Source of the DNA: an uncultured Dehalococcoidia bacterium | GTDB taxonomy: Bacteria > Chloroflexota > Dehalococcoidia > GIF9 > UBA5629 | Direction of reading: 5' to 3' | DNA length: 56,189 bases | NCBI GenBank assembly: GCA_903929005.1 | Contig: CAIYTC010000177.1 | Span: 1 to 56,189 of the forward strand | Shown here: one piece after another, positions 1-56,189 of the stretch | Layout of the letters: each line of letters opens with the position of its first letter | Numbering within the stretch: the first letter of the stretch is position 1 | Program-made: the position numbers and the translations under genes | The notes under the pieces: model-generated | Seen by the model: only the letters and a program-made list of their open reading frames with translations | Told to the model about the DNA's origin: nothing | The model's database searches: none

Positions 1-261
1 CGCAGCCTCGATCTTAGCTTTTATCGCCCGCAGAGGCGCCGGCCTGGCTGCAGAGGGTAAAGGCGGGCCCCAGGGTTCATCAGATGCCGGGGGTGGGGGT
101 TGCTCAGATTTCACCTCTGTGGACGCAAAAAGCTTATCCGCGCAAACCGTGCAATAGGCCTTACCGTCTATCTTTTTACGGCAGATTGCGCATACAAGTT
201 CGTCGCAGTTAACGCAATACCCAACCGCTTTCTCCTTCTCGTGCCGTGAACAACTCGACAT
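1..261 (-). CDS. B-box-like zinc finger protein, N-terminal part (runs off the window edge)
   Basis: Manual translation from ATG at 261 (GGGG upstream): MSSCSRHEKEKAVGYCVNCDELVCAICRKKIDGKAYCTVCADK..., a CxxH/CxxC/CxxC/CxxC pattern followed by a Pro-rich linker. Open to position 1; not in the ORF track. Confidence 0.75.
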   Translation of the reverse strand, partial: MSSCSRHEKEKAVGYCVNCDELVCAICRKKIDGKAYCTVCADKLFASTEVKSEQPPPPASDEPWGPPLPSAARPAPLRAIKAKIEAA

Positions 262-334
262 TGGCTACCCCCTATTGCCCTTATTCCGCTCATGCGCAAT
301 GCTGAATTGAGTCTATCACGGGCGATCGCCACTG

Positions 335-904
335 TCAAAATTGCGACGTAATCATCCTAACATCGTAAATTCCATTGACCGTATCGATCATCTGGTTGCT
401 TATGATGATAAACACCACGATGACTGCCAACGCCGCAACAGAACCCGCATAGGGTATCCCGCCGCACAACAGGATTATGGGGTAGGCCAGGTACAATTTT
501 TCTGGGAGGGGAGTCAGGCTTAAACCCTTGGAAGAAATATAGGCATTGCAGTCTTTAGCCCATCCCCAGTAGGCAATGAACATCCAGTAGAAGTTGAAAA
601 ACGGTATGAAGAGGAATCCCACGGCCTTGCCCGGGGTAGTCCTCGGCTGTCCGTCCTGTATCGCCTGCCAGGCTTTGTACAGCAGTACATAGCCGCAAAC
701 ACCGGCGATGATGGATGCTGCCATGCCCAGCAGCAAAAACAAAATGCACGGGACGAACAGTCCCATGTCCGCGATGGTGAATTTCCCTCCCTTTGTCACC
801 GCCAACACAGCAATCATGATCACGCCCGTGATGAGACAAGCCATGCCCGCCGCATAAGCCCCGATAATCAAGCCCAGATATAATTTCTTGGAGAGTTTCG
901 GCAT
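335..904 (-). CDS. Membrane protein (DUF4328-like)
   Basis: 189 aa, several TM segments, TPGKAVGFLFIPFFNFYW motif; GGAG RBS upstream. Confidence 0.7.
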   Translation of the reverse strand: MPKLSKKLYLGLIIGAYAAGMACLITGVIMIAVLAVTKGGKFTIADMGLFVPCILFLLLGMAASIIAGVCGYVLLYKAWQAIQDGQPRTTPGKAVGFLFIPFFNFYWMFIAYWGWAKDCNAYISSKGLSLTPLPEKLYLAYPIILLCGGIPYAGSVAALAVIVVFIIISNQMIDTVNGIYDVRMITSQF

Positions 905-1105
905 TATTATCTCCTTAACAAAATACGGTAAAAGCTATTCAACCGGTATATCCCATACCTATCCACCATTAGACAATTATTCAATCATTGTCAATTACCT
1001 GTATAATATACGTTGACCGAACGGGTGTCAACGACCCCTGAGGGTCAGCCTTATACCGAAAGACGGCAGGGGATTACTGCCGGTTAAATAAACAGGGGGT
1101 ACGAT

Positions 1106-1996
1106 ATGGAAGCAATCTGGCAATGGGGAATCAACCTGATAATAGCTATCCAGCAGATCCACGGCCCGCTGCTCGACAACATTTTCCGCGTCATTACTTT
1201 TACCGGCGAGGAGCAGTTCTATCTGGTGCTCTTCCCTCTGATTCTCTGGTGCATCGACTATAGCTTCGGTGCCGTGCTGGCCATCTTCTTCCTGCTTTCA
1301 AACTTTCTGAATATCATTTTGAAAGATCTGTTTCAGCATCCGCGTCCCTTCGACCTCAATCCCGGCCTTAATCTTTCCCAGGCTACTGGATATGGCATGC
1401 CGAGCGGGCATGCTCAGTTGGCGGCCACCGTGTGGGGCGCAATTGCTATCAGGGTGCATAAGGCATGGTTTTGGATCGTAGCTGTCGCGATAATTTTACT
1501 GATCGGGTTCTCGCGTATCTATCTGGGAGTACACTTTCCCACGGACGTTTTCGCCGGCTGGATTATCGGCGCCATATTGCTCGCTATTTACGTCGCGGTC
1601 AGGCATCCTCTGGAAAAATGGCTGTCAGGACTCAATATGTGGCTGCAGCTTTTACTGGCCGCGGGAGTTACAGTGGTTCTGCTTTTGATTGATCGCAGCA
1701 CTGACGCTCTCACCGGTTCAGGTATATTGTTCGGGGCAGCCGCAGGCCTAGTATTGGCGCGGCGCTATGTTTCGTTCAGCGTAAGCGGACCGTGGTGGCA
1801 GCGCTTAGTGCGCTTTCTTATAGGCATCATTGTATTATTCGGACTTTACCTGGGGCTCAAGGCGGTATTCCCTCCTGACGGGACTGCAGCAGGGGCCATG
1901 TTCCGTTTCCTGCGCTATGCGCTGATCGGTGTCTGGCTGGTGCTGGGAGCTCCCTGGCTCTTCCGGCTAATGCGGCTGGCGCCGGCCGCCAAATGA
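1106..1996 (+). CDS. PAP2 family membrane phosphatase
   Basis: KxxxxxPRP, PSGH and SRIYLGVHFPTDV motifs; multi-TM. Confidence 0.92.
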   Translation: MEAIWQWGINLIIAIQQIHGPLLDNIFRVITFTGEEQFYLVLFPLILWCIDYSFGAVLAIFFLLSNFLNIILKDLFQHPRPFDLNPGLNLSQATGYGMPSGHAQLAATVWGAIAIRVHKAWFWIVAVAIILLIGFSRIYLGVHFPTDVFAGWIIGAILLAIYVAVRHPLEKWLSGLNMWLQLLLAAGVTVVLLLIDRSTDALTGSGILFGAAAGLVLARRYVSFSVSGPWWQRLVRFLIGIIVLFGLYLGLKAVFPPDGTAAGAMFRFLRYALIGVWLVLGAPWLFRLMRLAPAAK

Positions 1997-2043
1997 AATA
2001 ATTAATTTTATTACGTGCGAATGTTATCTATTGGAGGTATATC

Positions 2044-3477
2044 ATGTGGAAAGATGCTAAAGATTATATAAAGGTCATGCCGGCCTGGAAAAAGTTCCTC
2101 TGGTTTGGAGCGGTCGCAGCCGGGACTTTGCTGATGCTTACCTTCCTTATCTGGGCCTTTTGCCAGCACGGTACGCTGGGGATCTTCAGAGTTAACGGCA
2201 TGTACCGGATCGCTTTCAGCGTACTTATCTGCTATACCATCGCGCTGCCGCTGCTGGCAGTCCTGGATGTTTATCTCGCTTCGCGTAAACCGGCGGGGAA
2301 AATCCGCCTGCCATCGATATTTATCTGGATCATAGCTGTCATTGCCATTATTCTGCCCTCTGTTCTGATGGGATGGGTTGTACCCCAGACATCGAATTAT
2401 GCGGGCGACAAGGCAGTGCAACTTCTGATGGCGGACGGCACAGGCAAAAACGGCATCCCCAATCTGGCCGTGACATTCTGGACCATCAATCCCACGCAAA
2501 ATACGCTGAAGTGGGGGGACAGCCATATCAACAATATCGCAAAAGAGGATAAACCCTCTCAGCAACATGCTTTCATGCTGCGCGACCTCCAGCCTGCTAC
2601 CGAATACTGGTATAGCCTGAATGATGCCAAACCCGTTAAATTTACCACCATGCCGGGAATAGGACAACCCCTTCACTTTGCAGTGGGAAGCGACACCCAT
2701 TTCGGCGCTAAAACTGCCCAAAACGACCTGACGGCCAAGATGCTGGGGCAGATTTCTGACCCGGCTCATGACTACCAGATGTTCTTCTTCCTGGGCGACC
2801 TGGTTGAGTGGGGCTTTATTGACTCGCAATGGCTGAAAGCTATACAGGCATTCTCAGCAACCACTTCTACGATACCGTCACGTCTCGTTGTGGGTAACCA
2901 CGATACTATAATGGGAGGCGTCAATTTTTATGAGGATTACATGTATCCTCAACCAATGGAACTTCAAACCGGTTCGCGGCTCTGGCAACGAATTGATGTG
3001 GATAACGTCCACTTCCTGCTGCTTGATCTGGAATGGAGTGCCGACAGCTATACGGCGGAACAGGCAGCCTGGTTGGAGCAGCAGCTTTCAACCATACCCG
3101 CCGGGGACTGGAAAATTGTGATGAGTCACGGCTACTACTATAGCTCCGGCGGTTACGATAATCTATGGCCCTGGTATGATGACAAGGATACGATCGACAA
3201 GCTGGTGCCATTGTTCGAAAAATATCACGTCAACCTCGTTTTCTCCGGACATATGCACCTGGTTGAGCTGTTGCAGAAAAATAATGTTACCTATGCTGTA
3301 TGCGCCGCCCTCGGTTGTTTACCCGACCCCGAGAGGACGTATATTTCGCCGGCCAGTACCTGGTACATGTCGGGCCAGAAAGCCTTTATTGATGTTACAG
3401 TTTCGCAAGATAACGCAACGCTGATATACCGCGACCCCGATTACAAAGAATTGAAAACCTTGACGGTATCACGCTGA
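2044..3477 (+). CDS. Membrane-anchored metallophosphoesterase (purple acid phosphatase-like)
   Basis: Three N-terminal TMs, FN3-like region, DTH, GDLV, GNHD and GHMH motifs; GGAGG RBS. Confidence 0.88.
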   Translation: MWKDAKDYIKVMPAWKKFLWFGAVAAGTLLMLTFLIWAFCQHGTLGIFRVNGMYRIAFSVLICYTIALPLLAVLDVYLASRKPAGKIRLPSIFIWIIAVIAIILPSVLMGWVVPQTSNYAGDKAVQLLMADGTGKNGIPNLAVTFWTINPTQNTLKWGDSHINNIAKEDKPSQQHAFMLRDLQPATEYWYSLNDAKPVKFTTMPGIGQPLHFAVGSDTHFGAKTAQNDLTAKMLGQISDPAHDYQMFFFLGDLVEWGFIDSQWLKAIQAFSATTSTIPSRLVVGNHDTIMGGVNFYEDYMYPQPMELQTGSRLWQRIDVDNVHFLLLDLEWSADSYTAEQAAWLEQQLSTIPAGDWKIVMSHGYYYSSGGYDNLWPWYDDKDTIDKLVPLFEKYHVNLVFSGHMHLVELLQKNNVTYAVCAALGCLPDPERTYISPASTWYMSGQKAFIDVTVSQDNATLIYRDPDYKELKTLTVSR

Positions 3478-3666
3478 ACAACGCGCTACATTATCCTGGA
3501 TTAAACCCTGAAGCTGGATAGTTGAGGTCGGTACTTATTGTTATACTGCTCCCCATTAAGACAGGCGGTATACTAAAAGAGTAAAATGGCTGAAAATAAG
3601 GAAACGAGCAGCCGGTGGGCCCCGGACGATCTTTTAAAAGGGCGGCAGGGATTACTGAAGTGTCAA

Positions 3667-4890
3667 TTAGGGGCCGGCAAACATCTGGCAGGCCCAGATT
3701 TTCCCGCCGGCGTCTATCGCGATACCCATGCCGGATAGGGTATAGGCCGCATTGAGCATATTGGCCTTATGCCCCGGGGAGTTAAACCACATATTGGCCA
3801 TATCATTGGCATCGCAGGGGATATTGGACTGCAGCACATTCTCGGCACAGGGGTTCGTCCCCGGTATGTTGGCCCGGATGGAATTTACCCTCGTGATGAA
3901 ATTATCGTGGCTTAACACGTTATGGTCGGCCATATACTGGGCGTGTTGCCGGCACAGTCCGTCAATATAGGCATTGCGCGCCAGGGCAGCCTTGCCGTCG
4001 GCGGCGCGTAAAGCGTTCACTGCATCGAAGAGGGACTGCTCACACGCCGCGCTTTCTGCCGGCGGCGGTGGCTCGGGTGGCGGTGCGCCGGTAACTGTGA
4101 CAGTCTCAGTGTCTGTGATACTCCCCGCTGCATTAGTGGCTGTCAGGATATAGGTAGTGGTGACGGCCGGGCAGGCCGGAACGCTGCCATTGACAGGTAC
4201 AGCTCCGCCGGGGTTGAGAGTGACGGATGTGGCGCCGGTGGTGCTCCAGCCAAGTGCTGAGCAGGAACCGGCAGCAACGCTGGCTGGATCGGCTGTGAAG
4301 CTGTTGATAACAGGACTTGCCGCCGGTGGTGGCTCGGGTGGCGGCAGCGCAGGCGCAGGAATAGGACCAGGTACGGGAAAAGGTGTAGGAATAGGAATTG
4401 GTGCAGATGAAGGCGCAGGTACAGGTGCAGGTGCAGCGGGGTTTACCGGCGTCGGTGGTGGCGCCGGGGTCGAAACATAAACTGTGACCGACCGCTGAGC
4501 GCTGCCGGATGAATTGGAAGCGGTCAATATATAGGTCGTGTCCTTTTCGGGTGTAAGGATTATGCTGCCGGACGCAATGGCTGTCCCGATACCCGGCTCG
4601 AGGGTGATTGTAGTTGCCCCGGTTGTCTGCCATTCCAGCGTGGTTTTATCACCGGCGATGATCTCCGCCGGGTTGGCGGTAAAGGCGCCGATAACCGGTC
4701 CCCGGCCAGCGCTTTCCGGCACAACCGTTATATTGGGCGTTGCTGTTTTCTGCGCTGAGGGAAGGGTTATTTTGATTCCGCCCACGACGCATGAAGCTGC
4801 CCCGCCACTACGTGTCAGGCATCCCGACCACATTGAAAAAACCAGTGCCAGTGCTATTCCTGTTAAAAAAAACCTCTGACAACTTGACAT
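3667..4890 (-). CDS. Secreted/lipoprotein with Ig-like repeats, Pro-rich linkers and C-terminal CAP (SCP) domain
   Basis: Signal peptide ending WSGC; two FTAxP..LxWxTTGA repeats; CAP motifs HAQYM, SHD, AENV, WFNSPGHKANML. Confidence 0.85.
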   Translation of the reverse strand: MSSCQRFFLTGIALALVFSMWSGCLTRSGGAASCVVGGIKITLPSAQKTATPNITVVPESAGRGPVIGAFTANPAEIIAGDKTTLEWQTTGATTITLEPGIGTAIASGSIILTPEKDTTYILTASNSSGSAQRSVTVYVSTPAPPPTPVNPAAPAPVPAPSSAPIPIPTPFPVPGPIPAPALPPPEPPPAASPVINSFTADPASVAAGSCSALGWSTTGATSVTLNPGGAVPVNGSVPACPAVTTTYILTATNAAGSITDTETVTVTGAPPPEPPPPAESAACEQSLFDAVNALRAADGKAALARNAYIDGLCRQHAQYMADHNVLSHDNFITRVNSIRANIPGTNPCAENVLQSNIPCDANDMANMWFNSPGHKANMLNAAYTLSGMGIAIDAGGKIWACQMFAGP

Positions 4891-5086
4891 CTTACCCTAC
4901 CTACCCGAAATATCCGGGATTTCCCGTATCAATTTCTCAATAAGGCAATTATCGTCACGTATCGCCCCTGGTAAGCATAATATGTCTTAACCGTCCGCTT
5001 GTCAATGCCCCCCTCCAATGCCGCGCGCTACTCTTCATAACTTTGCAACCTGAGGCGTTTTTCAGCGGAATCAAGATTAGCCTCGC

Positions 5087-5116
5087 TTGACTTAAAACAG
5101 CCAATTTTGATATAGT
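5087..5116 (+). promoter_or_regulatory. Sigma70-type promoter of guaB3
   Basis: TTGACT-18 nt-TATAGT with extended -10 TG. Confidence 0.5.
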
Positions 5117-5143
5117 GTCCGCTAATCACCCCCGGAGCCTGAC

Positions 5144-6289
5144 ATGTCTGTACCTAAATTCAAAGAACTGGAAAGGGCTTATGGTTTCGACGAAGTAGCG
5201 ATCGTGCCGGGGGACGTGACGGTCAATCCTGACCAGACCAACATTGAATTTAAAATACGTGATATAACCTTCCCCATCCCCATCGTGGCGGCGGCCATGG
5301 ACGCGGTGGTTGACCCTGATTTCGCCATACTCTTCAATAAGGCCGGCGGCCTGCCCATCCTCAATTGCGATGGCATCCAGGTCAGGTACGAAAACCCGCG
5401 GGCAACCCTGGATGAGATCATCAATGCCCCGGCCCGCGAAGTCACTGCCCTCATGCAAAAGATCTACAGCGAACCGGTCAAGGATCACCTCGTCGTCAAA
5501 AGGATCAAGCATATTAAAAAGGCCGGCGGCGTATGCGCTGTTTCGTTCATTCCCGCCACCACCAAGAAGCTGGCCCACATCGCCGAGGAGGCCGGCGCCG
5601 ATATTATAGTCGTGCAAACAACTGTGACCACCGCCCGCCATGTCTCAAAGAGCTACAGCGGCCTCAGCTTCAGCGACCTCTGCCAGCAACTTCGCATCCC
5701 GGTCATGGTCGGCAACGCGGTCACCTACAGCGCGGCGCTGGAACTGATGCGCACCGGCATCGATGGACTGCTGGTCGGCATCGGCCCGGGCGCGGCCTGC
5801 ACCACCAGGGAAGTGCTGGGAGTCGGCGTCCCGCAGGTAACGGCCACCATCGATTGCGCAGCCGCCCGCGACAATTATTTCAAGGAATCCGGCCGCTATG
5901 TATCAATCATCACCGATGGCGGCATCCGCATCGGCAGCGATATGTGCAAGGCCTTCGTCTCCGGCGCCGACGCGGTGGTCTTCGGCTCCATCCTGACCCG
6001 TGCCCAGGAGGCGCCGGGCCAAGGCTACCACTGGGGCATGTCGCAGCCATCCGCCACCCTGCCGCGCGGCACACGCATCAAAACTGAGACCAGGGGGCCG
6101 CTTGAAAAGCTGCTTTTCGGCCCCAGCCATGTAACCGACGGCACGGAAAACTATGTCGGCGCACTGCGCAATGCTATGGGCCTCTGCGGCGCACTGAGCA
6201 TCCGGGAATTTCAGAAAGTTAAGATGGTCATCGCTCCATCTATCAAGACCGAAGGCAAGCACTTCCAGTCCCTGCAGCAGAGCTGCTAA
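5144..6289 (+). CDS. guaB3: GuaB3 family IMP dehydrogenase-related protein
   Basis: AYGFDEVAIVP, GIGPGAACTTREVLG, ITDGG and HWGM motifs; 381 aa without CBS domains. Confidence 0.9.
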   Translation: MSVPKFKELERAYGFDEVAIVPGDVTVNPDQTNIEFKIRDITFPIPIVAAAMDAVVDPDFAILFNKAGGLPILNCDGIQVRYENPRATLDEIINAPAREVTALMQKIYSEPVKDHLVVKRIKHIKKAGGVCAVSFIPATTKKLAHIAEEAGADIIVVQTTVTTARHVSKSYSGLSFSDLCQQLRIPVMVGNAVTYSAALELMRTGIDGLLVGIGPGAACTTREVLGVGVPQVTATIDCAAARDNYFKESGRYVSIITDGGIRIGSDMCKAFVSGADAVVFGSILTRAQEAPGQGYHWGMSQPSATLPRGTRIKTETRGPLEKLLFGPSHVTDGTENYVGALRNAMGLCGALSIREFQKVKMVIAPSIKTEGKHFQSLQQSC

Positions 6290-6358
6290 CCCGTTACCGG
6301 CCTGCGCAAAGACGGAACCGTCTTACCAGGCCCCGAACCCTGTCAGCAGCGCTGAGGC

Positions 6359-7150
6359 TTAATCATCGTTATCATCATCCCCACCATCGTCTTCGCCCTC
6401 TTTGTGCGCCGTCGCCAATCCCATTCTGGGCACGATGGCAACGCCCTTTTTCTCTTTCTTTTTAGCCGGCCTGGGCAACGCCTTGATGTCCTCAATTAAA
6501 GCAACGGTTTCAGCAGCCGTTGTGCCCGCCGGCAGCACCACGCATTTCACGCCGGCCTCGCGCAGCGCGGCCAGCTCCGCCGGGGCAAGATTTTTGCCGG
6601 CCAGGGCCACCACAGGCTGCCCGCTGAAATCTGCTACCCTGCGGCAGTTCATCAGGCTTTCAATGGTCAACACGGGCAGGCGCATATCTACCATCACGGC
6701 ATCGACGCCAGGGTAGAGGTTGTTCACCGCCCGCAACAGGCCGGGCTCCATTTTGCTATCCAGCCTGAGTATTTTCCCCACGGTTTCAGCCTCGTTGCCT
6801 TCCAGCGATTTCACCGGCAGGTTCATATCAAATACGATGAAGTCTATATCGCTCCCCTCGGCCTTGGCGCCGGTGCCCGTTTTGCCGCCTCCCAGCACCA
6901 GCCCGGCAGGCATATCAACTTTAGTTTTTAAATACTTGATCAGTGCAGCAGCAGACAGGCCGGCGGGGTCGAGTATGCCGGCGGCCGCGCCTGTTGTGGC
7001 TGCTTCCTTCAATTCATCCTCCGGCTTGCCGCTCAGTTCAACTGCCACCAGCAACGACAGGTGCTTTTCCCCGCTCTCCGCCCTGCGGAAGCCCATAGCC
7101 GGCGAGGCGTCTTTATTTAAGCTATTCAGTTTATCAATAAATTTGCTCAT
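6359..7150 (-). CDS. Hypothetical protein (possible TIM-barrel-like) with acidic C-terminal tail
   Basis: 263-aa ORF with AAGGAG RBS; no catalytic motif recognised. Confidence 0.65.
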   Translation of the reverse strand: MSKFIDKLNSLNKDASPAMGFRRAESGEKHLSLLVAVELSGKPEDELKEAATTGAAAGILDPAGLSAAALIKYLKTKVDMPAGLVLGGGKTGTGAKAEGSDIDFIVFDMNLPVKSLEGNEAETVGKILRLDSKMEPGLLRAVNNLYPGVDAVMVDMRLPVLTIESLMNCRRVADFSGQPVVALAGKNLAPAELAALREAGVKCVVLPAGTTAAETVALIEDIKALPRPAKKKEKKGVAIVPRMGLATAHKEGEDDGGDDDNDD

Positions 7151-7221
7151 TCTTTACAGGTGCTCCTTCGATATTAAGATAGCCATATTATCTCACGGCA
7201 GGGCTATAAAATGCGCGCGTT

Positions 7222-8133
7222 TTACCACTGGAATACGTCGATGGCCTCAATCCTGCCCATGCTTGACCATATCTGCGCCTGCCCCGGCAGGTTAAAAATT
7301 GCCATTGGCTGGTATTCGTTGCCCACTATCACATTGACTATTTTGTCCGCGTAGAAGCCCTGCGAAGACGAGGTGACATCGATAAACACTATGCCACGGT
7401 CGGTCGTCTCAAAGGCATTTGAGGAATGATTGATCACTCCTTCAGCCAGGCCGGCCGGCTTCAATTCCACGGCAACAACGGCCGCCCTGATGCCGGCAGC
7501 TTCGGCATTATTGTGCAGCATCTCGGCAAAATCGCCGCAGGTGAATTTGCCCGCTACATAGGATTCCCTGTCCGTCCGGTCAGCCTGCAGGAAAGCCTTC
7601 AGTCCGGCCCAGGTAGGGTTATGCGCAACGGGATTATTATGCAGGACTATATAGTCATTGTCAGCGCCGACCATGACAGCCTTCCCGAAATATACATAGG
7701 ATTCGTTTTCCCTGAGAGCCGGCAGGGCGCCGGAAGTCCTGCCGGGTGGTATGACGGACGGACTGCTGGCCGAACTGGCAATTGGCACCGCCGACACGAC
7801 ATTGATGATCACGGAACTGACTATTGTGCCGCCGCTGTTGCTGGCCGTCAGGTTATAAGCCGTTATCTCGAACGGCTTGACCTCCAGGCTGCCCGTCAGC
7901 GGCAGCGTGCCCAGGCCGTGATCGATGGTCACATTATCGGCGCCCGTCACCTCCCAGTGCAGCCTGGTGGCCGTCCCGTTCTCCACTTTTGACGGGCTGG
8001 CCTTGAAAGTTAATACTTCAGGTCGCCTGGCAGGGACAGCAGGCGGGGAAGGGACCGCAGGCTGCAGACCGAAGCAGGCCGGTTGCGCCAGTGCCAATAA
8101 GGTAATCGCTACTATAAGGAATTTATATCTCAT
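7222..8133 (-). CDS. Lipoprotein with Ig-like domain and transglutaminase-like Cys-His-Asp domain
   Basis: Signal peptide ending QPAC; FKASP..LHWEVTGA Ig-like unit; TCGDFA...HSSNAF...FID putative triad. Confidence 0.65.
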   Translation of the reverse strand: MRYKFLIVAITLLALAQPACFGLQPAVPSPPAVPARRPEVLTFKASPSKVENGTATRLHWEVTGADNVTIDHGLGTLPLTGSLEVKPFEITAYNLTASNSGGTIVSSVIINVVSAVPIASSASSPSVIPPGRTSGALPALRENESYVYFGKAVMVGADNDYIVLHNNPVAHNPTWAGLKAFLQADRTDRESYVAGKFTCGDFAEMLHNNAEAAGIRAAVVAVELKPAGLAEGVINHSSNAFETTDRGIVFIDVTSSSQGFYADKIVNVIVGNEYQPMAIFNLPGQAQIWSSMGRIEAIDVFQW

Positions 8134-8319
8134 TTCCTACCGGTAAAAACAACGCGCTCTTAATAACAGTATAGCTTCATGCGGTTTTGCGGGCAATTAA
8201 TCTGCCTGTATAATTACCACTGATACCTTTTACTGTAAACAGGAAGGGTTATACCGGAAATTAGCATCATCCTTAATATCCATAAATAATTCAATACTGC
8301 ATATTGGTTGATTAGAGTT

Positions 8320-11217
8320 ATGAAAAATGACCTTTTAAGACGAGGCCTGATTTCAATATTTGGTGAATCTGTAGCCTTTCACAAAACCGAGTTGATGCTG
8401 TATTCCGGCGATGTAGGTTTCCTGCCATCTATCGCGAAGAACCAGGTAAACACCATGCCGGACGCTGTTGTAAAGCCCGCTGGCAAAGACGACCTGAAAG
8501 AATTAATGGCTTTGGCCTCCAGGTACAGGACGCCGCTGATACCCCGCGGGGGCGCCACAAGCGGCTATGGGGGCGCCGTCCCCGTGCACGGCGGTATCGT
8601 CATTGACTTCAGCCGCATGAACAGGATTACTGACATTAACGCGCAGGATATGACGGTCACGGTTGAACCGGGCGTGCGCTGGAACACCCTTGAGCAGGAG
8701 CTGAGGAAAAACAACCTCGCCCTGAGGCTCTACCCGGGCAGCGCCATCAGCGCCACAGTGGGCGGATGGATTGCCAACGGCGGCGGCGTGGGCATCGGCA
8801 GCTATGAATACGGCTACCTGCAGGAAAACCTGGTTGAGCTGGAAATTGTTACACCCGCCGGCGCCAGGAAGGTGGCCAGTGATGAAATTGACGTGGTCAG
8901 CGGGTTTGCCGGGACTACCGGTTTCATAATCAGCGCCACCATCCGTGTGAGAGAGGGCGACAGGGACGTCCCCCTCATGGGCGCTTTCAAAAACCTGGAT
9001 GACCTAACAGGTTTGTTCCGCGAACTGGAATCGGAAAAGTTAGCACTCTGGGAGGTAGGTTTCAGGGACCCTCAACACACAAGGTTGAACCATAAGGCCG
9101 TGGAACAGCAGGCCCGGCAATTCGGCGCTGATAAAGAAATCCACAGAAATAGTCTCCCCGCTGACAGTTACCTGGCCCTTTTCGTTTACCCTGCTAAACG
9201 GGAAGGCGAGATCAGGGATAAACTACTCGCTATGATAAGTTCCCGCGGCGGCGAACTGCTGGATGAGAAGCTGGCTATGGCAGAGTGGGACGACCGCTTC
9301 TACCCGCTGCGCCTCAAGGCGCTCGGCCCCTCCGTTATTCCTTCGGAGGTCGATATACCCGCCGCGAAATTGCCCGCATTTATTGACGCGATCAAGGATG
9401 GACTCAAAGATTTTGCCTATAACGGCACCCTGGTAAACCATGGCGGCCGCACCACCGTCCTGACCTATATGCTGGGAGACGAGAGAAGGTTTGGTTTCAT
9501 GTTCGGATACGCTGGCAGCTTCGGCCCGCTGAACGTGGCAGCCAAACTGGGAGGCAGACCGTATGCCATAGGCATGTACCTGTCCGACCGGGCCGCGGGT
9601 TACTTTGGCAAAGATACGCTTAAAAGGATATATGAATATAAAAAGCAGGTTGACCCCCTTTTCATCATGAACCCCGGCAAGGTCTTCCCGCGTTCCCTGG
9701 ATAAGACCGCCCCCTTCCGGTTGGGATGGATGCTGAGGATGGCGGGCAGGATGGGCGGATTAGTTAAAATAGCGGCCGGGCTGTTTGATGGCAAAACCCC
9801 GGTAACATTTGCACGCGGCAGGACCGCGGTTGGCAAATTGCCTTTTGGCCGGGACGCTGTCTGGGACGCCTATGCCTGCGTGCGCTGCGGCTATTGCAGC
9901 TCCATTTGCACCGAATACAAGACTCTTGGCTGGGAGAGCGCGTCGCCCAGGGGTAAGTTCCATTTCCTCAGGGACTACGTGGAGGGGAAGGTTAAATTCG
10001 ACGAGCGCATGGGCGAGCTTTTTTACGCCTGCACCACCTGCGGGCACTGCAACGAGGTCTGCCAGATAAATTCACATATCGAGGAGCATTGGACCCTGAC
10101 CGGCAGGCCGGCAGCCTGGCTGGACGGCTATAATCCGCCTAAGGTATCACAGGTGGCCGCGTCCCACGCACTGCTGCGGCATAATCCCAGCGGCATGTCA
10201 CAGGAAAAAAGGACGGGTTGGAAGGCCCCGGGATTGAAGTACAGTGAGGAGGGAAAGATCGGCTACTGGGTAGGCTGCAACGCATCCTACAACCAGGAAA
10301 CGAGAAACCTGCCGGTCAATAGCGTCCGCATACTCAATAAAGCCGGGATTGAACCGGTTTACCTGGGCAGCCTGGAATGGTGCTGCGGCGGCGGGATATA
10401 CTCTGCCGGCTGCATAAACGAGATCGAGGAAACTTTCAGGCACAATATGGAGGAATTACGCAAAAGGGGTGTAAAAACACTGATCACTTCCTGTGGAAGC
10501 TGTTATTACTATTTAGGCCACCTGTATCCTATCCTATCGCGGGAATACGGGGTTGAATACGGTATAAAAGTAAGGCACATCACCGATTATATTGACGAGC
10601 TTATCCGGGAGGGCAAGATTAAGTGCAAATTCCCGCTCAAATTCAGCGTTACCTATCATGACCCCTGCCATGTCGCCTGCGCGGGTGGGATTGTCGATGC
10701 CCCCAGGAGGATACTGGCTGCCATACCGGAATTGAAGGTTGTGGAAATGGCGCATAATGGCTCCGATACGGCCTGCTGCGGCCGGCATGCCAGCCGCTAT
10801 CCGAATTATGGAGGTGCCATCAGCTCAAAGAGGCTGGACGAGGCTTTCGGGACAGCTGTGCCGGCCCTCATCACCGGTTGCCCGACCTGCGAAACAAATT
10901 TCCGTAATAAGCTACAATCCTACGATAAAAGTATGGAGATATTCGATATAACCGACCTCGTAGCGGAGAGCATGGGACTGCCAACTTTAGTGGTAGCCAA
11001 GATCAACAGGATCACCAAAGGCACTGCCAAAAGCAGGGAAAAACAAGAGGAAGCGAAAACATTCTTGTCGGAAGAGGAGCTGGCCAAAGAGCAAAACATG
11101 TTTTGTCCGCATAGCGATACCTATGGCTCACTCAACGCCAGGACAACCAGCATAAAAAGATTAAGTGAGGAACTGGGCGAAAGCTCAGATAATACATCCG
11201 TACCAAAATCTTGTTAA
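8320..11217 (+). CDS. FAD-binding oxidoreductase fused to 4Fe-4S and CCG domains (GlcD/GlcF-like fusion)
   Basis: PRGGATS FAD-binding_4 motif, DPLFIMNPGK, two CxxCxxCxxxC motifs, CCG motifs (WCCGG, YHDPCH, ACCG). Alternative TTG start at 8308. Confidence 0.9.
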   Translation: MKNDLLRRGLISIFGESVAFHKTELMLYSGDVGFLPSIAKNQVNTMPDAVVKPAGKDDLKELMALASRYRTPLIPRGGATSGYGGAVPVHGGIVIDFSRMNRITDINAQDMTVTVEPGVRWNTLEQELRKNNLALRLYPGSAISATVGGWIANGGGVGIGSYEYGYLQENLVELEIVTPAGARKVASDEIDVVSGFAGTTGFIISATIRVREGDRDVPLMGAFKNLDDLTGLFRELESEKLALWEVGFRDPQHTRLNHKAVEQQARQFGADKEIHRNSLPADSYLALFVYPAKREGEIRDKLLAMISSRGGELLDEKLAMAEWDDRFYPLRLKALGPSVIPSEVDIPAAKLPAFIDAIKDGLKDFAYNGTLVNHGGRTTVLTYMLGDERRFGFMFGYAGSFGPLNVAAKLGGRPYAIGMYLSDRAAGYFGKDTLKRIYEYKKQVDPLFIMNPGKVFPRSLDKTAPFRLGWMLRMAGRMGGLVKIAAGLFDGKTPVTFARGRTAVGKLPFGRDAVWDAYACVRCGYCSSICTEYKTLGWESASPRGKFHFLRDYVEGKVKFDERMGELFYACTTCGHCNEVCQINSHIEEHWTLTGRPAAWLDGYNPPKVSQVAASHALLRHNPSGMSQEKRTGWKAPGLKYSEEGKIGYWVGCNASYNQETRNLPVNSVRILNKAGIEPVYLGSLEWCCGGGIYSAGCINEIEETFRHNMEELRKRGVKTLITSCGSCYYYLGHLYPILSREYGVEYGIKVRHITDYIDELIREGKIKCKFPLKFSVTYHDPCHVACAGGIVDAPRRILAAIPELKVVEMAHNGSDTACCGRHASRYPNYGGAISSKRLDEAFGTAVPALITGCPTCETNFRNKLQSYDKSMEIFDITDLVAESMGLPTLVVAKINRITKGTAKSREKQEEAKTFLSEEELAKEQNMFCPHSDTYGSLNARTTSIKRLSEELGESSDNTSVPKSC

Positions 11218-11238
11218 CACCCACTTAGGAGGAGAATA

Positions 11239-11778
11239 ATGGCAGAACTTAGCCAGGATGAGAAGAATGAACTCTTGGACAGGGTGCAGCAGAAGGCGAC
11301 TTCCTACCAGTTCGAGTTCCGGGGATGCGGCCAGACGGCCTTTTATGCCCTGCAGGAAGTATTCAACCTGTCGGATAATACAGACGCTTTCAAAGCGGCA
11401 AATTTCCTTGGATACGGCATCGTGCGCGAAATGGATATCTGCGGCGCCTTCATGGGCGCCATCATGGCAATCGGACTGGCCGCAGGCAGGGAAACCTTTG
11501 ACGAACCCCTCTACCCTGATGCAAAGGACATCGACCCCGCTTCAGGCCTGTCAAAATCCGCTGTCAAAATCAGGGAATTCTACCAGAGGTTTGTTGATAA
11601 ATATGGCGGGACCACGTGCCGGGCCGTGCAGGAAAATTCATTTGATAAAGTCTATGAATTAGCGGATACCAGGCAAAGTGCGGTATTTGCTGAAATGCAC
11701 GGCGAGGATTGCGCCGAGATCGCCGGACAGGTTGCCCGCTGGGCCGCGGAAGTTATTCTGGAAATCCCACGCCGCTGA
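11239..11778 (+). CDS. C_GCAxxG_C_C family putative redox protein
   Basis: GCGQ, ICGAFMG, TTCR and DCAE motifs; AGGAGG RBS. Confidence 0.85.
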   Translation: MAELSQDEKNELLDRVQQKATSYQFEFRGCGQTAFYALQEVFNLSDNTDAFKAANFLGYGIVREMDICGAFMGAIMAIGLAAGRETFDEPLYPDAKDIDPASGLSKSAVKIREFYQRFVDKYGGTTCRAVQENSFDKVYELADTRQSAVFAEMHGEDCAEIAGQVARWAAEVILEIPRR

Positions 11779-11876
11779 TTGGCCGCTACGCCGTTTCACG
11801 AAAAACCAATAATGGCAGTGATGGGGTATTATTTTACGGGTTGATAAATATTACCGCATCCAGGGGAAGACAAAAT

Positions 11877-13565
11877 ATGGATAATCTTAAAAAGGTAGTC
11901 ATCATCGGCGGCGGCGCCTGCGGTCCCAAGACAGCCGCCAGGTTGCGCAGGCTTGACGCCCATGCCGGCATAACCATGCTACAGGATGAAGCTCTGATTT
12001 CATACGCAGGCTGCGGACTGCCCTACTTTATAGGCGGATCGGTGAAACCTCGGAATATGCTGATACACAGGGATGTGGCCAGCTTCAAGAAGATCAGCAA
12101 CGTGGACGTCCTCATTAACACCCGCGTGGACAGCATAGACCGCGCCACCCATAAAATCAATGTAACCGACACAGCGGCTGCCAGGAGCTACACATTGGAT
12201 TATGACAAGCTGGTAATAGCCACCGGGGCCAACCCCGTTATTCCCCCTCTCAAGGGAATTGATTTAAAGGGCATTCATGTGGTTAAGAGGGTGCCGGATG
12301 CCGACCAGATTATAGCTTTGCTCGATAAATCGGTTTCCAAAAAAGCTGTGATCGTGGGAGCCGGGCTCATCGGGGTTGAGATGGCCGAGGCGCTGGTTGC
12401 CCGCGGATTCATTGTTACCATAGTGGAAGCCCTGGAACGTGTCCTGGCTGCCCTGCTGGATGATGAGATATCTGACCTGGTAGCCAAGCATATGCAAGAC
12501 AAGGGCATAGTTCTCAAACTGGGGCAGAAGATTACGGCATTTGAGGGTTCAGACGGCAACGTCAGCCACGCCGTTACGGACAGCGAGAGAATTGAAGCCG
12601 GCCTGGTGATACTCGCCATAGGCGTACGTCCCAATTCAAAGCTGGCTAAAGATGCCGGCCTGGAAATTGGACAGTGGGGAGATATTGTCATCAATGAATA
12701 TATGCAGACCAGCGACCCGGATATCTACGCAGGAGGAGACTGTGTAGCAAATGTTAATCTCGTGACCGGGCAGAAGGCCTTCGTCCCTATGGGTTCCACG
12801 GCCAACAAGCACGGGCATGTCATAGCCTCGCATATAACAGGCGGCAAAGAGAAATTCCACGGTATCGTCAGCACCGCCTGTGTCAAGGTACTTGACTTCA
12901 ATATCGGGCGTACCGGCATCGGTGAAAAACAAGCGCTGGAGGCCGGCTTTAAAGTGGTGTCGGCACTTTTACCCGCTCCTGACAAACCTGAATATTACCC
13001 TGGTAACAAGGAAATCGTCATCAAGCTGATTGTGGACGCGCAAACCGGGCGCATACTGGGCGGCCAGGGCGTCGGGCCGGGCGAGGTGGTTAAGAGGATC
13101 GATGTGCTGGCCACCGCCATAACCATGGGCATGACGGTGGACATGCTGGCCGACCTCGACCTGGCTTATGCCCCGCCGTTTAACACCGCACTCGACGCAT
13201 TGCACCACGCCGCCAACCTGGTGCGCAATAAAATGGAGGGAAGGACCGCAAGCATCAGGCCTGCCGGGTTAAAAAAAAAGCTTGATGCGAAAGAGGATTT
13301 TGTCCTGCTCGACGTCAGGGGACACGGGGAGCACGAAGCCACCAGCATTGCCGCACCCCAGGTGAAGCTGATACCTCAACCGGTACTGACCAAGAACTTG
13401 GAAACACTGCCACGTGATAAAGAGATCATCGTTATGTGCCGCCGGGGCGGCCGCGCCTACCAATCAGCCTGCATCCTCAAAGGACAAGGCTTCAAGGACG
13501 TCAAGTTCGTGGAAGGCAGCCTGACCTGCTGGTGCGGCGAAATCCGCGGCAAGCCGATCCTGTGA
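11877..13565 (+). CDS. CoA-disulfide/persulfide reductase-like FAD oxidoreductase with C-terminal rhodanese domain
   Basis: IIGGG FAD motif, SYAGCGLPY redox Cys, GAGLIG, DLAYAPPF, rhodanese LLDVR...CRRGGRA. Start reassigned to ATG 11877. Confidence 0.9.
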   Translation: MDNLKKVVIIGGGACGPKTAARLRRLDAHAGITMLQDEALISYAGCGLPYFIGGSVKPRNMLIHRDVASFKKISNVDVLINTRVDSIDRATHKINVTDTAAARSYTLDYDKLVIATGANPVIPPLKGIDLKGIHVVKRVPDADQIIALLDKSVSKKAVIVGAGLIGVEMAEALVARGFIVTIVEALERVLAALLDDEISDLVAKHMQDKGIVLKLGQKITAFEGSDGNVSHAVTDSERIEAGLVILAIGVRPNSKLAKDAGLEIGQWGDIVINEYMQTSDPDIYAGGDCVANVNLVTGQKAFVPMGSTANKHGHVIASHITGGKEKFHGIVSTACVKVLDFNIGRTGIGEKQALEAGFKVVSALLPAPDKPEYYPGNKEIVIKLIVDAQTGRILGGQGVGPGEVVKRIDVLATAITMGMTVDMLADLDLAYAPPFNTALDALHHAANLVRNKMEGRTASIRPAGLKKKLDAKEDFVLLDVRGHGEHEATSIAAPQVKLIPQPVLTKNLETLPRDKEIIVMCRRGGRAYQSACILKGQGFKDVKFVEGSLTCWCGEIRGKPIL

Positions 13566-13594
13566 ATTGGTACCCGCATAACGAATACAAAAAC

Positions 13595-13670
13595 GTCTTT
13601 GCGAGCGAAGCGAAGCAATCTGATCGTCGCAGTCAGATTGCCGCGGCCTCTGCGGCGGCCTCGTAATGAC
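13595..13670. repeat. GTCATTGCGAG-family palindromic (REP/RPE-like) element, copy 1
   Basis: GTCTTTGCGAGCGAAGCGAAGCAATC...GATTGCCGCGGCC...CCTCGTAATGAC, self-complementary. Confidence 0.85.
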
Positions 13671-13746
13671 AGTGTGCGCAAGCAGAGAAATATTACCCCG
13701 ATAATGTATAATACCTGCCAATTAGTGTAAGAGGAAATCTTCTTAT

Positions 13747-16008
13747 ATGGCAGCGGATGTCTCTCATTTAAGGCGTATAGCAGCGCGTAGCGGGTTGACC
13801 CTCTGCGAGGCTATCCTTCGCTCCTTTGCCCATCTGTCTATCAAAAAAGGGGCGCCCTGGCGTACCCTGCTGGCCGTTTCGGCCAACTCGCAGGCGGTGG
13901 TGGAGGCTGCCCTGCTGGCAGCCAAAGAAGCCGACTGCCCGATATTTTTTGCCGCTACACTCAACCAGGTTGACCCGGACGGCGGCTACACAGGCTGGAC
14001 ACACGCACGCTTCGCCACGGTAGTGCGGCAAACAGCTAAGAAAACCGGTTTCAAAGGCCCTGTGCTGCTGGGGGTCGACCATGCCGGGCCATGGCTGAGG
14101 GACAGGCACACCACTGAAAAGTGGCCTTACCGCCGTACACTGGCCGCTGTTAAGAAGTCGCTGGAATCAGCAATTGAAGCGGGTTTTGACCTGCTGCATA
14201 TCGACCCCACAGTTGACCGCAAACTGCCGCCCGGCCGGGCGCTCGATATAAACACCATCGTGGAAAGGACAATCCTGCTGATAAAAACCTGCGAGGATTT
14301 CCGCAGAAAAAGGGGGCTTCCTGCTATCGCCTACGAGGTCGGGACCGAGGAGGTGCATGGCGGACTGGCTGACGAGAAGGTGTTCTCAGTCTTCCTGGCC
14401 GGACTGCGCAAGCAGATGTCTGAAGAAGGATTGGGCGGCGCCTGGCCGTGCTTTATCGTCGGCAAGGTGGGCACCGACCTGGATACCACCATGTTCAGCC
14501 CGCAGGTGGCAGAGGAGCTTTACGGCACCGCCAACCGCTACGGCATGGTGCTCAAGGGACACTATACCGATAACGTGGAGAACCCCGCCGCCTATCCGTC
14601 CAGCAAAATGGGCGGCGCTAACGTAGGCCCCGAGTTTACCGAGGTTGAATGCGATGCCCTCTTCGAGCTGGAATCAATGGAAACTGCCCTGTTGAAGGAA
14701 GCGGCCAATAGCCATGCTCATTTCAAGCAAGCCCTCAGGGACGCGGTAATTCGCTCCGGGCGCTGGGAAAAGTGGCTGCACCCCGCTGAGATGGGGAAAT
14801 CCTTCAGTGAACTCTCAGATGAGAGGCAAAGCTGGCTGCTCAAGACCGGCGCGCGTTACATCTGGACGGACAGGGCGGTGCTGGCAGCACGTAGTCAGCT
14901 TTATGCGAATGTGAAAAAGGACGGCTTCGACCCCCACGGGTTCGTGGTCAACCGTATCTCACAACAGATACTGAAATACTGCCGCGCCTTCAACTTGTAC
15001 GGCACAATCCCCATCCTGGAGGCCGAGTTCGCAAGGAGAAGCAGGCTGCCGTTCTGGGGCGAGGGCCAGGTGCTGGCCGCAGGGGAGATGATAGTGGAGA
15101 TGATGCGCCCATCAGTTGGCCAACCCCTCGACGTCACCGGAGAATTCAAAGGTCCTTACGCCAGCGGCGCGCCCGCCAACTTTGCCAGCGCGTCGGCCAG
15201 GATAGGCAAACGCACGGGCTTCGTGGGCTCAACCGGCCGGGACGGCTTCGGACAACTGCTGCGGGACAGGTTTAAACAGGACGGCATAAACAGCACTTCA
15301 ATTGTTTCCGTCAAAAGAAAAACAACCGGCTGTGCCTTCGTTGCTTACGATAAGGACGGGGGCCGCAAGTTCATCTTCCACATTGCCGGCACGGCCTCCG
15401 ACCGGCTGCCGCCGCCTGCCCAGGCCGTCCGCTACGCCGAATCGTTCCGTCACCTGCACCTGATGGGCTGCTCGCTGTCCATCAGCCGCTCCATGCGGGA
15501 GACCTGCATCGCCATGGCTGAAGCTGTAAAGAAGGCCGGCGGCAGCGTCAGCCTCGATCCCAACCTCAGGCCGGAGCTGCTTTCGGCCGAGGAATGCCGC
15601 AACATCCTGCTGCCGGTGGTCAGTCTATCAGATATCGTGTTGCCCAGCGGCGGGGAGGCCAGCCTGCTGGTGCACGAAACCGATGGCAATAAGGCCTGCC
15701 TCCAGCTATTAGAAATGGGTGTGAAAGTGGTGGTGCTCAAGCTGGGCGGCCGCGGCTGCCGCGTCTTTTCCGCGCAAGGCACTATCGATGTGCCCGGCTT
15801 CAAAGTTAAGGCTGTTGACCCCACCGGCGCGGGGGACTGTTTCGACGCCGGCTTTATCAGCGGCTACCTGGATAACCTGCCATTATACGAGGCCGCCCGC
15901 CTGGCCAACGCCATGGGCGCGCTGGCCGCCTCACGCATGGGCCCGATGGAAGGCACGTTCAGCCTGAAAGAGGTTATGGCCTTTATGAAAGAGCAGTACC
16001 GGGCATAA
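13747..16008 (+). CDS. Fusion of GatZ/KbaZ-family (tagatose-6-phosphate 4-epimerase-like) domain and PfkB sugar kinase
   Basis: N-terminal ATLNQVDPDGGYTG, DHAGP, LHID, GTEE, KGHYTD, ANVGPEFT; C-terminal SGAPANFA, DPNLR, DPTGAGDCF. Confidence 0.88.
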   Translation: MAADVSHLRRIAARSGLTLCEAILRSFAHLSIKKGAPWRTLLAVSANSQAVVEAALLAAKEADCPIFFAATLNQVDPDGGYTGWTHARFATVVRQTAKKTGFKGPVLLGVDHAGPWLRDRHTTEKWPYRRTLAAVKKSLESAIEAGFDLLHIDPTVDRKLPPGRALDINTIVERTILLIKTCEDFRRKRGLPAIAYEVGTEEVHGGLADEKVFSVFLAGLRKQMSEEGLGGAWPCFIVGKVGTDLDTTMFSPQVAEELYGTANRYGMVLKGHYTDNVENPAAYPSSKMGGANVGPEFTEVECDALFELESMETALLKEAANSHAHFKQALRDAVIRSGRWEKWLHPAEMGKSFSELSDERQSWLLKTGARYIWTDRAVLAARSQLYANVKKDGFDPHGFVVNRISQQILKYCRAFNLYGTIPILEAEFARRSRLPFWGEGQVLAAGEMIVEMMRPSVGQPLDVTGEFKGPYASGAPANFASASARIGKRTGFVGSTGRDGFGQLLRDRFKQDGINSTSIVSVKRKTTGCAFVAYDKDGGRKFIFHIAGTASDRLPPPAQAVRYAESFRHLHLMGCSLSISRSMRETCIAMAEAVKKAGGSVSLDPNLRPELLSAEECRNILLPVVSLSDIVLPSGGEASLLVHETDGNKACLQLLEMGVKVVVLKLGGRGCRVFSAQGTIDVPGFKVKAVDPTGAGDCFDAGFISGYLDNLPLYEAARLANAMGALAASRMGPMEGTFSLKEVMAFMKEQYRA

Positions 16009-16078
16009 CCAGCTTCAAACAAACGCCGTGCATATTTAAAACTGAGGGAAAGGTCTTTAAAACAATGTGAGGAGCGAA

Positions 16079-17119
16079 ATGGGTAAAGAGCTTGTTTCAA
16101 ATAATAACGAAATAATAATGTACACTACTCCTTCTGGTGATGTCCGGATAGAAGTGATTTTCCAGGACGAGTCATTCTGGTTGAGCCAGAAAAAGATGGC
16201 AGACCTGTTTGGGGTCGAGGTTAATACTGTGAACTACCACCTTAAGGAGATTTTCGCTTCAGGGGAACTTAAGGAAATGCCAACTATTCGAAAATTTCGA
16301 ATAATTCAACCTGAAGGAGGACGTCAAGTCAGCAGGGAGGTGGATTTTTACCATCTCGATGCCATTATAGCAGTAGGTTATCGAGTTAACAGCCATCAGG
16401 CCACCCAGTTCCGCATCTGGGCTACGGCTACTCTGCGCGAGTTTATCACCAAAGGCTTTGTGCTGGATGACGAAAGGCTAAAGCTCAATAAGCGCTTTGG
16501 AAAGGATTACTTCGATGAACTGTTGGAACGAATACGTGAGATACGCGCCAGCGAGCGGCGCTTTTACCTCAAGATCACCGACATCTATGAGCAATGCAGC
16601 ATCGACTACAATCGTGACCGTGAAATAACACACGCATTTTTCAAAACGATACAAAACAAGCTTCACTGGGCGGTTACTGGCAAGACAGCAGCGGAAATCA
16701 TAGCTGAGCGGGCACACTCTGATAAGCCGCATATGGGATTACAGACATGGAAGAGTGCTCCTCGCGGAAAAATCCTCAAGTCAGATATTACCATAGCCAA
16801 GAACTACCTGATAGAAAAGGAGATCAAAACCTTAGAGCGAATAGTATCGATGTACCTTGATTACGCGGAATTGCAGGCTACCCGTCAGATACCCATGAAG
16901 ATGGAGGACTGGATACAGAAGCTGGATGCCTTCCTGAAATTCAATGAATATGAAATACTGGAGGATGCCGGCAAAGTTTCACACGAAGTAGCGGTTAAGT
17001 TAGCCGGGACTGAGTATGACAAATTCCGCGTGATCCAGGACCGCGAATATATTAGCGACTTTGAGAAAGAGGTAAAAAAGATCACTTCACGGCAGCGGCG
17101 GGGCAAGAATAAGGCATGA
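16079..17119 (+). CDS. Virulence RhuM family protein
   Basis: WLSQKKMADLF, AIIAVGYRVNS, ATQFRIWAT, IREIRASERRFY; ATG 16079 after GAGGAG. Confidence 0.9.
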   Translation: MGKELVSNNNEIIMYTTPSGDVRIEVIFQDESFWLSQKKMADLFGVEVNTVNYHLKEIFASGELKEMPTIRKFRIIQPEGGRQVSREVDFYHLDAIIAVGYRVNSHQATQFRIWATATLREFITKGFVLDDERLKLNKRFGKDYFDELLERIREIRASERRFYLKITDIYEQCSIDYNRDREITHAFFKTIQNKLHWAVTGKTAAEIIAERAHSDKPHMGLQTWKSAPRGKILKSDITIAKNYLIEKEIKTLERIVSMYLDYAELQATRQIPMKMEDWIQKLDAFLKFNEYEILEDAGKVSHEVAVKLAGTEYDKFRVIQDREYISDFEKEVKKITSRQRRGKNKA

Positions 17120-17208
17120 AATTGCAATTCGACCCCAATTAGCAATTCCAGCTTGATTCAAGAGATGGCCAACTGTCCTGTTCAACCATATGTCGTCGAT
17201 TAATTACC

Positions 17209-17781
17209 TTAACCTAAAGCCATTTTGAACCGCTCTTTGCTATCCTCAAATTCCACTTCTTTCGGATCGAAATAAGCGGGGTCATAATCCTCGAAGTCAG
17301 ACTGAAACTCGCTTTTACCCTTGCAGATATCCGCGTAACCCCAGACACCGCCACAGTCCTCCGGCGGGCAGGCCATCTTGCCGGCCAAGCATAACGGATA
17401 CCTTACCCCTTCCTGTCGCGGTTCAATTTTCTCGAGCAAAACATCGTGCTTCCAGCCATCGCCGAAATCATACATATATTTGGCCCTGGGATGATCGATG
17501 GTAAACCAGGCAGATATCTTGTGCTTCCAGCCGGGCAGCATATCCACAGCGTACATTTCGTCTTTGGCTGGTACACCTATACTTTTATTCAAACCGCTGG
17601 CTGGATCGGTTAGCTTGAATTCATGCAGGTGGCAATCCAGCCACCCCATAGAATCCTGAATAGCGACATGCAGGTCCCAAAAGGTAAAATACTCAGACAC
17701 CTGTATGCGACGCCAGACAGGCGGACTGGTATTCATAAGCGTAATTTTAAACTGGTAAACCTGGCCGAACTTTTTTCTCAT
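17209..17781 (-). CDS. Plasmid pRiA4b ORF-3 family protein
   Basis: PPVWRRIQV, LHVAIQDSMGW, HLHEF, YDFGDGW, CPPEDCGG; start reassigned to ATG 17781. Confidence 0.9.
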   Translation of the reverse strand: MRKKFGQVYQFKITLMNTSPPVWRRIQVSEYFTFWDLHVAIQDSMGWLDCHLHEFKLTDPASGLNKSIGVPAKDEMYAVDMLPGWKHKISAWFTIDHPRAKYMYDFGDGWKHDVLLEKIEPRQEGVRYPLCLAGKMACPPEDCGGVWGYADICKGKSEFQSDFEDYDPAYFDPKEVEFEDSKERFKMALG

Positions 17782-17844
17782 GGTTATCTCCAACCCAAAC
17801 CGTGGGATAAGAGGCGGGGCCAAAGACCCGCCTCTACTACTATA

Positions 17845-19533
17845 TTATTTTCCTTTAGCCTTGTGCTCTTCCTGCAGCACGCGCCGCAGCACTTTGCCCA
17901 CCATGGTCTTGGGCAGGGCATCGCGGAATTCCACGTGCTTGGGTATTTTATAGGCGGTCAGCTTATCGCGGCAGAAGACCTGTATCTCTTCAACTGTGCA
18001 CTGCTGCTCTGCCCTCAATACCACCCAGGCCTTGACGGCCTCGCCCTGCGCGGCATCGGGCACACCCGCTACGCCCACCTCGAGCACCGCCGGGTGCTGT
18101 GAGATGATCTCCTCTATCTCGATGGGGAAGACCTGGTGGCCGCTGGGCTTGATGAGATCCTTCTTGCGGGAGGTTATGAATAAATAGCCGTCCTCATCCA
18201 GGTAGCCGATGTCCCCCGTATACAGCCAGCCGTCGCGCAGCATTTCCGCCGTAGCCTCCGGCCGGTTCCAGTAACCCTGCATGATGTGGGGACCCTTAGC
18301 TATGATCTCTCCGGCTTCGCCCGGCTTCATCTCTTGCTTGCCCGTGTCGATATCGACAATCTTGATTACCGTATCAGGAGTGGGCATGCCCACGGCGCCT
18401 TCCTTCCACTTGCCCAGGAAGGGCCCCATGGCCAGCACGCCCGATTCGGTCAGGCCGTAGGCCTCCACGATCTTGCCGCCGGTGACAACCTCCCACTGCC
18501 GTTTTGTTTCGGGAAGCAATGGCGCGGCCGCCGCTACGGAGGACTTCATGGTCTTGAAATCGATCTTTCCCGATTTTACCTCCGGCCTGTTCATCAGCCC
18601 GATGAAGATGGCCGAGATGGCCGGGAAAAAGGCGGGCTTGACTTTCTTGATGGTGGTTAGCACATCCGGTACCTCGCGTGGATTGGCTATCAGCGCGGTG
18701 GGATAGCGGCCGGCTATGGCAGTGGACAACAATATCACGTTGCCATACACGTGGAAGAAGGGCATCAACAGGACCAGCGTATCCACCCAGTCCGTGGCCA
18801 GCGGCTTGGACCAAACGTGTATCTGCCTGCCGTTCATGAAGATGGCCGCGTGGCTGAGCATCACGCCCTTGGGCGTGCCGGTGGTGCCGCCGCTGAAGAG
18901 CAGCAGGCCGGTATCCTTGCCGGTCACTTTAATATCAGGTTTTTTGTCATTGGCATGTTTCTTCATCAGGTCCTGCAGCCAGATATCATTGCCCTGCACC
19001 CTCTCCAGGTATTGGCCGAGCTTCTTTTCCATCAGCAACGTGAACATGACTTTTATAAAAGGCGCCAGGTATTCCTTGATGCTGGTGGCGATCAGCAGGC
19101 GCAGGCCGGTGCGCGGCTGGATCTTCTTCACTAAATCATAGTAGGCGGTCAGCACGATGGCCACTTCCGCGCCGCACTCTTTGAGCGCGAACTCCAACTC
19201 CGCCTCGCTATACAGAGGGTTGATGGGTACCGAGATAGCCCCGGCCTTCCAGATGGCAAGCTGACCGATGACGATATTAGGGCAATTTGGCATGAGCATG
19301 GCCACGCGGTCGCCCTTCTTGACACCGCTGGCGGCCAACCCGGCGGCCAGCACATCGCTCAGGTGGTCTATCTGCTTGTAGGTCATCCACCTGCCCTTGA
19401 ACCATATCATGCGGTGCCCGGGCCTCTCCTTAGCTACATCAGCCACATCCTCGAAAAGCGTCTTGTCGGGATAGGGCTCAAGCGTGTGCGGGACGCCCGC
19501 ATCGTAATTCTTAAACCAGGGATATTCAGTCAC
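17845..19533 (-). CDS. Long-chain fatty acid--CoA ligase
   Basis: FSGGTTGTPKG, YGLTE, TGDIG, PKTMVGK; GTG start with AGGAGG RBS. Confidence 0.92.
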   Translation of the reverse strand: MTEYPWFKNYDAGVPHTLEPYPDKTLFEDVADVAKERPGHRMIWFKGRWMTYKQIDHLSDVLAAGLAASGVKKGDRVAMLMPNCPNIVIGQLAIWKAGAISVPINPLYSEAELEFALKECGAEVAIVLTAYYDLVKKIQPRTGLRLLIATSIKEYLAPFIKVMFTLLMEKKLGQYLERVQGNDIWLQDLMKKHANDKKPDIKVTGKDTGLLLFSGGTTGTPKGVMLSHAAIFMNGRQIHVWSKPLATDWVDTLVLLMPFFHVYGNVILLSTAIAGRYPTALIANPREVPDVLTTIKKVKPAFFPAISAIFIGLMNRPEVKSGKIDFKTMKSSVAAAAPLLPETKRQWEVVTGGKIVEAYGLTESGVLAMGPFLGKWKEGAVGMPTPDTVIKIVDIDTGKQEMKPGEAGEIIAKGPHIMQGYWNRPEATAEMLRDGWLYTGDIGYLDEDGYLFITSRKKDLIKPSGHQVFPIEIEEIISQHPAVLEVGVAGVPDAAQGEAVKAWVVLRAEQQCTVEEIQVFCRDKLTAYKIPKHVEFRDALPKTMVGKVLRRVLQEEHKAKGK

Positions 19534-19603
19534 TTTCTGCCTCCTGAATAGCTATTTTATTTGCGCAGGCGGGTTTAAAAACCCGCTCCTGAAGCATTTA
19601 TTG

Positions 19604-19750
19604 TGTTGCGAGGAGCATCCCAAAAATGTCTTTGCGAGAAGCCCGCAGGCGACGAAGCAATCTCAGGGCATAGCGCTACTAACAGGCAGATTGCCGCGGC
19701 CGCTACGGCGGCCTCGCAATGACAGACGTTAGAGTAAGCCTCGCATGACA
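19604..19750. repeat. GTCATTGCGAG-family palindromic element, copy 2 (nested arms)
   Basis: Core 19628-19723 GTCTTTGCGAG...GAAGCAATC...GATTGCCGCGGCC...CCTCGCAATGAC, flanked by outer TTGCGAGG / CCTCGCATGACA arms. Confidence 0.85.
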
Positions 19751-19763
19751 TATAAGGCCCCCC

Positions 19764-21422
19764 CTACGTCTTTTTGGCTTTCTCCTCTTCCTGCAGCACA
19801 CGGCGCAGTATCTTGCCTACCAGCGTCTTGGGTAAGGCCTCCCTGAAATCTATGTATTTCGGCACCTTGTAGGCCGTAAGTTTCTCGCGGCAATATTTCT
19901 GCAGCTCCTCGGCGCTCAGCTTCTCGCCGGGCTTGAGTACCACCCAGGCTTTGACAGACTCAACCTGGACCGGGTCGGGGATGCCGGCGACGCCTACCTC
20001 GGCAACGGCGGGGTGCGCCGATATCACCTCTTCGACTTCCCTCGGCCAGACCTGGTGCCCGCCGGGCTTTATCAGGTCCTTCTTACGCGAGGTCAGGTAG
20101 ATGTAGCCGTCACTGTCCATGTAGCCGATATCTCCCGTATACAGCCATCCGTCCTTGATCATCTCCTCGGTGCCCTGAGGATTATTCCAATATCCCTGCA
20201 TGACCTGCGGACCCCTGGCTACGACCTCACCCTCCTGCCCGTAGGGCAGTTCCTTATCCGGATCAGCCGCATCCACGAATTTCACGATCACGTCCGGCAG
20301 CGGCAGGCCCACCGAACCCTCCTTCCACTGTCCGTTGAACGGGCCGATGCTCAGCACTACCGTTGATTCAGTCATACCGTAGGCTTCTAATACCCTGGCG
20401 CCGGTCATCGACTCGAACCGCTGCTTGGTTTCCACCATCAGCGGTATTGCGCCTGACAGGCAGAATTTGAGGCAACTGAAATCGACTTTGCCAGCCTTGA
20501 CCTCGGGATGCCCCATCAGGCCGATCAACAACGTAGGCACGCCAGGCATGGATGCGGGCCTGGTTTTCTTGATGGTATTAATAACATCGTCCAGATCACG
20601 CGGATTAGGCACGATGGCCATCGGGCTGCGCAGGCAGAGCGAGCTGCCGATAACGCCGTTGAAACCATAGGCATGGAACATGGGCATGAGCGCTATAGTG
20701 ACGTCATCATGGGTCATCATCCCGGCCTTGTTCCAGGCATTGCTCTGCAACCCTACTGCCATCATGTTTTTATAGGAAAGCATGGCGCCCTTGGGTGCGC
20801 CGGTGGTGCCGCCGCTGAAGAGTATCAGGGCCGTGTCACCGGCATCCTGCTTAATGGCCGGGGCAGCATCGGCGGCGTGCTTGGCCATCAGGTCATCCAT
20901 CCACACATCACCCTTCTGTAGCTCCATACTGTGCGGTTTCACAGCCTCGGGGAGCATATAATCCTCCAGCGACGTGGCTATGATCAGGCGCAGTTTTGTG
21001 CGCGGCTGGATCTTTTTGACATTGGCGTAGAGCAGGTCCCAGACGATCAGCACCTCGGCATCTACCGTGTTGAGCGCGTGCACCAGTTCTTCTTCGTTAT
21101 AAAGCGGGTTGAGCGGCACGTAAATACCGCCTGCTTTCATGGCGCCGAAGGCGCCGATCAACTGCTGCGGCATATTCAGCAGCATGCTGGCCACTCGGTC
21201 GCCCTTCTTAATACCACTGGCGATCAAAGCTGAGCCCATCACTTCCAGTATCCGGGACGTCTCCCTGTACGAAAAATACCTGTCCTTGTAAATCATGAAG
21301 GTGTGGTGGGGCATCTCCCTGGTCGTCTCCGCGATAACGTCAAGATGCGTGATGTTGGGATAGGGTTCCAGGGAACGGGGGACCTCCGGGTCATAGCTCT
21401 TAAACCATGGATATTCCGCCAT
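19764..21422 (-). CDS. Long-chain fatty acid--CoA ligase
   Basis: FSGGTTGAPKG, YGMTE, TGDIG, PKTLVGK. Confidence 0.92.
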   Translation of the reverse strand: MAEYPWFKSYDPEVPRSLEPYPNITHLDVIAETTREMPHHTFMIYKDRYFSYRETSRILEVMGSALIASGIKKGDRVASMLLNMPQQLIGAFGAMKAGGIYVPLNPLYNEEELVHALNTVDAEVLIVWDLLYANVKKIQPRTKLRLIIATSLEDYMLPEAVKPHSMELQKGDVWMDDLMAKHAADAAPAIKQDAGDTALILFSGGTTGAPKGAMLSYKNMMAVGLQSNAWNKAGMMTHDDVTIALMPMFHAYGFNGVIGSSLCLRSPMAIVPNPRDLDDVINTIKKTRPASMPGVPTLLIGLMGHPEVKAGKVDFSCLKFCLSGAIPLMVETKQRFESMTGARVLEAYGMTESTVVLSIGPFNGQWKEGSVGLPLPDVIVKFVDAADPDKELPYGQEGEVVARGPQVMQGYWNNPQGTEEMIKDGWLYTGDIGYMDSDGYIYLTSRKKDLIKPGGHQVWPREVEEVISAHPAVAEVGVAGIPDPVQVESVKAWVVLKPGEKLSAEELQKYCREKLTAYKVPKYIDFREALPKTLVGKILRRVLQEEEKAKKT

Positions 21423-21475
21423 TTGACAGCCTCCTCAAAAATTATTTTATTATGCTCAGCTTATCACTTTAGCCT

Positions 21476-21516
21476 GAGATTGCTTCGTCACTTCGTTCCT
21501 CGCAAAGACATTTTTG
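21476..21516. repeat. GTCATTGCGAG-family element, half copy 3
   Basis: Reverse complement reads CAAAAATGTCTTTGCGAGGAACGAAGTGACGAAGCAATCTC, matching the left arm of copy 2. Confidence 0.8.
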
Positions 21517-21613
21517 TTTTTGCCATTGCGAACGTTTTGGGCAGTTCAGGAAGAGCGCCGCCACGCGGTCCCCTCTCTTAACACCCGTATCAGCCAATTT
21601 AATAACCTTTTAG

Positions 21614-21643
21614 CTGCCCCCGGCGGGTACCCGCCGGGGGCAG
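21614..21643. terminator. GC-rich perfect 30-bp palindrome (terminator or mRNA-stabilising hairpin)
   Basis: CTGCCCCCGGCGGGT/ACCCGCCGGGGGCAG just downstream of a minus-strand ligase gene. Confidence 0.6.
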
Positions 21644-21689
21644 AAAATAAACTTTTATGTCCCTGCAGTGTATCTACTTCACCAAATTA

Positions 21690-23381
21690 TTATTTCTTTG
21701 TTTTGGCTTTTTCTTCCTCTACCAGGACACGGCGCAGAACCTTGCCCACCATGGTCTTGGGCAATTCGCTGCGGAAGTCTATGAACTTGGGTATTTTATA
21801 GGCCACCAGTTTTTCCTTGCAGAATGCCTGTATTTCCTCGGCCGTAGCCGTCTTGCCGGCTGCCAGCACCACCCAGGCTTTAACGGCCTCGCCCTGCTTG
21901 GCGTCCGGTATGCCGGCCACGCAGACCTCTGCAACCGCAGGATGGGCATTGACAGCCTCTTCAACTTCCCTCGGCCATACCTGGAAGCCGCTGGGCTTGA
22001 TGAGATCCTTCTTGCGCGAAGTTATGAATAAATAGCCGTCCTCATCCATGTAGCCGATGTCACCCGTATAAAGCCAGCCATCCCGCAGCATCGCCATCGT
22101 CTCTTCGGTATTGTTCCAGTATCCGGCCATGAGCTGGGGCGCTTTGAAAACGATCTCGCCTTCTTTGCCGGCTGGCAAATCGCCTTCACCGGTCTCGGCA
22201 TCACCGATCCTCACGACGACATCAGGCAAGGGCATACCCGTGGACCCCTCCTTCCATTTGCCGAGGTAGGGCGTGACGCAGGAGGCCATGGTGGTCTCGG
22301 TCAGCGCATAGCCCTCGACTATGCGCCCGCCGGTGAGATCCTCGAAGCGTTTCTTGGTATCTGCCAGCAGGGGCGCTGCGCCCGAAACACAAAACTTCAT
22401 CGATTTGAAATCGACTTTCCCGGCCTTGACCTTGGGATGCTCCAGCAGCGAAATATACAGGGCTGGAACTGCCGGGAAGAAGGTCGGTTTATCGTGTTGA
22501 ATAGTAGCAATCATGTCTTCACGGTCACGCGGGTTGGGCACCAGCGACATGGACACATGGCAAACTATTGCCGTACACATCACACCGAAGGTGGCAAATG
22601 AGTGGAACAGCGGGAGCAACGTCATAATTACATCTTTGTACTCCTCAATCATGGTTCCAAACCATGCCTTATACTGCAGCCCGGTAACAACCTGTGAATG
22701 ATGTGTGCCTATCACACCCTTGGGGGTGCCGGTGGTGCCGCCGCTGAAGAGTATCAGCGCAGGGTCTGACGGCACTACCTTGACAGCCGGCCTCTTGGCG
22801 CCGTCCTGCTCCTTAATCATGTCCAGCAGCCAGATATCGCCTTTTTCCAACTCTGCATAGTGCCCTTCCTTTTTCTCCTTGACTAATGTGAAGAGCACCT
22901 TGAGCACGGGCGACAGGTAGTCTTTGATGCTGGTGGCGATGACCAGCTTAACTTTGGTGCGCGCTTGGATCTTTTTTAACTGGCTGTAGAACATAGTCAG
23001 GACGACTACAGTTTCCGCCCCGCAATCTTTGAGCGCATGCTCGAGCTCGGGCTCAGTGTAGGTGGGATTCAGGTGCACCAGGATAGCGCCTATTTTCCAG
23101 GCGCCCCAGCGGCAAATTATGGCCTGCGGGCAGTTGGGCATGAGCAGGGCCACGCGGTCGCCCTTCTTTACCCCCTTGGCTACCAGTGCAGCGGCGAATT
23201 CATCGCTCCATTTCTGCACTTCAGCATAGGATATCTTGCGCTTTTTAAAATGAAGCATGGGGTAACCAGGGTGTGCCTTGGCCGACTCATCCACGTAATC
23301 AACAAGAGTTTTCTGTGGATAGGGTTCCAGTGTTTTTGGGACCCCGGGATCGTAATTTTTCAACCAGCGGTACTCTGCCAT
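21690..23381 (-). CDS. Long-chain fatty acid--CoA ligase
   Basis: FSGGTTGTPKG, YALTE, TGDIG, PKTMVGK; start reassigned to ATG 23381 after GGAGG. Confidence 0.92.
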   Translation of the reverse strand: MAEYRWLKNYDPGVPKTLEPYPQKTLVDYVDESAKAHPGYPMLHFKKRKISYAEVQKWSDEFAAALVAKGVKKGDRVALLMPNCPQAIICRWGAWKIGAILVHLNPTYTEPELEHALKDCGAETVVVLTMFYSQLKKIQARTKVKLVIATSIKDYLSPVLKVLFTLVKEKKEGHYAELEKGDIWLLDMIKEQDGAKRPAVKVVPSDPALILFSGGTTGTPKGVIGTHHSQVVTGLQYKAWFGTMIEEYKDVIMTLLPLFHSFATFGVMCTAIVCHVSMSLVPNPRDREDMIATIQHDKPTFFPAVPALYISLLEHPKVKAGKVDFKSMKFCVSGAAPLLADTKKRFEDLTGGRIVEGYALTETTMASCVTPYLGKWKEGSTGMPLPDVVVRIGDAETGEGDLPAGKEGEIVFKAPQLMAGYWNNTEETMAMLRDGWLYTGDIGYMDEDGYLFITSRKKDLIKPSGFQVWPREVEEAVNAHPAVAEVCVAGIPDAKQGEAVKAWVVLAAGKTATAEEIQAFCKEKLVAYKIPKFIDFRSELPKTMVGKVLRRVLVEEEKAKTKK

Positions 23382-23432
23382 GTAATAACCTCCCTGCAAA
23401 TTTTTATTTTCGATTGATTTGTTTATACCCTG

Positions 23433-23460
23433 CTGCCCCCGGCGGCCCGGCCGGGGGCAG
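23433..23460. terminator. GC-rich hairpin homologous to the one at 21614
   Basis: CTGCCCCCGGC-N6-GCCGGGGGCAG. Confidence 0.55.
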
Positions 23461-23490
23461 GTTATTCTGCGCTAATTTTAAACCATCAGC

Positions 23491-25182
23491 TTATTTTTTG
23501 TTTTTTGCCGCTTCTTCCTCGACCAGCACCCGGCGCAATACTTTGCCGACCATGGTCTTGGGCAGTTCGCCGCGGAATTCCACGAACTTGGGAATCTTAT
23601 AGGCCACAAGCTTCTCTTTGCAGAATGCCTGTATTTCCTCGGCCGAAGCCGTCTGGCCGGCTGTCAGCACCACCCAGGCCTTAACGGCCTCGCCCTGCTT
23701 GGCATCCGGTATACCTGCCACGCTGACTTCGGCCACCGCCGGGTGGCCATTGATGACCTCTTCGACTTCCCTCGGCCAGACCTGGAAGCCACTGGGCTTG
23801 ATCAGGTCCTTCTTGCGCGAGGTGGTAAAAAGATAGCCGTCATCATCCATGTAACCCACGTCTCCGGTGTAAAGCCAACCGTCGCGCAGCATTTCTTTGG
23901 TCTCCTCCGGTTTTTTCCAGTACCCGGCCATGAGTTGCGGCGCCCGGAAGACGATCTCGCCTTCTTTGCCCGCCGGCATCTCGCCATCACCGGTTTCGAT
24001 ATCACCGATGCGGATGATAACGTCCGGGAGGGGCATGCCTACAGAGCCCTGCTTCCATTTGCCCCTATAGGGGGTGCAGGTGCAGGCCATGGTGGTCTCG
24101 GTAAGCCCGTAGCCCTCCACGATGCGTCCGCCGGTCAGGTCTTCAAAGCGTTTCTTGGTCTCCGCCATCAGCGGCGCCGCGCCGGAGTTGCAGCATTTCA
24201 TGGAGCTGAAGTCAACCTTGCCTGCCTTGACCACCGGGTGCTCCAGCAGTGCTATGAACATGGCGGGAACAGCCGGGAAAAAGGCAGGCCTGTCGTGCTG
24301 TATGGTGGCTATCACGTCGTCGCGATCGCGCGGGTTGGGCACCAGCGACAGGGCAGAGTGGCCAACGATGGCCGTGCTCATCACCGCGTAGGTCGCGAAC
24401 GAATGGAACAGCGGCAGCACCACCATCATCACGTCCTTGTACGGCTCGGTGATCTCGCCAAACCACCTGTCGAACTGCAGGCCGGTTATGACCTGTGAAT
24501 GGTGGGTACCCACCACGCCCTTGGGGGTGCCTGTTGTGCCGCCGGAGAAAAGTATCAGCGCAGGGTCTGCCGGCATTACCTTGACGTCGGGACGTTTGGC
24601 CCCGGCTTTCTCTTTTATGAGGTCCGTCAGCCAGAAATCGCCGGGCTGCAGTACTATAAAGTGGCCTTCCTTTTTCTCCTTTAACAGCGTGAAGAGCACC
24701 TTGAGCACCGGCGGAAGATAGTCTTTGATACCGGTGGCAATGACCAGCTTTATAGCGGTGCGCGCTTGAATCTTTTTTAACTGGTTGTAGAACATAGTCA
24801 GGACAACTACGGTTTCCGCCCCGCAGTCTTTGAGCGCATGCTCAAGTTCGGAATCGGTATACATCGGGTTCATGTGCACCAGGATGGCGCCGGCCTTCCA
24901 GGCGCCCCAGCGGCAAATAATCGCCTGCGGGCAGTTAGGCATAATCAAGGCCACGCGGTCACCCTTTTTTACACCTTTGGCTGCCAGCATAGCGGCAAAT
25001 TCATCGCTCAGCTTCTGGATCTCGGCATAGGACATTTTCCTTTTCTTGAAAAGTACCATTGGGTAATCAGGGTGTTCCTTGACTGCCTCATCTACATAAT
25101 CGACCAGCGTCTTCTGCGGATAGGGCTCCAATGTAGCCGGAACCCCTTTGTCATAGTTTTTTAACCACCTTTTGTCGGACAA
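23491..25182 (-). CDS. Long-chain fatty acid--CoA ligase
   Basis: FSGGTTGTPKG, YGLTE, TGDVG, PKTMVGK; TTG start with GGAGG RBS; closest paralog is 21690..23381. Confidence 0.92.
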   Translation of the reverse strand: MSDKRWLKNYDKGVPATLEPYPQKTLVDYVDEAVKEHPDYPMVLFKKRKMSYAEIQKLSDEFAAMLAAKGVKKGDRVALIMPNCPQAIICRWGAWKAGAILVHMNPMYTDSELEHALKDCGAETVVVLTMFYNQLKKIQARTAIKLVIATGIKDYLPPVLKVLFTLLKEKKEGHFIVLQPGDFWLTDLIKEKAGAKRPDVKVMPADPALILFSGGTTGTPKGVVGTHHSQVITGLQFDRWFGEITEPYKDVMMVVLPLFHSFATYAVMSTAIVGHSALSLVPNPRDRDDVIATIQHDRPAFFPAVPAMFIALLEHPVVKAGKVDFSSMKCCNSGAAPLMAETKKRFEDLTGGRIVEGYGLTETTMACTCTPYRGKWKQGSVGMPLPDVIIRIGDIETGDGEMPAGKEGEIVFRAPQLMAGYWKKPEETKEMLRDGWLYTGDVGYMDDDGYLFTTSRKKDLIKPSGFQVWPREVEEVINGHPAVAEVSVAGIPDAKQGEAVKAWVVLTAGQTASAEEIQAFCKEKLVAYKIPKFVEFRGELPKTMVGKVLRRVLVEEEAAKNKK

Positions 25183-25245
25183 GTTAGAACCTCCTAAAGA
25201 TTTGATTTTATCATTAAGCGTAAAACGCCTGATTACCTCCGTTGA

Positions 25246-26949
25246 TCATGCTTTGGCTGCCTTCTGCTTAGCTAACTCCTCTTCCACCAGTATGCGCTTC
25301 AATATTTTGCCGACCAGTGTCTTGGGCAATTCTGTTCTGAACTCAACATGCTTGGGAACCTTATAGGCCGTCAGCTTCTCACGGCAATGCAATTGAATTT
25401 CCTCCGCAGTAGCCGTCTCACCCTGTTTAAGCACTACCCAGGCCTTTACCGCTTCCACCTGGTACGCGTCCGGGATGCCTGCTACGCCAACCTCAACTAC
25501 CTTGGGATGGGTGCTTATGACCTCTTCAACCTCCCTCGGCCAGACCTGGAAGCCGCCGGGCTTGATCAGCTCTTTTATGCGGGAGGTTATAAACAGGCAG
25601 CCGTCATCGTTCAGGTAGCCGACATCGCCTGTATGCAGCCAACCGTTGCGTATCATCTCGCTGGTAGCCTCCGGCCTGTTCCAGTAGCCCGGCATTATCT
25701 GTGGGCACTTCGCAATTATCTCGCCTTCCTGGCCGGCAGGCATGTCTTTCTCACCTGTCTCAACATCCACAATACGGATAATAACATCGGGCAGGGGGAT
25801 GCCGGCCGAACCGGGGGTCCACTTGCCCTCTACCGGTCCCAGTGTGATAGCAGCGGTCAACTCCGTCATGCCATAGCCTTCGATCAGCTTACCGCCCGTC
25901 AACTCCTCGAACCGCCTCTTGGTTTCCGGAAGCAGCGGTGCTGCTGATGCAACACAAAGCTTCATGGATTTAAAGTCGACCTTCCCCGCTTTGACCGCCG
26001 GGTGCTCCAGCAGTGCGATAAAAAGCGTCGGCACAGCCGGGAAATAGGCGGGTTTGACCTTATTTATCGTATTCACCAGGTCATCCCGGTCGCGCGGATT
26101 GGGAACTACCGCCAGCGGATTGTGCCCCATAATGGAAGTGCCCATTACCCCGGCAAAGCCGTAAACGTGGAAGAGCGGCATGATCATCATGACCACATCA
26201 TCCCACTCGGTCAAGACACTATCGTTCCATACCTTGAGCTGCCAGGCCTCGGCGACCAGGCATTTATGCGTTATGATTACCCCCTTGGGGACGCCGGTGG
26301 TGCCGCCGCTGAAAAGAAGCAGGGCAATATCGTCCGGCAGCGGCTTGTGATCAGGGGCAGTATCCCCCGCGTGCTTGAGCATCAGGTCAGCTAAGTAAAC
26401 ATCATTTTGCGCAAGCTTTATACGGTGACCTTCCTTCTTCTCCTTGAGCAGGGTGAACATCAGCGCCAGGAAGGAGGGCAGGTATTCCTTGATATTGACA
26501 GCTATCACCAAACGCAGGCTGGTACGCGCCTGTATCTTCTTCACAGTGGCACAGAACGGTGTCAATACTACGGCTACCTCTGCGCCGCATTCTTTCAATG
26601 CATGTTCCAGTTCGTACTCGGTATACATCGGGTTGAGCGGCACCGGTATGGCGCCCGCTTTCCAGGCGCCGAAAGACGAGATAAAACCCTGCGGGCAATT
26701 GGGCAGGAGGATGGCCACACGGTCTCCTTTTTTCACCCCGTTAGCCTGCAGCGCCGCAGCGAATATATTAAATAGCCTGACCATTTCCCCGTAAGTGATT
26801 GTCCTGCCTTTAAAAAACAGGAACGGGTGCCCGGGCCTCTTCCTGGCGGAATCCTCCACCACATCCATAAATGTCACTGCCGGATACGGTTCCAGTGTGT
26901 GCGGAACCCCTTTGTCATAGCTCTTGAACCACGGATAATCGATTGCCAT
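25246..26949 (-). CDS. Long-chain fatty acid--CoA ligase
   Basis: FSGGTTGVPKG, YGMTE, TGDVG, PKTLVGK. Confidence 0.92.
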   Translation of the reverse strand: MAIDYPWFKSYDKGVPHTLEPYPAVTFMDVVEDSARKRPGHPFLFFKGRTITYGEMVRLFNIFAAALQANGVKKGDRVAILLPNCPQGFISSFGAWKAGAIPVPLNPMYTEYELEHALKECGAEVAVVLTPFCATVKKIQARTSLRLVIAVNIKEYLPSFLALMFTLLKEKKEGHRIKLAQNDVYLADLMLKHAGDTAPDHKPLPDDIALLLFSGGTTGVPKGVIITHKCLVAEAWQLKVWNDSVLTEWDDVVMMIMPLFHVYGFAGVMGTSIMGHNPLAVVPNPRDRDDLVNTINKVKPAYFPAVPTLFIALLEHPAVKAGKVDFKSMKLCVASAAPLLPETKRRFEELTGGKLIEGYGMTELTAAITLGPVEGKWTPGSAGIPLPDVIIRIVDVETGEKDMPAGQEGEIIAKCPQIMPGYWNRPEATSEMIRNGWLHTGDVGYLNDDGCLFITSRIKELIKPGGFQVWPREVEEVISTHPKVVEVGVAGIPDAYQVEAVKAWVVLKQGETATAEEIQLHCREKLTAYKVPKHVEFRTELPKTLVGKILKRILVEEELAKQKAAKA

Positions 26950-26952
26950 TAT

Positions 26953-28407
26953 TCAGCCTCCCGAATATATTTTATTTCCCGTAGCTATTGATAAAAATTT
27001 CCCGTCTGACGATTTAGTTTTTTCCCCGTCAAGAAGTGTGCGCCTGTGCAGGAACAGGTTGCCGTCCTCGTCTATGTAACCTGTGTCGCCCGAATACAGC
27101 CATCCGTCCCGCAGCATGTCAGCCGTTTCCTGCGGCTGCTGCCAGTACTCTTTCATCAGGTTGGGCGCCTTGAAGCAAATCTCGCCGGGTTGCCCGGCCT
27201 TCTTGCTGCCCCGGCCGGTTTCTGCATCAGCAACCCGGATAATTACGTCCGGCAGGGGCAACCCCACCGAACCTTCTTTATTTTCACCCAGTACAGAATT
27301 GAGCGTAGCAGCCTGCATGCACTCTGTCATGGTGTAGCCTTCCAGCAGCCTGCCGCCGGTCATACTTTCAAAGCGTTTCTTGGTCTCGGCCATCAGCGGG
27401 GCGGCGCCCACAATACATAATTTCAGGCTCTCCAGCGCGACCTTGCCCGATTTAACCAGCGGGTGGTTCATAATGCCGATATAGAAAGTCGGCACGCCCG
27501 TCATGCAAGCCGGTTTATATTTTTTAATGCTTTTGACCACGTCCGTGAGGTCGCGCGGGTCGGGTATAAGGACACAGGATGAATGATTGACCATGGCCAA
27601 GCCCAGGGCGCCCACACAGCCGGATACGTGAAATAACGGCATAGTCAGCGCCACCCTGTCATACCACTCCTCAAGCACCGGGCTCAGCCATGCCTTTATC
27701 TGCATGGCAGTCATTACCAGCGCCTGGTGAGTACCCACGGCGCCTTTGGGTGTGCCGGCAGTGCCGCCGCTGAAGAGGATCACGGCCGCATCTGAGGGCT
27801 TCACCTCAATAGCAGGGCGTGCGGCGTTCTTAAATTTTCTCAGCAAATCCTGGAACCATGCATCCCCCCCCTGCAGGGCTATGCGGTGGCCTTCCTTTTT
27901 CTCTTTAACCAGCGTAAAAAGCAGGCCCATGTGCGCGGGCAGGTACTCTTTAACATTAGTTGCGATAACCGCCTTAACCCCGGTCCTGGCCTGCACCGCC
28001 TTCACGGCGGTGTAGAAGGGTGTCAGCGCGATAACAGCAGCAGCGCCCACTTCGTTCAAGGCATGTTCCATTTCGTGCTCCGTGTACAGCGGATTTACCG
28101 GGACGGCGATGGCGCCTGCTTTCCAGATTGCGTGGAAGCCAAGTATCATCTGGGGACAATTGGGCAAAAGCATGGCCACACGGTCACCCTTCTGCACGCC
28201 CAGGGAAATAAGACCTGCGGCCAGGGCATCGCTCTGGCGGATAAAATCAGCATACAATAGCCTGGAGCCTTGGAAAAACAGCACTGCCCGGTAAGGCCTG
28301 GCCCTGGCAGACTCATCGACGATATCGATCATAGTCTTGGGCGGATAAGGTTTCAGCGTGCGCGGCACACCTTTATCATAATTCTTTAACCATGGACATC
28401 GTTCCAA
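26953..28407 (-). CDS. Acyl-CoA ligase lacking the C-terminal subdomain (truncated, possible pseudogene)
   Basis: FSGGTAGTPKG, YTMTE and SGDTG are present, but homology stops at the hinge (GNLFLHRR) and there is no PKTxVGK motif. Confidence 0.8.
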   Translation of the reverse strand: MERCPWLKNYDKGVPRTLKPYPPKTMIDIVDESARARPYRAVLFFQGSRLLYADFIRQSDALAAGLISLGVQKGDRVAMLLPNCPQMILGFHAIWKAGAIAVPVNPLYTEHEMEHALNEVGAAAVIALTPFYTAVKAVQARTGVKAVIATNVKEYLPAHMGLLFTLVKEKKEGHRIALQGGDAWFQDLLRKFKNAARPAIEVKPSDAAVILFSGGTAGTPKGAVGTHQALVMTAMQIKAWLSPVLEEWYDRVALTMPLFHVSGCVGALGLAMVNHSSCVLIPDPRDLTDVVKSIKKYKPACMTGVPTFYIGIMNHPLVKSGKVALESLKLCIVGAAPLMAETKKRFESMTGGRLLEGYTMTECMQAATLNSVLGENKEGSVGLPLPDVIIRVADAETGRGSKKAGQPGEICFKAPNLMKEYWQQPQETADMLRDGWLYSGDTGYIDEDGNLFLHRRTLLDGEKTKSSDGKFLSIATGNKIYSGG

Positions 28408-28468
28408 GTTACTACTCCAATCCGCACAGTACAGTATGCAAAACCTGACTTCAGGGTATTTTCAATCG

Positions 28469-28512
28469 TTGATTGATTGGTCAAATTGTATCACAGTGAC
28501 TCGTAAAGTCAA
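28469..28512 (-). promoter_or_regulatory. Promoter of the ligase array with overlapping TetR-like operator
   Basis: Minus strand TTGACT-16 nt-TACAAT with extended -10 TG; imperfect inverted repeat TTGATTGATTGGTCAA at 28469-28484 over the expected start site. Confidence 0.5.
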
Positions 28513-28558
28513 GTCAGGCGATCACAACCCGTGCAGCTACAATTTAATCGTGCCATCC

Positions 28559-29605
28559 CTACGTGGACAGCGCTTGCCGGCGGAGCTGCCCGCAGGCCGC
28601 CTGGATGCCCGCCCCACGCTGCTCCCTCTGCGTCACCATAACACCCGCCTCTTCCAGCACACGCCGGAAGTCCACAATCCTAATAGCCTCCGGCGGATAG
28701 AAACCGCTTTCCGCCACCGTATTGAAAGGGATCAGGTTCACATGGCAGTTCTGCCCTTTTAAGAGATCGGCCAGCCTGGCAGAGTCGGCCTTGCCATCGT
28801 TTACCCCTTTGAGCAGGCAGTATTCAAAGGTCACCCTGCGGCTGGTTTCCCTGAAATAGTGCTTGCAGGCATCGGTTATTTCCTGCAGCGTGAAACGCGT
28901 CATGCCGGGCACCAACTTCCTGCGCAGGGCATCGTCGGCGGCGTGCAGCGAAACAGCCAGCGTACATTGCAGATCCTCGCCTGCCAATCTGTATATGCCG
29001 GGCACGTAGCCGATCGTGCTCAGCGTGACATTGCGCATGCCGATTTTCAATTCGGTATTGAGCAAATGCACCGCCGCCAGGGTGGCATCGTAATTTAATA
29101 ACGGCTCGCCCATGCCCATGAAGACCACATGGCTGACCCTGCCCTCCCCGTCGAGCAATTTCTCCTTAATGGCAACCTCGCCAACAGAGAGCACCTGGTC
29201 AACTATTTCCCCTGCCGACAGGTTGCGTTTAAACCCGCCGGCGCCGGTAGCGCAGAAAGCGCAGCCGATGGGACAGCCGACCTGGGTGGATACGCAGCAG
29301 GAAAAGCGGCCTTCATAAGGCATGCCCACCGTCTCGACCAGCTCCCCATAGGCAGGCTGCAAGAGCAACTTGAAGGTGCCGTCTTTTGACTTGCTGGTCT
29401 TTTTCACCAGGGAGCGGCCTGCCTCGTAGCCCTCCTCCAACTTCGTCTTGAAGGCAACAGGCAAATTAGCCATTTGGCTCATTTTATTGCACCCCTGCCG
29501 GTAGAGCCAGTCAGCTACCTGCTTTCCGCGGAACTCCTTTTCGCCCAGTTCAACAGCGAGTAGCTTCAGTTCAGCTGTAGACATGCCCAGCAATATTTTC
29601 CTCAT
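28559..29605 (-). CDS. rlmN: 23S rRNA (adenine2503-C2)-methyltransferase RlmN
   Basis: CVSTQVGCPIGCAFC, VFMGMGEPL, SLHA, NLIPFN, AACGQL; start reassigned to ATG 29605. Confidence 0.95.
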   Translation of the reverse strand: MRKILLGMSTAELKLLAVELGEKEFRGKQVADWLYRQGCNKMSQMANLPVAFKTKLEEGYEAGRSLVKKTSKSKDGTFKLLLQPAYGELVETVGMPYEGRFSCCVSTQVGCPIGCAFCATGAGGFKRNLSAGEIVDQVLSVGEVAIKEKLLDGEGRVSHVVFMGMGEPLLNYDATLAAVHLLNTELKIGMRNVTLSTIGYVPGIYRLAGEDLQCTLAVSLHAADDALRRKLVPGMTRFTLQEITDACKHYFRETSRRVTFEYCLLKGVNDGKADSARLADLLKGQNCHVNLIPFNTVAESGFYPPEAIRIVDFRRVLEEAGVMVTQREQRGAGIQAACGQLRRQALST

Positions 29606-29669
29606 TTTAGATTTCCCTGCCCAATTATGTATTACTGACGGGCGGACTGCAAGGATTAACAAATCCGGT

Positions 29670-29698
29670 TTGACATCCCCGTTTTTTGGGAGTAGCAT
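29670..29698 (+). promoter_or_regulatory. Sigma70 promoter of the orphan structured transcript
   Basis: TTGACA-17 nt-TAGCAT. Confidence 0.7.
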
Positions 29699-29703
29699 GA
29701 AAC

Positions 29704-29996
29704 CGAGGGTAATAAACAAGACTAACCCTCGCGGAGGTGGTTAATGGTCAAAAAACAGGCCATGCTCGTGATATGGCACTTTCCTTTGACATGCTCTCAT
29801 CTGCGCGGGGAGCAGAGGTAAGCTCCCCTGACGCAGGCAGTGAGAGCCTGTAAAACTCCCGAGCTCTCCGGTACGTAGCAGTAAAGCTGCGGAATTATGG
29901 ACAAAGCAGAGAAATCAGGCTTGCCTGAATGGGGGAGTAGGGAGGAAAACGGATCTGAAAGATCTAAGGGGCTTCGCGTTGCGAAGCCCCTTTTTT
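29704..29996 (+). ncRNA. Candidate structured ncRNA (may also encode a 25-aa peptide at 29744..29821)
   Basis: Own promoter and intrinsic terminator; many nested stems; no long + strand CDS fits inside. Confidence 0.6.
29966..29996 (+). terminator. Rho-independent terminator
   Basis: AAGGGGCTTCGC-GTT-GCGAAGCCCCTT followed by a T run. Confidence 0.88.
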
Positions 29997-30025
29997 ATTC
30001 TCTTATATTACCGTTTCGCGGCTTT

Positions 30026-30982
30026 CTAATACCCGTCAGTTGCATTCAATCCTTTGGCTTTGAATATATCAATTATCCCGCACATGCGCTCGCTGGTGAG
30101 CGGTGTGCGGCCGTTCAGTTGGTAGGCCCGGCCCAGCGACTGGTACTTGGCCCGGCCCCACTCATGATAGCCCAGCAGCGACATTTTCTCGGCCTTCATG
30201 CCCTGCAGCTTGCCGGCCAGCGCCTGCATATATTTATCGCTGTCGTTGTAACCGGGGATGACTGGCAACCTGATCCAAATGCGGGATTTATTGGCATTCA
30301 TGGCCTTCTCCAAATTAGAGAGGATAAGCTTGTTGTCCACACCTGTACCATCGCGGTGCTCCTCAGCGTCGACATGCTTGACATCAAAAAGCACCAGGTC
30401 GGTATATTCCAGCGCTTTCTCCAATATCTCCCAGGGTACATGTCCGCAAGTATCCAGGGCAGTGTTGAAACCGCGCTCTTTAAGACAGGTGAGCAACTCC
30501 AGGGCGAAACCGGCCTGAAGCAAAGGTTCACCGCCCGACAGGGTGACGCCTCCTCCCGAGTTGCGGTAGAAAAGCTCATCTTTTGAGCACTCTTCGACCA
30601 CCTCCCCAACGCTCATCTGCCTGCCGGCCAGCTCAAGGGCGTCTTCCCAGCAGACTTCCATGCATTTCAGGCAGAGGTCGCATTTATCCCTGTCCAACCG
30701 CAGGCCGCTGGCAGCCAGCGAGAGCGCGCCAGGTGCACAGACCGTAATGCAGCGCCCGCAGCCGTTGCAGCGGGCCTCCCTGACCATTAACTCGGCAGCC
30801 GGACTGAGCGATTCAGGGTTGGAGCACCACTTGCAGCGCAGGGGGCAACCCTTGAAAAAGACCGTGCTCCTGATGCCCGGACCGTCATGTATGCTGTAGC
30901 GCTGGATGTTGAAGACCAGGCCTTTAGTGTCCGTACCGCCCTTGTACGCGCTTCCGGCAGGCTCCCGTGAATCTAAAAGCAC
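30026..30982 (-). CDS. Glycyl-radical enzyme activating enzyme (radical SAM with ferredoxin-like insertion)
   Basis: HDGPGIRSTVFFKGCPLRCKWCSNPE, two extra CxxCxxCxxxC motifs, GGVTLSGGEP; overlaps the GRE stop. Confidence 0.93.
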   Translation of the reverse strand: MLLDSREPAGSAYKGGTDTKGLVFNIQRYSIHDGPGIRSTVFFKGCPLRCKWCSNPESLSPAAELMVREARCNGCGRCITVCAPGALSLAASGLRLDRDKCDLCLKCMEVCWEDALELAGRQMSVGEVVEECSKDELFYRNSGGGVTLSGGEPLLQAGFALELLTCLKERGFNTALDTCGHVPWEILEKALEYTDLVLFDVKHVDAEEHRDGTGVDNKLILSNLEKAMNANKSRIWIRLPVIPGYNDSDKYMQALAGKLQGMKAEKMSLLGYHEWGRAKYQSLGRAYQLNGRTPLTSERMCGIIDIFKAKGLNATDGY

Positions 30983-33369
30983 TGCGGAGTCCTGGCTATG
31001 ATGGAATCCTGTATATTCCTGTCCAGGTCGATAAAGTAGGCAGCGAAGCCGGCCACCCTTACCATCAGCGCGGGGTACTTCTCAGGATGCTCCTGCGCAT
31101 CCTCCAGCGTCTCCCGGTTCACGGTGGAGAACTGGATATGATGTATGCCCATATCGGCGAACGTTTTGAGATACTGCGCGAAGACCCCGGCGTTATGCCC
31201 TACCAGGTACTGCGGCATGAAGCTCTGGTTGAAGAGGTGGTTCCAGCTTATCAGCGGGTCCACCTTGGCCACGGAGCGCAGCACGGCGGTCGGGCCTTTC
31301 TTATCGCGACCGGCCATGGGGGAGATGGTACCGTCGTTGAAGGGGTCGCCCAGCATCCGGCCATCCGCGGTCGCGGCGCAGACCCTGCCGAAGCTCCACC
31401 AGGCAGTGGCGGCTGTGCCGTCAATGTGCACGGGGCCGCCCCAGTTGGTCTTGCATTTAGCGGTCTCCTCTTCGAGGCGGCGGGCCACGTCGCGCGAGGT
31501 CAGGTCGGCATAGTCGTCGTCATTGCCGAATTTGGGTGCGCGCAGGCACATCTGCCGGATCTCCTCGAAGCCCTTCCAGTTGTTTTTGAGCGCCTCTACA
31601 AGCTGCGTCATGGTGATTCTCTTATCGTCAAAAACCAGCTTCTTGACCGCGGTCAGCGAGTCCGCCACGGTGTTGAGTCCGAAGAGCGTCACATCGCGGT
31701 AATCGGGCATGTAGTTCCAATCGCGCACGTCCTGCGACCTCTCGATGCAATCATCGATGACGGAGGACAGGAAGGGACGCGGCGCCCACTCTTTATAGAG
31801 GGCGTCGGCGATATTGGCGATGCGCACCAGGCGGTGTATGACCAGCCGGTAGTTCTCCATGGTGGCATCGAAGAGCTCCTCCATGGAGGTTATCTTCCCG
31901 GGGTCAAGTACCTTGTTGCCTGCCCTCTTGTAAATGGCCAACGGGTCAATGCCCAGCGCCTGGTTGAGGCAGAGGGGAGCGGGCACGCCGCTGGCCCATG
32001 CCGATATATGGCTGAAGTTCTTGCCGGGGATGGTGGGCACCATGCAGTTGTTGATGGAGTAATTGCGCGCATCTTCGAGCGGGGTGCCCAGGTTGACCAG
32101 CCTCTGAACAACGACCTTGTCATTGAAGATGGCCGGTTGGGGCATGCCCGACGCCAGGCACTCGATGGCCTTGTCCACCAGTTTCGGGGGTATGCCGTCA
32201 TGCCAGCGCAGGGCCAGCGGCGGAACGATGGCGCGCACGCTCATAGTAGCATCGAGGATGATAAAGCTCATCTCGCCGGTTACATCGCGGCCTTTAGAAT
32301 CCACACCGCCGATGGTCACCGTCTGGAAGCCCAGCGCGCCGCCGCCGAAGCCGGACCAGATAGGCGCGTGCAGGAAACCGGTCTCCTGGAATTTCACAAA
32401 AAGGAACTCTACCAGCTCCTGGGCCGACTCGCGGGTTACCTTGCCGGCGGCCAGGTCGTTTTCGTAGAAGGGATTGAAGACAACATCGAACCTGATGCCG
32501 GAGCCCACCTGGGGCATCTCCAGGAAATTCACCACCAGGTGGATAAACCAGTAAGACTGAATGGCCTCGTGCAGTGTGCGGGCGGGATCCTCGGGAACGC
32601 GGTCGCAGATATCGGCGATGTTCTCGAGTTCCACCTTGCGCAGCACTTCCTTCTCAGATTTGGCCAGGCTGCGCGCCAGTGCCGCGTACCTTTTGGACCA
32701 CCGGCTGACGGCCTCCAGTGTTATGATAGCGCCCTGCAGGAAATCCTTCCTTTTAACAAAATCAATGCCGTTGATGGTCTCAGCCATATATTCTTCATCA
32801 AGCTTCTTGAGACGCTCCTTAGCTTCCTCCAGGATACCTTTCAGCCCCATGGAAAGTATCTTGTCATAGTTGGGCGTGGCCGATTCCCAGTTGAAGATCC
32901 AGAACTGCTCGGCCAGCTCCTTGGTCAGGTATTTTTTGGCCATGTGGTGGATGGAGCGGTCGCCCCAGTAGGCGCCTATCTCCTTGAGCTCCTGTCTGCC
33001 CTCGTCGGTGAGCATGCTGGTGTAGACCTGGCCGGGGGCGGTCTCACGGGCTATCCACTTCCAGGCCAGTTCGGGGTAAAAGGGCACCGAATCGCTGTTG
33101 GAGGCGTAATTGCCCACGATCATTTCGTCGGGCCGGATATAAATTGTCATGTTATCCAAAAGGTGCGCCAGCGCCCTGGCGCGGCGCAGCGAAGTGGGTT
33201 GCCCCTCGGTTTGCTTGTATGATTGTGTCACCAGCTTCGCGCGCTCCAGGTCGAGCGACCAGATGAAGCCCGGCCTGGTGGCCCTGGCATCAGCGCTGAG
33301 CGACTCCAGCGCCACCTGCTGCGCCTTGATAGGAGTCTTAACCATTAATTCCTGCGTTCTTGTGGTCAT
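30973..33369 (-). CDS. Glycyl radical enzyme (PFL-like family), function unknown
   Basis: Gly loop LMVRVAGFAAYF; PKFGNDDD; Cys loop NNCMVP. Confidence 0.92.
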   Translation of the reverse strand: MTTRTQELMVKTPIKAQQVALESLSADARATRPGFIWSLDLERAKLVTQSYKQTEGQPTSLRRARALAHLLDNMTIYIRPDEMIVGNYASNSDSVPFYPELAWKWIARETAPGQVYTSMLTDEGRQELKEIGAYWGDRSIHHMAKKYLTKELAEQFWIFNWESATPNYDKILSMGLKGILEEAKERLKKLDEEYMAETINGIDFVKRKDFLQGAIITLEAVSRWSKRYAALARSLAKSEKEVLRKVELENIADICDRVPEDPARTLHEAIQSYWFIHLVVNFLEMPQVGSGIRFDVVFNPFYENDLAAGKVTRESAQELVEFLFVKFQETGFLHAPIWSGFGGGALGFQTVTIGGVDSKGRDVTGEMSFIILDATMSVRAIVPPLALRWHDGIPPKLVDKAIECLASGMPQPAIFNDKVVVQRLVNLGTPLEDARNYSINNCMVPTIPGKNFSHISAWASGVPAPLCLNQALGIDPLAIYKRAGNKVLDPGKITSMEELFDATMENYRLVIHRLVRIANIADALYKEWAPRPFLSSVIDDCIERSQDVRDWNYMPDYRDVTLFGLNTVADSLTAVKKLVFDDKRITMTQLVEALKNNWKGFEEIRQMCLRAPKFGNDDDYADLTSRDVARRLEEETAKCKTNWGGPVHIDGTAATAWWSFGRVCAATADGRMLGDPFNDGTISPMAGRDKKGPTAVLRSVAKVDPLISWNHLFNQSFMPQYLVGHNAGVFAQYLKTFADMGIHHIQFSTVNRETLEDAQEHPEKYPALMVRVAGFAAYFIDLDRNIQDSIIARTPQCF

Positions 33370-33407
33370 ATTCTGCCTCCTGATTTGGTCGTCCTATATA
33401 AACTTTA

Positions 33408-36053
33408 TCACACCCTGATGGTCAGGTCATCCAGCGGGTAACTCATGCAGGGATGGATATAGCCGAATTTTTTATCCGCCTGGCGGTGGTGCACCCGGGC
33501 CGGGGTAAAGACCTTGCCCGATATCAGCCTGGTACGGCAGGCCGTGCATTCACCCGACCGGCATACCACTGGAACCACGATGCCGGCTCGCTCAAGGGAA
33601 TTCATCAGCGGCTCGCCGGCCTTCGCTTTGACCTTCCTGCCGCTCCTCACTTCCGTAATAACAAACTCCTTAGCGGCCACAACGCCGGGCCAGGCCGGGT
33701 CCCTGGTTACATCCTGTGGCGGGCCGTAGGCCTCCCGCTTGCTGCGCCTGGCCGGCACGCCCAGTTTGACCAGCGCCGCTCCGCAGAGCTTATACATCAG
33801 GGCCGGGCCGCAGGTAAACACGGTCTTGCCCTTGAGATCACCCGCCAGCGACAAGATGACTTTGTCATCCAGGAAGCCGGTTGCCCCCTTCCAGCCGGAC
33901 GGCGGTTTGCTTATCACGTAATCAACCTTAATATTCTTGTGCTTGGATGCAATACCCTTAAGCTCTTTGTCAAAGATTATGTCATCGGGTTTGCGGCTGC
34001 CATAGATGAAGTGGATATTCAAAGCGGATTTCTTCTCCACGGCCTCCCTTATGATAGACATGAAGGGCGCGGCGCCGCTGCCGCCGGCCAGGAAGACGAG
34101 GTCGAAGGAATCCATCAGCGGCTCGTAGTAGAAATAACCATTGGGGCCGGTCGATTCAAAGCCGTCACCGGCTTTGACTTTATCCAGCAGGTAGGATGAC
34201 ACGAAGCCACCCTCTACCCTGCGCACGGTGATATCATAATAAGGTTGTCCGGGCGCGGATGAGATGCTGTAGGGCCGTGAGGTCTTCACTCCGCCTATCT
34301 CTACGAAAAGGTTGATGTATTGCCCGGCGCGAAAGAGCGGGAGTGTGCCATCCTTCGATTCCAGCCGGAAGGTTTTGGCAGTGTCCGTCTCTTTTATGAT
34401 CTCTTTAACTTTCAGCTTCAGCCGGCGCGGGTGGATGCCGGCTACCGCCTTCTCTTGCAGGGAGACAGTGTCCTTCAATTCTTTTGGCTGCACCTTCTGC
34501 TTCTCAAGATCGCTCTCCATCCTGGCCAGCTCGCCGGACTCCCAGGCGCCCTTCTCCATGTCGCGCAGTACTTCACGTGAAGCCATGGCACCCGAGGCGA
34601 TGCAGGGCTCGAACCCGCCGCCGATATTGACCCAGGCATTGGCGAAGTAAAGGCCTTCCAGCGGGCCCCTCATGGGCATATGCAGGAAGCCGCTGCCGGT
34701 GAAGTTCTCATCAAACCCGATAATGCTGCCGCGCGGGTTTCCCGTGTAGCGCATGTTGGTCAGCGGCGTGGCCACCTCAATCACCTCGATGTGGTCCCTC
34801 AGGTTAGGAGCGGCCTTCTCGGCCAGCGTGAGCGCCTTCTGGGCCACCCTGTTCTTGGCCTCAACATATTCCGAGGGTGAGAGCTTCAGCCAGGGGTCGG
34901 CATAGGCTATTTGAGTAATAACCACCGAGGCCGTCCCCCCGGGCGACACGGTCGGGTCGACCACGTTGTAGGCCACGACCGCGCTCCCGTCCGGGTCATT
35001 ATCGAGCGAGTTGAGCATGTTCTCATACTGCCTGTCAAGGTCGTAGGTCCTGTTAACAAAATTTTCGTGTACGTTCAGCCCGACCTCCTGGCAGGAGCAG
35101 TCCAGGCCCAGGTAGATGTTGACAGTGCTGGCGCCGCCGGTCCAGCCGCCGATGCGGTTGAGGTACCAGCCGGGCATATTGTCGCGCCCTATCAGATCGA
35201 GGGCGGTGGTCACCGGGTTGGCGCTGCAGACCACGTGCTGCGTGGCTATCTCCGTGCCGTCCTCGGTCAGCACGCCGCGTACCCTCCCGTCTTTTACTAA
35301 TATTCTCTTCGCGCCGTTATTGAACCAGGCCTCGCCACCGTAGGATTCCATGGTATCGATAAAGGCCTGAGACAGGCTCTGTGATGTCCCCCTGACATGG
35401 GCCGGCCCGAACCTGATGTAGCTGACCAGTGTGATAGCGTAAATGAGGAAGGCGACCCTGGAAGGAGGCTGGCACATATAGCCCCAGAGCTGGCCTATGA
35501 CGGCGCGTGCTTTCTCATCCGAGACCATGGGGTTAAGGACCTCGGAGAGCGACTTGCCGAAATTGCCGGCAAGTTCCGGGTATTCGGAGGGGTTCTGCAT
35601 AACGGCCTTCATGCCCACCCGCCGGGCTTTCATGTACTGACGGGCAAATTCGAAAATGGTGTGCGTGAATTTCTTTATGCCCTCAGCCTCCCTCGGGAAC
35701 AGGCTGCAAAGGGCGTCCTCGTAGTTCTGCCTGCCAATAGGCACCTCGATGGTGAAGTCAGGGAAGATGCTGCGGTAGAAGTCCGGGATGTGCAGGATTT
35801 CCACCCTGTCCGAGACACCGCTGTCATGCAGTATCTTCCAGATAGGGCCCTTGTCTGTCTCAGTCCCGTACCCGGAGAGCTGGTGCAGGGCTATCTCGAA
35901 CTCGAAACGGCCCCTCAGAAACGAGGTGGCATAGCCGCCCGGCACGTTATGCTTCTCCAGGATAACCACCTTCTTGCCGGCTTTGGCCAGGTAGGTTGCT
36001 GCTGATAATCCACCCAACCCCGCCCCTACGACGACGGCATCAAAGTCCTTCAT
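33408..36053 (-). CDS. Phytoene desaturase-family FAD oxidoreductase fused to FNR-type reductase and 2Fe-2S ferredoxin
   Basis: VVVGAGLGG/EKHNVPGG, ATPLTNMRY; RPYSISS, GGSG, TCGP; CRSGECTAC...C. Confidence 0.87.
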   Translation of the reverse strand: MKDFDAVVVGAGLGGLSAATYLAKAGKKVVILEKHNVPGGYATSFLRGRFEFEIALHQLSGYGTETDKGPIWKILHDSGVSDRVEILHIPDFYRSIFPDFTIEVPIGRQNYEDALCSLFPREAEGIKKFTHTIFEFARQYMKARRVGMKAVMQNPSEYPELAGNFGKSLSEVLNPMVSDEKARAVIGQLWGYMCQPPSRVAFLIYAITLVSYIRFGPAHVRGTSQSLSQAFIDTMESYGGEAWFNNGAKRILVKDGRVRGVLTEDGTEIATQHVVCSANPVTTALDLIGRDNMPGWYLNRIGGWTGGASTVNIYLGLDCSCQEVGLNVHENFVNRTYDLDRQYENMLNSLDNDPDGSAVVAYNVVDPTVSPGGTASVVITQIAYADPWLKLSPSEYVEAKNRVAQKALTLAEKAAPNLRDHIEVIEVATPLTNMRYTGNPRGSIIGFDENFTGSGFLHMPMRGPLEGLYFANAWVNIGGGFEPCIASGAMASREVLRDMEKGAWESGELARMESDLEKQKVQPKELKDTVSLQEKAVAGIHPRRLKLKVKEIIKETDTAKTFRLESKDGTLPLFRAGQYINLFVEIGGVKTSRPYSISSAPGQPYYDITVRRVEGGFVSSYLLDKVKAGDGFESTGPNGYFYYEPLMDSFDLVFLAGGSGAAPFMSIIREAVEKKSALNIHFIYGSRKPDDIIFDKELKGIASKHKNIKVDYVISKPPSGWKGATGFLDDKVILSLAGDLKGKTVFTCGPALMYKLCGAALVKLGVPARRSKREAYGPPQDVTRDPAWPGVVAAKEFVITEVRSGRKVKAKAGEPLMNSLERAGIVVPVVCRSGECTACRTRLISGKVFTPARVHHRQADKKFGYIHPCMSYPLDDLTIRV

Positions 36054-36111
36054 TAATCGTACCCTCCTTATTCATGTGTAAGATAATTATTATATCCAAA
36101 TTGCGACGGAC

Positions 36112-36260
36112 AGATTGCCGCGGCCACTGCGGCGGCCTCGCCCCCAAAAACGTCATTGCGAGCGCAGCGAAGCAATCTATCCCCGTACATGACAATAGGA
36201 TTGCCGCGTCGCTGCCTGCCACGCCTGCGGCTCGCAGCTACGGCTAATCCTCGCAATGAC
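36112..36260. repeat. GTCATTGCGAG-family element, copy 4 (composite)
   Basis: GATTGCCGCGGCC..CCTCGC, then GTCATTGCGAGCGCAGCGAAGCAATC...GATTGCCGCG...CCTCGCAATGAC. Confidence 0.85.
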
Positions 36261-36267
36261 GACATGC

Positions 36268-37068
36268 TCAGCGTCCCTTGAATTGTGGTAAGCGCTTGTT
36301 GCGGAAAGAGTCCAGCCCTTCCCGGAAATCCTCGCTGCCCATCAGGAACTTCTGCGCATAGGTCTCGAAGTAAAGCTGCTGCTCAAGGTTATTCAGCAGG
36401 CCGTTTTGCACGGCGCGCTTTATCTGCTTGAGCGCTAGCGGCGGGCCCTGCGCTATCCTGTTGGCCAGCGCTTCAGCCTCCTCCATCAGCTTCTCATGCG
36501 GCACGACCCGGTTGACCAGTCCGATGCGCTCGGCCTCGCGGGCATCAATGGAGTCGCCGGTGTACATATATTCGTAGCAGCGCCCGGTGCCCAGCAGCCG
36601 CGGCATCAGGAAGGTGCATCCGCAGTCTGGTATCAGGCCCCGCATCACGAAGGCCAGGTTGAAGATTGCTCTCTCGGAGGCGATACGTATGTCGGAGAGC
36701 AGAGCGATAGATATGCCGCCACCCGCCGCCACACCGTTGACCGCGGCGATGACCGGTTTCTCAAGGTTGTAAAGGCCCAGCACGAGAGCGCCGCCGATGG
36801 TCTCGCCGCGCGGCTCCAGCATCCCCTGCAGCCTGCCCTCCTCCGCCGCCTGGTTGAAGAGGACGATATCCGCGCCGGTGCAAAAGCCTTTACCCGCGCC
36901 GGTAATGATGAGGGCGCGTACCCCATCGTCCTCCTGCACCTCCCTAAAGATTTTAGGCAGCAGTTCGTTGCTTATCTCCGCCGTCAGGGCGTTCAGCCTG
37001 TGCGGACGGTTCAGGGTCAGGACGGCAACGCCGTTTCTTTTCTCCAGCACCAGGCCTTCGTATTCCAT
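36268..37068 (-). CDS. Enoyl-CoA hydratase/isomerase family protein
   Basis: LTLNRP, FCTGAD, KPVIAAVNGVAAGGG, GLIPDCG. Confidence 0.92.
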   Translation of the reverse strand: MEYEGLVLEKRNGVAVLTLNRPHRLNALTAEISNELLPKIFREVQEDDGVRALIITGAGKGFCTGADIVLFNQAAEEGRLQGMLEPRGETIGGALVLGLYNLEKPVIAAVNGVAAGGGISIALLSDIRIASERAIFNLAFVMRGLIPDCGCTFLMPRLLGTGRCYEYMYTGDSIDAREAERIGLVNRVVPHEKLMEEAEALANRIAQGPPLALKQIKRAVQNGLLNNLEQQLYFETYAQKFLMGSEDFREGLDSFRNKRLPQFKGR

Positions 37069-37125
37069 GCGGTTATCCTTAATTATTTTACTCGATTTAA
37101 CCCGGCCGGGGGCGGTTATCCGACC

Positions 37126-38277
37126 TCAGGCCTTCACGGTCAACCCGGCGGGGAATTTCTCACCCAGTATCTTAACGGCGCCACCGATAATGTCGTCCAT
37201 AACTTCCTGTGTGCTCCGTACCTTCTTGATCAGGCCGGTAACCTGGCCGGCGAACATGGGGAAATATTCCGTCTGGCCTTTCTCCATCATGCCCTGCACC
37301 AGGTCGGCCACCAGCATGCTCTGCAGCGGCATGGGCAGCGTCTTAAGCCCGGACTTTTCCCAGGCCTCATCAAATCTGTTTTTAAAAGCCCGCGTAGTCT
37401 TGCCGCTGTAAATACGGGTTATCTGTTCTGCTTCTTCGTCCGATTCGATCAGCTTGCGGTAGTAGGCATCTATGGTCACTTCATTGATCATGCCGAGCCC
37501 GATGAAGTCCACGAAACACTCATGGGTAGCCAGGAAGGCGGTCCCGCACCAGGCACCGATAGCCCCCAGAGCCAGTGCAGCCACCAGGCCGCGGCCGTCG
37601 GCTATCCCGCCCGCAGCTACCACCGGGGTCGGGGCCACGGCATCCACCACCTGCGGGACCAGCGCGAAGGTGCCGATCCTGCCGGTGTGCCCTCCGGCAT
37701 CGTGGCCCTGCGCAATGATAATATCCGCCCCCATCTTTTTAATGCGGACGGCATTACGCACATTGCCTACCAGCGAGATAATCTTGATGCCGGCCTCGTG
37801 CGCCTCGGGAATTAACCAGTCCGGGGTGCCCAGGCCGAGGGCGAAGAAGGGCACCTTTTCCTCCTTGACCACCTGGAACTGGCTGCGGCCGAACTCCTCG
37901 GAGATAGGCCATTCCTTCATACGGGCGCCCTCCACGCCGAAATCCTTAGCCATCTTCTGGACGAAAGCGGTGTGCTCGGGAGGTATATACTCCTTGAGCT
38001 TGCCCGGGTCGAAATCCTTAGGGATAGCAGCGGGAAGCAGTATATCCACGCCGAAAGGTTTGTCGGTCAGTTGACGTGTTTTCCTGATCCATGCCCTCAG
38101 TTCGTCGGGCCACAGGAAGGTGGCGCCGAGCATACCCAAGCCTCCGGCATTGGAAACCGCGGCGGTCAACGTGTAACCGCCGGCCGTCCCCATCCCTGCC
38201 AGCATCACCGGGTATTCGACACCGAGTATATCGCACAGCACGGTGCGGAATACGGGACGCCCATTCATTGTAACCAT
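37126..38277 (-). CDS. Nitronate monooxygenase / FabK-like flavoprotein
   Basis: AVSNAGGLG, AQGHDAGGH, AAGGIADGRG, GTAFLATHE. Confidence 0.9.
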   Translation of the reverse strand: MVTMNGRPVFRTVLCDILGVEYPVMLAGMGTAGGYTLTAAVSNAGGLGMLGATFLWPDELRAWIRKTRQLTDKPFGVDILLPAAIPKDFDPGKLKEYIPPEHTAFVQKMAKDFGVEGARMKEWPISEEFGRSQFQVVKEEKVPFFALGLGTPDWLIPEAHEAGIKIISLVGNVRNAVRIKKMGADIIIAQGHDAGGHTGRIGTFALVPQVVDAVAPTPVVAAGGIADGRGLVAALALGAIGAWCGTAFLATHECFVDFIGLGMINEVTIDAYYRKLIESDEEAEQITRIYSGKTTRAFKNRFDEAWEKSGLKTLPMPLQSMLVADLVQGMMEKGQTEYFPMFAGQVTGLIKKVRSTQEVMDDIIGGAVKILGEKFPAGLTVKA

Positions 38278-38287
38278 CTGAGAATAT

Positions 38288-39985
38288 TTATTTTGGCTTG
38301 GCCATCAGTGTCCTGATCTCGCGTTTAAGTATCTTACCCACTGCGCTGGTAGGAAGCTGGTCATAGAATTCGATGCGCTTGGGTACCTTATAAGGCGCAA
38401 CCCTGCCTCGCAGGTATTCGGTGATCTTCGTTTTCTCAGCATCGCTCTTTTCAATGCCCGCCTTCAAGACGATGGCCGATGCCACAATCTCCGAACCGGG
38501 CCTTTCCGGATCAGGTATCCCCACGCTGGCCCCTAAATCCACGTCCGGGTGTTCGCAAATAACATCGTCAAGTTCACGCGTAAACACTTTCATCCCTGAG
38601 ACATTGACCATGTCCTTGATGCGGTCCACAATGGTCACGAAACCCTCTTCATCCATCTTACCCACATCGCCCGTGTGGAACCAGCCGTTCCGCAGCACGT
38701 GGGCCGTCTCATCCGGTTTCCTGAAGTATCCCTTGGTAAATACCTGCGGACCCTTTACAGCAATCTCGCCCGGCTCGTTGAAGGGAACCGATTCGCCGGT
38801 TGCCGGGTCGACGATTTTAATCACGGTATCGGGGAAGGGTAAGCCCACTGCGCCCGCTATCTTCTTACCGTAGCGCGGATTGGCCGTTATGAGTGGGCTG
38901 GTCTCGGTCAGGCCGTACACTTCCACCAGTTTACTCTCACCCACAATCTTCTCAAACTCCTTGATATATTCCGGGGGGAACGGGGCGGCGCCGCTGACAA
39001 AAAATTGGACGTCGCTGAAATCATATGCTTTGAAATCCGGTTTCTTCATCAACTCCAGGAAGATCGTGGGTACGTTGCCGATGATATTCGGCCTGTGCTT
39101 CTTCATGGCCTTGATGATAAATTTCTGGTCGCGCGGGTTGGGTACCGCGACCTGAGTAATGGCCTTGGAGAACATCGTCATGCATATTATCAGGCCGGCT
39201 ATATGGAAGAGCGGGAAGCAGGTCATGCCGACCGTCTCACCCATCTTAGTATCCACCCAGGTCGAGATTTGGGTCATCTGCCACACGATGTTGCGGTGTG
39301 TAAGCTCGGCGCCCTTGGGCAGGCCGGTGGTGCCGCCCGTGTATTGCATCACGCAGGTATCATCCATGCTGACTTTCTCCGCCACCGGGTCGGCCGGCAT
39401 GCTCTTCATGACCTGCTTGAAATCATATATCTCGATGCCGGGGATGGGCAGCACCTTGCCCGTGGGTATCTTTTTCAGCAGTTTCCCCATCGTGGCCAGC
39501 ACCGGGGAGAGGTAATCGGCAATGCCGGTGAACACGATAGCCTTTAGTTGCGTGCCGTCGATGCCCTTGATGACCCGCGGGTAAAGCGCATCAAGGGTCA
39601 CCAGTACTTTGGTGCCGGAATCCTTAAGCTGGTGGTTGAGTTCTTCCGCTGTCAGCAGCGGACTTACGCCAGTAATCACACAGCCTGCCTTCTGTATGCC
39701 CACCAGTCCGATGTAATAGGCCGGGATATTGGGAAGGTTTATACCGACGGTATCGCCCTTCTTTACCCCGATCTTCTTGAGCAGGTTGGCGAAACGGTTG
39801 GACATTTCGTCAATCTGCTTGTACGTAAAGGGCGTGCCCATGTAGTGCAGTCCAACACGGTCGGGAAATGCCTTGAAGGCCGGCTCTATAGCCTCCCAGA
39901 ACGTTTTATCCGGGTATTGCAGGGTTGCCGGGACATGCTTGTCGTAGAACTTGAGCCAGGGTTTTTGTTCGTATATGTCAACCAT
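38288..39985 (-). CDS. Acyl-CoA ligase (AMP-binding protein)
   Basis: YTGGTTGLPKG, YGLTE, TGDVG, PTSAVGK. Confidence 0.92.
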   Translation of the reverse strand: MVDIYEQKPWLKFYDKHVPATLQYPDKTFWEAIEPAFKAFPDRVGLHYMGTPFTYKQIDEMSNRFANLLKKIGVKKGDTVGINLPNIPAYYIGLVGIQKAGCVITGVSPLLTAEELNHQLKDSGTKVLVTLDALYPRVIKGIDGTQLKAIVFTGIADYLSPVLATMGKLLKKIPTGKVLPIPGIEIYDFKQVMKSMPADPVAEKVSMDDTCVMQYTGGTTGLPKGAELTHRNIVWQMTQISTWVDTKMGETVGMTCFPLFHIAGLIICMTMFSKAITQVAVPNPRDQKFIIKAMKKHRPNIIGNVPTIFLELMKKPDFKAYDFSDVQFFVSGAAPFPPEYIKEFEKIVGESKLVEVYGLTETSPLITANPRYGKKIAGAVGLPFPDTVIKIVDPATGESVPFNEPGEIAVKGPQVFTKGYFRKPDETAHVLRNGWFHTGDVGKMDEEGFVTIVDRIKDMVNVSGMKVFTRELDDVICEHPDVDLGASVGIPDPERPGSEIVASAIVLKAGIEKSDAEKTKITEYLRGRVAPYKVPKRIEFYDQLPTSAVGKILKREIRTLMAKPK

Positions 39986-40020
39986 TGTAAAGCCTCCTCC
40001 TATTTTTTACCTTAAAATAT

Positions 40021-41718
40021 TTATTTTGGCTTCGCTAGCAGTGTTCTAAGCTCACGTTTAAGTATCTTACCCACTGCGCTGATAGGGAGCTGGTCATAGA
40101 ATTCAATGCGCCTGGGTACCTTGTAAGGCGCCACCCTGCCGCGCAGGTATTCGGTGATCTTCGTTTTCTCAGCATCGCTCTTTTCAACACCTGCCTTCAA
40201 TACGATGGCTGATACCACTATCTCCGAACCGGGCCTGTCCGGATCCGCTAACCCCACGGTGGCCCCCATATCCACATCCGGGTGTTCGCAAATAACATCG
40301 TCAAGTTCACGCGTAAACACTTTCATCCCTGAGACATTCACCATGTCTTTGAGCCTGTCAACTATAGTCAGGAAGCCATCCTCGTCCATCTTGCCAACAT
40401 CACCGGTATGGAACCAGCCGTCCCGCAATACGTTGGCGGTCTCCTGCGGCTTCTTGAAGTACCCTTTGGTAAATACCTGGGGTCCCTTTACAACCACTTC
40501 ACCGGGTTCATTGAAGGGCACAGGTTCACCGGTAGACGGATCGACGATCTTTATAATGGTATCAGGCAAGGGTATGCCCACCGCACCCGCTATCTTTTTG
40601 CCGTAGCGGGGACTGGCCGTTATGAGTGGGCTGGTCTCTGTCAGGCCGTATACTTCCACCAGCTTGTTATCACCTACTATCTTCTCAAACTCCTTGATAT
40701 ATTCCGGCGGGAACGGCGCGGCGCCGCTGGCAAAAAATTGGACATCGCTGAAATCATAGGCTTTGAAGTCCGGCTGCTTCATCAGCTCCAAGAACACTGT
40801 CGGCACATTGCCTATCATGATCGGCCTATGTTTCTTCATAGCCTTGATGATGAATTTCTGGTCGCGCGGGTTAGGTACTGCAATCTGTGTGATAGCCCTG
40901 CAACATAACGCTATGGCAACTATCAGTCCTGCTATATGAAACAGCGGGAAGGCTGTCAAGCCGACCCCTACGCCCATTTTGAAATCCAGCCAGGTCGTCA
41001 TCTGGGTCAATTGGTCAACGATGTTGCGGTGTGTAAGCTCGGCGCCCTTGGGCAGGCCGGTGGTACCGCCGGTATACTGCATGACGCAGGTATCATCCAT
41101 GCTGACCTTTTCTGAGACTGGATCCGCGGGCATGGTCTTCATAACCTGCTTGAAATGGTATATTTCAATACCGGGGAGCGGAAGGACTTTGCCCGTAGGT
41201 ATCTTCTTCAGCAGTTTCCCCATGGTTGCCAGGACCGGTGACAGGTAATCGGCGATACCCGTAAATACAATAGCCTTGAGTGCTGTACCTGCTACTGACT
41301 TCTCGATGCGCGGGTAAAGCGCGTCAAGTGATACCAGCACCTTGGCGCCGGAATCCTTAAGCTGGTGGTTGAGTTCTTCCGCTGTTAAAAGCGGGCTGAC
41401 ACCGGATAAAACGCAGCCGATCTTTTGTATACCAAGCAAGGATATATAGTAAGCAGGCAGGTTAGGAAGGTTAACGCCCACGATATCGCCTTTCTTAAGG
41501 CCTACCTTCTTCAGGAGATGGGCAAACCTGGTCGACATGATATCTAATTGCTTGAAAGTGAAGGGTGTTCCCATGTAGTAGAGCCCCACTTTATCCGGGA
41601 ACTCTGCAAAGGCGGGACCAACTACCTCCCAAAACGGTTTCTCCGGGTACTTCAGGTTTGCCGGGACTTGCTTGTCGTAGAACTTGAGCCAGGGTTTCTG
41701 TCCATAGATGTCTGTCAT
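40021..41718 (-). CDS. Acyl-CoA ligase (close tandem paralog of 38288..39985)
   Basis: Same length (565 aa), long identical stretches; YTGGTTGLPKG, PISAVGK. Confidence 0.92.
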   Translation of the reverse strand: MTDIYGQKPWLKFYDKQVPANLKYPEKPFWEVVGPAFAEFPDKVGLYYMGTPFTFKQLDIMSTRFAHLLKKVGLKKGDIVGVNLPNLPAYYISLLGIQKIGCVLSGVSPLLTAEELNHQLKDSGAKVLVSLDALYPRIEKSVAGTALKAIVFTGIADYLSPVLATMGKLLKKIPTGKVLPLPGIEIYHFKQVMKTMPADPVSEKVSMDDTCVMQYTGGTTGLPKGAELTHRNIVDQLTQMTTWLDFKMGVGVGLTAFPLFHIAGLIVAIALCCRAITQIAVPNPRDQKFIIKAMKKHRPIMIGNVPTVFLELMKQPDFKAYDFSDVQFFASGAAPFPPEYIKEFEKIVGDNKLVEVYGLTETSPLITASPRYGKKIAGAVGIPLPDTIIKIVDPSTGEPVPFNEPGEVVVKGPQVFTKGYFKKPQETANVLRDGWFHTGDVGKMDEDGFLTIVDRLKDMVNVSGMKVFTRELDDVICEHPDVDMGATVGLADPDRPGSEIVVSAIVLKAGVEKSDAEKTKITEYLRGRVAPYKVPRRIEFYDQLPISAVGKILKRELRTLLAKPK

Positions 41719-41851
41719 TTTACAACCTCCTTTACTGCCTCGTTATAAATTTGTAACAGGTTACCATAGCGGCGGGCTTTTGACAATAGGTTGGAAGCAA
41801 ACCTGTTAATGTTCTATGATCTTGTCACCCCTTAATTGTTCATTTTGGTGA

Positions 41852-42679
41852 CTAACCCTTCACCGCGCTGACCTTGATGCTGCGTACTGCCTTACCAAGC
41901 TTCTTAAGGTCATCGCGGGACACTTTCTCGTCCTTGAGTATGGCCTGCGCCGTGGGGTCGTTGGACATGTAGTCCGTGCCGAAGCCGGATTCGTCGATTA
42001 CCTTCACATCCTTGAAGCCGGCCTGCTTAATTGCGTCCAGGTACTGCTCCTTGAGGGCGGCGCCGGCCAGGCAGCCGATATAGGCGGCTACCGATTTCTG
42101 CACCGTGCCCGGCAGCGCCTCAAGCAGGACGATGTCGGATACCATCAGCCGTCCGCCCGGCTTTAAAACACGGTAAGCCTCGCGGAAGACCTGCTCCTTA
42201 TCCGGCGAAAGGTTTATCACGCAGTTGGAGATGATGATGTCGACCTGGTTATCGCCGACAGGCAGGTTCTCGATCTCGCCCAGCCTGAATTCAACGTTAG
42301 CATAGCCGCCTTGGGCGGCGTTCTCCCTGGCCTTCTCCAGCATCTCGGGCGTCATATCCACGCCGATGACCCTGCCTTTCTTCCCCACACGGGATGAAGC
42401 CAAGAAGCAGTCGAAGCCGGCGCCCGAACCCAGGTCGAGCACCACTTCGCCCTCTTTGAGCGAGGCCAGCGCCACCGGGTTGCCGCAGCCCAGGCCAAGG
42501 TTAGCCCCGTCGGGCACCGAGTTCATCTCCTCTTCGCTGTAGCCGATGCCTTTGCTGATCTCCTTGGTCACGTCAATGCCGCAGCAGCCTGTTTGCTGAG
42601 GCCCGCAGCATGAGCCGCCGCCTTTGGCCACCCTGGCATAGCCCAGCCTGACGACTGTTTTGATCTCTTCTTTTTTCAT
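41852..42679 (-). CDS. arsM: Arsenite methyltransferase
   Basis: [35 protein letters not shown]; N-terminal CC pairs. Confidence 0.93.
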
Positions 42680-43764
42680 TATTTTCCTCCTGTTGATTTT
42701 ACCGTTGCATGGTCAAAGAATTTTCGTTTGAAGTACAGCGACACGTTTACCAGGCTGATGAGCACCGGCACCTCCACCATGGGTCCGATCACGGCAGCAA
42801 AAGCCTGCCCCGAATTAATGCCGAAAACAGCTACAGCCACGGCTATAGCCAGCTCAAAGTTGTTGCTGGCAGCGGTGAATGCTATAGTGGCCGTCCTGGG
42901 ATAATCGGCCCCTATCTTCTTGCCCATATAGAAAGAGACCAGGAACATGACCACGAAGTAGATGAGCAGCGGAAGGGCGATGCGCAGCACATCCAGTGGA
43001 AGCTGCACGATGATCTGGCCTTTGAGCGAGAACATAACAACGATGGTAAAAAGCAGGGCGGCCAGGGTGATAGGGCTTATTTTGGGGATGAATTTGCCGT
43101 CGTACCAATCAAGCCCCCTGGCCCTGACCAGCAGGAACCTGGTGAACATGCCGGCAAAAAAAGGTATGCCCAGGTAAATGAGCACGCTCTGCGCTATCTG
43201 CCAGATAGTGATATCCACAGCCAGCCCCTTAAGGCCGAAAAGGCCGGGCAGCACGGTGATAAATACATAGGCATAAACGGAGTAGAAAAGTATCTGGAAG
43301 ATGGAATTGAAGGCCACCAACCCCGCGGCATACTCGGTATCGCCTTTGGCCAATTCATTCCAGACTATGACCATGGCGATGCAACGTGCCAGTCCCATCA
43401 TGATAAGACCCACCATGTAGTCGGGATAGGCCTGCAGGAAGATGATGGCCAGCAGGAACATCAAAATAGGCCCGATCAGCCAGTTCTGCAGCAAAGAAAT
43501 GCCCAGCACCCTCCAGTTGCGGAAGACCAGCGGCAATTCCTCGTACTTAACCTTGGCCAGCGGCGGGTACATCATCAATATCAGGCCGGCAGCGATGGGA
43601 ATGGATGTAGTATCCACCTGGAAGAGGCTGATGAAATCCGCCACGCGCGGGACGAAATATCCCAGGCCGACACCCAGCCCCATGGCCAGGAAAATCCACA
43701 GTGTGAGAAACCTGTCGAGGACAGGTAATTTGCCATTTGGCTCTTGAGATAGGCTATTAGTCAA
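42679..43764 (-). CDS. acr3: ACR3 family arsenite efflux transporter
   Basis: [38 protein letters not shown]; TTG start 43764 after AAGGAGG. Confidence 0.94.
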
Positions 43765-43825
43765 CCAAGCCTCCTTTATTGACGCTGCAAACAAATATAA
43801 TTCTCTTCACTTCAGGCATACCCTA

Positions 43826-44533
43826 TTAATACAACTTCAGCCGCAGTCCCACGTAATAAAACCCGATGACAATGAACGATACCGCCATGGCGATCCTGAC
43901 ATATTTCTCGGCTTTGCTGATCGAATTAATCCATCTGGCAGCCCCCGCCACTCCCAATGAGAGAAGCGAGCCAAAAAGCAACACCGGCAGGCCCGTCCCC
44001 AGCGCAAATAAAGCTGTCAAGCCTACGCCGCCATGTGTATTGAATGCCATCGGTATCAGCACCATGAAAAATAACAGCGCGCTATAGGGGCAGAAGGCCA
44101 GCGCCAGCACAATGCCCAGAGGCAGGGCGCCCAGCATGCCCATATCGGCCAGTTTAGCAGCGGCATTGGCCATCGCACTGCCGTGCTCACCGAAAGATAT
44201 GCGGTCGATAAAAAGCATTATCAGTCCAACGATGATCAGCAAAGGGCCGATCACCACCTCAGCGAATTCCTGCAGGAAATTAGCCACCGCCGGGATGCTC
44301 ATGCCCGCGTAGATGATCAGCATGCCCAGAACGGTATAGGTTATCATCCTGCCCAGCGTATAGAGAGCGCCGCCGGTTACGGCAAATTTACGGTCGGATA
44401 TCCTGCGGCTGATGTAGGCCACGGCTGCCAGGTTAGTTGCCAGCGTACAGGGTCCCAGCGAGGCCATGACACCCAGCATAAAGGCCGATACACCCGGCAG
44501 GTTGAGGCTGTTGGCCAGGTTTTGTATATCCAT
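43826..44533 (-). CDS. ArsG-family / CcdA(DsbD)-like membrane protein
   Basis: GPCTLATN and AFCPYS Cys motifs, YTLGR, about 6 TMs. Confidence 0.82.
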   Translation of the reverse strand: MDIQNLANSLNLPGVSAFMLGVMASLGPCTLATNLAAVAYISRRISDRKFAVTGGALYTLGRMITYTVLGMLIIYAGMSIPAVANFLQEFAEVVIGPLLIIVGLIMLFIDRISFGEHGSAMANAAAKLADMGMLGALPLGIVLALAFCPYSALLFFMVLIPMAFNTHGGVGLTALFALGTGLPVLLFGSLLSLGVAGAARWINSISKAEKYVRIAMAVSFIVIGFYYVGLRLKLY

Positions 44534-44552
44534 TATTCACCACGCGCGCATA

Positions 44553-44900
44553 TCAAGTCGTACAGGCAACGTTTTGTTTCACAGTTTTCTGCAATTTTTT
44601 TCTGTCTAACCTGGCTTCCGGCGTCTCCTCTATAGCCAACCTGACCCCCTTAATTATCTCCTGGGCATAGGCCGGCATGCCTTCGTGGTCAAGAGCGTAG
44701 TTCATCCAGATACCCTGCTTTTTGGCCTTCAGCAGCCCGGCATCATGCAATATGGAAAGGTGCCGCGATGCGCTGGGTTGGGATATGCCCAGCACCTGCA
44801 TTACCTCGCAAACACAGCATTCCCTTTCCAACAGGATATTCAGTATCCTCAACCGGGTACCATCTGAAAGCGCTTTAAACAATCTTACTGTTTCACTCAT
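44553..44900 (-). CDS. arsR: ArsR/SmtB family metalloregulator
   Basis: FKALSDGTRLRIL, ECCVCE, SQPSASRHL. Confidence 0.9.
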   Translation of the reverse strand: MSETVRLFKALSDGTRLRILNILLERECCVCEVMQVLGISQPSASRHLSILHDAGLLKAKKQGIWMNYALDHEGMPAYAQEIIKGVRLAIEETPEARLDRKKLQKTVKQNVACTT

Positions 44901-44956
44901 ATTAAAACCTCTTTGTTATGCACTGCTCTGGCAATCTTTATCATTGAGATCACAGT

Positions 44957-45003
44957 TTGACAAACAAATGCCACCGCAGTAACATATCAACATATGTTTA
45001 TAT
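44957..45003 (+). promoter_or_regulatory. arsP promoter with ArsR/SmtB-type operator
   Basis: TTGACA-17 nt-TAACAT; 20-bp near-perfect palindrome ATATCAACAT/ATGTTTATAT at 44984-45003. Confidence 0.65.
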
Positions 45004-45021
45004 ATTACTATAATTATTCTA

Positions 45022-46128
45022 ATGGTGCAAATCGTGGCCGCGAAAACTAAGGAAACCTCGTGCCATTATGATCCCACCTTCCCTGAACACTCGGGCAAGG
45101 AAAAGGGTAACCGACAATGGAAGCTCACGCTTCCTCTGGGTGCAGGCCTGGCTATCTGGGTACTGCTATACTGTTGGGTGGAACCCGCTGCCAATATCTT
45201 AACCTATTCAGTATTTCAACTCCCATCTGACAGCCGACTCGGCAGCAGCGTTGCTTTTTTCCTCTACGAGGCGCCCAAGGTTATTCTACTACTAACCGCT
45301 ATCGTCTTCGGCGTCGGCATCCTGCGTTCGTTCTTCACCCCGGAAAGCACACGACAAATGCTGGCGGGCAAACGGGAATATGTAGGCAACGTGTTAGCGG
45401 GGGGACTCGGCATCGTCACTCCTTTTTGCTCATGTTCGGCCGTGCCCCTTTTCATCGGTTTCGTCGAGACCGGGGTCCCGCTCGGGGTAACGTTTACCTT
45501 CCTCATTGCTGCCCCTATGATTAACGAGGTAGCCGTCGTCCTCCTCTTCAGCATGTTCGGCTGGAAGATAGCGCTGCTCTATGTGACAACAGGACTGTTC
45601 ATCGCCATCACCGCAGGCTGGGTGATCGGCAGGCTGAAGCTGGAAAGATACATCGAAAGCTGGGTCTTCGATATCCAGATGGGCGGCTCGCCGGAAACCG
45701 CACAGCACATTACATTTGAAGACCGGTTACAGTACGGCCTAAACGCAGTACGCGAGATAGTCGGCAAGGTCTGGCCCTACGTGCTGGCCGGGATAGCAGT
45801 GGGAGCGGTTATACACGGGTATGTACCCGAAGGCCTGATGGCTTCATTTATGGGTAAAGACGTCTGGTGGGCCGTGCCCGCGGCCGTTCTTCTTGGCATC
45901 CCCATGTATTCCAATGCGGCGGGGGTAATACCGATAATGCAAGCGCTCATGGAGAAGGGCGCAGCCCTGGGCACAACGCTGGCCTTTATGATGGCGGTCA
46001 TAGGCCTGTCCCTGCCGGAAACTATAATACTGCGAAAAGTGCTGAAGTGGCAGCTCATCACCGTATTCATAGGGGTTGTGGCTGCCGGCATTACCATCAT
46101 AGGTTACCTTTTCAATATATTGCTTTGA
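45022..46128 (+). CDS. arsP: ArsP-type (DUF318) permease
   Basis: TPFCSCSAVP, APMINE, GIPMYSNAAG, LSLPE motifs. Confidence 0.85.
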   Translation: MVQIVAAKTKETSCHYDPTFPEHSGKEKGNRQWKLTLPLGAGLAIWVLLYCWVEPAANILTYSVFQLPSDSRLGSSVAFFLYEAPKVILLLTAIVFGVGILRSFFTPESTRQMLAGKREYVGNVLAGGLGIVTPFCSCSAVPLFIGFVETGVPLGVTFTFLIAAPMINEVAVVLLFSMFGWKIALLYVTTGLFIAITAGWVIGRLKLERYIESWVFDIQMGGSPETAQHITFEDRLQYGLNAVREIVGKVWPYVLAGIAVGAVIHGYVPEGLMASFMGKDVWWAVPAAVLLGIPMYSNAAGVIPIMQALMEKGAALGTTLAFMMAVIGLSLPETIILRKVLKWQLITVFIGVVAAGITIIGYLFNILL

Positions 46129-46157
46129 ATAATCATCAGGCAGAAAGGAGTGTGAAT

Positions 46158-46409
46158 ATGGATATCAAAGTACTGGGCCCCGGCTGTGCCAAATGCCAGA
46201 GCCTGGAAAAAACGGTTAAAGAAGTTGTGGCCGCCCTCAAGCTCGATATCAAAGTCGAAGAGATAAAGGACATGAAGAAGATCATGCAGTACCCCATCCT
46301 GATGACGCCCGGCCTGGTAATCAACGAGAAAGTCGTTATGAGCGGCAAGGTCCCGTCCAAAGCTGAAGTCGAGCGTTTAATAATGAATGCTCTTGATGCC
46401 GAAGCCTGA
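46158..46409 (+). CDS. Small thioredoxin-family protein (MTH895/ArsE-like)
   Basis: MDIKVLGPGCAKC...TPGLVIN; AAAGGAG RBS; true start lies inside the longer ORF-track call. Confidence 0.9.
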   Translation: MDIKVLGPGCAKCQSLEKTVKEVVAALKLDIKVEEIKDMKKIMQYPILMTPGLVINEKVVMSGKVPSKAEVERLIMNALDAEA

Positions 46410-46534
46410 CGGACAAAACAGGTTATTACTTAGCCTTCACACAAAATTCACATTCATAATTTATACTGATATGGCACGTTATGAAGTAAGGCAAAATCAG
46501 GCAATTATCTCAACAAGGAGGAACATAATCTCAG

Positions 46535-47119
46535 ATGGTAAACTCATTTAAGAGCTTAATCCCGCCGTTATTGCTGGCAGGAATTATCCTTCTGGCCGGC
46601 TGTTCAGGTTCGCCTTCAAACCCCGCCCCGCCGCCAGTTCAAACACCGGTCCAGGCGGCTAACCAGCCTGCTGTGCAACAGCCTGCCCAATCTCCGTCCG
46701 GGCAAAATCCGGCGTCAGGAGCGGGCACTGCGGATAACGTTACTACCGTTGCCGGGCAGCCGCAATCCCCTCAGCCCAATCGTGTAGATGTCATTTATTT
46801 TCACGTGAACCAGCGCTGTGTGACCTGTCTGTGTTTCGAAGAACGTGTCAACCATGTTATCGAAGCGTACTTTGGCGATGATATAAACAACGGCAGGTTG
46901 ACCTACAGGGTGTTGAACGCACAGCAGCAGCAGAATGCCGGCATCGCCAAAACGTACGGCGTTGTAGGCTCACAGTTGTTTATAAACACAGTCGTCAACG
47001 GTAAAGACAGTATCAAAGATATCCAGGATATCTGGAAATGGAATTGCAGGTATAACGCGCCAAGCTTTGACCTTAAAGTGAGGAGTGTCATCGACTACAG
47101 CCTGAAAGGGCTCAAGTAA
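46535..47119 (+). CDS. ArsF-like thioredoxin-fold lipoprotein
   Basis: Lipobox LAGC, Pro/Gln-rich tether, VIYFHVNQRCVTC motif. Confidence 0.8.
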   Translation: MVNSFKSLIPPLLLAGIILLAGCSGSPSNPAPPPVQTPVQAANQPAVQQPAQSPSGQNPASGAGTADNVTTVAGQPQSPQPNRVDVIYFHVNQRCVTCLCFEERVNHVIEAYFGDDINNGRLTYRVLNAQQQQNAGIAKTYGVVGSQLFINTVVNGKDSIKDIQDIWKWNCRYNAPSFDLKVRSVIDYSLKGLK

Positions 47120-47838
47120 TGGATCTCTCAGCTTTATCGGCAAGTACGGGCATACCTGCCCTGTCGGCCTTTTTTCTCGGGTTAATGGCCACCATCGGGC
47201 CCTGTACCATGGCTACCAATATAGCCGCCCTGGCCTACGTGGGGCGCAACCTGACGAACCGCAAATACTCTGTAGTGACGGCGGCACTATACACGCTGGG
47301 AAGGATGCTGACCTATACAGTACTGGGCGCCCTGATTATTTACCTCGGACTGGGTATCCCCGGTGTTTCCTTATTTCTGCAGGATATCGGTGAAAAGGCC
47401 CTCGGACCGTTCCTGATCGTAATAGGATTGCTGATGCTTTTCATTGATAAAATCTCTTTCGGCGGCGCCGGCAACAGCCTGTCCAATATCGGTGGGAAGG
47501 TGGCAGACTGGGGCATGATCGGGGGACTTCCCCTGGGCGCGCTCTTTGCCTTGGCCTTCTGCCCCTACAGCGCAGTGCTGTTTTTTGCTGTTTTGCTGCC
47601 GTTAGCGTTAAAATCTGCAGGCGGCATTACCCTGCCGGCCTTTTTTGCTATAGGCACGGGCTTGCCGGTTTTGCTTTTCGGAATACTGCTCTCATTTGGG
47701 GTGGCCGGCATCTCAAAGTGGGTGGAGGCAATTTCGCGCAGCGAAAAGGTAATACGTATTGTGATCGCCGTTATATTCATTGGCATAGGGATTTACTATA
47801 TGCTGCCCTGGCTGGGAACGTTATTCACAGCTAACTAA
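47119..47838 (+). CDS. ArsG-family / CcdA-like membrane protein (second copy)
   Basis: GPCTMATN and AFCPYS; coupled to the upstream gene via TAATG. Confidence 0.82.
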   Translation: MDLSALSASTGIPALSAFFLGLMATIGPCTMATNIAALAYVGRNLTNRKYSVVTAALYTLGRMLTYTVLGALIIYLGLGIPGVSLFLQDIGEKALGPFLIVIGLLMLFIDKISFGGAGNSLSNIGGKVADWGMIGGLPLGALFALAFCPYSAVLFFAVLLPLALKSAGGITLPAFFAIGTGLPVLLFGILLSFGVAGISKWVEAISRSEKVIRIVIAVIFIGIGIYYMLPWLGTLFTAN

Positions 47839-47848
47839 TTCTCATGGG

Positions 47849-48571
47849 GTGAACATTATGCAACAATTTCATATTGCAGGAAGGGCAGCCCTGATATTAA
47901 TTGCACTTGTGCTTTCAGTACAGTTGTCCTGTTCTCCAACTGATAACATAGTTAATCATCAAAATCACGCGCCCGTTATTGAAAAAATCAATTATGATAA
48001 GACTACCTATCACAACAGAGCAGCTAAAATAGAATGCATTGCGACCGATATTGATAGCGACAACCTGACATATGCATGGGAAGCCAGGGATGGCAAAATT
48101 ACAGGCGAAGGCAAGAGCGTTTTATGGACGCCTCCCGGCAATATACAGAATTACCCGATAACGCTCACGGTTACTGATGGGAAAGGGGGAGAGTCAAAAA
48201 AGACTATATATATCCTGGTCGTTACCAATGCGGATGGCACCAATACAACAAATATTGAGTTGAATTTAAAATTAAGGGACAACACTACAGTGGTAATTGA
48301 CAATCAACGTGTTGGGATATGGAAAACAGCCAACCTCTTTTGTGTCGTAGAAAATGCCAAAGAAAGTGATCTTATATACAAATGGTCTGCGGACTGCGGG
48401 AGGATACAGGAGAACACGGGCCCGGCAAATAAGCTAAGTTGGATTGCCCCCGGCGCACAAAGCAATTGTACTGTCGCGGTCACGGCCACCGATACTGAAA
48501 CGGGCAGTGAGGCCAAAGGGCAGGTAAAATTTAATGTATTTTGTTGCGGCAAGGAATTAACTGGAGATTGA
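47849..48571 (+). CDS. Lipoprotein with two Ig-like (PKD-like) domains and C-terminal FCC
   Basis: Lipobox QLSC; NHAP..DIDSDNLTYAW..VTDGKGG; linker VVTNADGT; ends VFCCGKELTGD. Confidence 0.75.
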   Translation: MNIMQQFHIAGRAALILIALVLSVQLSCSPTDNIVNHQNHAPVIEKINYDKTTYHNRAAKIECIATDIDSDNLTYAWEARDGKITGEGKSVLWTPPGNIQNYPITLTVTDGKGGESKKTIYILVVTNADGTNTTNIELNLKLRDNTTVVIDNQRVGIWKTANLFCVVENAKESDLIYKWSADCGRIQENTGPANKLSWIAPGAQSNCTVAVTATDTETGSEAKGQVKFNVFCCGKELTGD

Positions 48572-48575
48572 AGAG

Positions 48576-49295
48576 ATGTATATTATGAAACCATCAAATT
48601 TTACAGGCTGGATATCCGCAGTGCTGCTTACAGTTATGCTTGCCCTGCAATTAGCCTGCGCGCCGCCAACGCCCGAGGTCAAGCAGCCAAACCAGGCGCC
48701 CGTGATTGAAAATATAAATTATGCCAGGGATGCCTTTGGCACGTCCGAGGTCCAGATTGAATGCCTGGCAAAGGATGCCGACAGTGATAACCTGACCTAT
48801 CAATGGGCAGCGGAAGCTGGTGAAATCAGGGGCAGGGGGGAGAGAATACTGTGGATGCCGCCCGGCAAGATGGGAACTTATCCCATTACGCTGGTGGTTA
48901 CTGATAGCAAAGGAGGCGTGGCCACGGAAAATATCAGCATCCGGGTTGTCACCAATGCGGACGGCACTGCCACGCCCCTGGTGGAGCTGAAGTTAAAGAT
49001 GGGAGATGCTGAGACACCCACAGTATATAAACAGCGTATCCGGTCCTGGTTTGAAATTGACATCCTCTGCATTGTGGAGGACGCCGGCAGCGCAGGTGAT
49101 TTGATGTATACGTGGTCCGCCACAGGCGGCGAGATGAAGGGCAAGGGTTTGGAAGAAGGCAAAGCGAATAGGATCAAGTGGAAGGCACCGGGTGTAAAAG
49201 GCGACTATACTGTAAGCATTACAGTTAAAGATAGCGCGGGCAAGGAGGCGGATGGCCAGGTCATTGTTACTGTTTTTTGCTGCGGCGACTCATAA
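48576..49295 (+). CDS. Lipoprotein with two Ig-like domains and C-terminal FCC
   Basis: Lipobox QLAC; NQAP..DADSDNLTYQW; VVTNADGT; ends VFCCGDS. Confidence 0.78.
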   Translation: MYIMKPSNFTGWISAVLLTVMLALQLACAPPTPEVKQPNQAPVIENINYARDAFGTSEVQIECLAKDADSDNLTYQWAAEAGEIRGRGERILWMPPGKMGTYPITLVVTDSKGGVATENISIRVVTNADGTATPLVELKLKMGDAETPTVYKQRIRSWFEIDILCIVEDAGSAGDLMYTWSATGGEMKGKGLEEGKANRIKWKAPGVKGDYTVSITVKDSAGKEADGQVIVTVFCCGDS

Positions 49296-49331
49296 GGATA
49301 TAAGCGCAGAATTAATCAAGGCAGGGATAAA

Positions 49332-50018
49332 TTGAGAATATGCATTTTCACCGTGGGTCTGTTAAGCGCACTGCTGATATCAGGATGTAGCATTATCAAT
49401 ATACCCAAACCAGCTCCCAATAATAACCCCCTGATCGAATCGGTTACCTGCACCAAAGATGTGTGGGCTTTAGCGGAAAATGAAATGGTCTGCCAGGCGA
49501 GTGACCCCGATGGCGACAGCCCCCAGTATGAATGGTCAACCGGTAGCGGGAAAATAATCGGGACGGGAGCAAGAATGATGTGGGTTTCACCGAATACCAT
49601 GGGTGATTACGACGTTACAGTAAGGGTATCCGATGGAAAAGGGGGAGAGGCGAAACAGACTGTCTCTATACGTGTGCTTACTAATGCTGACGGTACAACC
49701 GCGCAACCAATTACTCTGAAAATTTTCTTACCGTCTACCGAGATTGTATCCGAGAATAGGACTACCAAGGTCGGGACGGCGACAAAAATAACCTGCGCCG
49801 TTAATAATGCAGCAGGCAAGAAATTGAGCTATGCATGGACTGCCAGCGGAGGCAAACTAAAGGGCAAAGGCATAGATGATAAAACTTGTGCGGTTGTTTT
49901 CTGGACCGCACCCGCGCTTACACAGATATATACTGTGAACGTTGCTATCAGGGATGAGCAGGGCAATGAAGCGCGGGGGCAAGTGATTTTCGACGTGTTT
50001 TGCTGTCCGAGGAATTAG
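49332..50018 (+). CDS. Lipoprotein with two Ig-like domains and C-terminal FCC
   Basis: Lipobox ISGC; DPDGD..YEW..VSDGKGG; VLTNADGT; ends VFCCPRN. Confidence 0.78.
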   Translation: MRICIFTVGLLSALLISGCSIINIPKPAPNNNPLIESVTCTKDVWALAENEMVCQASDPDGDSPQYEWSTGSGKIIGTGARMMWVSPNTMGDYDVTVRVSDGKGGEAKQTVSIRVLTNADGTTAQPITLKIFLPSTEIVSENRTTKVGTATKITCAVNNAAGKKLSYAWTASGGKLKGKGIDDKTCAVVFWTAPALTQIYTVNVAIRDEQGNEARGQVIFDVFCCPRN

Positions 50019-50151
50019 AAGGCCAGGTAATAGTCGTATAAGCACCTGACGCATTTAACAAATTTTTATGTGGGACTCCGCCTTATTTTGCTCTGTCTGC
50101 TTGCATATGCGCCGCCTCAAAAATAGGCCGGGTTGCTCGTGACATACCAGG

Positions 50152-50679
50152 CTATTGCCCCTTTCCTTCAAGGACCTGGCCCAGCTTGACCCTGATGAAG
50201 TCCACCAGCCTGTCCTTATTGGCGTCCCCGGTCATCTCCCAGATTGCGTCGACGGGATACAGTCGCTCGCTATCGCCGCGGACCTCCCTGATGAAAAGTG
50301 AAAAGACCATGGCATCGTATTTTTTCAGCAGAGCGGCATTGGCCGGGTCGTCGGAAACAATCATGGTCAGCGTAACACGCCCGCTGGCAACCTCTTCCTC
50401 GAAATAGGTATCAACAGCGTATTTGATGTTATCGCCCACCACAGCCATGCAAGGGCAGGGGTTCTTAGTATGGAAATAAATCAGCTCCACCCTGTCAGGC
50501 TTGAGCGGCTTTATCGACAGGGTAATCGAGGTGTTCTCCACCAGGATAACAGTGGTTCCATTTTCGGCGGCGGCGTTTCCCCTGCCCGCCGGTGCGGCCG
50601 CCGTCCCGCCGCAGGCCATTGCCGACACACTAAAAGCGAGACAGACTGCCCATAATGAAATTATAAAATCTCTCTTCAT
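50152..50679 (-). CDS. ArsF-like thioredoxin-fold lipoprotein with CxC variant motif
   Basis: Lipobox AMAC; DRVELIYFHTKNPCPCM, paralogous to NRVDVIYFHVNQRCVTC. Confidence 0.72.
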   Translation of the reverse strand: MKRDFIISLWAVCLAFSVSAMACGGTAAAPAGRGNAAAENGTTVILVENTSITLSIKPLKPDRVELIYFHTKNPCPCMAVVGDNIKYAVDTYFEEEVASGRVTLTMIVSDDPANAALLKKYDAMVFSLFIREVRGDSERLYPVDAIWEMTGDANKDRLVDFIRVKLGQVLEGKGQ

Positions 50680-50770
50680 TTCTATCTTTCCTAATTTAGC
50701 CGGTTACATATATTTTTAGGTATTTATTTAAAACTATAGTACAGGCCGGCCAGGATATCAATTTATCCCC

Positions 50771-50799
50771 TTGACAAATAATGGGGCAATTATTATATT
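50771..50799 (+). promoter_or_regulatory. marR promoter with embedded inverted repeat (probable autoregulatory operator)
   Basis: TTGACA-17 nt-TATATT; AATAAT-N6-ATTATT at 50777-50794. Confidence 0.6.
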
Positions 50800-50839
50800 G
50801 TATGCAAAATATCTGTGTTAAAATTATTCAGGTAAAGCT

Positions 50840-51265
50840 ATGTACGACGCCCGTGAGCACATCTGTTTTAATGTCGGCAGGGTAATGCGCAAGGTTTACG
50901 AGCACTACGACTCGCGCCTGGCGCCCTTCAACCTCACCACGCCCCAGTACATGGTCTTCGCCGCGCTGTGGATGGGTGACGGCATCACCATCGGCGAACT
51001 CGGACAGCTCGTCTCGCTGGACGGCTCCACCATCACCGGCATCCTCGACCGCATGGAAAAGAACGGCTACGTGGAACGCCGTCCGAATGCCGAAGACCGC
51101 CGCTCCGCTCTGGTGCACCTCACGGAAAAAGCCCGCGGGGTGGGCCCGCAGATAATCAAATTCGCCGACGAACTCGATGACACTATAAGAAAACGCTTTT
51201 CGTCCCAAGACATGGTTGTCTTCGAGCACGTCTTGCACGAACTGGCGGAACCCCAGCATAGTTAA
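50840..51265 (+). CDS. MarR family transcriptional regulator
   Basis: LTTPQY, STITGILDRMEKNGYVER, EDRRS..VHLTEK. Confidence 0.93.
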   Translation: MYDAREHICFNVGRVMRKVYEHYDSRLAPFNLTTPQYMVFAALWMGDGITIGELGQLVSLDGSTITGILDRMEKNGYVERRPNAEDRRSALVHLTEKARGVGPQIIKFADELDDTIRKRFSSQDMVVFEHVLHELAEPQHS

Positions 51266-51311
51266 GTAATCGCGCAGTCGTCCAATTCAGTTCGATGGGA
51301 GGAGCAGTATC

Positions 51312-52529
51312 ATGGACGCCAATCAACGCCAACTGACAGATCAGGACCACGAAATATATGCCAGGCTCATTGACTGGCTCAAGCAGAGCTGGTACGGCGT
51401 GCCTGATTCCGACGTCCTGCTGCCCTATGTAGCCGCGCGCTACACCCCCGCAGAAGCAACACTGCTCACCGGCATGCCATTTGCGCCCAAAACCCTGGCT
51501 GAGCTTGCGGATTTAACTAAAACCAGCGCCGATATTCTTGGCCCGAAACTGGACTCTCTGGCCGCCAGGGGACTTGTCTACAAGCAGGTCAAGGATGGCA
51601 ACGTTCGCTACCATCTTCACGATATTTTCACCATTTACCGCGGCTTCGGCTGGCCCGGCCGCCGCGACGAGTATGACCAGGCAGTCGGGCCGCTTCAGCA
51701 CAAATACATTACCGGCGGATTAATGTCACCCTGGCGGAACGTAAAGGAGAAAGGGTTGCGCGTGCTGCCGGTGGAGGCCACCATCGAGGACACCCGCGGC
51801 GTGCTGCCGTATGAGGAAGTGCGCAAGATACTGGATAAGGTCGAATACTTCACCGTCAGCCACTGTCCCTGCCGTCATGCCAATAACCTGGATCCCGACT
51901 CACCTGATTGCCGTTACCCCACCGAGGTCTGCCTGCATTTCGACAGGCTGGGACACTACATCGTAGAAAACGGCCTGGGACGCGAGATAACCCGACAGGA
52001 GACTGAGGAGATACTCAGGCGTTCAGCCGAACTGGGCCTCATCCACGGCATCTCCAACCAGCAGGAGAAGCCGGATACCATCTGCAACTGCTGCCGCGAC
52101 TGCTGCATCTGGTTCCTGGCCCTGAACAAATACGGGCACAACGGCAGCCTCACCCCTTCCAACTTCCGCGTCACAGTCCAGCAGTCCACCTGCACTGGCT
52201 GTGGTTTATGCGTCAAGCGCTGCCCCATGGAAGCCCTGCATTTAACCGATGCGCCGCAGGTCAAAGGACGCAAGACCACGGTAACAACCAGGGACGGCAG
52301 GCAACGGGAGCTTACCAACAAGACCGGCAAAATTGCCGGGCTTAATCCCGAACGCTGCATCGGCTGCGGCGTGTGCGCCTTTAAATGCCCGTCGCAATCG
52401 CTTACACCGGCGCGCAACCAGGTTGAGCATCACCCCCCGCAGACCGGGCGCGATTGGATAACGCAGTTCATCGCCGATACCAGGGCAACACCTACCGAAG
52501 GACACCGGGAACCACCGCGAACCGTATGA
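51312..52529 (+). CDS. 4Fe-4S dicluster protein with N-terminal wHTH-like region and Cys-rich middle domain
   Basis: CPCRH, ICNCCRDCC, CTGCGLCVKRCP, CIGCGVCAFKCP; GGAGG RBS. Confidence 0.85.
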   Translation: MDANQRQLTDQDHEIYARLIDWLKQSWYGVPDSDVLLPYVAARYTPAEATLLTGMPFAPKTLAELADLTKTSADILGPKLDSLAARGLVYKQVKDGNVRYHLHDIFTIYRGFGWPGRRDEYDQAVGPLQHKYITGGLMSPWRNVKEKGLRVLPVEATIEDTRGVLPYEEVRKILDKVEYFTVSHCPCRHANNLDPDSPDCRYPTEVCLHFDRLGHYIVENGLGREITRQETEEILRRSAELGLIHGISNQQEKPDTICNCCRDCCIWFLALNKYGHNGSLTPSNFRVTVQQSTCTGCGLCVKRCPMEALHLTDAPQVKGRKTTVTTRDGRQRELTNKTGKIAGLNPERCIGCGVCAFKCPSQSLTPARNQVEHHPPQTGRDWITQFIADTRATPTEGHREPPRTV

Positions 52530-52572
52530 CCCGGCGCCAAACCATCCTCTTTTTTCGATGGCCGCTTACGGC

Positions 52573-52602
52573 TTGACATTAGTACACTTGTTCTATTATA
52601 AT
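52573..52602 (+). promoter_or_regulatory. Sigma70 promoter with LexA (SOS) box in the spacer
   Basis: TTGACA-18 nt-TATAAT; AGTAC-ACTT-GTTCT at 52581-52594, one mismatch from AGAAC-N4-GTTCT. Confidence 0.75.
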
Positions 52603-52636
52603 CCCTGTGCATCGTTAGAAAAGGGGGTCATGCGCG

Positions 52637-52885
52637 GTGTCCAGGTATATTGACGAACCTATAACCGTCCATATCAGCAAAGAATTCAAGCCGACCGCCT
52701 TCATCTGGCGCAAGCGCCTCTACCGGGTCATAGAGATCCTCTCCTGGTGGCGTGAAGCCTCGGACTGGTGGGACGGCGAGCCGGTAAGGATGCTCATCCG
52801 CGTCACCGCCGAGTGCAGGGGCCCGGCTACCTTCGAGCTCTGCAGGCACGGCGCAGACTGGTCCCTGCGCCGCCTTCTCGACTGA
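52637..52885 (+). CDS. Small Trp-rich protein (DUF6504 / ImuB C-terminal-like)
   Basis: FIWRKRLYRV..WWREASDWWDG..FEL..W.L..LLD; directly upstream of dnaE2. Confidence 0.78.
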   Translation: MSRYIDEPITVHISKEFKPTAFIWRKRLYRVIEILSWWREASDWWDGEPVRMLIRVTAECRGPATFELCRHGADWSLRRLLD

Positions 52886-52903
52886 TTTTGCGGGGCATCA
52901 GCC

Positions 52904-55900
52904 ATGTCATTCGTCCATCTTCACGTCCATTCTTATTACAGCTTCCTCGACGGCGCCGCCTCCCCGGCTGACCTTGTCGAGAAGGCCAGACACTTCGGCA
53001 TGCCGGCGCTGGCGCTCACCGACCATAACCGCCTGACCGGCGCCATCAGGTTCTACGACGCGGCCAAAAAGTCCGGCGTCAAGCCTATCATCGGGGCGGA
53101 GGTGGATATAGAAGGCGGCTTCCATCTTACGCTCCTCTGCAAGGATATGGCAGGCTACTCGAACCTCTGCCGCTTGCTCACCACCATGCACTGCAGCCGG
53201 CGTGGAGATAAGCCTGCCGCCGCACACGGCCTGCTGGCCAGGCGTCATGCTGGCCTCATCGCACTCTCCGGCTGCAGGCACGGCGAAATACCTTCGCTCC
53301 TCAGCAAAGGGGACAGCCACGGCGCCACCATAGCCGCCGGCTTCTACCGCGAGGTTTTCGGCGACGATTTTTTTATCGAGCTTAGCCGCTACCCCTCGAA
53401 AGAGGGGACGCCCCTGTGCTACAGGTTAGCCAGCTTCGCCCACGAACAGGGCATCCCGGCGGTGGCCACCAATAACGTCCATCACCTCGGCATGAGCGAC
53501 TACCGCACCAGGGAACTGCTCAACGCCATCGGATTAATCGTGCCCGTCTCACATTTACCCGGCCCGCGCACCGTGGAGCAGTACTTCAAATCGCCCGCCG
53601 AGATGCAACGCCTCTTCAAAGACTTCCCCGGCGCGGCCGCCATGTCGCTGGAAATAGCTTCACGCTGTAATCTGGAACTTGAGCTGGGCAAAGCGCATTT
53701 CCCCAAATTCGACCTTCCCCCCGGGCAGAGCGCAGCCGGCCTCCTGCGTCAACTGGCCATAGCCGGCACAGAGAGTAAATACGGCGCTCTGACGCCCGCT
53801 CTGTCGGCCCGCCTGGAGATGGAGCTTGCTACCATCGAAAAGCTCGGCTTTTGCGGCTATTTCCTGGTGGTATGGGATATCGTGCGCTGGGCCAGGGCGC
53901 GCGGCATACGCTGCCAGGCGCGCGGCAGCGCCGTGGACAGCCTGGTGGTCTACGTGCTGGATATCAGCAACGCCGACCCCGTCCACTATAACCTGCTCTT
54001 CGAACGCTTCATGCACCCGTTGCGCAACGAGCCCCCCGATATCGACCTGGATATCGACCGCCGCCGCCGAGACGAGGTGCGCGACTATATCTATCAGAAA
54101 TACGGCGCGGAGAATGTCTCCTGCGTGGCCACCATCAATACCTACCTGGCGCGCGGCGCCATCCGCGATGCCGGCAAGGCGCTGCAGGTACCGCAGTCCG
54201 TTATCGAAGAGGCCTGCCAGGGCATACACTGGCTTTCCGCCTCAAAGCTGCTGGAGAAAGCCGCAACGCTTCCTGAATTGAAGGACAGCACCGTGTACAA
54301 AAGGCCCGGGTTGAAGGAGTTTTTCAGGCTGTGCGCCGCCATCGGCCATTTCCCCAAACACCTCTCGGTTCACCTGGGCGGCCTGCTCATCGGCGAAGGC
54401 CGGCTCTCAGATCTCGTACCGCTCGAACCATCCAGCGGCGGCGACGTCATCAGCCAGTACGACAAGGACGATATCGAAAGGCTGGGACTGGTCAAGATGG
54501 ACCTGCTGTCACTGCCCACCATCACGGTCATCGAGCAAGCCGTGCACAGCATTAAGCAAAACCGCGGCACCGCTTTAGACATAGATAAAATACCGCGCGA
54601 TGACCCTGCCACTTTTGCCATGCTGCGCGAAGGCAAAACCATCGGCGTCTTCCAGCTTGAGTCCCCGGCGCAGCGCGAGATGGCGGGCCGCCTGCTCCCG
54701 CAAAATTTCGACGATATCATCATCTCGCTCTCCCTGGTACGGCCCGGCCCGCTCAAATCCAGCATGGACAAAACCTACCTCGCCCGCCGCCACGGACGGG
54801 AAGCGCTGAGCTATACGCACCCAAGCCTGGAGGGTGCGCTGGCGGAGACGCTGGGCGTCATCCTTTACCAGGAGCAGGTGCTGCGCGTGGCGCACGACCT
54901 GGCCGGCCTGAGCTACGCCGAGGCCGACGGCTTCCGCCGCGCCATGACCCATGACCGCACCGGCGGGGAGATGGAGAAAATGCGGCTATCCTTCATCAAC
55001 AGCGCCATGCGCAAGGAGGTCAAGCGCGGCGTGGCCGAGGAGGTCTTCGAACAACTGGCCGCCTTCGCCGCCTACGGCTTCTGCAAGGCCCACGCCGCGG
55101 CCTACGCCGTCCTCTCCTACCAGACGCTCTGGCTGAAATGCCATTACCCGGCCGAGTTCTTCGCCGCCATACTCTCCAACCAGCCCATGGGCTACTACCC
55201 GCCGCGCGTGCTGGCCGCCGAGGCCCGCCGCTGCGGCGCCGCCATCCTGCCGCCGGATGTGAATAAATCCTCCGGCCTCTACACGGTGGAAGGAGACACC
55301 ATCCGCGTCAGCCTCAGCCAGGTCAAGGGCATCAGCCACGAAGCCGTCGCCTCCATTATTCAGCGCAGGGGCGAGGCCGGCTTCACCTCGCTGCGTGACT
55401 TCGTCCTGCGCGTGGAGGCCGGCCAGCCCATGATCGAAAACCTGGTGAAGGTAGGCGCCCTGGACTGCTTCGGCAGCCGCGCGGCAATGCTGGCAGAGAT
55501 ACCGGCCCTCCTGCAATTCAAGCGCAGGAAGACAGGGGTGGAAATGGACCTCCATCACCATGAGATTGCCGCGGCCTGCGGCCTCGCAATGACAGGCTCA
55601 CCCGGCAACGTCATTGCGGGCGCTTCCCCTTATGTCATTGCGGGCGTTCCCCCCTATGTCATTGCGAGCGGAGCGAAGCAATCTGTTGACAAGGCGAACC
55701 TGCTGGCCGAACGCGAAATCCTCTCGCTCGACCTTTCAGCACACCCGCTGGACTTCTGTAACCTTGAGGACGGCTTTACCCGCATAAAAGACCTCCCGGC
55801 GCTGCCCACCGGGCAGGCTATTAAAATTGCAGGGTCGGTCATACGTTACCAGGCGCCGCCCACGCGCACCGGCAAGCGCGTGGTATATATCATCCTGGAG

Positions 55901-56068
55901 GACGGCAGCGGCGTGGCCGACGTCACGGTCTTCAGCGACGTGCAGGAGAAATGCGGCAGGGTGCTCTTCCGCAGTGGCTGGCTTGAGATTCGGGGCAAAA
56001 TCCAGCGCCGGGGACCGAAATCGCTCTCCATCATCGCCGACGAACTGAGGCCGCTTAAAACACGTTAA
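52904..56068 (+). CDS. dnaE2: DNA polymerase III alpha family, probably error-prone DnaE2
   Basis: PHP HLHVHS, RGSA, PPDIDLD, GVFQLESP, YGFCKAHA, NQPMGYYPP, OB fold; SOS box upstream. Confidence 0.85.
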   Translation: MSFVHLHVHSYYSFLDGAASPADLVEKARHFGMPALALTDHNRLTGAIRFYDAAKKSGVKPIIGAEVDIEGGFHLTLLCKDMAGYSNLCRLLTTMHCSRRGDKPAAAHGLLARRHAGLIALSGCRHGEIPSLLSKGDSHGATIAAGFYREVFGDDFFIELSRYPSKEGTPLCYRLASFAHEQGIPAVATNNVHHLGMSDYRTRELLNAIGLIVPVSHLPGPRTVEQYFKSPAEMQRLFKDFPGAAAMSLEIASRCNLELELGKAHFPKFDLPPGQSAAGLLRQLAIAGTESKYGALTPALSARLEMELATIEKLGFCGYFLVVWDIVRWARARGIRCQARGSAVDSLVVYVLDISNADPVHYNLLFERFMHPLRNEPPDIDLDIDRRRRDEVRDYIYQKYGAENVSCVATINTYLARGAIRDAGKALQVPQSVIEEACQGIHWLSASKLLEKAATLPELKDSTVYKRPGLKEFFRLCAAIGHFPKHLSVHLGGLLIGEGRLSDLVPLEPSSGGDVISQYDKDDIERLGLVKMDLLSLPTITVIEQAVHSIKQNRGTALDIDKIPRDDPATFAMLREGKTIGVFQLESPAQREMAGRLLPQNFDDIIISLSLVRPGPLKSSMDKTYLARRHGREALSYTHPSLEGALAETLGVILYQEQVLRVAHDLAGLSYAEADGFRRAMTHDRTGGEMEKMRLSFINSAMRKEVKRGVAEEVFEQLAAFAAYGFCKAHAAAYAVLSYQTLWLKCHYPAEFFAAILSNQPMGYYPPRVLAAEARRCGAAILPPDVNKSSGLYTVEGDTIRVSLSQVKGISHEAVASIIQRRGEAGFTSLRDFVLRVEAGQPMIENLVKVGALDCFGSRAAMLAEIPALLQFKRRKTGVEMDLHHHEIAAACGLAMTGSPGNVIAGASPYVIAGVPPYVIASGAKQSVDKANLLAEREILSLDLSAHPLDFCNLEDGFTRIKDLPALPTGQAIKIAGSVIRYQAPPTRTGKRVVYIILEDGSGVADVTVFSDVQEKCGRVLFRSGWLEIRGKIQRRGPKSLSIIADELRPLKTR
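55562..55684. repeat. GTCATTGCGAG-family element, copy 5, in frame within dnaE2
   Basis: GAGATTGCCGCGGCC..CCTCGCAATGAC, then 24-bp-period units starting GTCATTGCG at 55610, 55634 and 55658, ending GCGAAGCAATCT. Confidence 0.85.
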
Positions 56069-56079
56069 ATTTTACTCAT

Positions 56080-56118
56080 AAAAAAAGCAGAGGACGCCTG
56101 AGTGCCGGCGCCCCCTGC
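56080..56118 (-). terminator. Rho-independent terminator of a convergent transcript
   Basis: Minus strand GCAGGGGGCGCC-N8-GGCGTCCTCTGC-T7, with G-U pairs on the minus strand. Confidence 0.7.
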
Positions 56119-56189
56119 CGTGGGAGGAGAACCGCAGAGATTCAAATCATTCGCATTGCTAAAATTATCGAGCAGACAATCAGCAATCC

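Follow-up and report, generated by a model that had tools for sequence, protein, structure and literature searches.

RNAIII/hld, SgrS/SgrT and SR1/SR1P are dual-function small RNAs: they are stand-alone, structured RNAs of a few hundred nucleotides, which also encode a peptide of a few tens of residues. In leader-peptide attenuators, a mini-ORF led by a Shine-Dalgarno sequence lies over one of the strands that form competing helices, with an intrinsic terminator downstream. The same arrangement is found in rnTrpL from Sinorhizobium, a trans-acting attenuator RNA with the peptide peTrpL. Two further RNAs have to be considered: tmRNA is abundant and structured and contains a short reading frame, and 6S RNA is abundant and forms a rod of about 180 nt, in which the ends are paired and the centre opens into a bubble.

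In Dehalococcoides mccartyi CBDB1, an RNA-seq study reported three abundant monocistronic intergenic transcripts without an Rfam match (FEMS Microbiol Ecol 2026, PMC12961961). One of these, sRNA3 (1327943-1328253 (+) in NC_007356.1, 311 nt), has a TATAAT box 5 nt upstream and is located between cbdbA1639 (prephenate dehydratase, −) and cbdbA1640 (SAM hydrolase/halogenase family, −). Its normalised reads were 395 ± 114 with 1,2,3-trichlorobenzene and 59,459 ± 14,194 with 1,2,4-trichlorobenzene, a condition dependence of about 150-fold; the authors suggest that the 1,2,4-trichlorobenzene cultures were nearer stationary phase. The accessible parts of this paper mention no function, ORF, fold or occurrence outside D. 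mccartyi for sRNA3. They report a 23-aa small protein, which is other than the predicted peptide described below, and a separate 188-nt 6S-like RNA candidate, also without an Rfam match.

The window analyzed here is a stretch of 56,189 nt from an uncultured Dehalococcoidia bacterium (contig CAIYTC010000177.1 of assembly GCA_903929005.1, positions 1 to 56,189). At 29670-29998 (+), this window contains a stand-alone unit, which consists of a promoter, an RNA of about 295 nt and a terminator (Table 1). The RNA resembles the dual-function small RNAs in being stand-alone, structured and a few hundred nucleotides long with a peptide of a few tens of residues. However, it has no sequence or structural relation to them, and its ORF is interlocked with a hairpin, one strand of which recurs in the 3′ domain. 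With the attenuators, it shares the Shine-Dalgarno-led mini-ORF over a competing-helix strand and the intrinsic terminator. In contrast to attenuators, there is no regulated downstream gene, the conserved codons do not repeat a single amino acid, and a large conserved three-way junction is placed between the ORF and the terminator. By analogy with rnTrpL, the released RNA could act in trans. Unlike tmRNA, it has no tRNA-like domain and its frame has its own Shine-Dalgarno sequence and start codon; a true tmRNA is encoded elsewhere in the same genome. Like 6S RNA, it is abundant, and its proposed D. mccartyi counterpart rises in the cultures thought to be nearer stationary phase. However, it does not form a closed rod with a central bubble and does not match RF00013.

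Table 1. Features of the RNA gene in the window
Feature	Position	Strand	Remarks
Sigma-70-type promoter	29670-29698	+	−35 TTGACA 29670-75, 17-nt spacer, −10 TAGCAT 29693-98
P1, 5′-terminal hairpin CGAGGGT/ACCCTCG	29704-29731	+	both-side changes in 5 of 6 pairs; 92% of cells paired
Shine-Dalgarno GGAGG	29733-29737	+	6 nt before ATG
Small ORF, 25 codons and TAA (MVKKQAMLVIWHFPLTCSHLRGEQR)	29744-29821	+	TAA 29819-21
P3, long irregular hairpin GCTCTCA...TGAGAGC	29793-29847	+	both-side changes in 7 of 18 pairs
3′ domain, three-way junction	29848-29950	+	model R1 scores 106.5 bits
P4	CTCCC 29856-60 / GGGAG 29940-44	+	3′ domain
Internal loop	GA 29861-62 / A 29939	+	between P4 and P5
P5	GCTCTCC 29863-69 / GGGGAGT 29932-38	+	3′ domain
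P6	GTAGC 29875-79 / GCTGC 29886-90	+	3′ domain
P7	TCAGG 29915-19 / CCTGA 29924-28	+	3′ domain
P8, small hairpin GGATCT-GAA-AGATCT	29951-29965	+	both-side changes in 3 of 4 pairs
Intrinsic terminator	29966-29998	+	scan match 29966-29992; 12-bp stem, 8 G-C pairs, then T-run

The promoter, TTGACA-17-TAGCAT, matches the consensus at 10 of 12 positions in a promoter scan, and the RNA would start near 29704. The scan by itself proves nothing because the number of promoter-like sites in 1.6 kb (one) equals the expectation from shuffled sequences (mean 0.9); the support comes from conservation. The sole promoter-like site within 29000-30600 is the one on the + strand. Its −35 box (TTGAC[AC]) and −10 box keep their alignment in 22 homologues, the latter being TAGCAT in 21 and TAACAT in one. 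The homologues are alignable exactly from the −35 box to the T-run of the terminator, whereas the sequence outside both ends diverges (n = 22). In a 30-sequence alignment, 10 of the 12 pairs of the terminator helix have changes on both sides. Thus, the near-consensus promoter and the strong terminator, both of which had been proposed in a preliminary description made from the sequence of the window, are upheld.

The RNA gene is divergent from rlmN (28559-29584, −) and convergent with the genes for a glycyl-radical-enzyme activase (30026-30982, −) and, next to it, a PFL-like glycyl radical enzyme. In this region (30026-33369, −), the activase is a radical SAM protein with a ferredoxin-like insert and the PFL-like enzyme has 798 aa. 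It had been stated that no + strand gene follows, and this is correct: there is no co-oriented gene downstream in the window, and the next downstream gene is on the opposite strand in all nine family loci for which ORFs were listed. Two weakly matching members (G227 and G025, see below) also lack a co-oriented downstream gene. At a third such member, G043 (locus L085), a 363-codon co-oriented frame begins about 85 nt past the terminator; this is the sole such locus seen. Three + strand ORFs of the region (38, 53 and 229 aa) had no Pfam match. The 229-codon ORF (29897-30586, +) begins inside the 3′ domain of the RNA and is antisense to the activase gene; in the alignment, as judged by eye, the ATG lacks conservation, and the ORF is probably spurious. 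The divergent arrangement with rlmN, seen in the window, recurs in 17 of the 22 close loci and in 3 of the 8 further loci that were checked. It is local synteny only: none of the four distant members among those eight has rlmN next to the RNA gene, and for this reason we rejected a functional link between the two. The activase gene is convergent in 16 of the 22 loci, all from the same genus, and the convergent neighbours differ between genera.

The RNA (29700-29996, +) is predicted to fold at −124.8 kcal/mol, compared with −92.3 ± 5.1 kcal/mol for shuffled sequences (z = −6.4), and none of 200 shuffles folded as well. The reverse strand of the region is likewise predicted to be well folded (z = −5.9); invariant G-U pairs, of which there are several, fit the + strand only. 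For the whole RNA, covariation was measured on an RNAalifold consensus of 30 sequences, which are less than 97% identical. In this consensus, 92.8% of the pair cells are standard pairs, as against 43-50% when the partners are slid by 1-3 columns. Compensatory changes among the homologues were found as well: both sides have changed in 37 of 75 pairs (9-19 in the slid controls), and none of 500 shuffles reached the observed pairing and covariation values. The helices backed by covariation are P1, P3 (two segments), P4 with P5, P6, P7, P8 and the terminator, and the register of P4 with P5 is 99.4% paired with five covarying pairs in the 30 sequences. In sequences from a second order of Dehalococcoidia (see below), P8 is apparently missing, as read by eye. 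For the 3′ domain, 54 distinct sequences of both orders were aligned. Although this alignment was fitted to the structure of the covariance model and so favours that structure, 95.6% of cells are paired (41-57% when slid) and 16 of 22 pairs have changes on both sides (3-8 when slid). All five pairs of P4 covary in these sequences, and the closing G-U pair of P5, beside the GA/A internal loop, does not vary in any of the 54.

Five stems of the preliminary description recur in the consensus with covariation, namely CGAGGGT/ACCCTCG, the long arm GCTCTCA.../...TGAGAGC, TCAGG/CCTGA, GTAGC/GCTGC (within the proposed CGTAGC/GCTGCG) and GGATC/GATCT, the last as GGATCT/AGATCT. Four other proposed pairings are not supported. 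ACAG/CTGT is paired in 55% of cells, the long-range pairing TTTCCT/AGGAAA has no both-side change, and ACTCCC/GGGAGT has one pair broken in 25 of 30 sequences, the covarying register being P4 (CTCCC/GGGAG) with P5. These three pairings reach a covariation score of 0.079, compared with 0.078 in shuffled alignments, and 193 of 500 shuffles were as high. GCCAT/ATGGC is 93% paired with no compensatory change. We also rejected a start-codon hairpin, AUGGUC/GGCCAU, which shows no covariation, and a sequestration of the Shine-Dalgarno site by the UUUCC tract, which was predicted in just 5 of 15 sequences and whose pairs are invariant. Two helices near the start codon and the Shine-Dalgarno site are without any variation and are therefore uninformative either way. 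With conservation from promoter to terminator and a covarying fold, the unit is a conserved RNA gene on the + strand, stand-alone and structured as had been supposed.

The region had been described as a non-coding unit with no long CDS. It is true that there is no long CDS, but a conserved ORF of 25 codons with a GGAGG site was overlooked. The term non-coding does not hold, since the 5′ half is this Shine-Dalgarno-led ORF under constraint at the amino-acid level. The GGAGG site lies 5-7 nt before the start codon in all 22 homologues, and distant members have a comparable site. In all 22 close homologues, the ORF has the same 25-codon length without an indel, and it is intact in 27 of the 29 loci from the pattern scan described below; one of the other two has 24 codons and the other is L038. 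In L038 (about 693-840, −), one A is lost from an A6 run at codons 3-4, which leaves a 7-codon ORF in that MAG only, either by a homopolymer assembly error or by a real loss. Summed by codon position, the entropy of the ORF is 11.2, 12.5 and 17.3. For the 12-codon core (33 sequences, without L038), pN/pS is 0.39 in frame as against 0.72 and 1.20 in the other frames, and the 33 sequences have no stop in frame as against 26 and 6 out of frame. The Ala codons GCC, GCT, GCA and GCG are all used in the core, as are the Gln codons CAG and CAA. The core motif, QAxLxx[W/R]xFP, is retained in distant homologues although its codons have changed synonymously: among 18 distant sequences, Phe is encoded by TTT (13) or TTC (5) and Pro by CCT (11), CCC (6) or CCA (1). 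Within the family of the window, TTTCCT and CAGGCC are invariant, third codon positions included. In the window itself, the invariant Trp codon occupies 29774-76, and Phe-Pro is encoded by TTTCCT at 29780-85.

In contrast to the core, the C-terminal 11 residues of the peptide vary freely. Their codons make up the 5′ strand, which corresponds to codons 17-21, and the upper part of P3, the stop codon sits in the apical part of this hairpin, and the C-terminal half of the peptide is shaped by it. ORF length over the family is typically 18-28 codons, with one case of 44 (L138). Because the frame and the core motif of the small ORF are conserved with synonymous changes, the RNA is probably not purely non-coding; together with the Shine-Dalgarno site, these sequence comparisons are indirect evidence that the ORF may be translated. 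The peptide is charged and without a hydrophobic span. A type I toxin mRNA was rejected on this ground and because the only promoter-like site in 29000-30600 is on the + strand.

A BLAST search with 29660-30000 showed that the sequence is single-copy in its own genome. Single-copy, near full-length matches with 68-90% identity were found in 21 of 60 relatives; they cover 15 of 16 genomes of the same genus and six other genera of the family. Four other families of the order, represented by 24 genomes, gave no match. When 185,579 species genomes were scanned with a degenerate pattern for the 3′ half, 29 loci were found, of which 28 are in genomes named as Dehalococcoidia, Dehalococcoidales, Chloroflexota or 'Chloroflexia' MAGs and one is in a genome named only as 'uncultured bacterium'. 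We used two covariance models of the 3′ domain: R1 was built from the 30 sequences of the window's family, and R2 with distant members added. R1 matched 31 of 76 other genomes of the family (9 of 25 genera), where the RNA is single-copy, and, in an even sample of the class, 5 of 151 genomes, the window's own counted. Outside the family, it gave weak matches in G043 (35.2 bits) and G227 (26.7 bits, E = 6e-4 per genome). R2 scores G227 at 43.2 bits. In the second Dehalococcoidia order, to which G227 belongs, it gave single-copy matches in 26 of the 151 genomes sampled, from 17 of 89 genera, and it matched 7 of 151 genomes in the class sample.

Upstream of the matched domain, G043, G227 and G025 (a weak match within the family) all have a promoter, a 5′ hairpin, a Shine-Dalgarno sequence and an ORF of 21-26 codons, and their peptides have the same core: MTGKQAWLCRWFFP..., (L)EKLQALLCTWFFP... 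and MRKQAILGRWNFP..., respectively. R1 was never trained on the 5′ half; therefore, the Shine-Dalgarno sequence and ORF in these three members count in favour of the ORF. In G227 and in the window, the parts have the same order (hairpin, Shine-Dalgarno sequence, xFP ORF, P3, junction domain and terminator), and the two RNAs are homologous by models R1 and R2. A second pattern scan gave ten new loci, two of them true members, and L092 (MTRRQAWLCRWAFP...) was added. The other eight (seven from other phyla and one in a coding-like region) had no model match and were discarded; by a rough estimate, eight is about the number expected by chance. We inspected 19 of the 26 second-order loci. In 15 of them, there is a Shine-Dalgarno-led ORF of the form ...C[R/T/V/C][R/W]xFP..., one with 44 codons; two have a variant without Phe-Pro, and two have no recognisable ORF. 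The ORF at L138 (1398-1532 in the orientation of the RNA) has no stop in the P3 loop and extends for its 44 codons into the 3′ domain. Two contigs of G096, C33 and C5, carry differing copies of the RNA in one MAG (L080 and L088; 91.6 and 81 bits), which may reflect a mixed bin or a true second copy. Taken together, the RNA belongs to an uncatalogued family, which is found in two orders of Dehalococcoidia.

No signature of tmRNA, RNase P, SRP, 6S or a riboswitch had been recognised in the preliminary description, and a cmscan-type check against Rfam 15 agrees: no family reached its gathering threshold in the whole window, RNase P models included. The best sub-threshold match in the region was RsmY (20.1 bits against a threshold of 57), there was no consistent match over six homologous loci, and matches at permissive thresholds were at chance level. 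ARAGORN found no tRNA or tmRNA in the window. tmRNA and SRP RNA sit elsewhere in the genome: RF00023 (tmRNA) is above threshold elsewhere in all five genomes scanned, and SRP RNA elsewhere in four of them. In contrast, RF00013 (6S) had no match in these five genomes (G000, G006, G008, G090 and G227, two of them single-contig), so that the 6S model may be blind in this group. Given the separate 6S-like candidate from D. mccartyi, 6S RNA of Dehalococcoidia probably escapes the current Rfam model.

The preliminary description also assigned the RNA to an undescribed class. This is not supported, because the distant member G227 occupies the sRNA3 locus of CBDB1 (PMC12961961, 2026). The G227 copy is flanked by a PF00800 gene (−) and by a PF01887/PF20257 gene (−), that is, prephenate dehydratase and the SAM hydroxide adenosyltransferase family. 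Its TATAAT box is 5 nt before the predicted start, and it extends for about 314 nt to the end of the T-run. Thus, it agrees with the published description of sRNA3 in flanking gene types, size (311 and about 314 nt), TATAAT spacing, monocistronic organisation and lack of an Rfam match, and from position, size, strand and −10 box we concluded that the G227 copy is the sRNA3 locus. Locus, strand, size and promoter were compared with the published data for the G227 member. The window's own copy, in contrast, is from another order and sits beside rlmN, and is linked to sRNA3 by the covariance models alone (26.7 bits with R1 and 43.2 bits with R2). As far as full-text searching and Rfam show, the fold, the ORF and the two-order spread of the family are not in print.

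Contigs of at least 85% identity from metatranscriptomes (four runs of three studies) cover only 29714-29993 of the region. They come mostly from relatives, and the parts that they leave uncovered say nothing about transcript ends. The summed word depths in the four runs were 13.9, 290.8, 346.2 and 7,861; since the runs were chosen as containing this sequence and DNA carry-over is possible, these values should be read accordingly. Flanking word depth was 0-20 on the rlmN side and 0-7 beyond 30116.

We consider that the RNA is probably a dual-function small RNA, in which the ORF is translated and the 3′ domain acts as an RNA. Two layers of conservation can be distinguished in it. The first consists of the ribosome-binding site and the short ORF, whose N-terminal core is kept at the amino-acid level and which ends inside P3. 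The second is the three-way-junction domain, kept at the RNA level; this domain is outside the ORF and, in the 54 sequences, under strong structural selection.

The RNA might instead be a plain mRNA of a protein of about 25 aa, with the 5′ hairpin, P3 and the 3′ domain only stabilising or tuning it. A conserved Shine-Dalgarno-led ORF, a 5′-terminal hairpin and strong terminator as is typical of stable mRNAs, and a high contig depth in RNA libraries would be natural for such an mRNA. However, the 3′ domain is better conserved than the ORF, and its invariant unpaired and G-U positions (GAGCU ... AGUA), kept over two orders while the helices covary, exceed what a stabiliser needs. Moreover, conservation of the peptide is confined to about ten residues at the N-terminus, and the ORF varies in length between 18 and 44 codons. 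We therefore regard this explanation as unlikely.

That the RNA is purely non-coding, the ORF being a by-product of constraints at the RNA level, seems very unlikely. The Shine-Dalgarno sequence is at the right spacing, frame-breaking indels are absent from all 22 close homologues and from 27 of the 29 pattern-scan loci, codons for Ala, Gln, Phe and Pro change synonymously with a lower pN/pS in frame, and the motif is kept where the nucleotide sequence has diverged. These features outweigh the invariance of TTTCCT and CAGGCC in the window's family, the coincidence of the 3′ half of the ORF with hairpin P3, and the two of 19 second-order loci without an ORF, all of which would fit an RNA without a coding function.

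Because the short ORF overlaps a hairpin strand, alternative pairings are possible and Phe-Pro is conserved at a fixed position of the peptide, we also considered a leader- or arrest-peptide attenuator in cis, which would act on a downstream gene or on read-through antisense to the convergent gene. The co-oriented ORF about 85 nt past the terminator of G043 would also fit. A co-oriented downstream gene is absent in the window, in nine of nine family loci, in G227 and in G025, the convergent neighbours vary by genus, and the terminator stem is strong in all sequences and lies outside the alternative pairing. Thus, an attenuator in cis is highly improbable, and cis elements of the attenuator or riboswitch type were rejected on the same lack of a co-oriented gene, with G043 as the sole exception. 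A diverged housekeeping RNA (6S, tmRNA, SRP RNA or RNase P RNA) can practically be dismissed: although the RNA is abundant and structured and the Rfam 6S model is blank in all five genomes, tmRNA and SRP RNA are found elsewhere in five and four of these, ARAGORN and the whole-window Rfam scan with its RNase P models are blank, predicted and consensus folds are multi-domain with unpaired 5′ and 3′ ends and no central bubble, and D. mccartyi has a separate 188-nt 6S candidate (PMC12961961).

Starting from a dual-function small RNA, a more specific model can be formulated, which we put forward only tentatively, since it is distinctly unlikely in its full form. In this model, the RNA is a translation sensor: the nascent peptide (...[W/R]xFP) and the ribosome set the 3′ fold by strand exchange between P3 and P5, and the 3′ domain then acts in trans on a protein or an RNA at the entry into growth arrest. 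A ribosome on the ORF would have to melt the 5′ strand of P3. Because the 5′ strands of P3 and P5 share a 7-mer, the 3′ strand of P3, once released by translation, could invade P5; this invasion would refold the 3′ domain, and the RNA would then report the translation status. The conserved ...xFP keeps a constant spacing upstream of P3, which would be compatible with a nascent-peptide arrest as well, and the condition dependence published for sRNA3 suggests a role near growth arrest. Within each lineage, the first seven bases of the two 5′ strands are identical or nearly so: the shared 7-mer is GCUCUCC in the window's family and GCUCCUC in most of the second order, and both strands have GCUCCUU in L139. 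This feature suggests a coupling of the ORF half and the 3′ half, since the ORF extends through the P3 copy. The alternative helix between the P3 3′ strand and the P5 5′ strand has at least four contiguous pairs in 24 of 24 sequences and seven pairs in 13 of 24. As a signal, the shared 7-mers are weak, however, because purine-rich and pyrimidine-rich strands pair promiscuously. When a ribosome-sized block was placed at Phe-Pro, the alternative helix replaced P5 in 6 of 26 predicted folds (2 of 26 without the block), P5 persisted in 15 of 26, and the alternative fold costs a median of 6.6 kcal/mol. In these fold predictions, the thermodynamic support for the switch is weak. If the translation sensor is true, the switch would resemble an attenuator, but with the RNA itself as its output in place of a downstream gene, and it would be kept across two orders.

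Dehalococcoidia include the main organohalide-respiring bacteria; they are abundant in sediments and hard to manipulate genetically. To our knowledge, almost nothing is known about post-transcriptional regulation in this class. One unexplained transcript of D. mccartyi now becomes a family of at least 57 distinct sequences from two orders; the fold of this family is defined, its mini-ORF is conserved, and its covariance models are fit for deposit and searching. A unit that was flagged as non-coding carries a short ORF that is likely to escape automated annotation. The Phe-Pro peptide, the invariant GAGCU/AGUA internal loop and the repeated helix are offered as targets for work on this family.

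Follow-up and report, generated by a model that had tools for sequence, protein, structure and literature searches.

The 56,189-nt stretch of DNA analyzed here (the window; contig CAIYTC010000177.1 of assembly GCA_903929005.1, from an uncultured Dehalococcoidia bacterium, GIF9; UBA5629) carries an intact gene pair for a glycyl radical enzyme (GRE), an enzyme type sensitive to oxygen, and its own activase. Alignments, profile scores and trees support assignment of the GRE to an uncharacterized clade that appears to fall outside both the CxE eliminases and isomerases and the fumarate-adding enzymes. The sequence combines predicted catalytic Cys and Gly residues and an activase with the absence of the CxE Glu and of the fumarate Arg, and with linkage to putative acyl-CoA- and C=C-processing genes. 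We tentatively propose, at somewhat less than even confidence, a redox-neutral radical isomerase that would act on an unsaturated long-chain acid or acyl-CoA and thereby lift a block to beta-oxidation.

The GRE–activase gene pair

The GRE reading frame contains no internal stop over 798 aa, and its stop overlaps the activase gene by 10 nt (Table 1). The features of the PFL-like GRE superfamily, a C-terminal RVxG motif, a Cys loop and a PFL-like barrel, are all present; the Cys loop reads SINNCMVPTIPG, with the Cys442 codon at 32044-32046. An AF2 model (pLDDT 88.5, pTM 0.91) showed a PFL-like fold, with TM values of about 0.9 to GD and BSS in structure searches, and a 90%-identical homologue searched against the ESM Atlas matched generic GRE clusters only.

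The activase carries a CX3CX2C motif (C46/50/53) and the two extra 4Fe-4S motifs noted in the initial annotation, both of the form CX2CX2CX3C (C72-82 and C101-111). It matched TIGR02494 above cut-off (345.8 versus 174.35 bits) and remained under the cut-off of the BssD model (272.8 versus 496.45 bits). Because auxiliary clusters occur in most GRE activases, according to section 2.1 of PMC13450708, they are uninformative on the class of the GRE. Of 86 related loci with sufficient flank, 76 have the two genes side by side. Promoter scans in the window were uninformative. RNA contigs from related strains (four runs, two studies) cover the gene run and bridge the GRE–activase and CrtI–GRE junctions; a control stretch was covered as well and word shares were 0.05-0.11, so these contigs are no evidence of transcription or habitat.

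Table 1 Features of the GRE locus in the window.
Feature	Position	Strand	Basis
12-bp hairpin 3' of activase, possible unit end; T-run on + strand	29966..29992	.	Sequence scan
Radical-SAM GRE activating enzyme, ferredoxin-like insert, 318 aa	30026..30982	-	Motifs, profile matches
GRE, 798 aa, uncharacterized clade	30973..33369	-	PF02901 + PF01228
Gly loop RVAGF, predicted radical site Gly774	31045..31059	-	Sequence, family alignment
Invariant Asp650-Gly651-Thr652	31414..31422	-	121/121 homologues
Conserved Tyr557-Arg558-Asp559, start of strand bearing Trp613/Asn615 in BSS	31693..31701	-	Alignments
Ile455, BSS Arg508-equivalent position (within one residue)	32005..32007	-	Alignments
Cys loop SINNCMVP, predicted catalytic Cys442	32035..32058	-	Aligned with GD Cys loop
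Gly-rich cap WSGFGGGALG (338-347)	32329..32358	-	Alignment; lowest-confidence part of AF2 model
CrtI/retinol-saturase-like FAD domain fused to FNR and 2Fe-2S domains, 881 aa	33408..36053	-	Profile matches
Crotonase-fold protein nearest PaaG-type enoyl-CoA isomerases	36268..37068	-	TIGR02280 best, below cut-off; PDB hits including 4fzw_C
FabK-like FMN enoyl reductase/nitronate monooxygenase family protein	37126..38277	-	Profile matches
Two tandem FadD-like acyl-CoA ligases heading gene run	38288..41718	-	Best models long-chain-fatty-acid-CoA ligase, below cut-off

Active-site residues across the clade

The RVAGF Gly loop and single-Cys NNCMVP loop on which the initial annotation had been built were both present, and the longer motif YSINNCMVP is kept in 118 of 121 aligned homologues, so that SINNCMVP is not a sequencing quirk. 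The loop Cys, Met and Pro are invariant among these homologues, and the second residue after the Cys is Val or Ile in all 121 and Glu in none, leaving no CxE motif. Loops of this non-CxE kind are frequent, with Glu absent in 70 of the 149 nearest GRE representatives (50% identity) that have the Cys. An earlier statement that neither Glu nor Arg follows the Cys stands for this protein, in which both are missing from the 22 residues downstream of Cys442, but extends to only part of the family: position 455 is Ile in 83 and Arg in 33 of the 121 homologues, Asgard members being among the Arg carriers, and 88 are non-Arg. The Arg508 equivalent was located at 454-456 (His, Ile, Ser) through alignment with a BssA-like proxy and, like all active-site assignments here, was transferred by alignment with an uncertainty of one or two residues.

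The cap segment 338-347 has small residues at the positions of Ile384 and Leu391, which the available part of PMC4848970 gives as BSS pocket residues. Compared to the BSS hydrocarbon pocket, the GRE would have smaller side chains (Ile384 to G340, Leu391 to G347 and Val709 to A654). Thr652 aligns with GD Tyr640 and BSS Gln707. The hydrophobic substrate suggested by the initial annotation is favored by gene context, as discussed below, but hydrophobicity alone does not describe the pocket: E162, N440, N441, H454, D559 and D650 are conserved in at least 95% of the family, with Asp650 invariant, Asp/Glu559 acidic in 121/121, and Glu/Asp162 and His454 each retained in 120/121.

Class assignment by scores and trees

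None of the NCBIfam GRE models reached its curated cut-off. Scores were 417-489 bits for CutC, HypD, HpsG, HpfG and PflD (cut-offs 1000-1109), 392 bits for IAD (1100) and 300 bits for HPAD (1150). The two adjacent Cys residues of PFL are absent (N441-C442) and the score versus PFL was 111 bits. Identity to solved GREs is about 29-34%, and structure searches confirmed the fold without ranking classes, as GD, diol dehydratase, HypD, CutC and MASS all fell within 2 Z units.

Phylogenetic relationships were studied with two trees, one from FastTree and one a quick LG+G4 run; PFL, on a long branch, served as outgroup, and AAD and PAD were left out. X-succinate synthases (XSS) were represented by the BssA-like proxy P0151 (755 bits versus BSS) rather than BSS itself, because none of the 40 plasmid records listed, out of 55, had an annotated BssA or MasD. 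The GRE formed its own clade in both trees and did not cluster tightly with any characterized GRE. In the PFL-rooted LG+G4 tree, this clade and the XSS-like rows made up one 22-row group (SH-aLRT 100) and separated into 14-row and 6-row groups (SH-aLRT 99 each), with support of only 81 for their exclusive sisterhood. By this analysis, the GRE lies on the XSS side of the tree, outside the XSS clade. Members of the clade, at about 58% identity or more, are common to Dehalococcoidia, deltaproteobacteria and Asgard archaea. The separate clade and sub-cut-off scores bear out the view of an uncharacterized GRE clade, but the dichotomy of eliminases and fumarate adders from which that view had been argued omits the GRE decarboxylases, including AAD, which has no Cys+2 Glu. 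Literature searches outside most subscription journals, run without the loop motif as a query, returned no paper on the clade.

These data bear on a 1,2-eliminase or lyase whose base would have left the Cys loop for a different strand, and which would dehydrate an acyl compound bearing a hydroxy or diol group or cleave one bearing an ether. Such chemistry is in line with the acidic and His positions 650, 559, 162 and 454 kept in at least 120 of 121 homologues, and of all solved GREs, the B12-independent glycerol/propanediol dehydratases score highest in both sequence and structure (PDB 1R8W and 5I2A; 457 bits, 33-34% identity, Z 46); the resulting alkene or carbonyl could also supply the same neighboring enzymes. 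We nevertheless consider it unlikely: the CxE Glu, which C-O eliminases and isomerases keep according to the accessible text of PMC13450708 (named there for CutC, IseG, IslA and HpsG), is missing; GD substrate contacts are replaced (His by S163 and Q287, Asp by S456/A457 and Tyr by T652); the clade sits outside the characterized-eliminase group in both trees; and alcohol or aldehyde dehydrogenases are not recurring neighbors of the loci.

Gene neighborhood and co-occurrence

All GRE neighbors score under their curated cut-offs. The genome has one copy of the CrtI/FNR gene, which terminates 38 nt ahead of the GRE on its upstream side. Within the host family, 27 of 77 genomes carry the GRE, and CrtI/FNR occurs in 26 of these 27 versus 5 of the 50 without it; the joint presence is patchy across seven genera, and in one genus of 14 genomes both genes are confined to the same two. 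The FabK-like gene is similarly distributed (21/27 versus 3/50), and close matches to the FadD-like ligases were detected in 19 of the 27 GRE-bearing genomes. Kin genomes in these counts are not independent. With 29 AMP-binding matches and 20 for acyl-CoA dehydrogenases in the host genome, ligase and dehydrogenase neighbors have a high background.

Across related loci, a CrtI-like gene lies directly upstream of the GRE in 37 of 77 with enough flank, although such adjacency is restricted to 2 of 14 lineage groups; in the second lineage, the upstream gene is a distant paralogue (33-35% identity), and five genomes not belonging to the host family gave CrtI-like matches of 30-43% identity at best. 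A CoA-ester enzyme was found in the examined flank in 10 of the 14 groups and in none of the loci of the other four, which include the 11-locus Asgard group. A cyclopropane-fatty-acid synthase near one locus (L089) was treated as chance. Taken together, gene context supports a hydrophobic acyl substrate for the GRE, as judged from predicted functions of the neighbors.

The lipid genes could also be passengers beside the GRE, in genomes where acyl-CoA genes abound, and have no connection with its substrate, which would be small and polar; we regard this as very improbable. GRE and activase have no lipid neighbors in the Asgard group, the same is mostly true of a deltaproteobacterial-type group of 8 loci, the ligase background is high, and RlmN is also syntenic with the GRE in the window's genus. 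This is countered by the patchy co-occurrence with a single-copy CrtI/FNR gene over seven genera, by the rearranged gene order of L022-type loci and by other lineages in which the GRE is independently paired with genes for CrtI-like proteins, ligases and acyl-CoA dehydrogenases.

Proposed function and significance

The isomerase reading is based on the missing Cys+2 Glu (121/121), the mostly missing Arg455 (88/121), the lack of small subunits, the smaller pocket residues, the co-occurrence with CrtI/FNR and FabK-like genes and the fact that the models nearest to the neighbors are long-chain FadD, PaaG-type isomerase and FabK. As in GREs whose chemistry is established, the activase would generate a radical at Gly774 that is then relayed to Cys442. 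A carbonyl of the substrate would sit in the Cys-Met loop, much as the fumarate carboxylate does in BSS and MASS, and a pocket widened by the Gly/Ala substitutions and by Ile in place of Arg508 would accommodate the alkyl tail. The thiyl radical would then take an allylic-type hydrogen and give it back, or add reversibly to the C=C bond, giving a shifted or isomerized double bond or, in a variant, an opened cyclopropane ring. The product would go on to the CrtI-like/FNR reductase, enoyl-CoA isomerase and FabK-like reductase encoded next door. In solution, thiyl radicals isomerize fatty-acyl double bonds and probably abstract bis-allylic hydrogens, as stated in the available portion of PMC7465319. 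Several observations count against the isomerase: the conserved polar or ionizable residues named above fit acid-base chemistry or a polar substrate equally well, four of 14 groups have no CoA-ester gene, CrtI-like adjacency is confined to two, neighbor background is high and the neighbors are sub-cut-off. Section 5 of PMC13450708, as far as available, includes no characterized GRE that isomerizes a lipid.

A broader and more doubtful extension is that the clade constitutes a new GRE functional class of lipid radical isomerases, shifting or isomerizing double bonds or opening cyclopropane rings in fatty-acyl chains, and supplies a missing step in anaerobic membrane and plant lipid turnover by Dehalococcoidia, deltaproteobacteria and Asgard archaea; its Arg455 subgroup might use free acids, and the Ile455 subgroup substrates that have longer tails or are esterified to CoA. 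Cyclopropane ring opening taken by itself, which comes from chemical reasoning, is a long shot.

If true, lipid isomerization would be a new reaction type for the GRE superfamily and a step in anoxic lipid recycling. The clade is a well-defined assay target because its members, from bacteria as well as Asgard archaea, are about 58% identical or more, have their own activase and recur with partner genes. According to the outlook of PMC13450708, experimental validation is still missing for whole GRE clades, and for no archaeal PFL-like GRE has a function been established. The significance is tempered because uncharacterized GRE loops are common and the substrate is a hypothesis. The data also caution that C-M-x-P GREs in sediment genomes are not proof of hydrocarbon activation.

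Comparison with known GRE systems

Like the GRE 1,2-eliminases (GD, CutC, HypD, IseG and HpsG), the enzyme has no small subunits; it differs from them in the missing CxE Glu and in its tree position. With the GRE isomerases HplG, YbiW and PflD it would share a redox-neutral isomerization as outcome, but these enzymes, according to PMC13450708, keep CxE and cleave C-O/C-N bonds of polar substrates, in contrast to the acyl substrate proposed here.

A PAD/AAD-type decarboxylase acting on aryl- or alkyl-acetate appears improbable. Similarity is weak, with 337 bits for AAD (compared by score and loop only), the low IAD and HPAD scores given above and 23-28% identity to AAD/HPAD structures; loops differ, and in the acyl-CoA catabolic context of this locus the neighboring enzymes would activate and oxidize acids, not discard them. 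The essential Gln and Trp of PAD would presumably fall on V444 and I455 of the GRE. The length of about 800 aa does fit a decarboxylase. AAD (PDB 7E7L) likewise has neither the Cys+2 Glu nor, according to the accessible part of PMC13450708 section 5.4, an accessory subunit.

Likeness to XSS, represented by BSS alpha (PDB 4PKC/4PKF/5BWD) and MasD (PDB 9O8U), comprises the PFL-like fold (Foldseek TM 0.90-0.92), a single Cys in a C-M-x-P loop (CMVP versus CMSP), a three-cluster activase and the same side of the PFL-rooted tree. The GRE differs in its identity of only 28-30%, in Ile at the position of Arg508 (Arg492 in MASS), in the lack of matches to Trp613/Asn615/Gln707 with smaller pocket residues, and in the absence of beta/gamma subunits and Bbs-type downstream genes. 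As the initial annotation had observed, no small-subunit ORF adjoins the GRE in the window; BssC and BssB Pfam models gave nothing above cut-off in the 97%-complete genome, and no conserved small Cys-rich ORF accompanies the GRE in 108 related loci. These features make an XSS-like radical C-C coupling that dispenses with small subunits decidedly unlikely; in it, the acceptor for a C-H donor would be an enoate or enoyl-CoA, or fumarate among the members with Arg455. The shared loop of GRE, BSS and MASS, the joint 22-row group, Arg455 in 33/121 members and most sister lineages, and a 43%-identical relative adjoining a B12 acyl-CoA mutase speak for such coupling. Yet this GRE has Ile where BSS and MASS share a fumarate-contacting Arg, which together with a Cys-loop oxyanion hole forms their common fumarate contacts in the available text of PMC12358834; it scores 356 bits versus BSS, compared to 755 for a true BssA-like protein, exclusive sisterhood is poorly supported, and neither a CoA-transferase pair nor a mutase recurs beside it.

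The 'Ass/Bss-like' GREs proposed for Hermodarchaeota (PMC8163825) share with the clade a single Cys, three-cluster activases and Asgard hosts. Hermodarchaeota members of the clade exist; the archaeal sequences of that study tend to have Gly before the Cys, whereas the clade described here has Asn.

Gene organization and distribution

The glycyl radical enzyme (GRE) gene overlaps that of its activase by 10 nt. In the protein, the catalytic Cys442 sits in SINNCMVPTIPG and the radical site, Gly774, in RVAGF; neither Glu nor Arg occurs in the 22 residues past Cys442. The activase matches TIGR02494 at 345.8 bits (cut-off, 174.35), and, according to PMC13450708, the great majority of activases of GREs share extra four-Cys motifs such as it carries. 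No small-subunit gene adjoins the GRE in the window, nothing in the host genome exceeds the model cut-off and none is kept next to the GRE across 108 related loci. The initial annotation is accurate in its description of the loops, the missing Glu and Arg, the activase motifs and the lack of small subunits. Among 86 loci, ten have no activase directly 3′ of the GRE (L075, L076, L078, L079, L105–L107, L109, L110 and L116), and one Chloroflexota lineage (L022:5503-10397 and related loci, for example, G370:C2) carries two tandem GRE copies, each ~76% identical to the window GRE, followed by a single activase.

Features of the window
Feature	Position	Strand	Remarks
GatZ/KbaZ-like domain and PfkB kinase fusion	13747-16008		753 aa
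Eight AMP-binding (FadD-like) CoA ligases	17845-28407, 38288-41718		8 of the genome's 29 matches; six in tandem 3′ of rlmN
Ligase, probably truncated	26953-28407	-	484 aa; AMP-binding C-terminal domain absent; in-frame stop one codon short of next ligase start
GRE activase ORF	30026-30982	-	318 aa; TIGR02494 match and two extra four-Cys motifs
GRE ORF	30973-33369	-	798 aa; PFL-like and glycine-radical domains
Repeat-like element	36068-36265		In the 214-nt crotonase–CrtI/FNR gap; all four RNA runs contribute contigs that stack up here with joints and loose ends
Arsenic-resistance-like genes	41852-47838		SAM methyltransferase, SBF/Acr3-type transporter, ArsP permease, DsbD-like proteins
Three PKD/Ig-domain proteins in tandem	47849-50018		228-240 aa

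Of 7996 proteins scored in a homologue search, 431 had an E-value of at most 1e-50; the best 120 of these are 58–94% identical to the window GRE and were aligned with it. YSINNCMVP is present in 118 of these 121 rows. Named hosts comprise Dehalococcoidia, other Chloroflexota, Smithellaceae, other deltaproteobacteria, one alphaproteobacterial-labelled bin and, among archaea, Loki-, Hermod-, Thor- and Jordarchaeia; the closest named loci (95–96%) belong to Dehalococcoidia or Chloroflexota. An even sample of 301 genomes from the host class yielded a close orthologue in two and relatives of 44–50% identity in 21, and 27 of 77 genomes of the host family have the GRE. This is a real, intact and widespread clade, predicted from its sequences to work like a GRE. 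The non-canonical loop highlighted initially is genuine, but an unusual loop is not rare by itself: of 150 GRE representatives clustered at 50%, 149 had an aligned Cys; 70 of these lack the CxE motif of eliminases and isomerases, and 11 have C-M-x-P. At another locus, L129 (G229:C152), four related uncharacterised GREs stand in tandem, every loop reading C-M-R-W.

Active-site residues

Active-site positions were compared by alignment only, with benzylsuccinate synthase (BSS) numbering transferred through P0151, a BssA-like proxy for X-succinate synthases (XSS), and residue roles in BSS and MASS taken from the accessible text of PMC4848970 and PMC12358834. The latter describes two fumarate contacts common to both enzymes, the Cys-loop oxyanion hole and one Arg. 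The C-M loop of BSS and MASS is retained in the window GRE, and the Arg position maps to residues 454–456. Residue 455 is Ile in 83 of the 121 aligned proteins, Arg in 33, Met in three and Val in two; the Arg455 members are the 59–66% identical ones, Asgard proteins among them, and most have Ala in place of Phe at position 341. Most sister lineages also carry Arg at the equivalent position, so a carboxylate anchor was apparently lost in the subgroup to which the window GRE belongs. Radical C–C addition, with the C-M loop kept and this anchor apparently gone, is unlikely.

Equivalents of the BSS hydrocarbon-pocket residues are smaller in the alignment (G340, G347, A654 and A656), which suggests more room in the pocket; residues 339–341 are the lowest-confidence part of the AF2 model. 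Conserved among the 121 proteins are E162, N440 and N441 (118 each), H454 and R558 (120 each), D559 (115, with Glu in six) and D650-G651-T652 (121). These conserved residues speak against a purely hydrophobic site; the acyl-linked gene context supports the hydrophobic substrate proposed initially. An eliminase with a relocated acid, for which E162 and D559 are conserved while Glu is missing near Cys442, is possible, if rather doubtful.

Gene neighbourhood

Upstream on the same strand lie two FadD-like ligases, a FabK-like reductase, a PaaG-like crotonase and, ending 38 nt from the GRE, a fusion of a CrtI/retinol-saturase-like domain with FNR and 2Fe-2S (CrtI/FNR). All score under curated cut-offs, so the FadD-, FabK-, PaaG- and CrtI-like labels denote nearest models only. 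In the host family, whose genomes are kin and in many cases incomplete, CrtI/FNR occurs in 26 of 27 GRE-bearing genomes versus 5 of 50 others, the FabK-like gene in 21 versus 3 and the FadD-like ligase in 19 versus 4; within one genus (g2), GRE and CrtI/FNR are both found in the same 2 of 14 genomes. The host genome has 29 matches to AMP-binding, 20 to acyl-CoA dehydrogenase and 5 to PFL-like models, the last of these stemming from four GRE genes, and so provides a high background for such neighbours; the CrtI/FNR gene is single copy. Passenger linkage of the GRE with lipid genes, which this background favours and the CrtI/FNR co-occurrence speaks against, is very improbable.

Clustering the 108 loci at 80% GRE identity gave 14 groups. 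A CoA-ester enzyme lies in the available flank in ten and a CrtI-like gene in two, one of them a separate lineage with paralogues of 33–38% identity, whose other recurring neighbours are an acyl-CoA dehydrogenase, a thiolase with ChsH2-type OB-fold, an OYE-family flavoenzyme, a thioesterase-like protein and DUF1302/DUF1329. Four groups, including 11 Asgard-type loci, have none of these neighbours in the flank. In sister lineages, too, the GRE adjoins crotonases, acyl-CoA dehydrogenases, thiolases and CoA-transferases. In a Syntrophaceae bin, a relative of 43% identity (L035:804-10403) is divergent from genes for a split B12 acyl-CoA mutase, MeaB, a second activase and an MmgE/PrpD protein.

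Proposed role

Following established GRE chemistry (PMC13450708, accessible text), the activase would install a radical on Gly774, to be passed on to Cys442. Redox-neutral hydrogen abstraction and return, or reversible thiyl addition, on an acyl chain could then move a double bond or open a cyclopropane ring. Given that both a Glu base and the fumarate Arg are lacking, and that the GRE's partners would activate acyl chains and either reduce C=C bonds or shift them, such a redox-neutral role is the simplest and the one we tentatively favour. In solution, according to the accessible text of PMC7465319, thiyl radicals isomerise fatty-acyl double bonds and probably abstract bis-allylic hydrogens.

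Comparison with characterised GREs

The window GRE scores below every cut-off of the NCBIfam GRE models (best, TIGR01774, 539.8 versus 678.2). Against solved structures it reaches 457 bits for glycerol dehydratase (GD), 356 for BSS, 345 for MasD and 337 for the decarboxylase AAD, while P0151 reaches 755 against BSS. Its AF2 model (pLDDT 88.5, pTM 0.91) is about equally similar to the PFL-like GREs in structure searches. The clade falls outside each class testable here. Literature searches found no study of it, and the Hermodarchaeota ‘Ass/Bss’ set, as described in the accessible text of PMC8163825, may or may not overlap with it.

The initial class comparison holds in that neither CxE nor the fumarate Arg is present, but it omitted decarboxylases such as AAD, which, like the window GRE, lacks Glu at Cys+2. 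The essential Gln and Trp of PAD would probably fall on V444 and I455 of the window GRE. Decarboxylation, in line with the missing Glu but not with the weak AAD match (337 bits), is improbable.

In a FastTree phylogeny of 68 of 83 collected rows (near-duplicates removed), the clade belongs to a set of 34 rows, all uncharacterised GREs, that group together with support of 100; the XSS-like, GD, HypD, CutC, YbiW, PflD and HpsG-type rows fall elsewhere. A quick IQ-TREE analysis (LG+G4, 31 rows, PFL outgroup) placed its 14-row uncharacterised group (99) and a 6-row XSS-like group (99) in a shared 22-row group (100), with support of 81 for exclusive sisterhood of the two, in trees with a long outgroup branch, XSS represented by a proxy sequence, PAD, AAD and HPAD absent and no AU test. 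The clade resembles XSS in both loop and ancestry.

Follow-up and report, generated by a model that had tools for sequence, protein, structure and literature searches.

Related systems

In the mer system, vicinal cysteine pairs (in MerT and at the C-terminus of MerA) hand on the metal by thiols, and an ArsEFG module is reportedly carried by Shewanella putrefaciens 200. The function of ArsEFG is given, in NCBIfam protein names and in a citing sentence of PMC9144182, as nitro-group reduction of aromatic arsenicals together with efflux. As(III) sites are described in PMC11868830 as consisting of three cysteines, often with a vicinal pair (AfArsR C95/C96/C102; CgArsR C15/C16/C55), whereas two cysteines are enough for MAs(III) (SpArsR). 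The preprint on the SAO system (Haft and Gwadz, 10.1101/2022.07.06.499078) describes SaoC as an exported protein, mostly a lipoprotein, with a C-terminal Cys-Cys as its hallmark. SaoC is encoded beside the ArsP-family permease SaoE and the small thioredoxin-like protein SaoT, and contact with a heavy metal or metalloid was proposed from the recurring CC theme.

The locus analyzed here lies in a window of 56,189 nt (the whole stretch of DNA under study) from an uncultured Dehalococcoidia bacterium (GCA_903929005.1 CAIYTC010000177.1:1-56189), the genome of which is 96.9% complete. It contains three genes encoding predicted lipoproteins that end close to a Cys-Cys pair, here named FCC1, FCC2, and FCC3. 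SaoC is the closest analogue of these proteins, which likewise carry a CC pair at the C-terminal end and are encoded beside an ArsP-type permease and a small thioredoxin. However, SaoC as described in that preprint averages 158 aa, lacks PKD domains, and stops exactly at CC (sometimes C-Sec), whereas members of the FCC family continue for 3-12 residues after CC, and no Sec variant of the tail was seen among FCC-family sequences. The SAO neighborhood described there also comprises nine genes (SaoA, B, P, X, L, and others), among them those for an ABC importer and for an enzyme resembling MerB, and belongs to different taxa, whereas neither an ABC transporter nor a MerB-like gene was found in the FCC locus. 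No NCBIfam match between the FCC proteins and the Sao models was obtained at E <= 0.01; only the neighboring permease and thioredoxin matched SaoE and SaoT, weakly and under the cut-offs.

The window resembles the ArsEFG module in that ArsE, ArsF1, and both ArsG copies reach the NCBIfam cut-offs in an ArsR-linked island with an ArsP-type permease. In contrast, the described module contains no PKD or CC-tailed lipoprotein, and its named roles are nitroreduction and efflux, whereas the window sequences look like a cysteine relay of thioredoxin, CcdA, and thioredoxin-lipoprotein. Such a relay is similar to CcdA-ResA/CcsX and DsbD-DsbC/E/G, which combine a cytoplasmic thioredoxin, a membrane protein of two pseudo-symmetric halves, each with one Cys, an exported thioredoxin-fold protein, and a client whose cysteines have to be kept reduced. 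It differs in its arsenic-resistance setting, in the CxC or CxxCxC motif of ArsF in place of a plain CxxC, and in the putative FCC client, which is neither an apocytochrome c nor a disulfide isomerase. The Cys pairs of MerP, MerT, and the MerA C-terminus and the vicinal pairs of ArsD and ArsR also place close cysteines on flexible ends or exposed loops that bind and pass on a soft ion, but these proteins have other folds and all except MerP act in the cytoplasm or membrane. In the literature searched, neither an extracytoplasmic Cys-pair protein of the ars toolkit nor a description of the FCC proteins was found, in agreement with the initial annotation, which knew of no comparable ars component.

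Gene organization and the thiol relay

The FCC genes are preceded by genes for a permease, a thioredoxin, a thioredoxin-fold lipoprotein, and a CcdA-like membrane protein, and a divergent ars operon lies on the other strand (Table 1).

Table 1. Features of the ars island in the window.
Feature	Position	Strand	Evidence
ArsM, arsenite methyltransferase, divergent ars operon	41852..42679	-	NF008823, 355 bits vs. cut-off 263
Acr3, arsenite efflux transporter	42679..43794	-	TIGR00832, 443.6 bits vs. 282.8
ArsG paralog 1, DsbD_2/CcdA-like	43826..44533	-	NF040495, 242.5 bits vs. 200; Cys in GPC and FCPY
ArsR repressor, C-C-V-C motif in DNA-binding region	44553..44900	-	NF033788, HTH_5
Candidate promoter hexamers and overlapping 32-bp palindrome (44978-45009)	44957..45014	+	Consensus matches only
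ArsP_1-family permease, conserved C-S-C motif	45022..46128	+	PF03773, 238.6 bits
ArsE/MTH895-type small thioredoxin, C-A-K-C, no signal peptide (cytoplasmic)	46158..46409	+	TIGR00412, 101.2 vs. 62; PF13192
ArsF1 lipoprotein, disordered linker and thioredoxin-fold domain (residues 83-191), C-V-T-C-L-C	46535..47119	+	NF040494, 81 vs. 60
ArsG2, CcdA/DsbD_2-like membrane protein, two invariant Cys	47119..47838	+	NF040495, 251.1 vs. 200; PF13386
FCC1, two-PKD predicted lipoprotein, tail ...VFCCGKELTGD, 240 aa	47849..48571	+	ORF, Pfam, alignment
FCC2, two-PKD predicted lipoprotein, tail ...VFCCGDS, 239 aa	48576..49295	+	ORF, Pfam, alignment, AF2 model
FCC3, two-PKD predicted lipoprotein, tail ...VFCCPRN, 228 aa	49332..50018	+	ORF, Pfam, alignment
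ArsF2, second ArsF-like lipoprotein, C-P-C motif, convergent with FCC3	50152..50679	-	NF040494, 58.9 bits, just under 60

The CcdA/ArsG-like protein, CxxC lipoprotein, and cytoplasmic CxxC thioredoxin recognized upstream by the initial annotation were identified by NCBIfam matches as ArsG2, ArsF1, and ArsE, which adjoin one another and each exceed the curated cut-off. The start of ArsG2 overlaps the ArsF1 stop, the intergenic gaps from ArsG2 to FCC3 are 4-36 nt, and no convincing terminator was found between these two genes. The genes from ArsP to FCC3 are probably co-transcribed under ArsR control, and the hexamers and palindrome upstream of the permease are a candidate ArsR operator and promoter for this operon. 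A gap of 10 nt between the ArsG-like gene and FCC1 had been reported, which is correct if translation begins with the GTG at 47849; the likelier start is the ATG at 47858, which is preceded by GGGGTG and is where the database copy P0094 begins. The two ArsG copies share 59% identity (tblastn), and the position of ArsF2 is also kept in three other loci (L010, L011, and L013).

The trans-membrane relay architecture that had been proposed is real. ArsE has CxxC in 8/8 orthologs and no signal peptide. In 15/15 ArsG sequences, a cysteine is kept in each half of the membrane domain, within GPC of TM1 and within FCPY of TM4, as in the CcdA/DsbD family, and the window copies match PF13386 (69.6 and 73.5 vs. 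24.9), a DsbD-family domain. ArsF combines a lipobox with a thioredoxin fold in which the Cys motif, kept in 16/16 sequences, starts helix 1; the ArsF1 domain was modeled by AF2 with a pLDDT of 95-98, and its top Foldseek matches were thioredoxins. The FCC proteins belong to none of the ArsE, ArsF, and ArsG families. These features are consistent with electron flow from ArsE through ArsG to ArsF, with FCC as the putative client.

Sequence and fold of the FCC proteins

The three tandem paralogs that had been noticed, with two Ig/PKD domains, a VVTNADGT linker, a Cys in each domain, and VFCC, were all seen at 47849-50018 on the plus strand. FCC1 is 46% identical to the second paralog and 34% identical to the third. 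Invariant in all three are the Cys at the end of the signal peptide (C28), C63, the TNADGT linker, C165, and V-F-C-C, and each domain contains a single Cys in strand B. All three pass the gathering scores for PKD or bacterial Ig models (tested: PF18911, PF00801, PF17963, and PF22352): FCC1 for PKD_4 (35.9 vs. 27) and Big_9 (33.2 vs. 23.6), FCC2 for K319L-like_PKD (42.4 vs. 27, in two stretches) and Big_9 (43 vs. 23.6), and FCC3 for Big_9 (41.5 vs. 23.6) and PKD (38.6 vs. 23.5). The AF2 model of FCC2 (mean pLDDT 89.7) consists of two beta-sandwich domains, with CC straight after the last strand.

A lipobox had been assigned to all three proteins. An invariant Cys does end each signal peptide, but only FCC3 (I-S-G-C) is canonical, and FCC1 (Q-L-S-C) and FCC2 (Q-L-A-C) are both off the textbook form. 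The post-helix Cys was invariant in 80/80 aligned FCC-family sequences. In the same genome, LspA was found above its cut-off and Lgt as two contig-end pieces, each under the cut-off.

The CC tail is more than chance. Only 14 of the 2205 ORFs of at least 90 aa in this genome carry CC within 12 residues of the C-terminus, and seven of these 14 belong to this PKD family. Among 103 database homologs, CC lies at most 10 residues from the end in 100 and [FY]CC occurs in 98; of the three without a terminal CC, one is a fragment from the N-terminus and the others are proteins of 300 aa. All five cysteines are present in 25/25 CC-tailed subfamily-A rows. Seven residues follow CC in FCC1 and three in each of FCC2 and FCC3, and these residues are conserved per subfamily (GN/GDS, PRN, or GKELTGD), so that by sequence they resemble a recognition motif more closely than they do a free arm for metal binding. 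In the tree, FCC3 forms its own clade (tail FCCPR[NY]), and the ars-linked FCC clades are old and distinct and did not arise by recent copying.

Association with ars genes

Linkage to ars genes, proposed earlier as a check, holds for close orthologs of FCC1-3 but not for the CC-tailed family as a whole, two sister subfamilies of which, from the same bacterial family, occupy conserved non-ars loci of their own. At 14 of the 15 genome-contig loci besides the window (exception, L014), genes of the FCC1, FCC2, and FCC3 clades are immediate neighbors of ArsG and/or ArsE/ArsF. The same adjacency was found in 23 of the 25 assessable metagenome loci (exceptions, L103 and L113), a count that excludes four more loci with <100 bp of upstream DNA and in which some contigs may share their source organisms with the genome loci. 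A divergent lineage (L146 and L143; 31% identity, tail VSCCK) retains this set of genes, but in the order ArsP, PKD-CC, ArsE, ArsF, and ArsG.

Larger ars islands contain, interleaved with FCC genes, further genes for exported thiol proteins: lipoprotein thioredoxins, a MauE-FN3-ResA/MauD-like fusion, and, in three loci (L019, L020, and L021), a single FCC-type PKD domain fused to thioredoxin. Unrelated exported proteins ending in ...GCC[PGC]K and ...SCCGG... occur in these larger islands next to ArsD and ArsA, which points to metalloid chemistry rather than a family-specific maturation of the tail.

Possible function of the FCC proteins

The arrangement suggests that these cells may handle arsenic outside the membrane as well. 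FCC1-3 would be co-transcribed, probably under ArsR, with the ArsP-type permease and the ArsE/ArsG/ArsF relay, and would be anchored by lipid to the cytoplasmic membrane on its outer face, each as a rigid two-PKD stalk that presents the vicinal Cys-Cys at its C-terminal end. We tentatively favor, as a possibility somewhat short of probable, that FCC1-3 are outer clients of the relay with an exposed dithiol that ligates trivalent arsenicals, most plausibly a two-coordinate species such as methylarsenite, which would be made by ArsM and exported by the permease. The ArsE/G/F relay would keep or reset the FCC thiols. Any contact between FCC and arsenic is here inferred from sequence and gene context. 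Against this ligand reading stand the subfamily-specific residues after CC, the sister subfamilies at non-ars loci, and the genomes in which FCC-family genes and ArsG are apart; in addition, stoichiometric binding at the surface would be a weak resistance route, and the described function of ArsEFG involves no such proteins.

Relatives outside ars loci bear on a second explanation, in which FCC are general envelope proteins and the tail is structural or serves maturation (an intermolecular disulfide, envelope attachment, or recognition by an enzyme that modifies or docks). The ars-linked copies would then be arsenic-induced spares or decoys repaired by the relay, because exposed dithiols are prime arsenite targets. 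The CC tail predates the ars link and is more widespread. A family member was present in 6/6 searched genomes of the bacterial family, mostly at non-ars loci, and this favors an envelope role. In the same six genomes, an FCC-family gene adjoins ArsG in three, ArsG lies elsewhere in two, and one has no ArsG; thus neither needs the other in general. The fetched flanks of the type-B subfamily (nine loci and the own-genome copies C19 and C258) lacked ars genes, and so did those of the type-C subfamily (seven loci and the own-genome copy C255) except for L037, where the type-C gene has an ArsR-ArsP-ArsE unit as its neighbor. In 4/8 loci, with two more lacking upstream DNA, the type-C gene is preceded by one for a MauE/DoxX-like redox membrane protein in which a C-E-C motif is conserved, which also fits an envelope function, as do the tail being the most conserved feature of all subfamilies, its subfamily-specific residues after CC, and the replacement of CC by CxC in 3/7 type-C rows. 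On the other hand, the flanks of all loci examined contained no candidate transferase or sortase-like gene, the ars-linked clades have a long separate history, and unrelated proteins of the larger ars islands have also gained CC tails. We consider an envelope role unlikely on balance. The type-B sequences weaken the proposed three-thiol site of CC plus the domain-2 Cys, since 6/17 members have lost that Cys and kept CC; across the family, the CC pair appears to be independent of it.

In contrast to arsenical ligation by a relay-maintained dithiol, FCC could be the catalytic ends of the relay, reducing pentavalent arsenicals or another oxidized group outside the cell and being recharged by ArsF, ArsG, and ArsE, or arsenic itself could be exported in bucket-brigade fashion, passing from thiol to thiol along ArsE, ArsG, ArsF, and finally the FCC tail. 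For a strict anaerobe, a dedicated electron relay fits turnover better than binding, and vicinal Cys pairs have the mer precedent. ArsC of either type was not found in the 96.9%-complete genome (zero TIGR02691 and zero PF03960 matches), although its absence is in any case to be expected where sediment is permanently anoxic. The name given to ArsG is that of an efflux permease for trivalent aromatic arsenicals, but its cysteines are of the CcdA type, and ligand exchange would reconcile both. However, As(V) reduction outside the cell would give the more toxic form, and FCC has neither a catalytic fold nor a third nucleophile demonstrably near CC. Moreover, no relay was found next to the type-B and type-C loci in the fetched flanks. 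Turnover or transfer of this kind is quite unlikely in our estimate. We would likewise give little credence to an extracytoplasmic arsenic pathway in this family, in which reducing power or the arsenical would run from ArsE through the two ArsG cysteines and ArsF to the Cys-Cys of the PKD lipoproteins, for surface reduction or capture without ArsC. If true, the ars system would gain its first branch that is driven by thioredoxin and extracytoplasmic, and ArsEFG would be reassigned from a nitroreductase and permease to a general cysteine relay.

It is very unlikely that the link is to the thiol relay and not to arsenic, with another soft metal or S/Se species (Sb, Hg, Cd, Cu, or polysulfide) as the target, or that the FCC genes are mere passengers: the ArsP_1 permease does score, under the cut-offs, to the models for SaoE and for Cu/Zn efflux (SO_0444), a wide range of metals is sensed by ArsR/SmtB regulators, and Cys pairs bind many thiophilic ions, but the island contains ArsM and Acr3 above curated cut-offs, related islands contain ArsD and ArsA, and the tight gene spacing and the association that survives changes in gene order argue against passengers.

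Organization of the arsenic island

An arsenic island with an ArsEFG Cys relay appears to have taken in a single branch of a lineage-specific surface-lipoprotein family with vicinal Cys-Cys (CC) tails; the three members in this island are here termed FCC1, FCC2, and FCC3. The source genome (2.6 Mb, 96.9% complete, Dehalococcoidia) carried ArsE, ArsF, ArsG, ArsP, and Acr3 only within this island, as determined by tblastn against the whole genome. From ArsG2 to FCC3, the genes were separated by gaps of 4–36 nt, no convincing internal terminator was found between ArsP and FCC3, and the interval between ArsR and ArsP contained a promoter-like site with an overlapping 32-bp palindrome. These features fit a single ArsR-controlled transcript, which would run from ArsP to FCC3. 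The DNA-binding region of ArsR contained C-C-V-C, and the G+C content of the FCC stretch was 0.49, compared with 0.53–0.63 in its flanks. A search of sequencing runs listed only DNA runs, and at least half of the words were found in four of these, all from one study. Although ArsM, Acr3, ArsR, and two copies of ArsG are present, neither thioredoxin-coupled nor glutaredoxin-coupled arsenate reductases were found in the 96.9% complete genome.

Features of the window, of other contigs of the source genome (C handles), and of loci fetched from other genomes or metagenomes (L handles)
Feature	Location	Strand	Remarks
Arsenic island	41.8–50.7 kb	both	
ArsM, Acr3, first ArsG paralog, ArsR	within 41.8–50.7 kb	minus	
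ArsP_1-family permease, ArsE, ArsF1, ArsG2, FCC1–3		plus	divergent from ArsR
ArsE	46158–46409	plus	
ArsF1	46535–47119	plus	
ArsG2	47119–47838	plus	
FCC1	47849–48571	plus	
FCC2	48576–49295	plus	
FCC3	49332–50018	plus	
ArsF2			second ArsF-like lipoprotein, convergent with FCC genes
One FCC-type PKD domain fused to thioredoxin, lipoprotein	L019:6272–6976; L020:9104–9811; L021:9131–9838		between FCC2-type and FCC3-type genes
Exported proteins with Cys-rich tails	L012:7489–9560; L017:11156–14617; L019:8951–9472; L023:1081–1800		
MauE/DoxX-like gene and type-C gene	C255:1746–3052; L033; L035; L038		MauE/DoxX-like gene directly upstream
Type-C gene and ArsR-ArsP-ArsE unit	L037:3964–7123		
Row of PKD lipoproteins	C54:23684–27289		
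AMP-binding paralogs	17845–28407; 38288–41718	minus	acyl-CoA ligase type
AMP-binding gene	26953–28407	minus	without C-terminal AMP-binding_C domain
Glycyl-radical enzyme and radical-SAM activase	30026–33369	minus	PFL-like enzyme
Flavoprotein fusion	33408–36053		beside glycyl-radical genes
RhuM-family and pRiA4b ORF-3-like genes	16067–17823		

ArsE, ArsG, and ArsF as a candidate cysteine relay

The neighbors of the FCC genes fall into the named families ArsE, ArsF, and ArsG; none of the three includes the FCC proteins themselves. ArsE is predicted to be cytoplasmic because its N-terminus starts directly with the first strand and C-A-K-C. All 15 ArsG sequences kept a Cys in TM1 (G-P-C motif) and another in TM4 (F-C-P-Y motif), and this layout of one Cys per motif in TM1 and TM4 is that of the CcdA/DsbD electron transporters. 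In ArsF, a lipobox is followed by a long low-confidence linker and a domain (pLDDT 95–98) with the order strand, Cys motif, helix, strand, helix, strand, strand, helix, for which thioredoxins were the best structural matches (target-normalised TM score of 0.5–0.64). ArsF1-type proteins have the Cys motif CxxCxC, and the remaining ArsF sequences have CxC. The chain from thioredoxin through the ArsG-like to the ArsF-like protein, which had been proposed in the initial annotation, is therefore well founded as an architecture in the CxxC of ArsE, the Cys pair of ArsG, and the fold of ArsF, and we infer that electrons flow through these three proteins.

Sequence and fold of the FCC proteins

The three Cys-Cys-tailed paralogs are present as first described, the other two showing 46% and 34% identity to FCC1. 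Each begins with an N-terminal hydrophobic helix that has an invariant Cys at its end, continues with two PKD/Ig domains joined by a V(V/L)TNADGT linker, and ends 3 to 7 residues after V-F-C-C; a strand-B Cys occupies the same position in both domains (C63 and C165). In the AF2 model of FCC2, which was based on 80 sequences (mean pLDDT 89.7), the CC directly follows the last strand, where the mean pLDDT decreases to 78. The only invariant Cys residues in the 80-sequence alignment, which includes distant subfamilies, were that of the lipobox and the CC pair, and C63 and C165 were at least 90% conserved. Among 103 database homologs, 100 had the CC at most 10 residues from the end, and the CC tail is a hallmark of the FCC family. 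Only 14 of the 2205 ORFs in the genome had CC in their last 12 residues, and half of these (7/14) were FCC family members. A search for selenocysteine variants of the tail (CU/UC) returned only off-frame chance matches.

The best 150 matches of a family-profile search of protein representatives were mostly giant multi-PKD proteins. The CC tail was found in none of the 126 proteins of at least 520 aa among them, and FCC was present in all eight single-stretch proteins of 230–247 aa, which shows that the tail probably goes with the two-domain architecture. The possibility that C63 and C165 are intrinsic to the fold was rejected, as Cys occurred in 43 of 448 unrelated multi-PKD repeats vs. 90 of 92 in the FCC family; S, A, T, or V occupied this position in the unrelated repeats. 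Foldseek comparison of the FCC2 model with the PDB yielded only generic tandem Ig, cadherin, and titin matches (TM score of ~0.3), of which the best was the B12-binding lipoprotein 7biz, and provided no functional lead; a protein atlas search with the family returned only generic PKD clusters.

Linkage of FCC genes to ars genes

A total of 78 genome and 79 metagenome loci were fetched via two conserved FCC-family peptides, and the sample is therefore biased to close relatives. Members of the FCC1/2/3 clades occurred at 15 genome loci, and in 14 of these (the exception being L014) the FCC gene immediately followed either ArsG or, where ArsF2 was convergent, ArsE. In the metagenomes, 29 loci contained an FCC2-like gene (at least 49% identity), of which four with less than 100 bp upstream were set aside; ArsG or ArsE was directly upstream in 23 of the remaining 25 (exceptions L103 and L113), some of these contigs probably coming from populations that the genome loci already represent. 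The predicted linkage to ars genes is thus borne out for close orthologs. A distant lineage (L146 and L143; 31% identity, tail VSCCK) had the order ArsP, PKD-CC, ArsE, ArsF, ArsG, indicating that the association survives a reordering of the genes.

In larger islands (L012 and L017–L021), FCC genes were interspersed with additional exported thiol machinery. This included exported lipoprotein thioredoxins, a PKD-thioredoxin fusion, a 575-aa MauE-FN3-ResA/MauD-like protein located after the FCC3-type gene in L018, L020, and L021, a further CcdA, DGC and FmdE domain proteins, and two unrelated exported proteins with Cys-rich tails (...GCC[PGC]K and ...SCCGG..C.), and ArsD and ArsA come next. The tail ...C.PG.SGCC[PGC]K belongs to a membrane-anchored protein of ~190 aa without a family match, and ...SCCGG...C and ...[GA]CCGGN..CG belong to a CARDB-like lipoprotein and a distant PKD protein, respectively, of larger ars islands. 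These exported proteins adjoin a further CcdA as well as ArsD and ArsA.

Sister subfamilies and taxonomic range

A quick maximum-likelihood tree of 53 rows (cluster members of 200–270 aa; 14 of 67 rows left out) placed the ars-linked clades (FCC1+FCC2; FCC3) apart from two groups, each at its own conserved locus, with four changes of locus label against a shuffled mean of 22.4. Type B is a gene pair whose tails read, for example, YCCHP or LCCRDP, and FCCGN or ICCTTE; on one side it has a CoA ligase/rubrerythrin block and on the other PAC2/methylmalonyl-CoA-mutase-like genes. It was found at nine loci and in the source genome (C19/C258), and neither ars nor relay genes were found in these flanks. 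Type C consists of one gene, whose tail is KCCGV, HCCN, or, in three of seven rows, the CxC variant VVTCRCSL. In four of eight loci, including C255, it lies behind a MauE/DoxX-like membrane protein of 177–181 aa with a conserved C-E-C, which, together with the MauE-FN3-ResA/MauD fusion, constitutes a second, independent tie of the family to a membrane thiol-redox protein. At one locus (L037), a type-C gene with a CxC tail adjoins a divergent ArsR-ArsP-ArsE unit, which takes the position of the MauE-like gene in other genomes.

All five Cys were kept in 25 of 25 ars-linked CC-tailed rows. Six of 17 type-B rows had lost the domain-2 Cys and kept the CC, which suggests that the CC is the functional core independently of C165 across the family and weakens the proposal that the two form a three-thiol site. 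The FCC family is wider than arsenic, and its CC tail predates the ars link. Strong full-length matches (E < 1e-50) among the 201 sampled genomes of the class were found only in the taxonomic family of the source genome, in six genomes, and weaker two-domain matches in one sister-family genome. The FCC gene was next to ArsG in three of the six; ArsG was located elsewhere in two, and one had no ArsG. Contig C54 of the source genome carries a row of PKD lipoproteins, two of ~398 aa, two of 126–138 aa, and a single-domain one of 139 aa; as the last ends in ...SKCCR, the CC tail is also found on a single-domain relative.

Proposed function and alternatives

The initial annotation had interpreted the FCC proteins as a candidate surface capture system for arsenic or metals behind a thiol relay. 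The relay architecture and the ars linkage of close orthologs argue for this interpretation; arsenic specificity of the family as a whole does not hold, as shown by types B and C. In the leading reading, which we hold tentatively as it falls a little short of an even chance, the FCC proteins would be outer clients of the ArsE/ArsG/ArsF relay, and their tail CC would ligate trivalent arsenicals. A published account (PMC11868830) describes As(III) sites as built from three Cys, two of them often vicinal, and methylarsenite as requiring only two, e.g., in the MAs(III)-selective SpArsR. The island encodes ArsM and an ArsP-type permease, and the exposed Cys pair stands alone; a two-coordinate trivalent organoarsenical therefore fits best. 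The predicted complex of the FCC2 ectodomain with the ArsF1 domain scored 0.02 and 0.15 against a mark of 0.32 and gives no evidence either way.

In a distinctly less probable reading, the tail would serve structure or maturation, and the ars-linked copies would be induced spares or decoys. The existence of non-ars subfamilies, the conservation of post-CC residues within each subfamily, and the interchange of CC and CxC are all in its favor, and if it holds, all that remains of the finding is a lineage-specific envelope-protein family borrowed by arsenic islands. A catalytic or bucket-brigade role is unlikely, with a small gain from the lack of any ArsC in the genome, and another metal, or no functional tie between the FCC proteins and their neighbors, is improbable.

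SaoC from the SAO system is the closest analogue of FCC, probably through function rather than descent. A preprint describes SaoC as a lipoprotein recognizable only by its C-terminal Cys-Cys and encoded next to an ArsP-family permease and a small thioredoxin-like protein (10.1101/2022.07.06.499078). FCC shares neither homology, nor the exact CC-COOH end, nor the neighborhood with SaoC. The literature searched, which omits most subscription journals, yielded no account of ars operons that encode PKD lipoproteins.

Linkage to ars genes is strong and the protein is an easy test object, yet the taxonomic range is narrow and contact with arsenic is only proposed. To our knowledge, all described ars resistance components either work in the cytoplasm or are membrane pumps; if the FCC proteins truly contact arsenicals, the ars toolkit would gain an extracellular thiol-based arm. 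ArsE, ArsF, and ArsG are widely annotated as nitroreductase subunits and an efflux permease, names that, if the leading reading is true, need a mechanistic re-reading as a relay of Trx, CcdA, and Trx-lipoprotein with defined clients. Methylarsenite is thought to serve as a microbial weapon in anoxic freshwater sediment. This is the habitat of the host, and a surface trap or processor of methylarsenite would bear on arsenic cycling there. We know of no explanation for the C-terminal Cys-Cys theme noted for SaoC, and the FCC ectodomain (~210 aa) is a small, easily expressed object for testing this recurring theme.

Other features of the window

Eight paralogous AMP-binding genes (484–569 aa) are present in the window; six of them are arranged head to tail in a single row, and the other two immediately precede the ars island. 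A glycyl-radical enzyme of 798 aa adjoins an 881-aa fusion of flavin amine-oxidase-like, FAD/NAD-binding, and 2Fe-2S domains. The RhuM-family and pRiA4b ORF-3-like genes have a G+C content of 0.47 vs. 0.55–0.60 around them, and this segment looks like a small mobile insertion.
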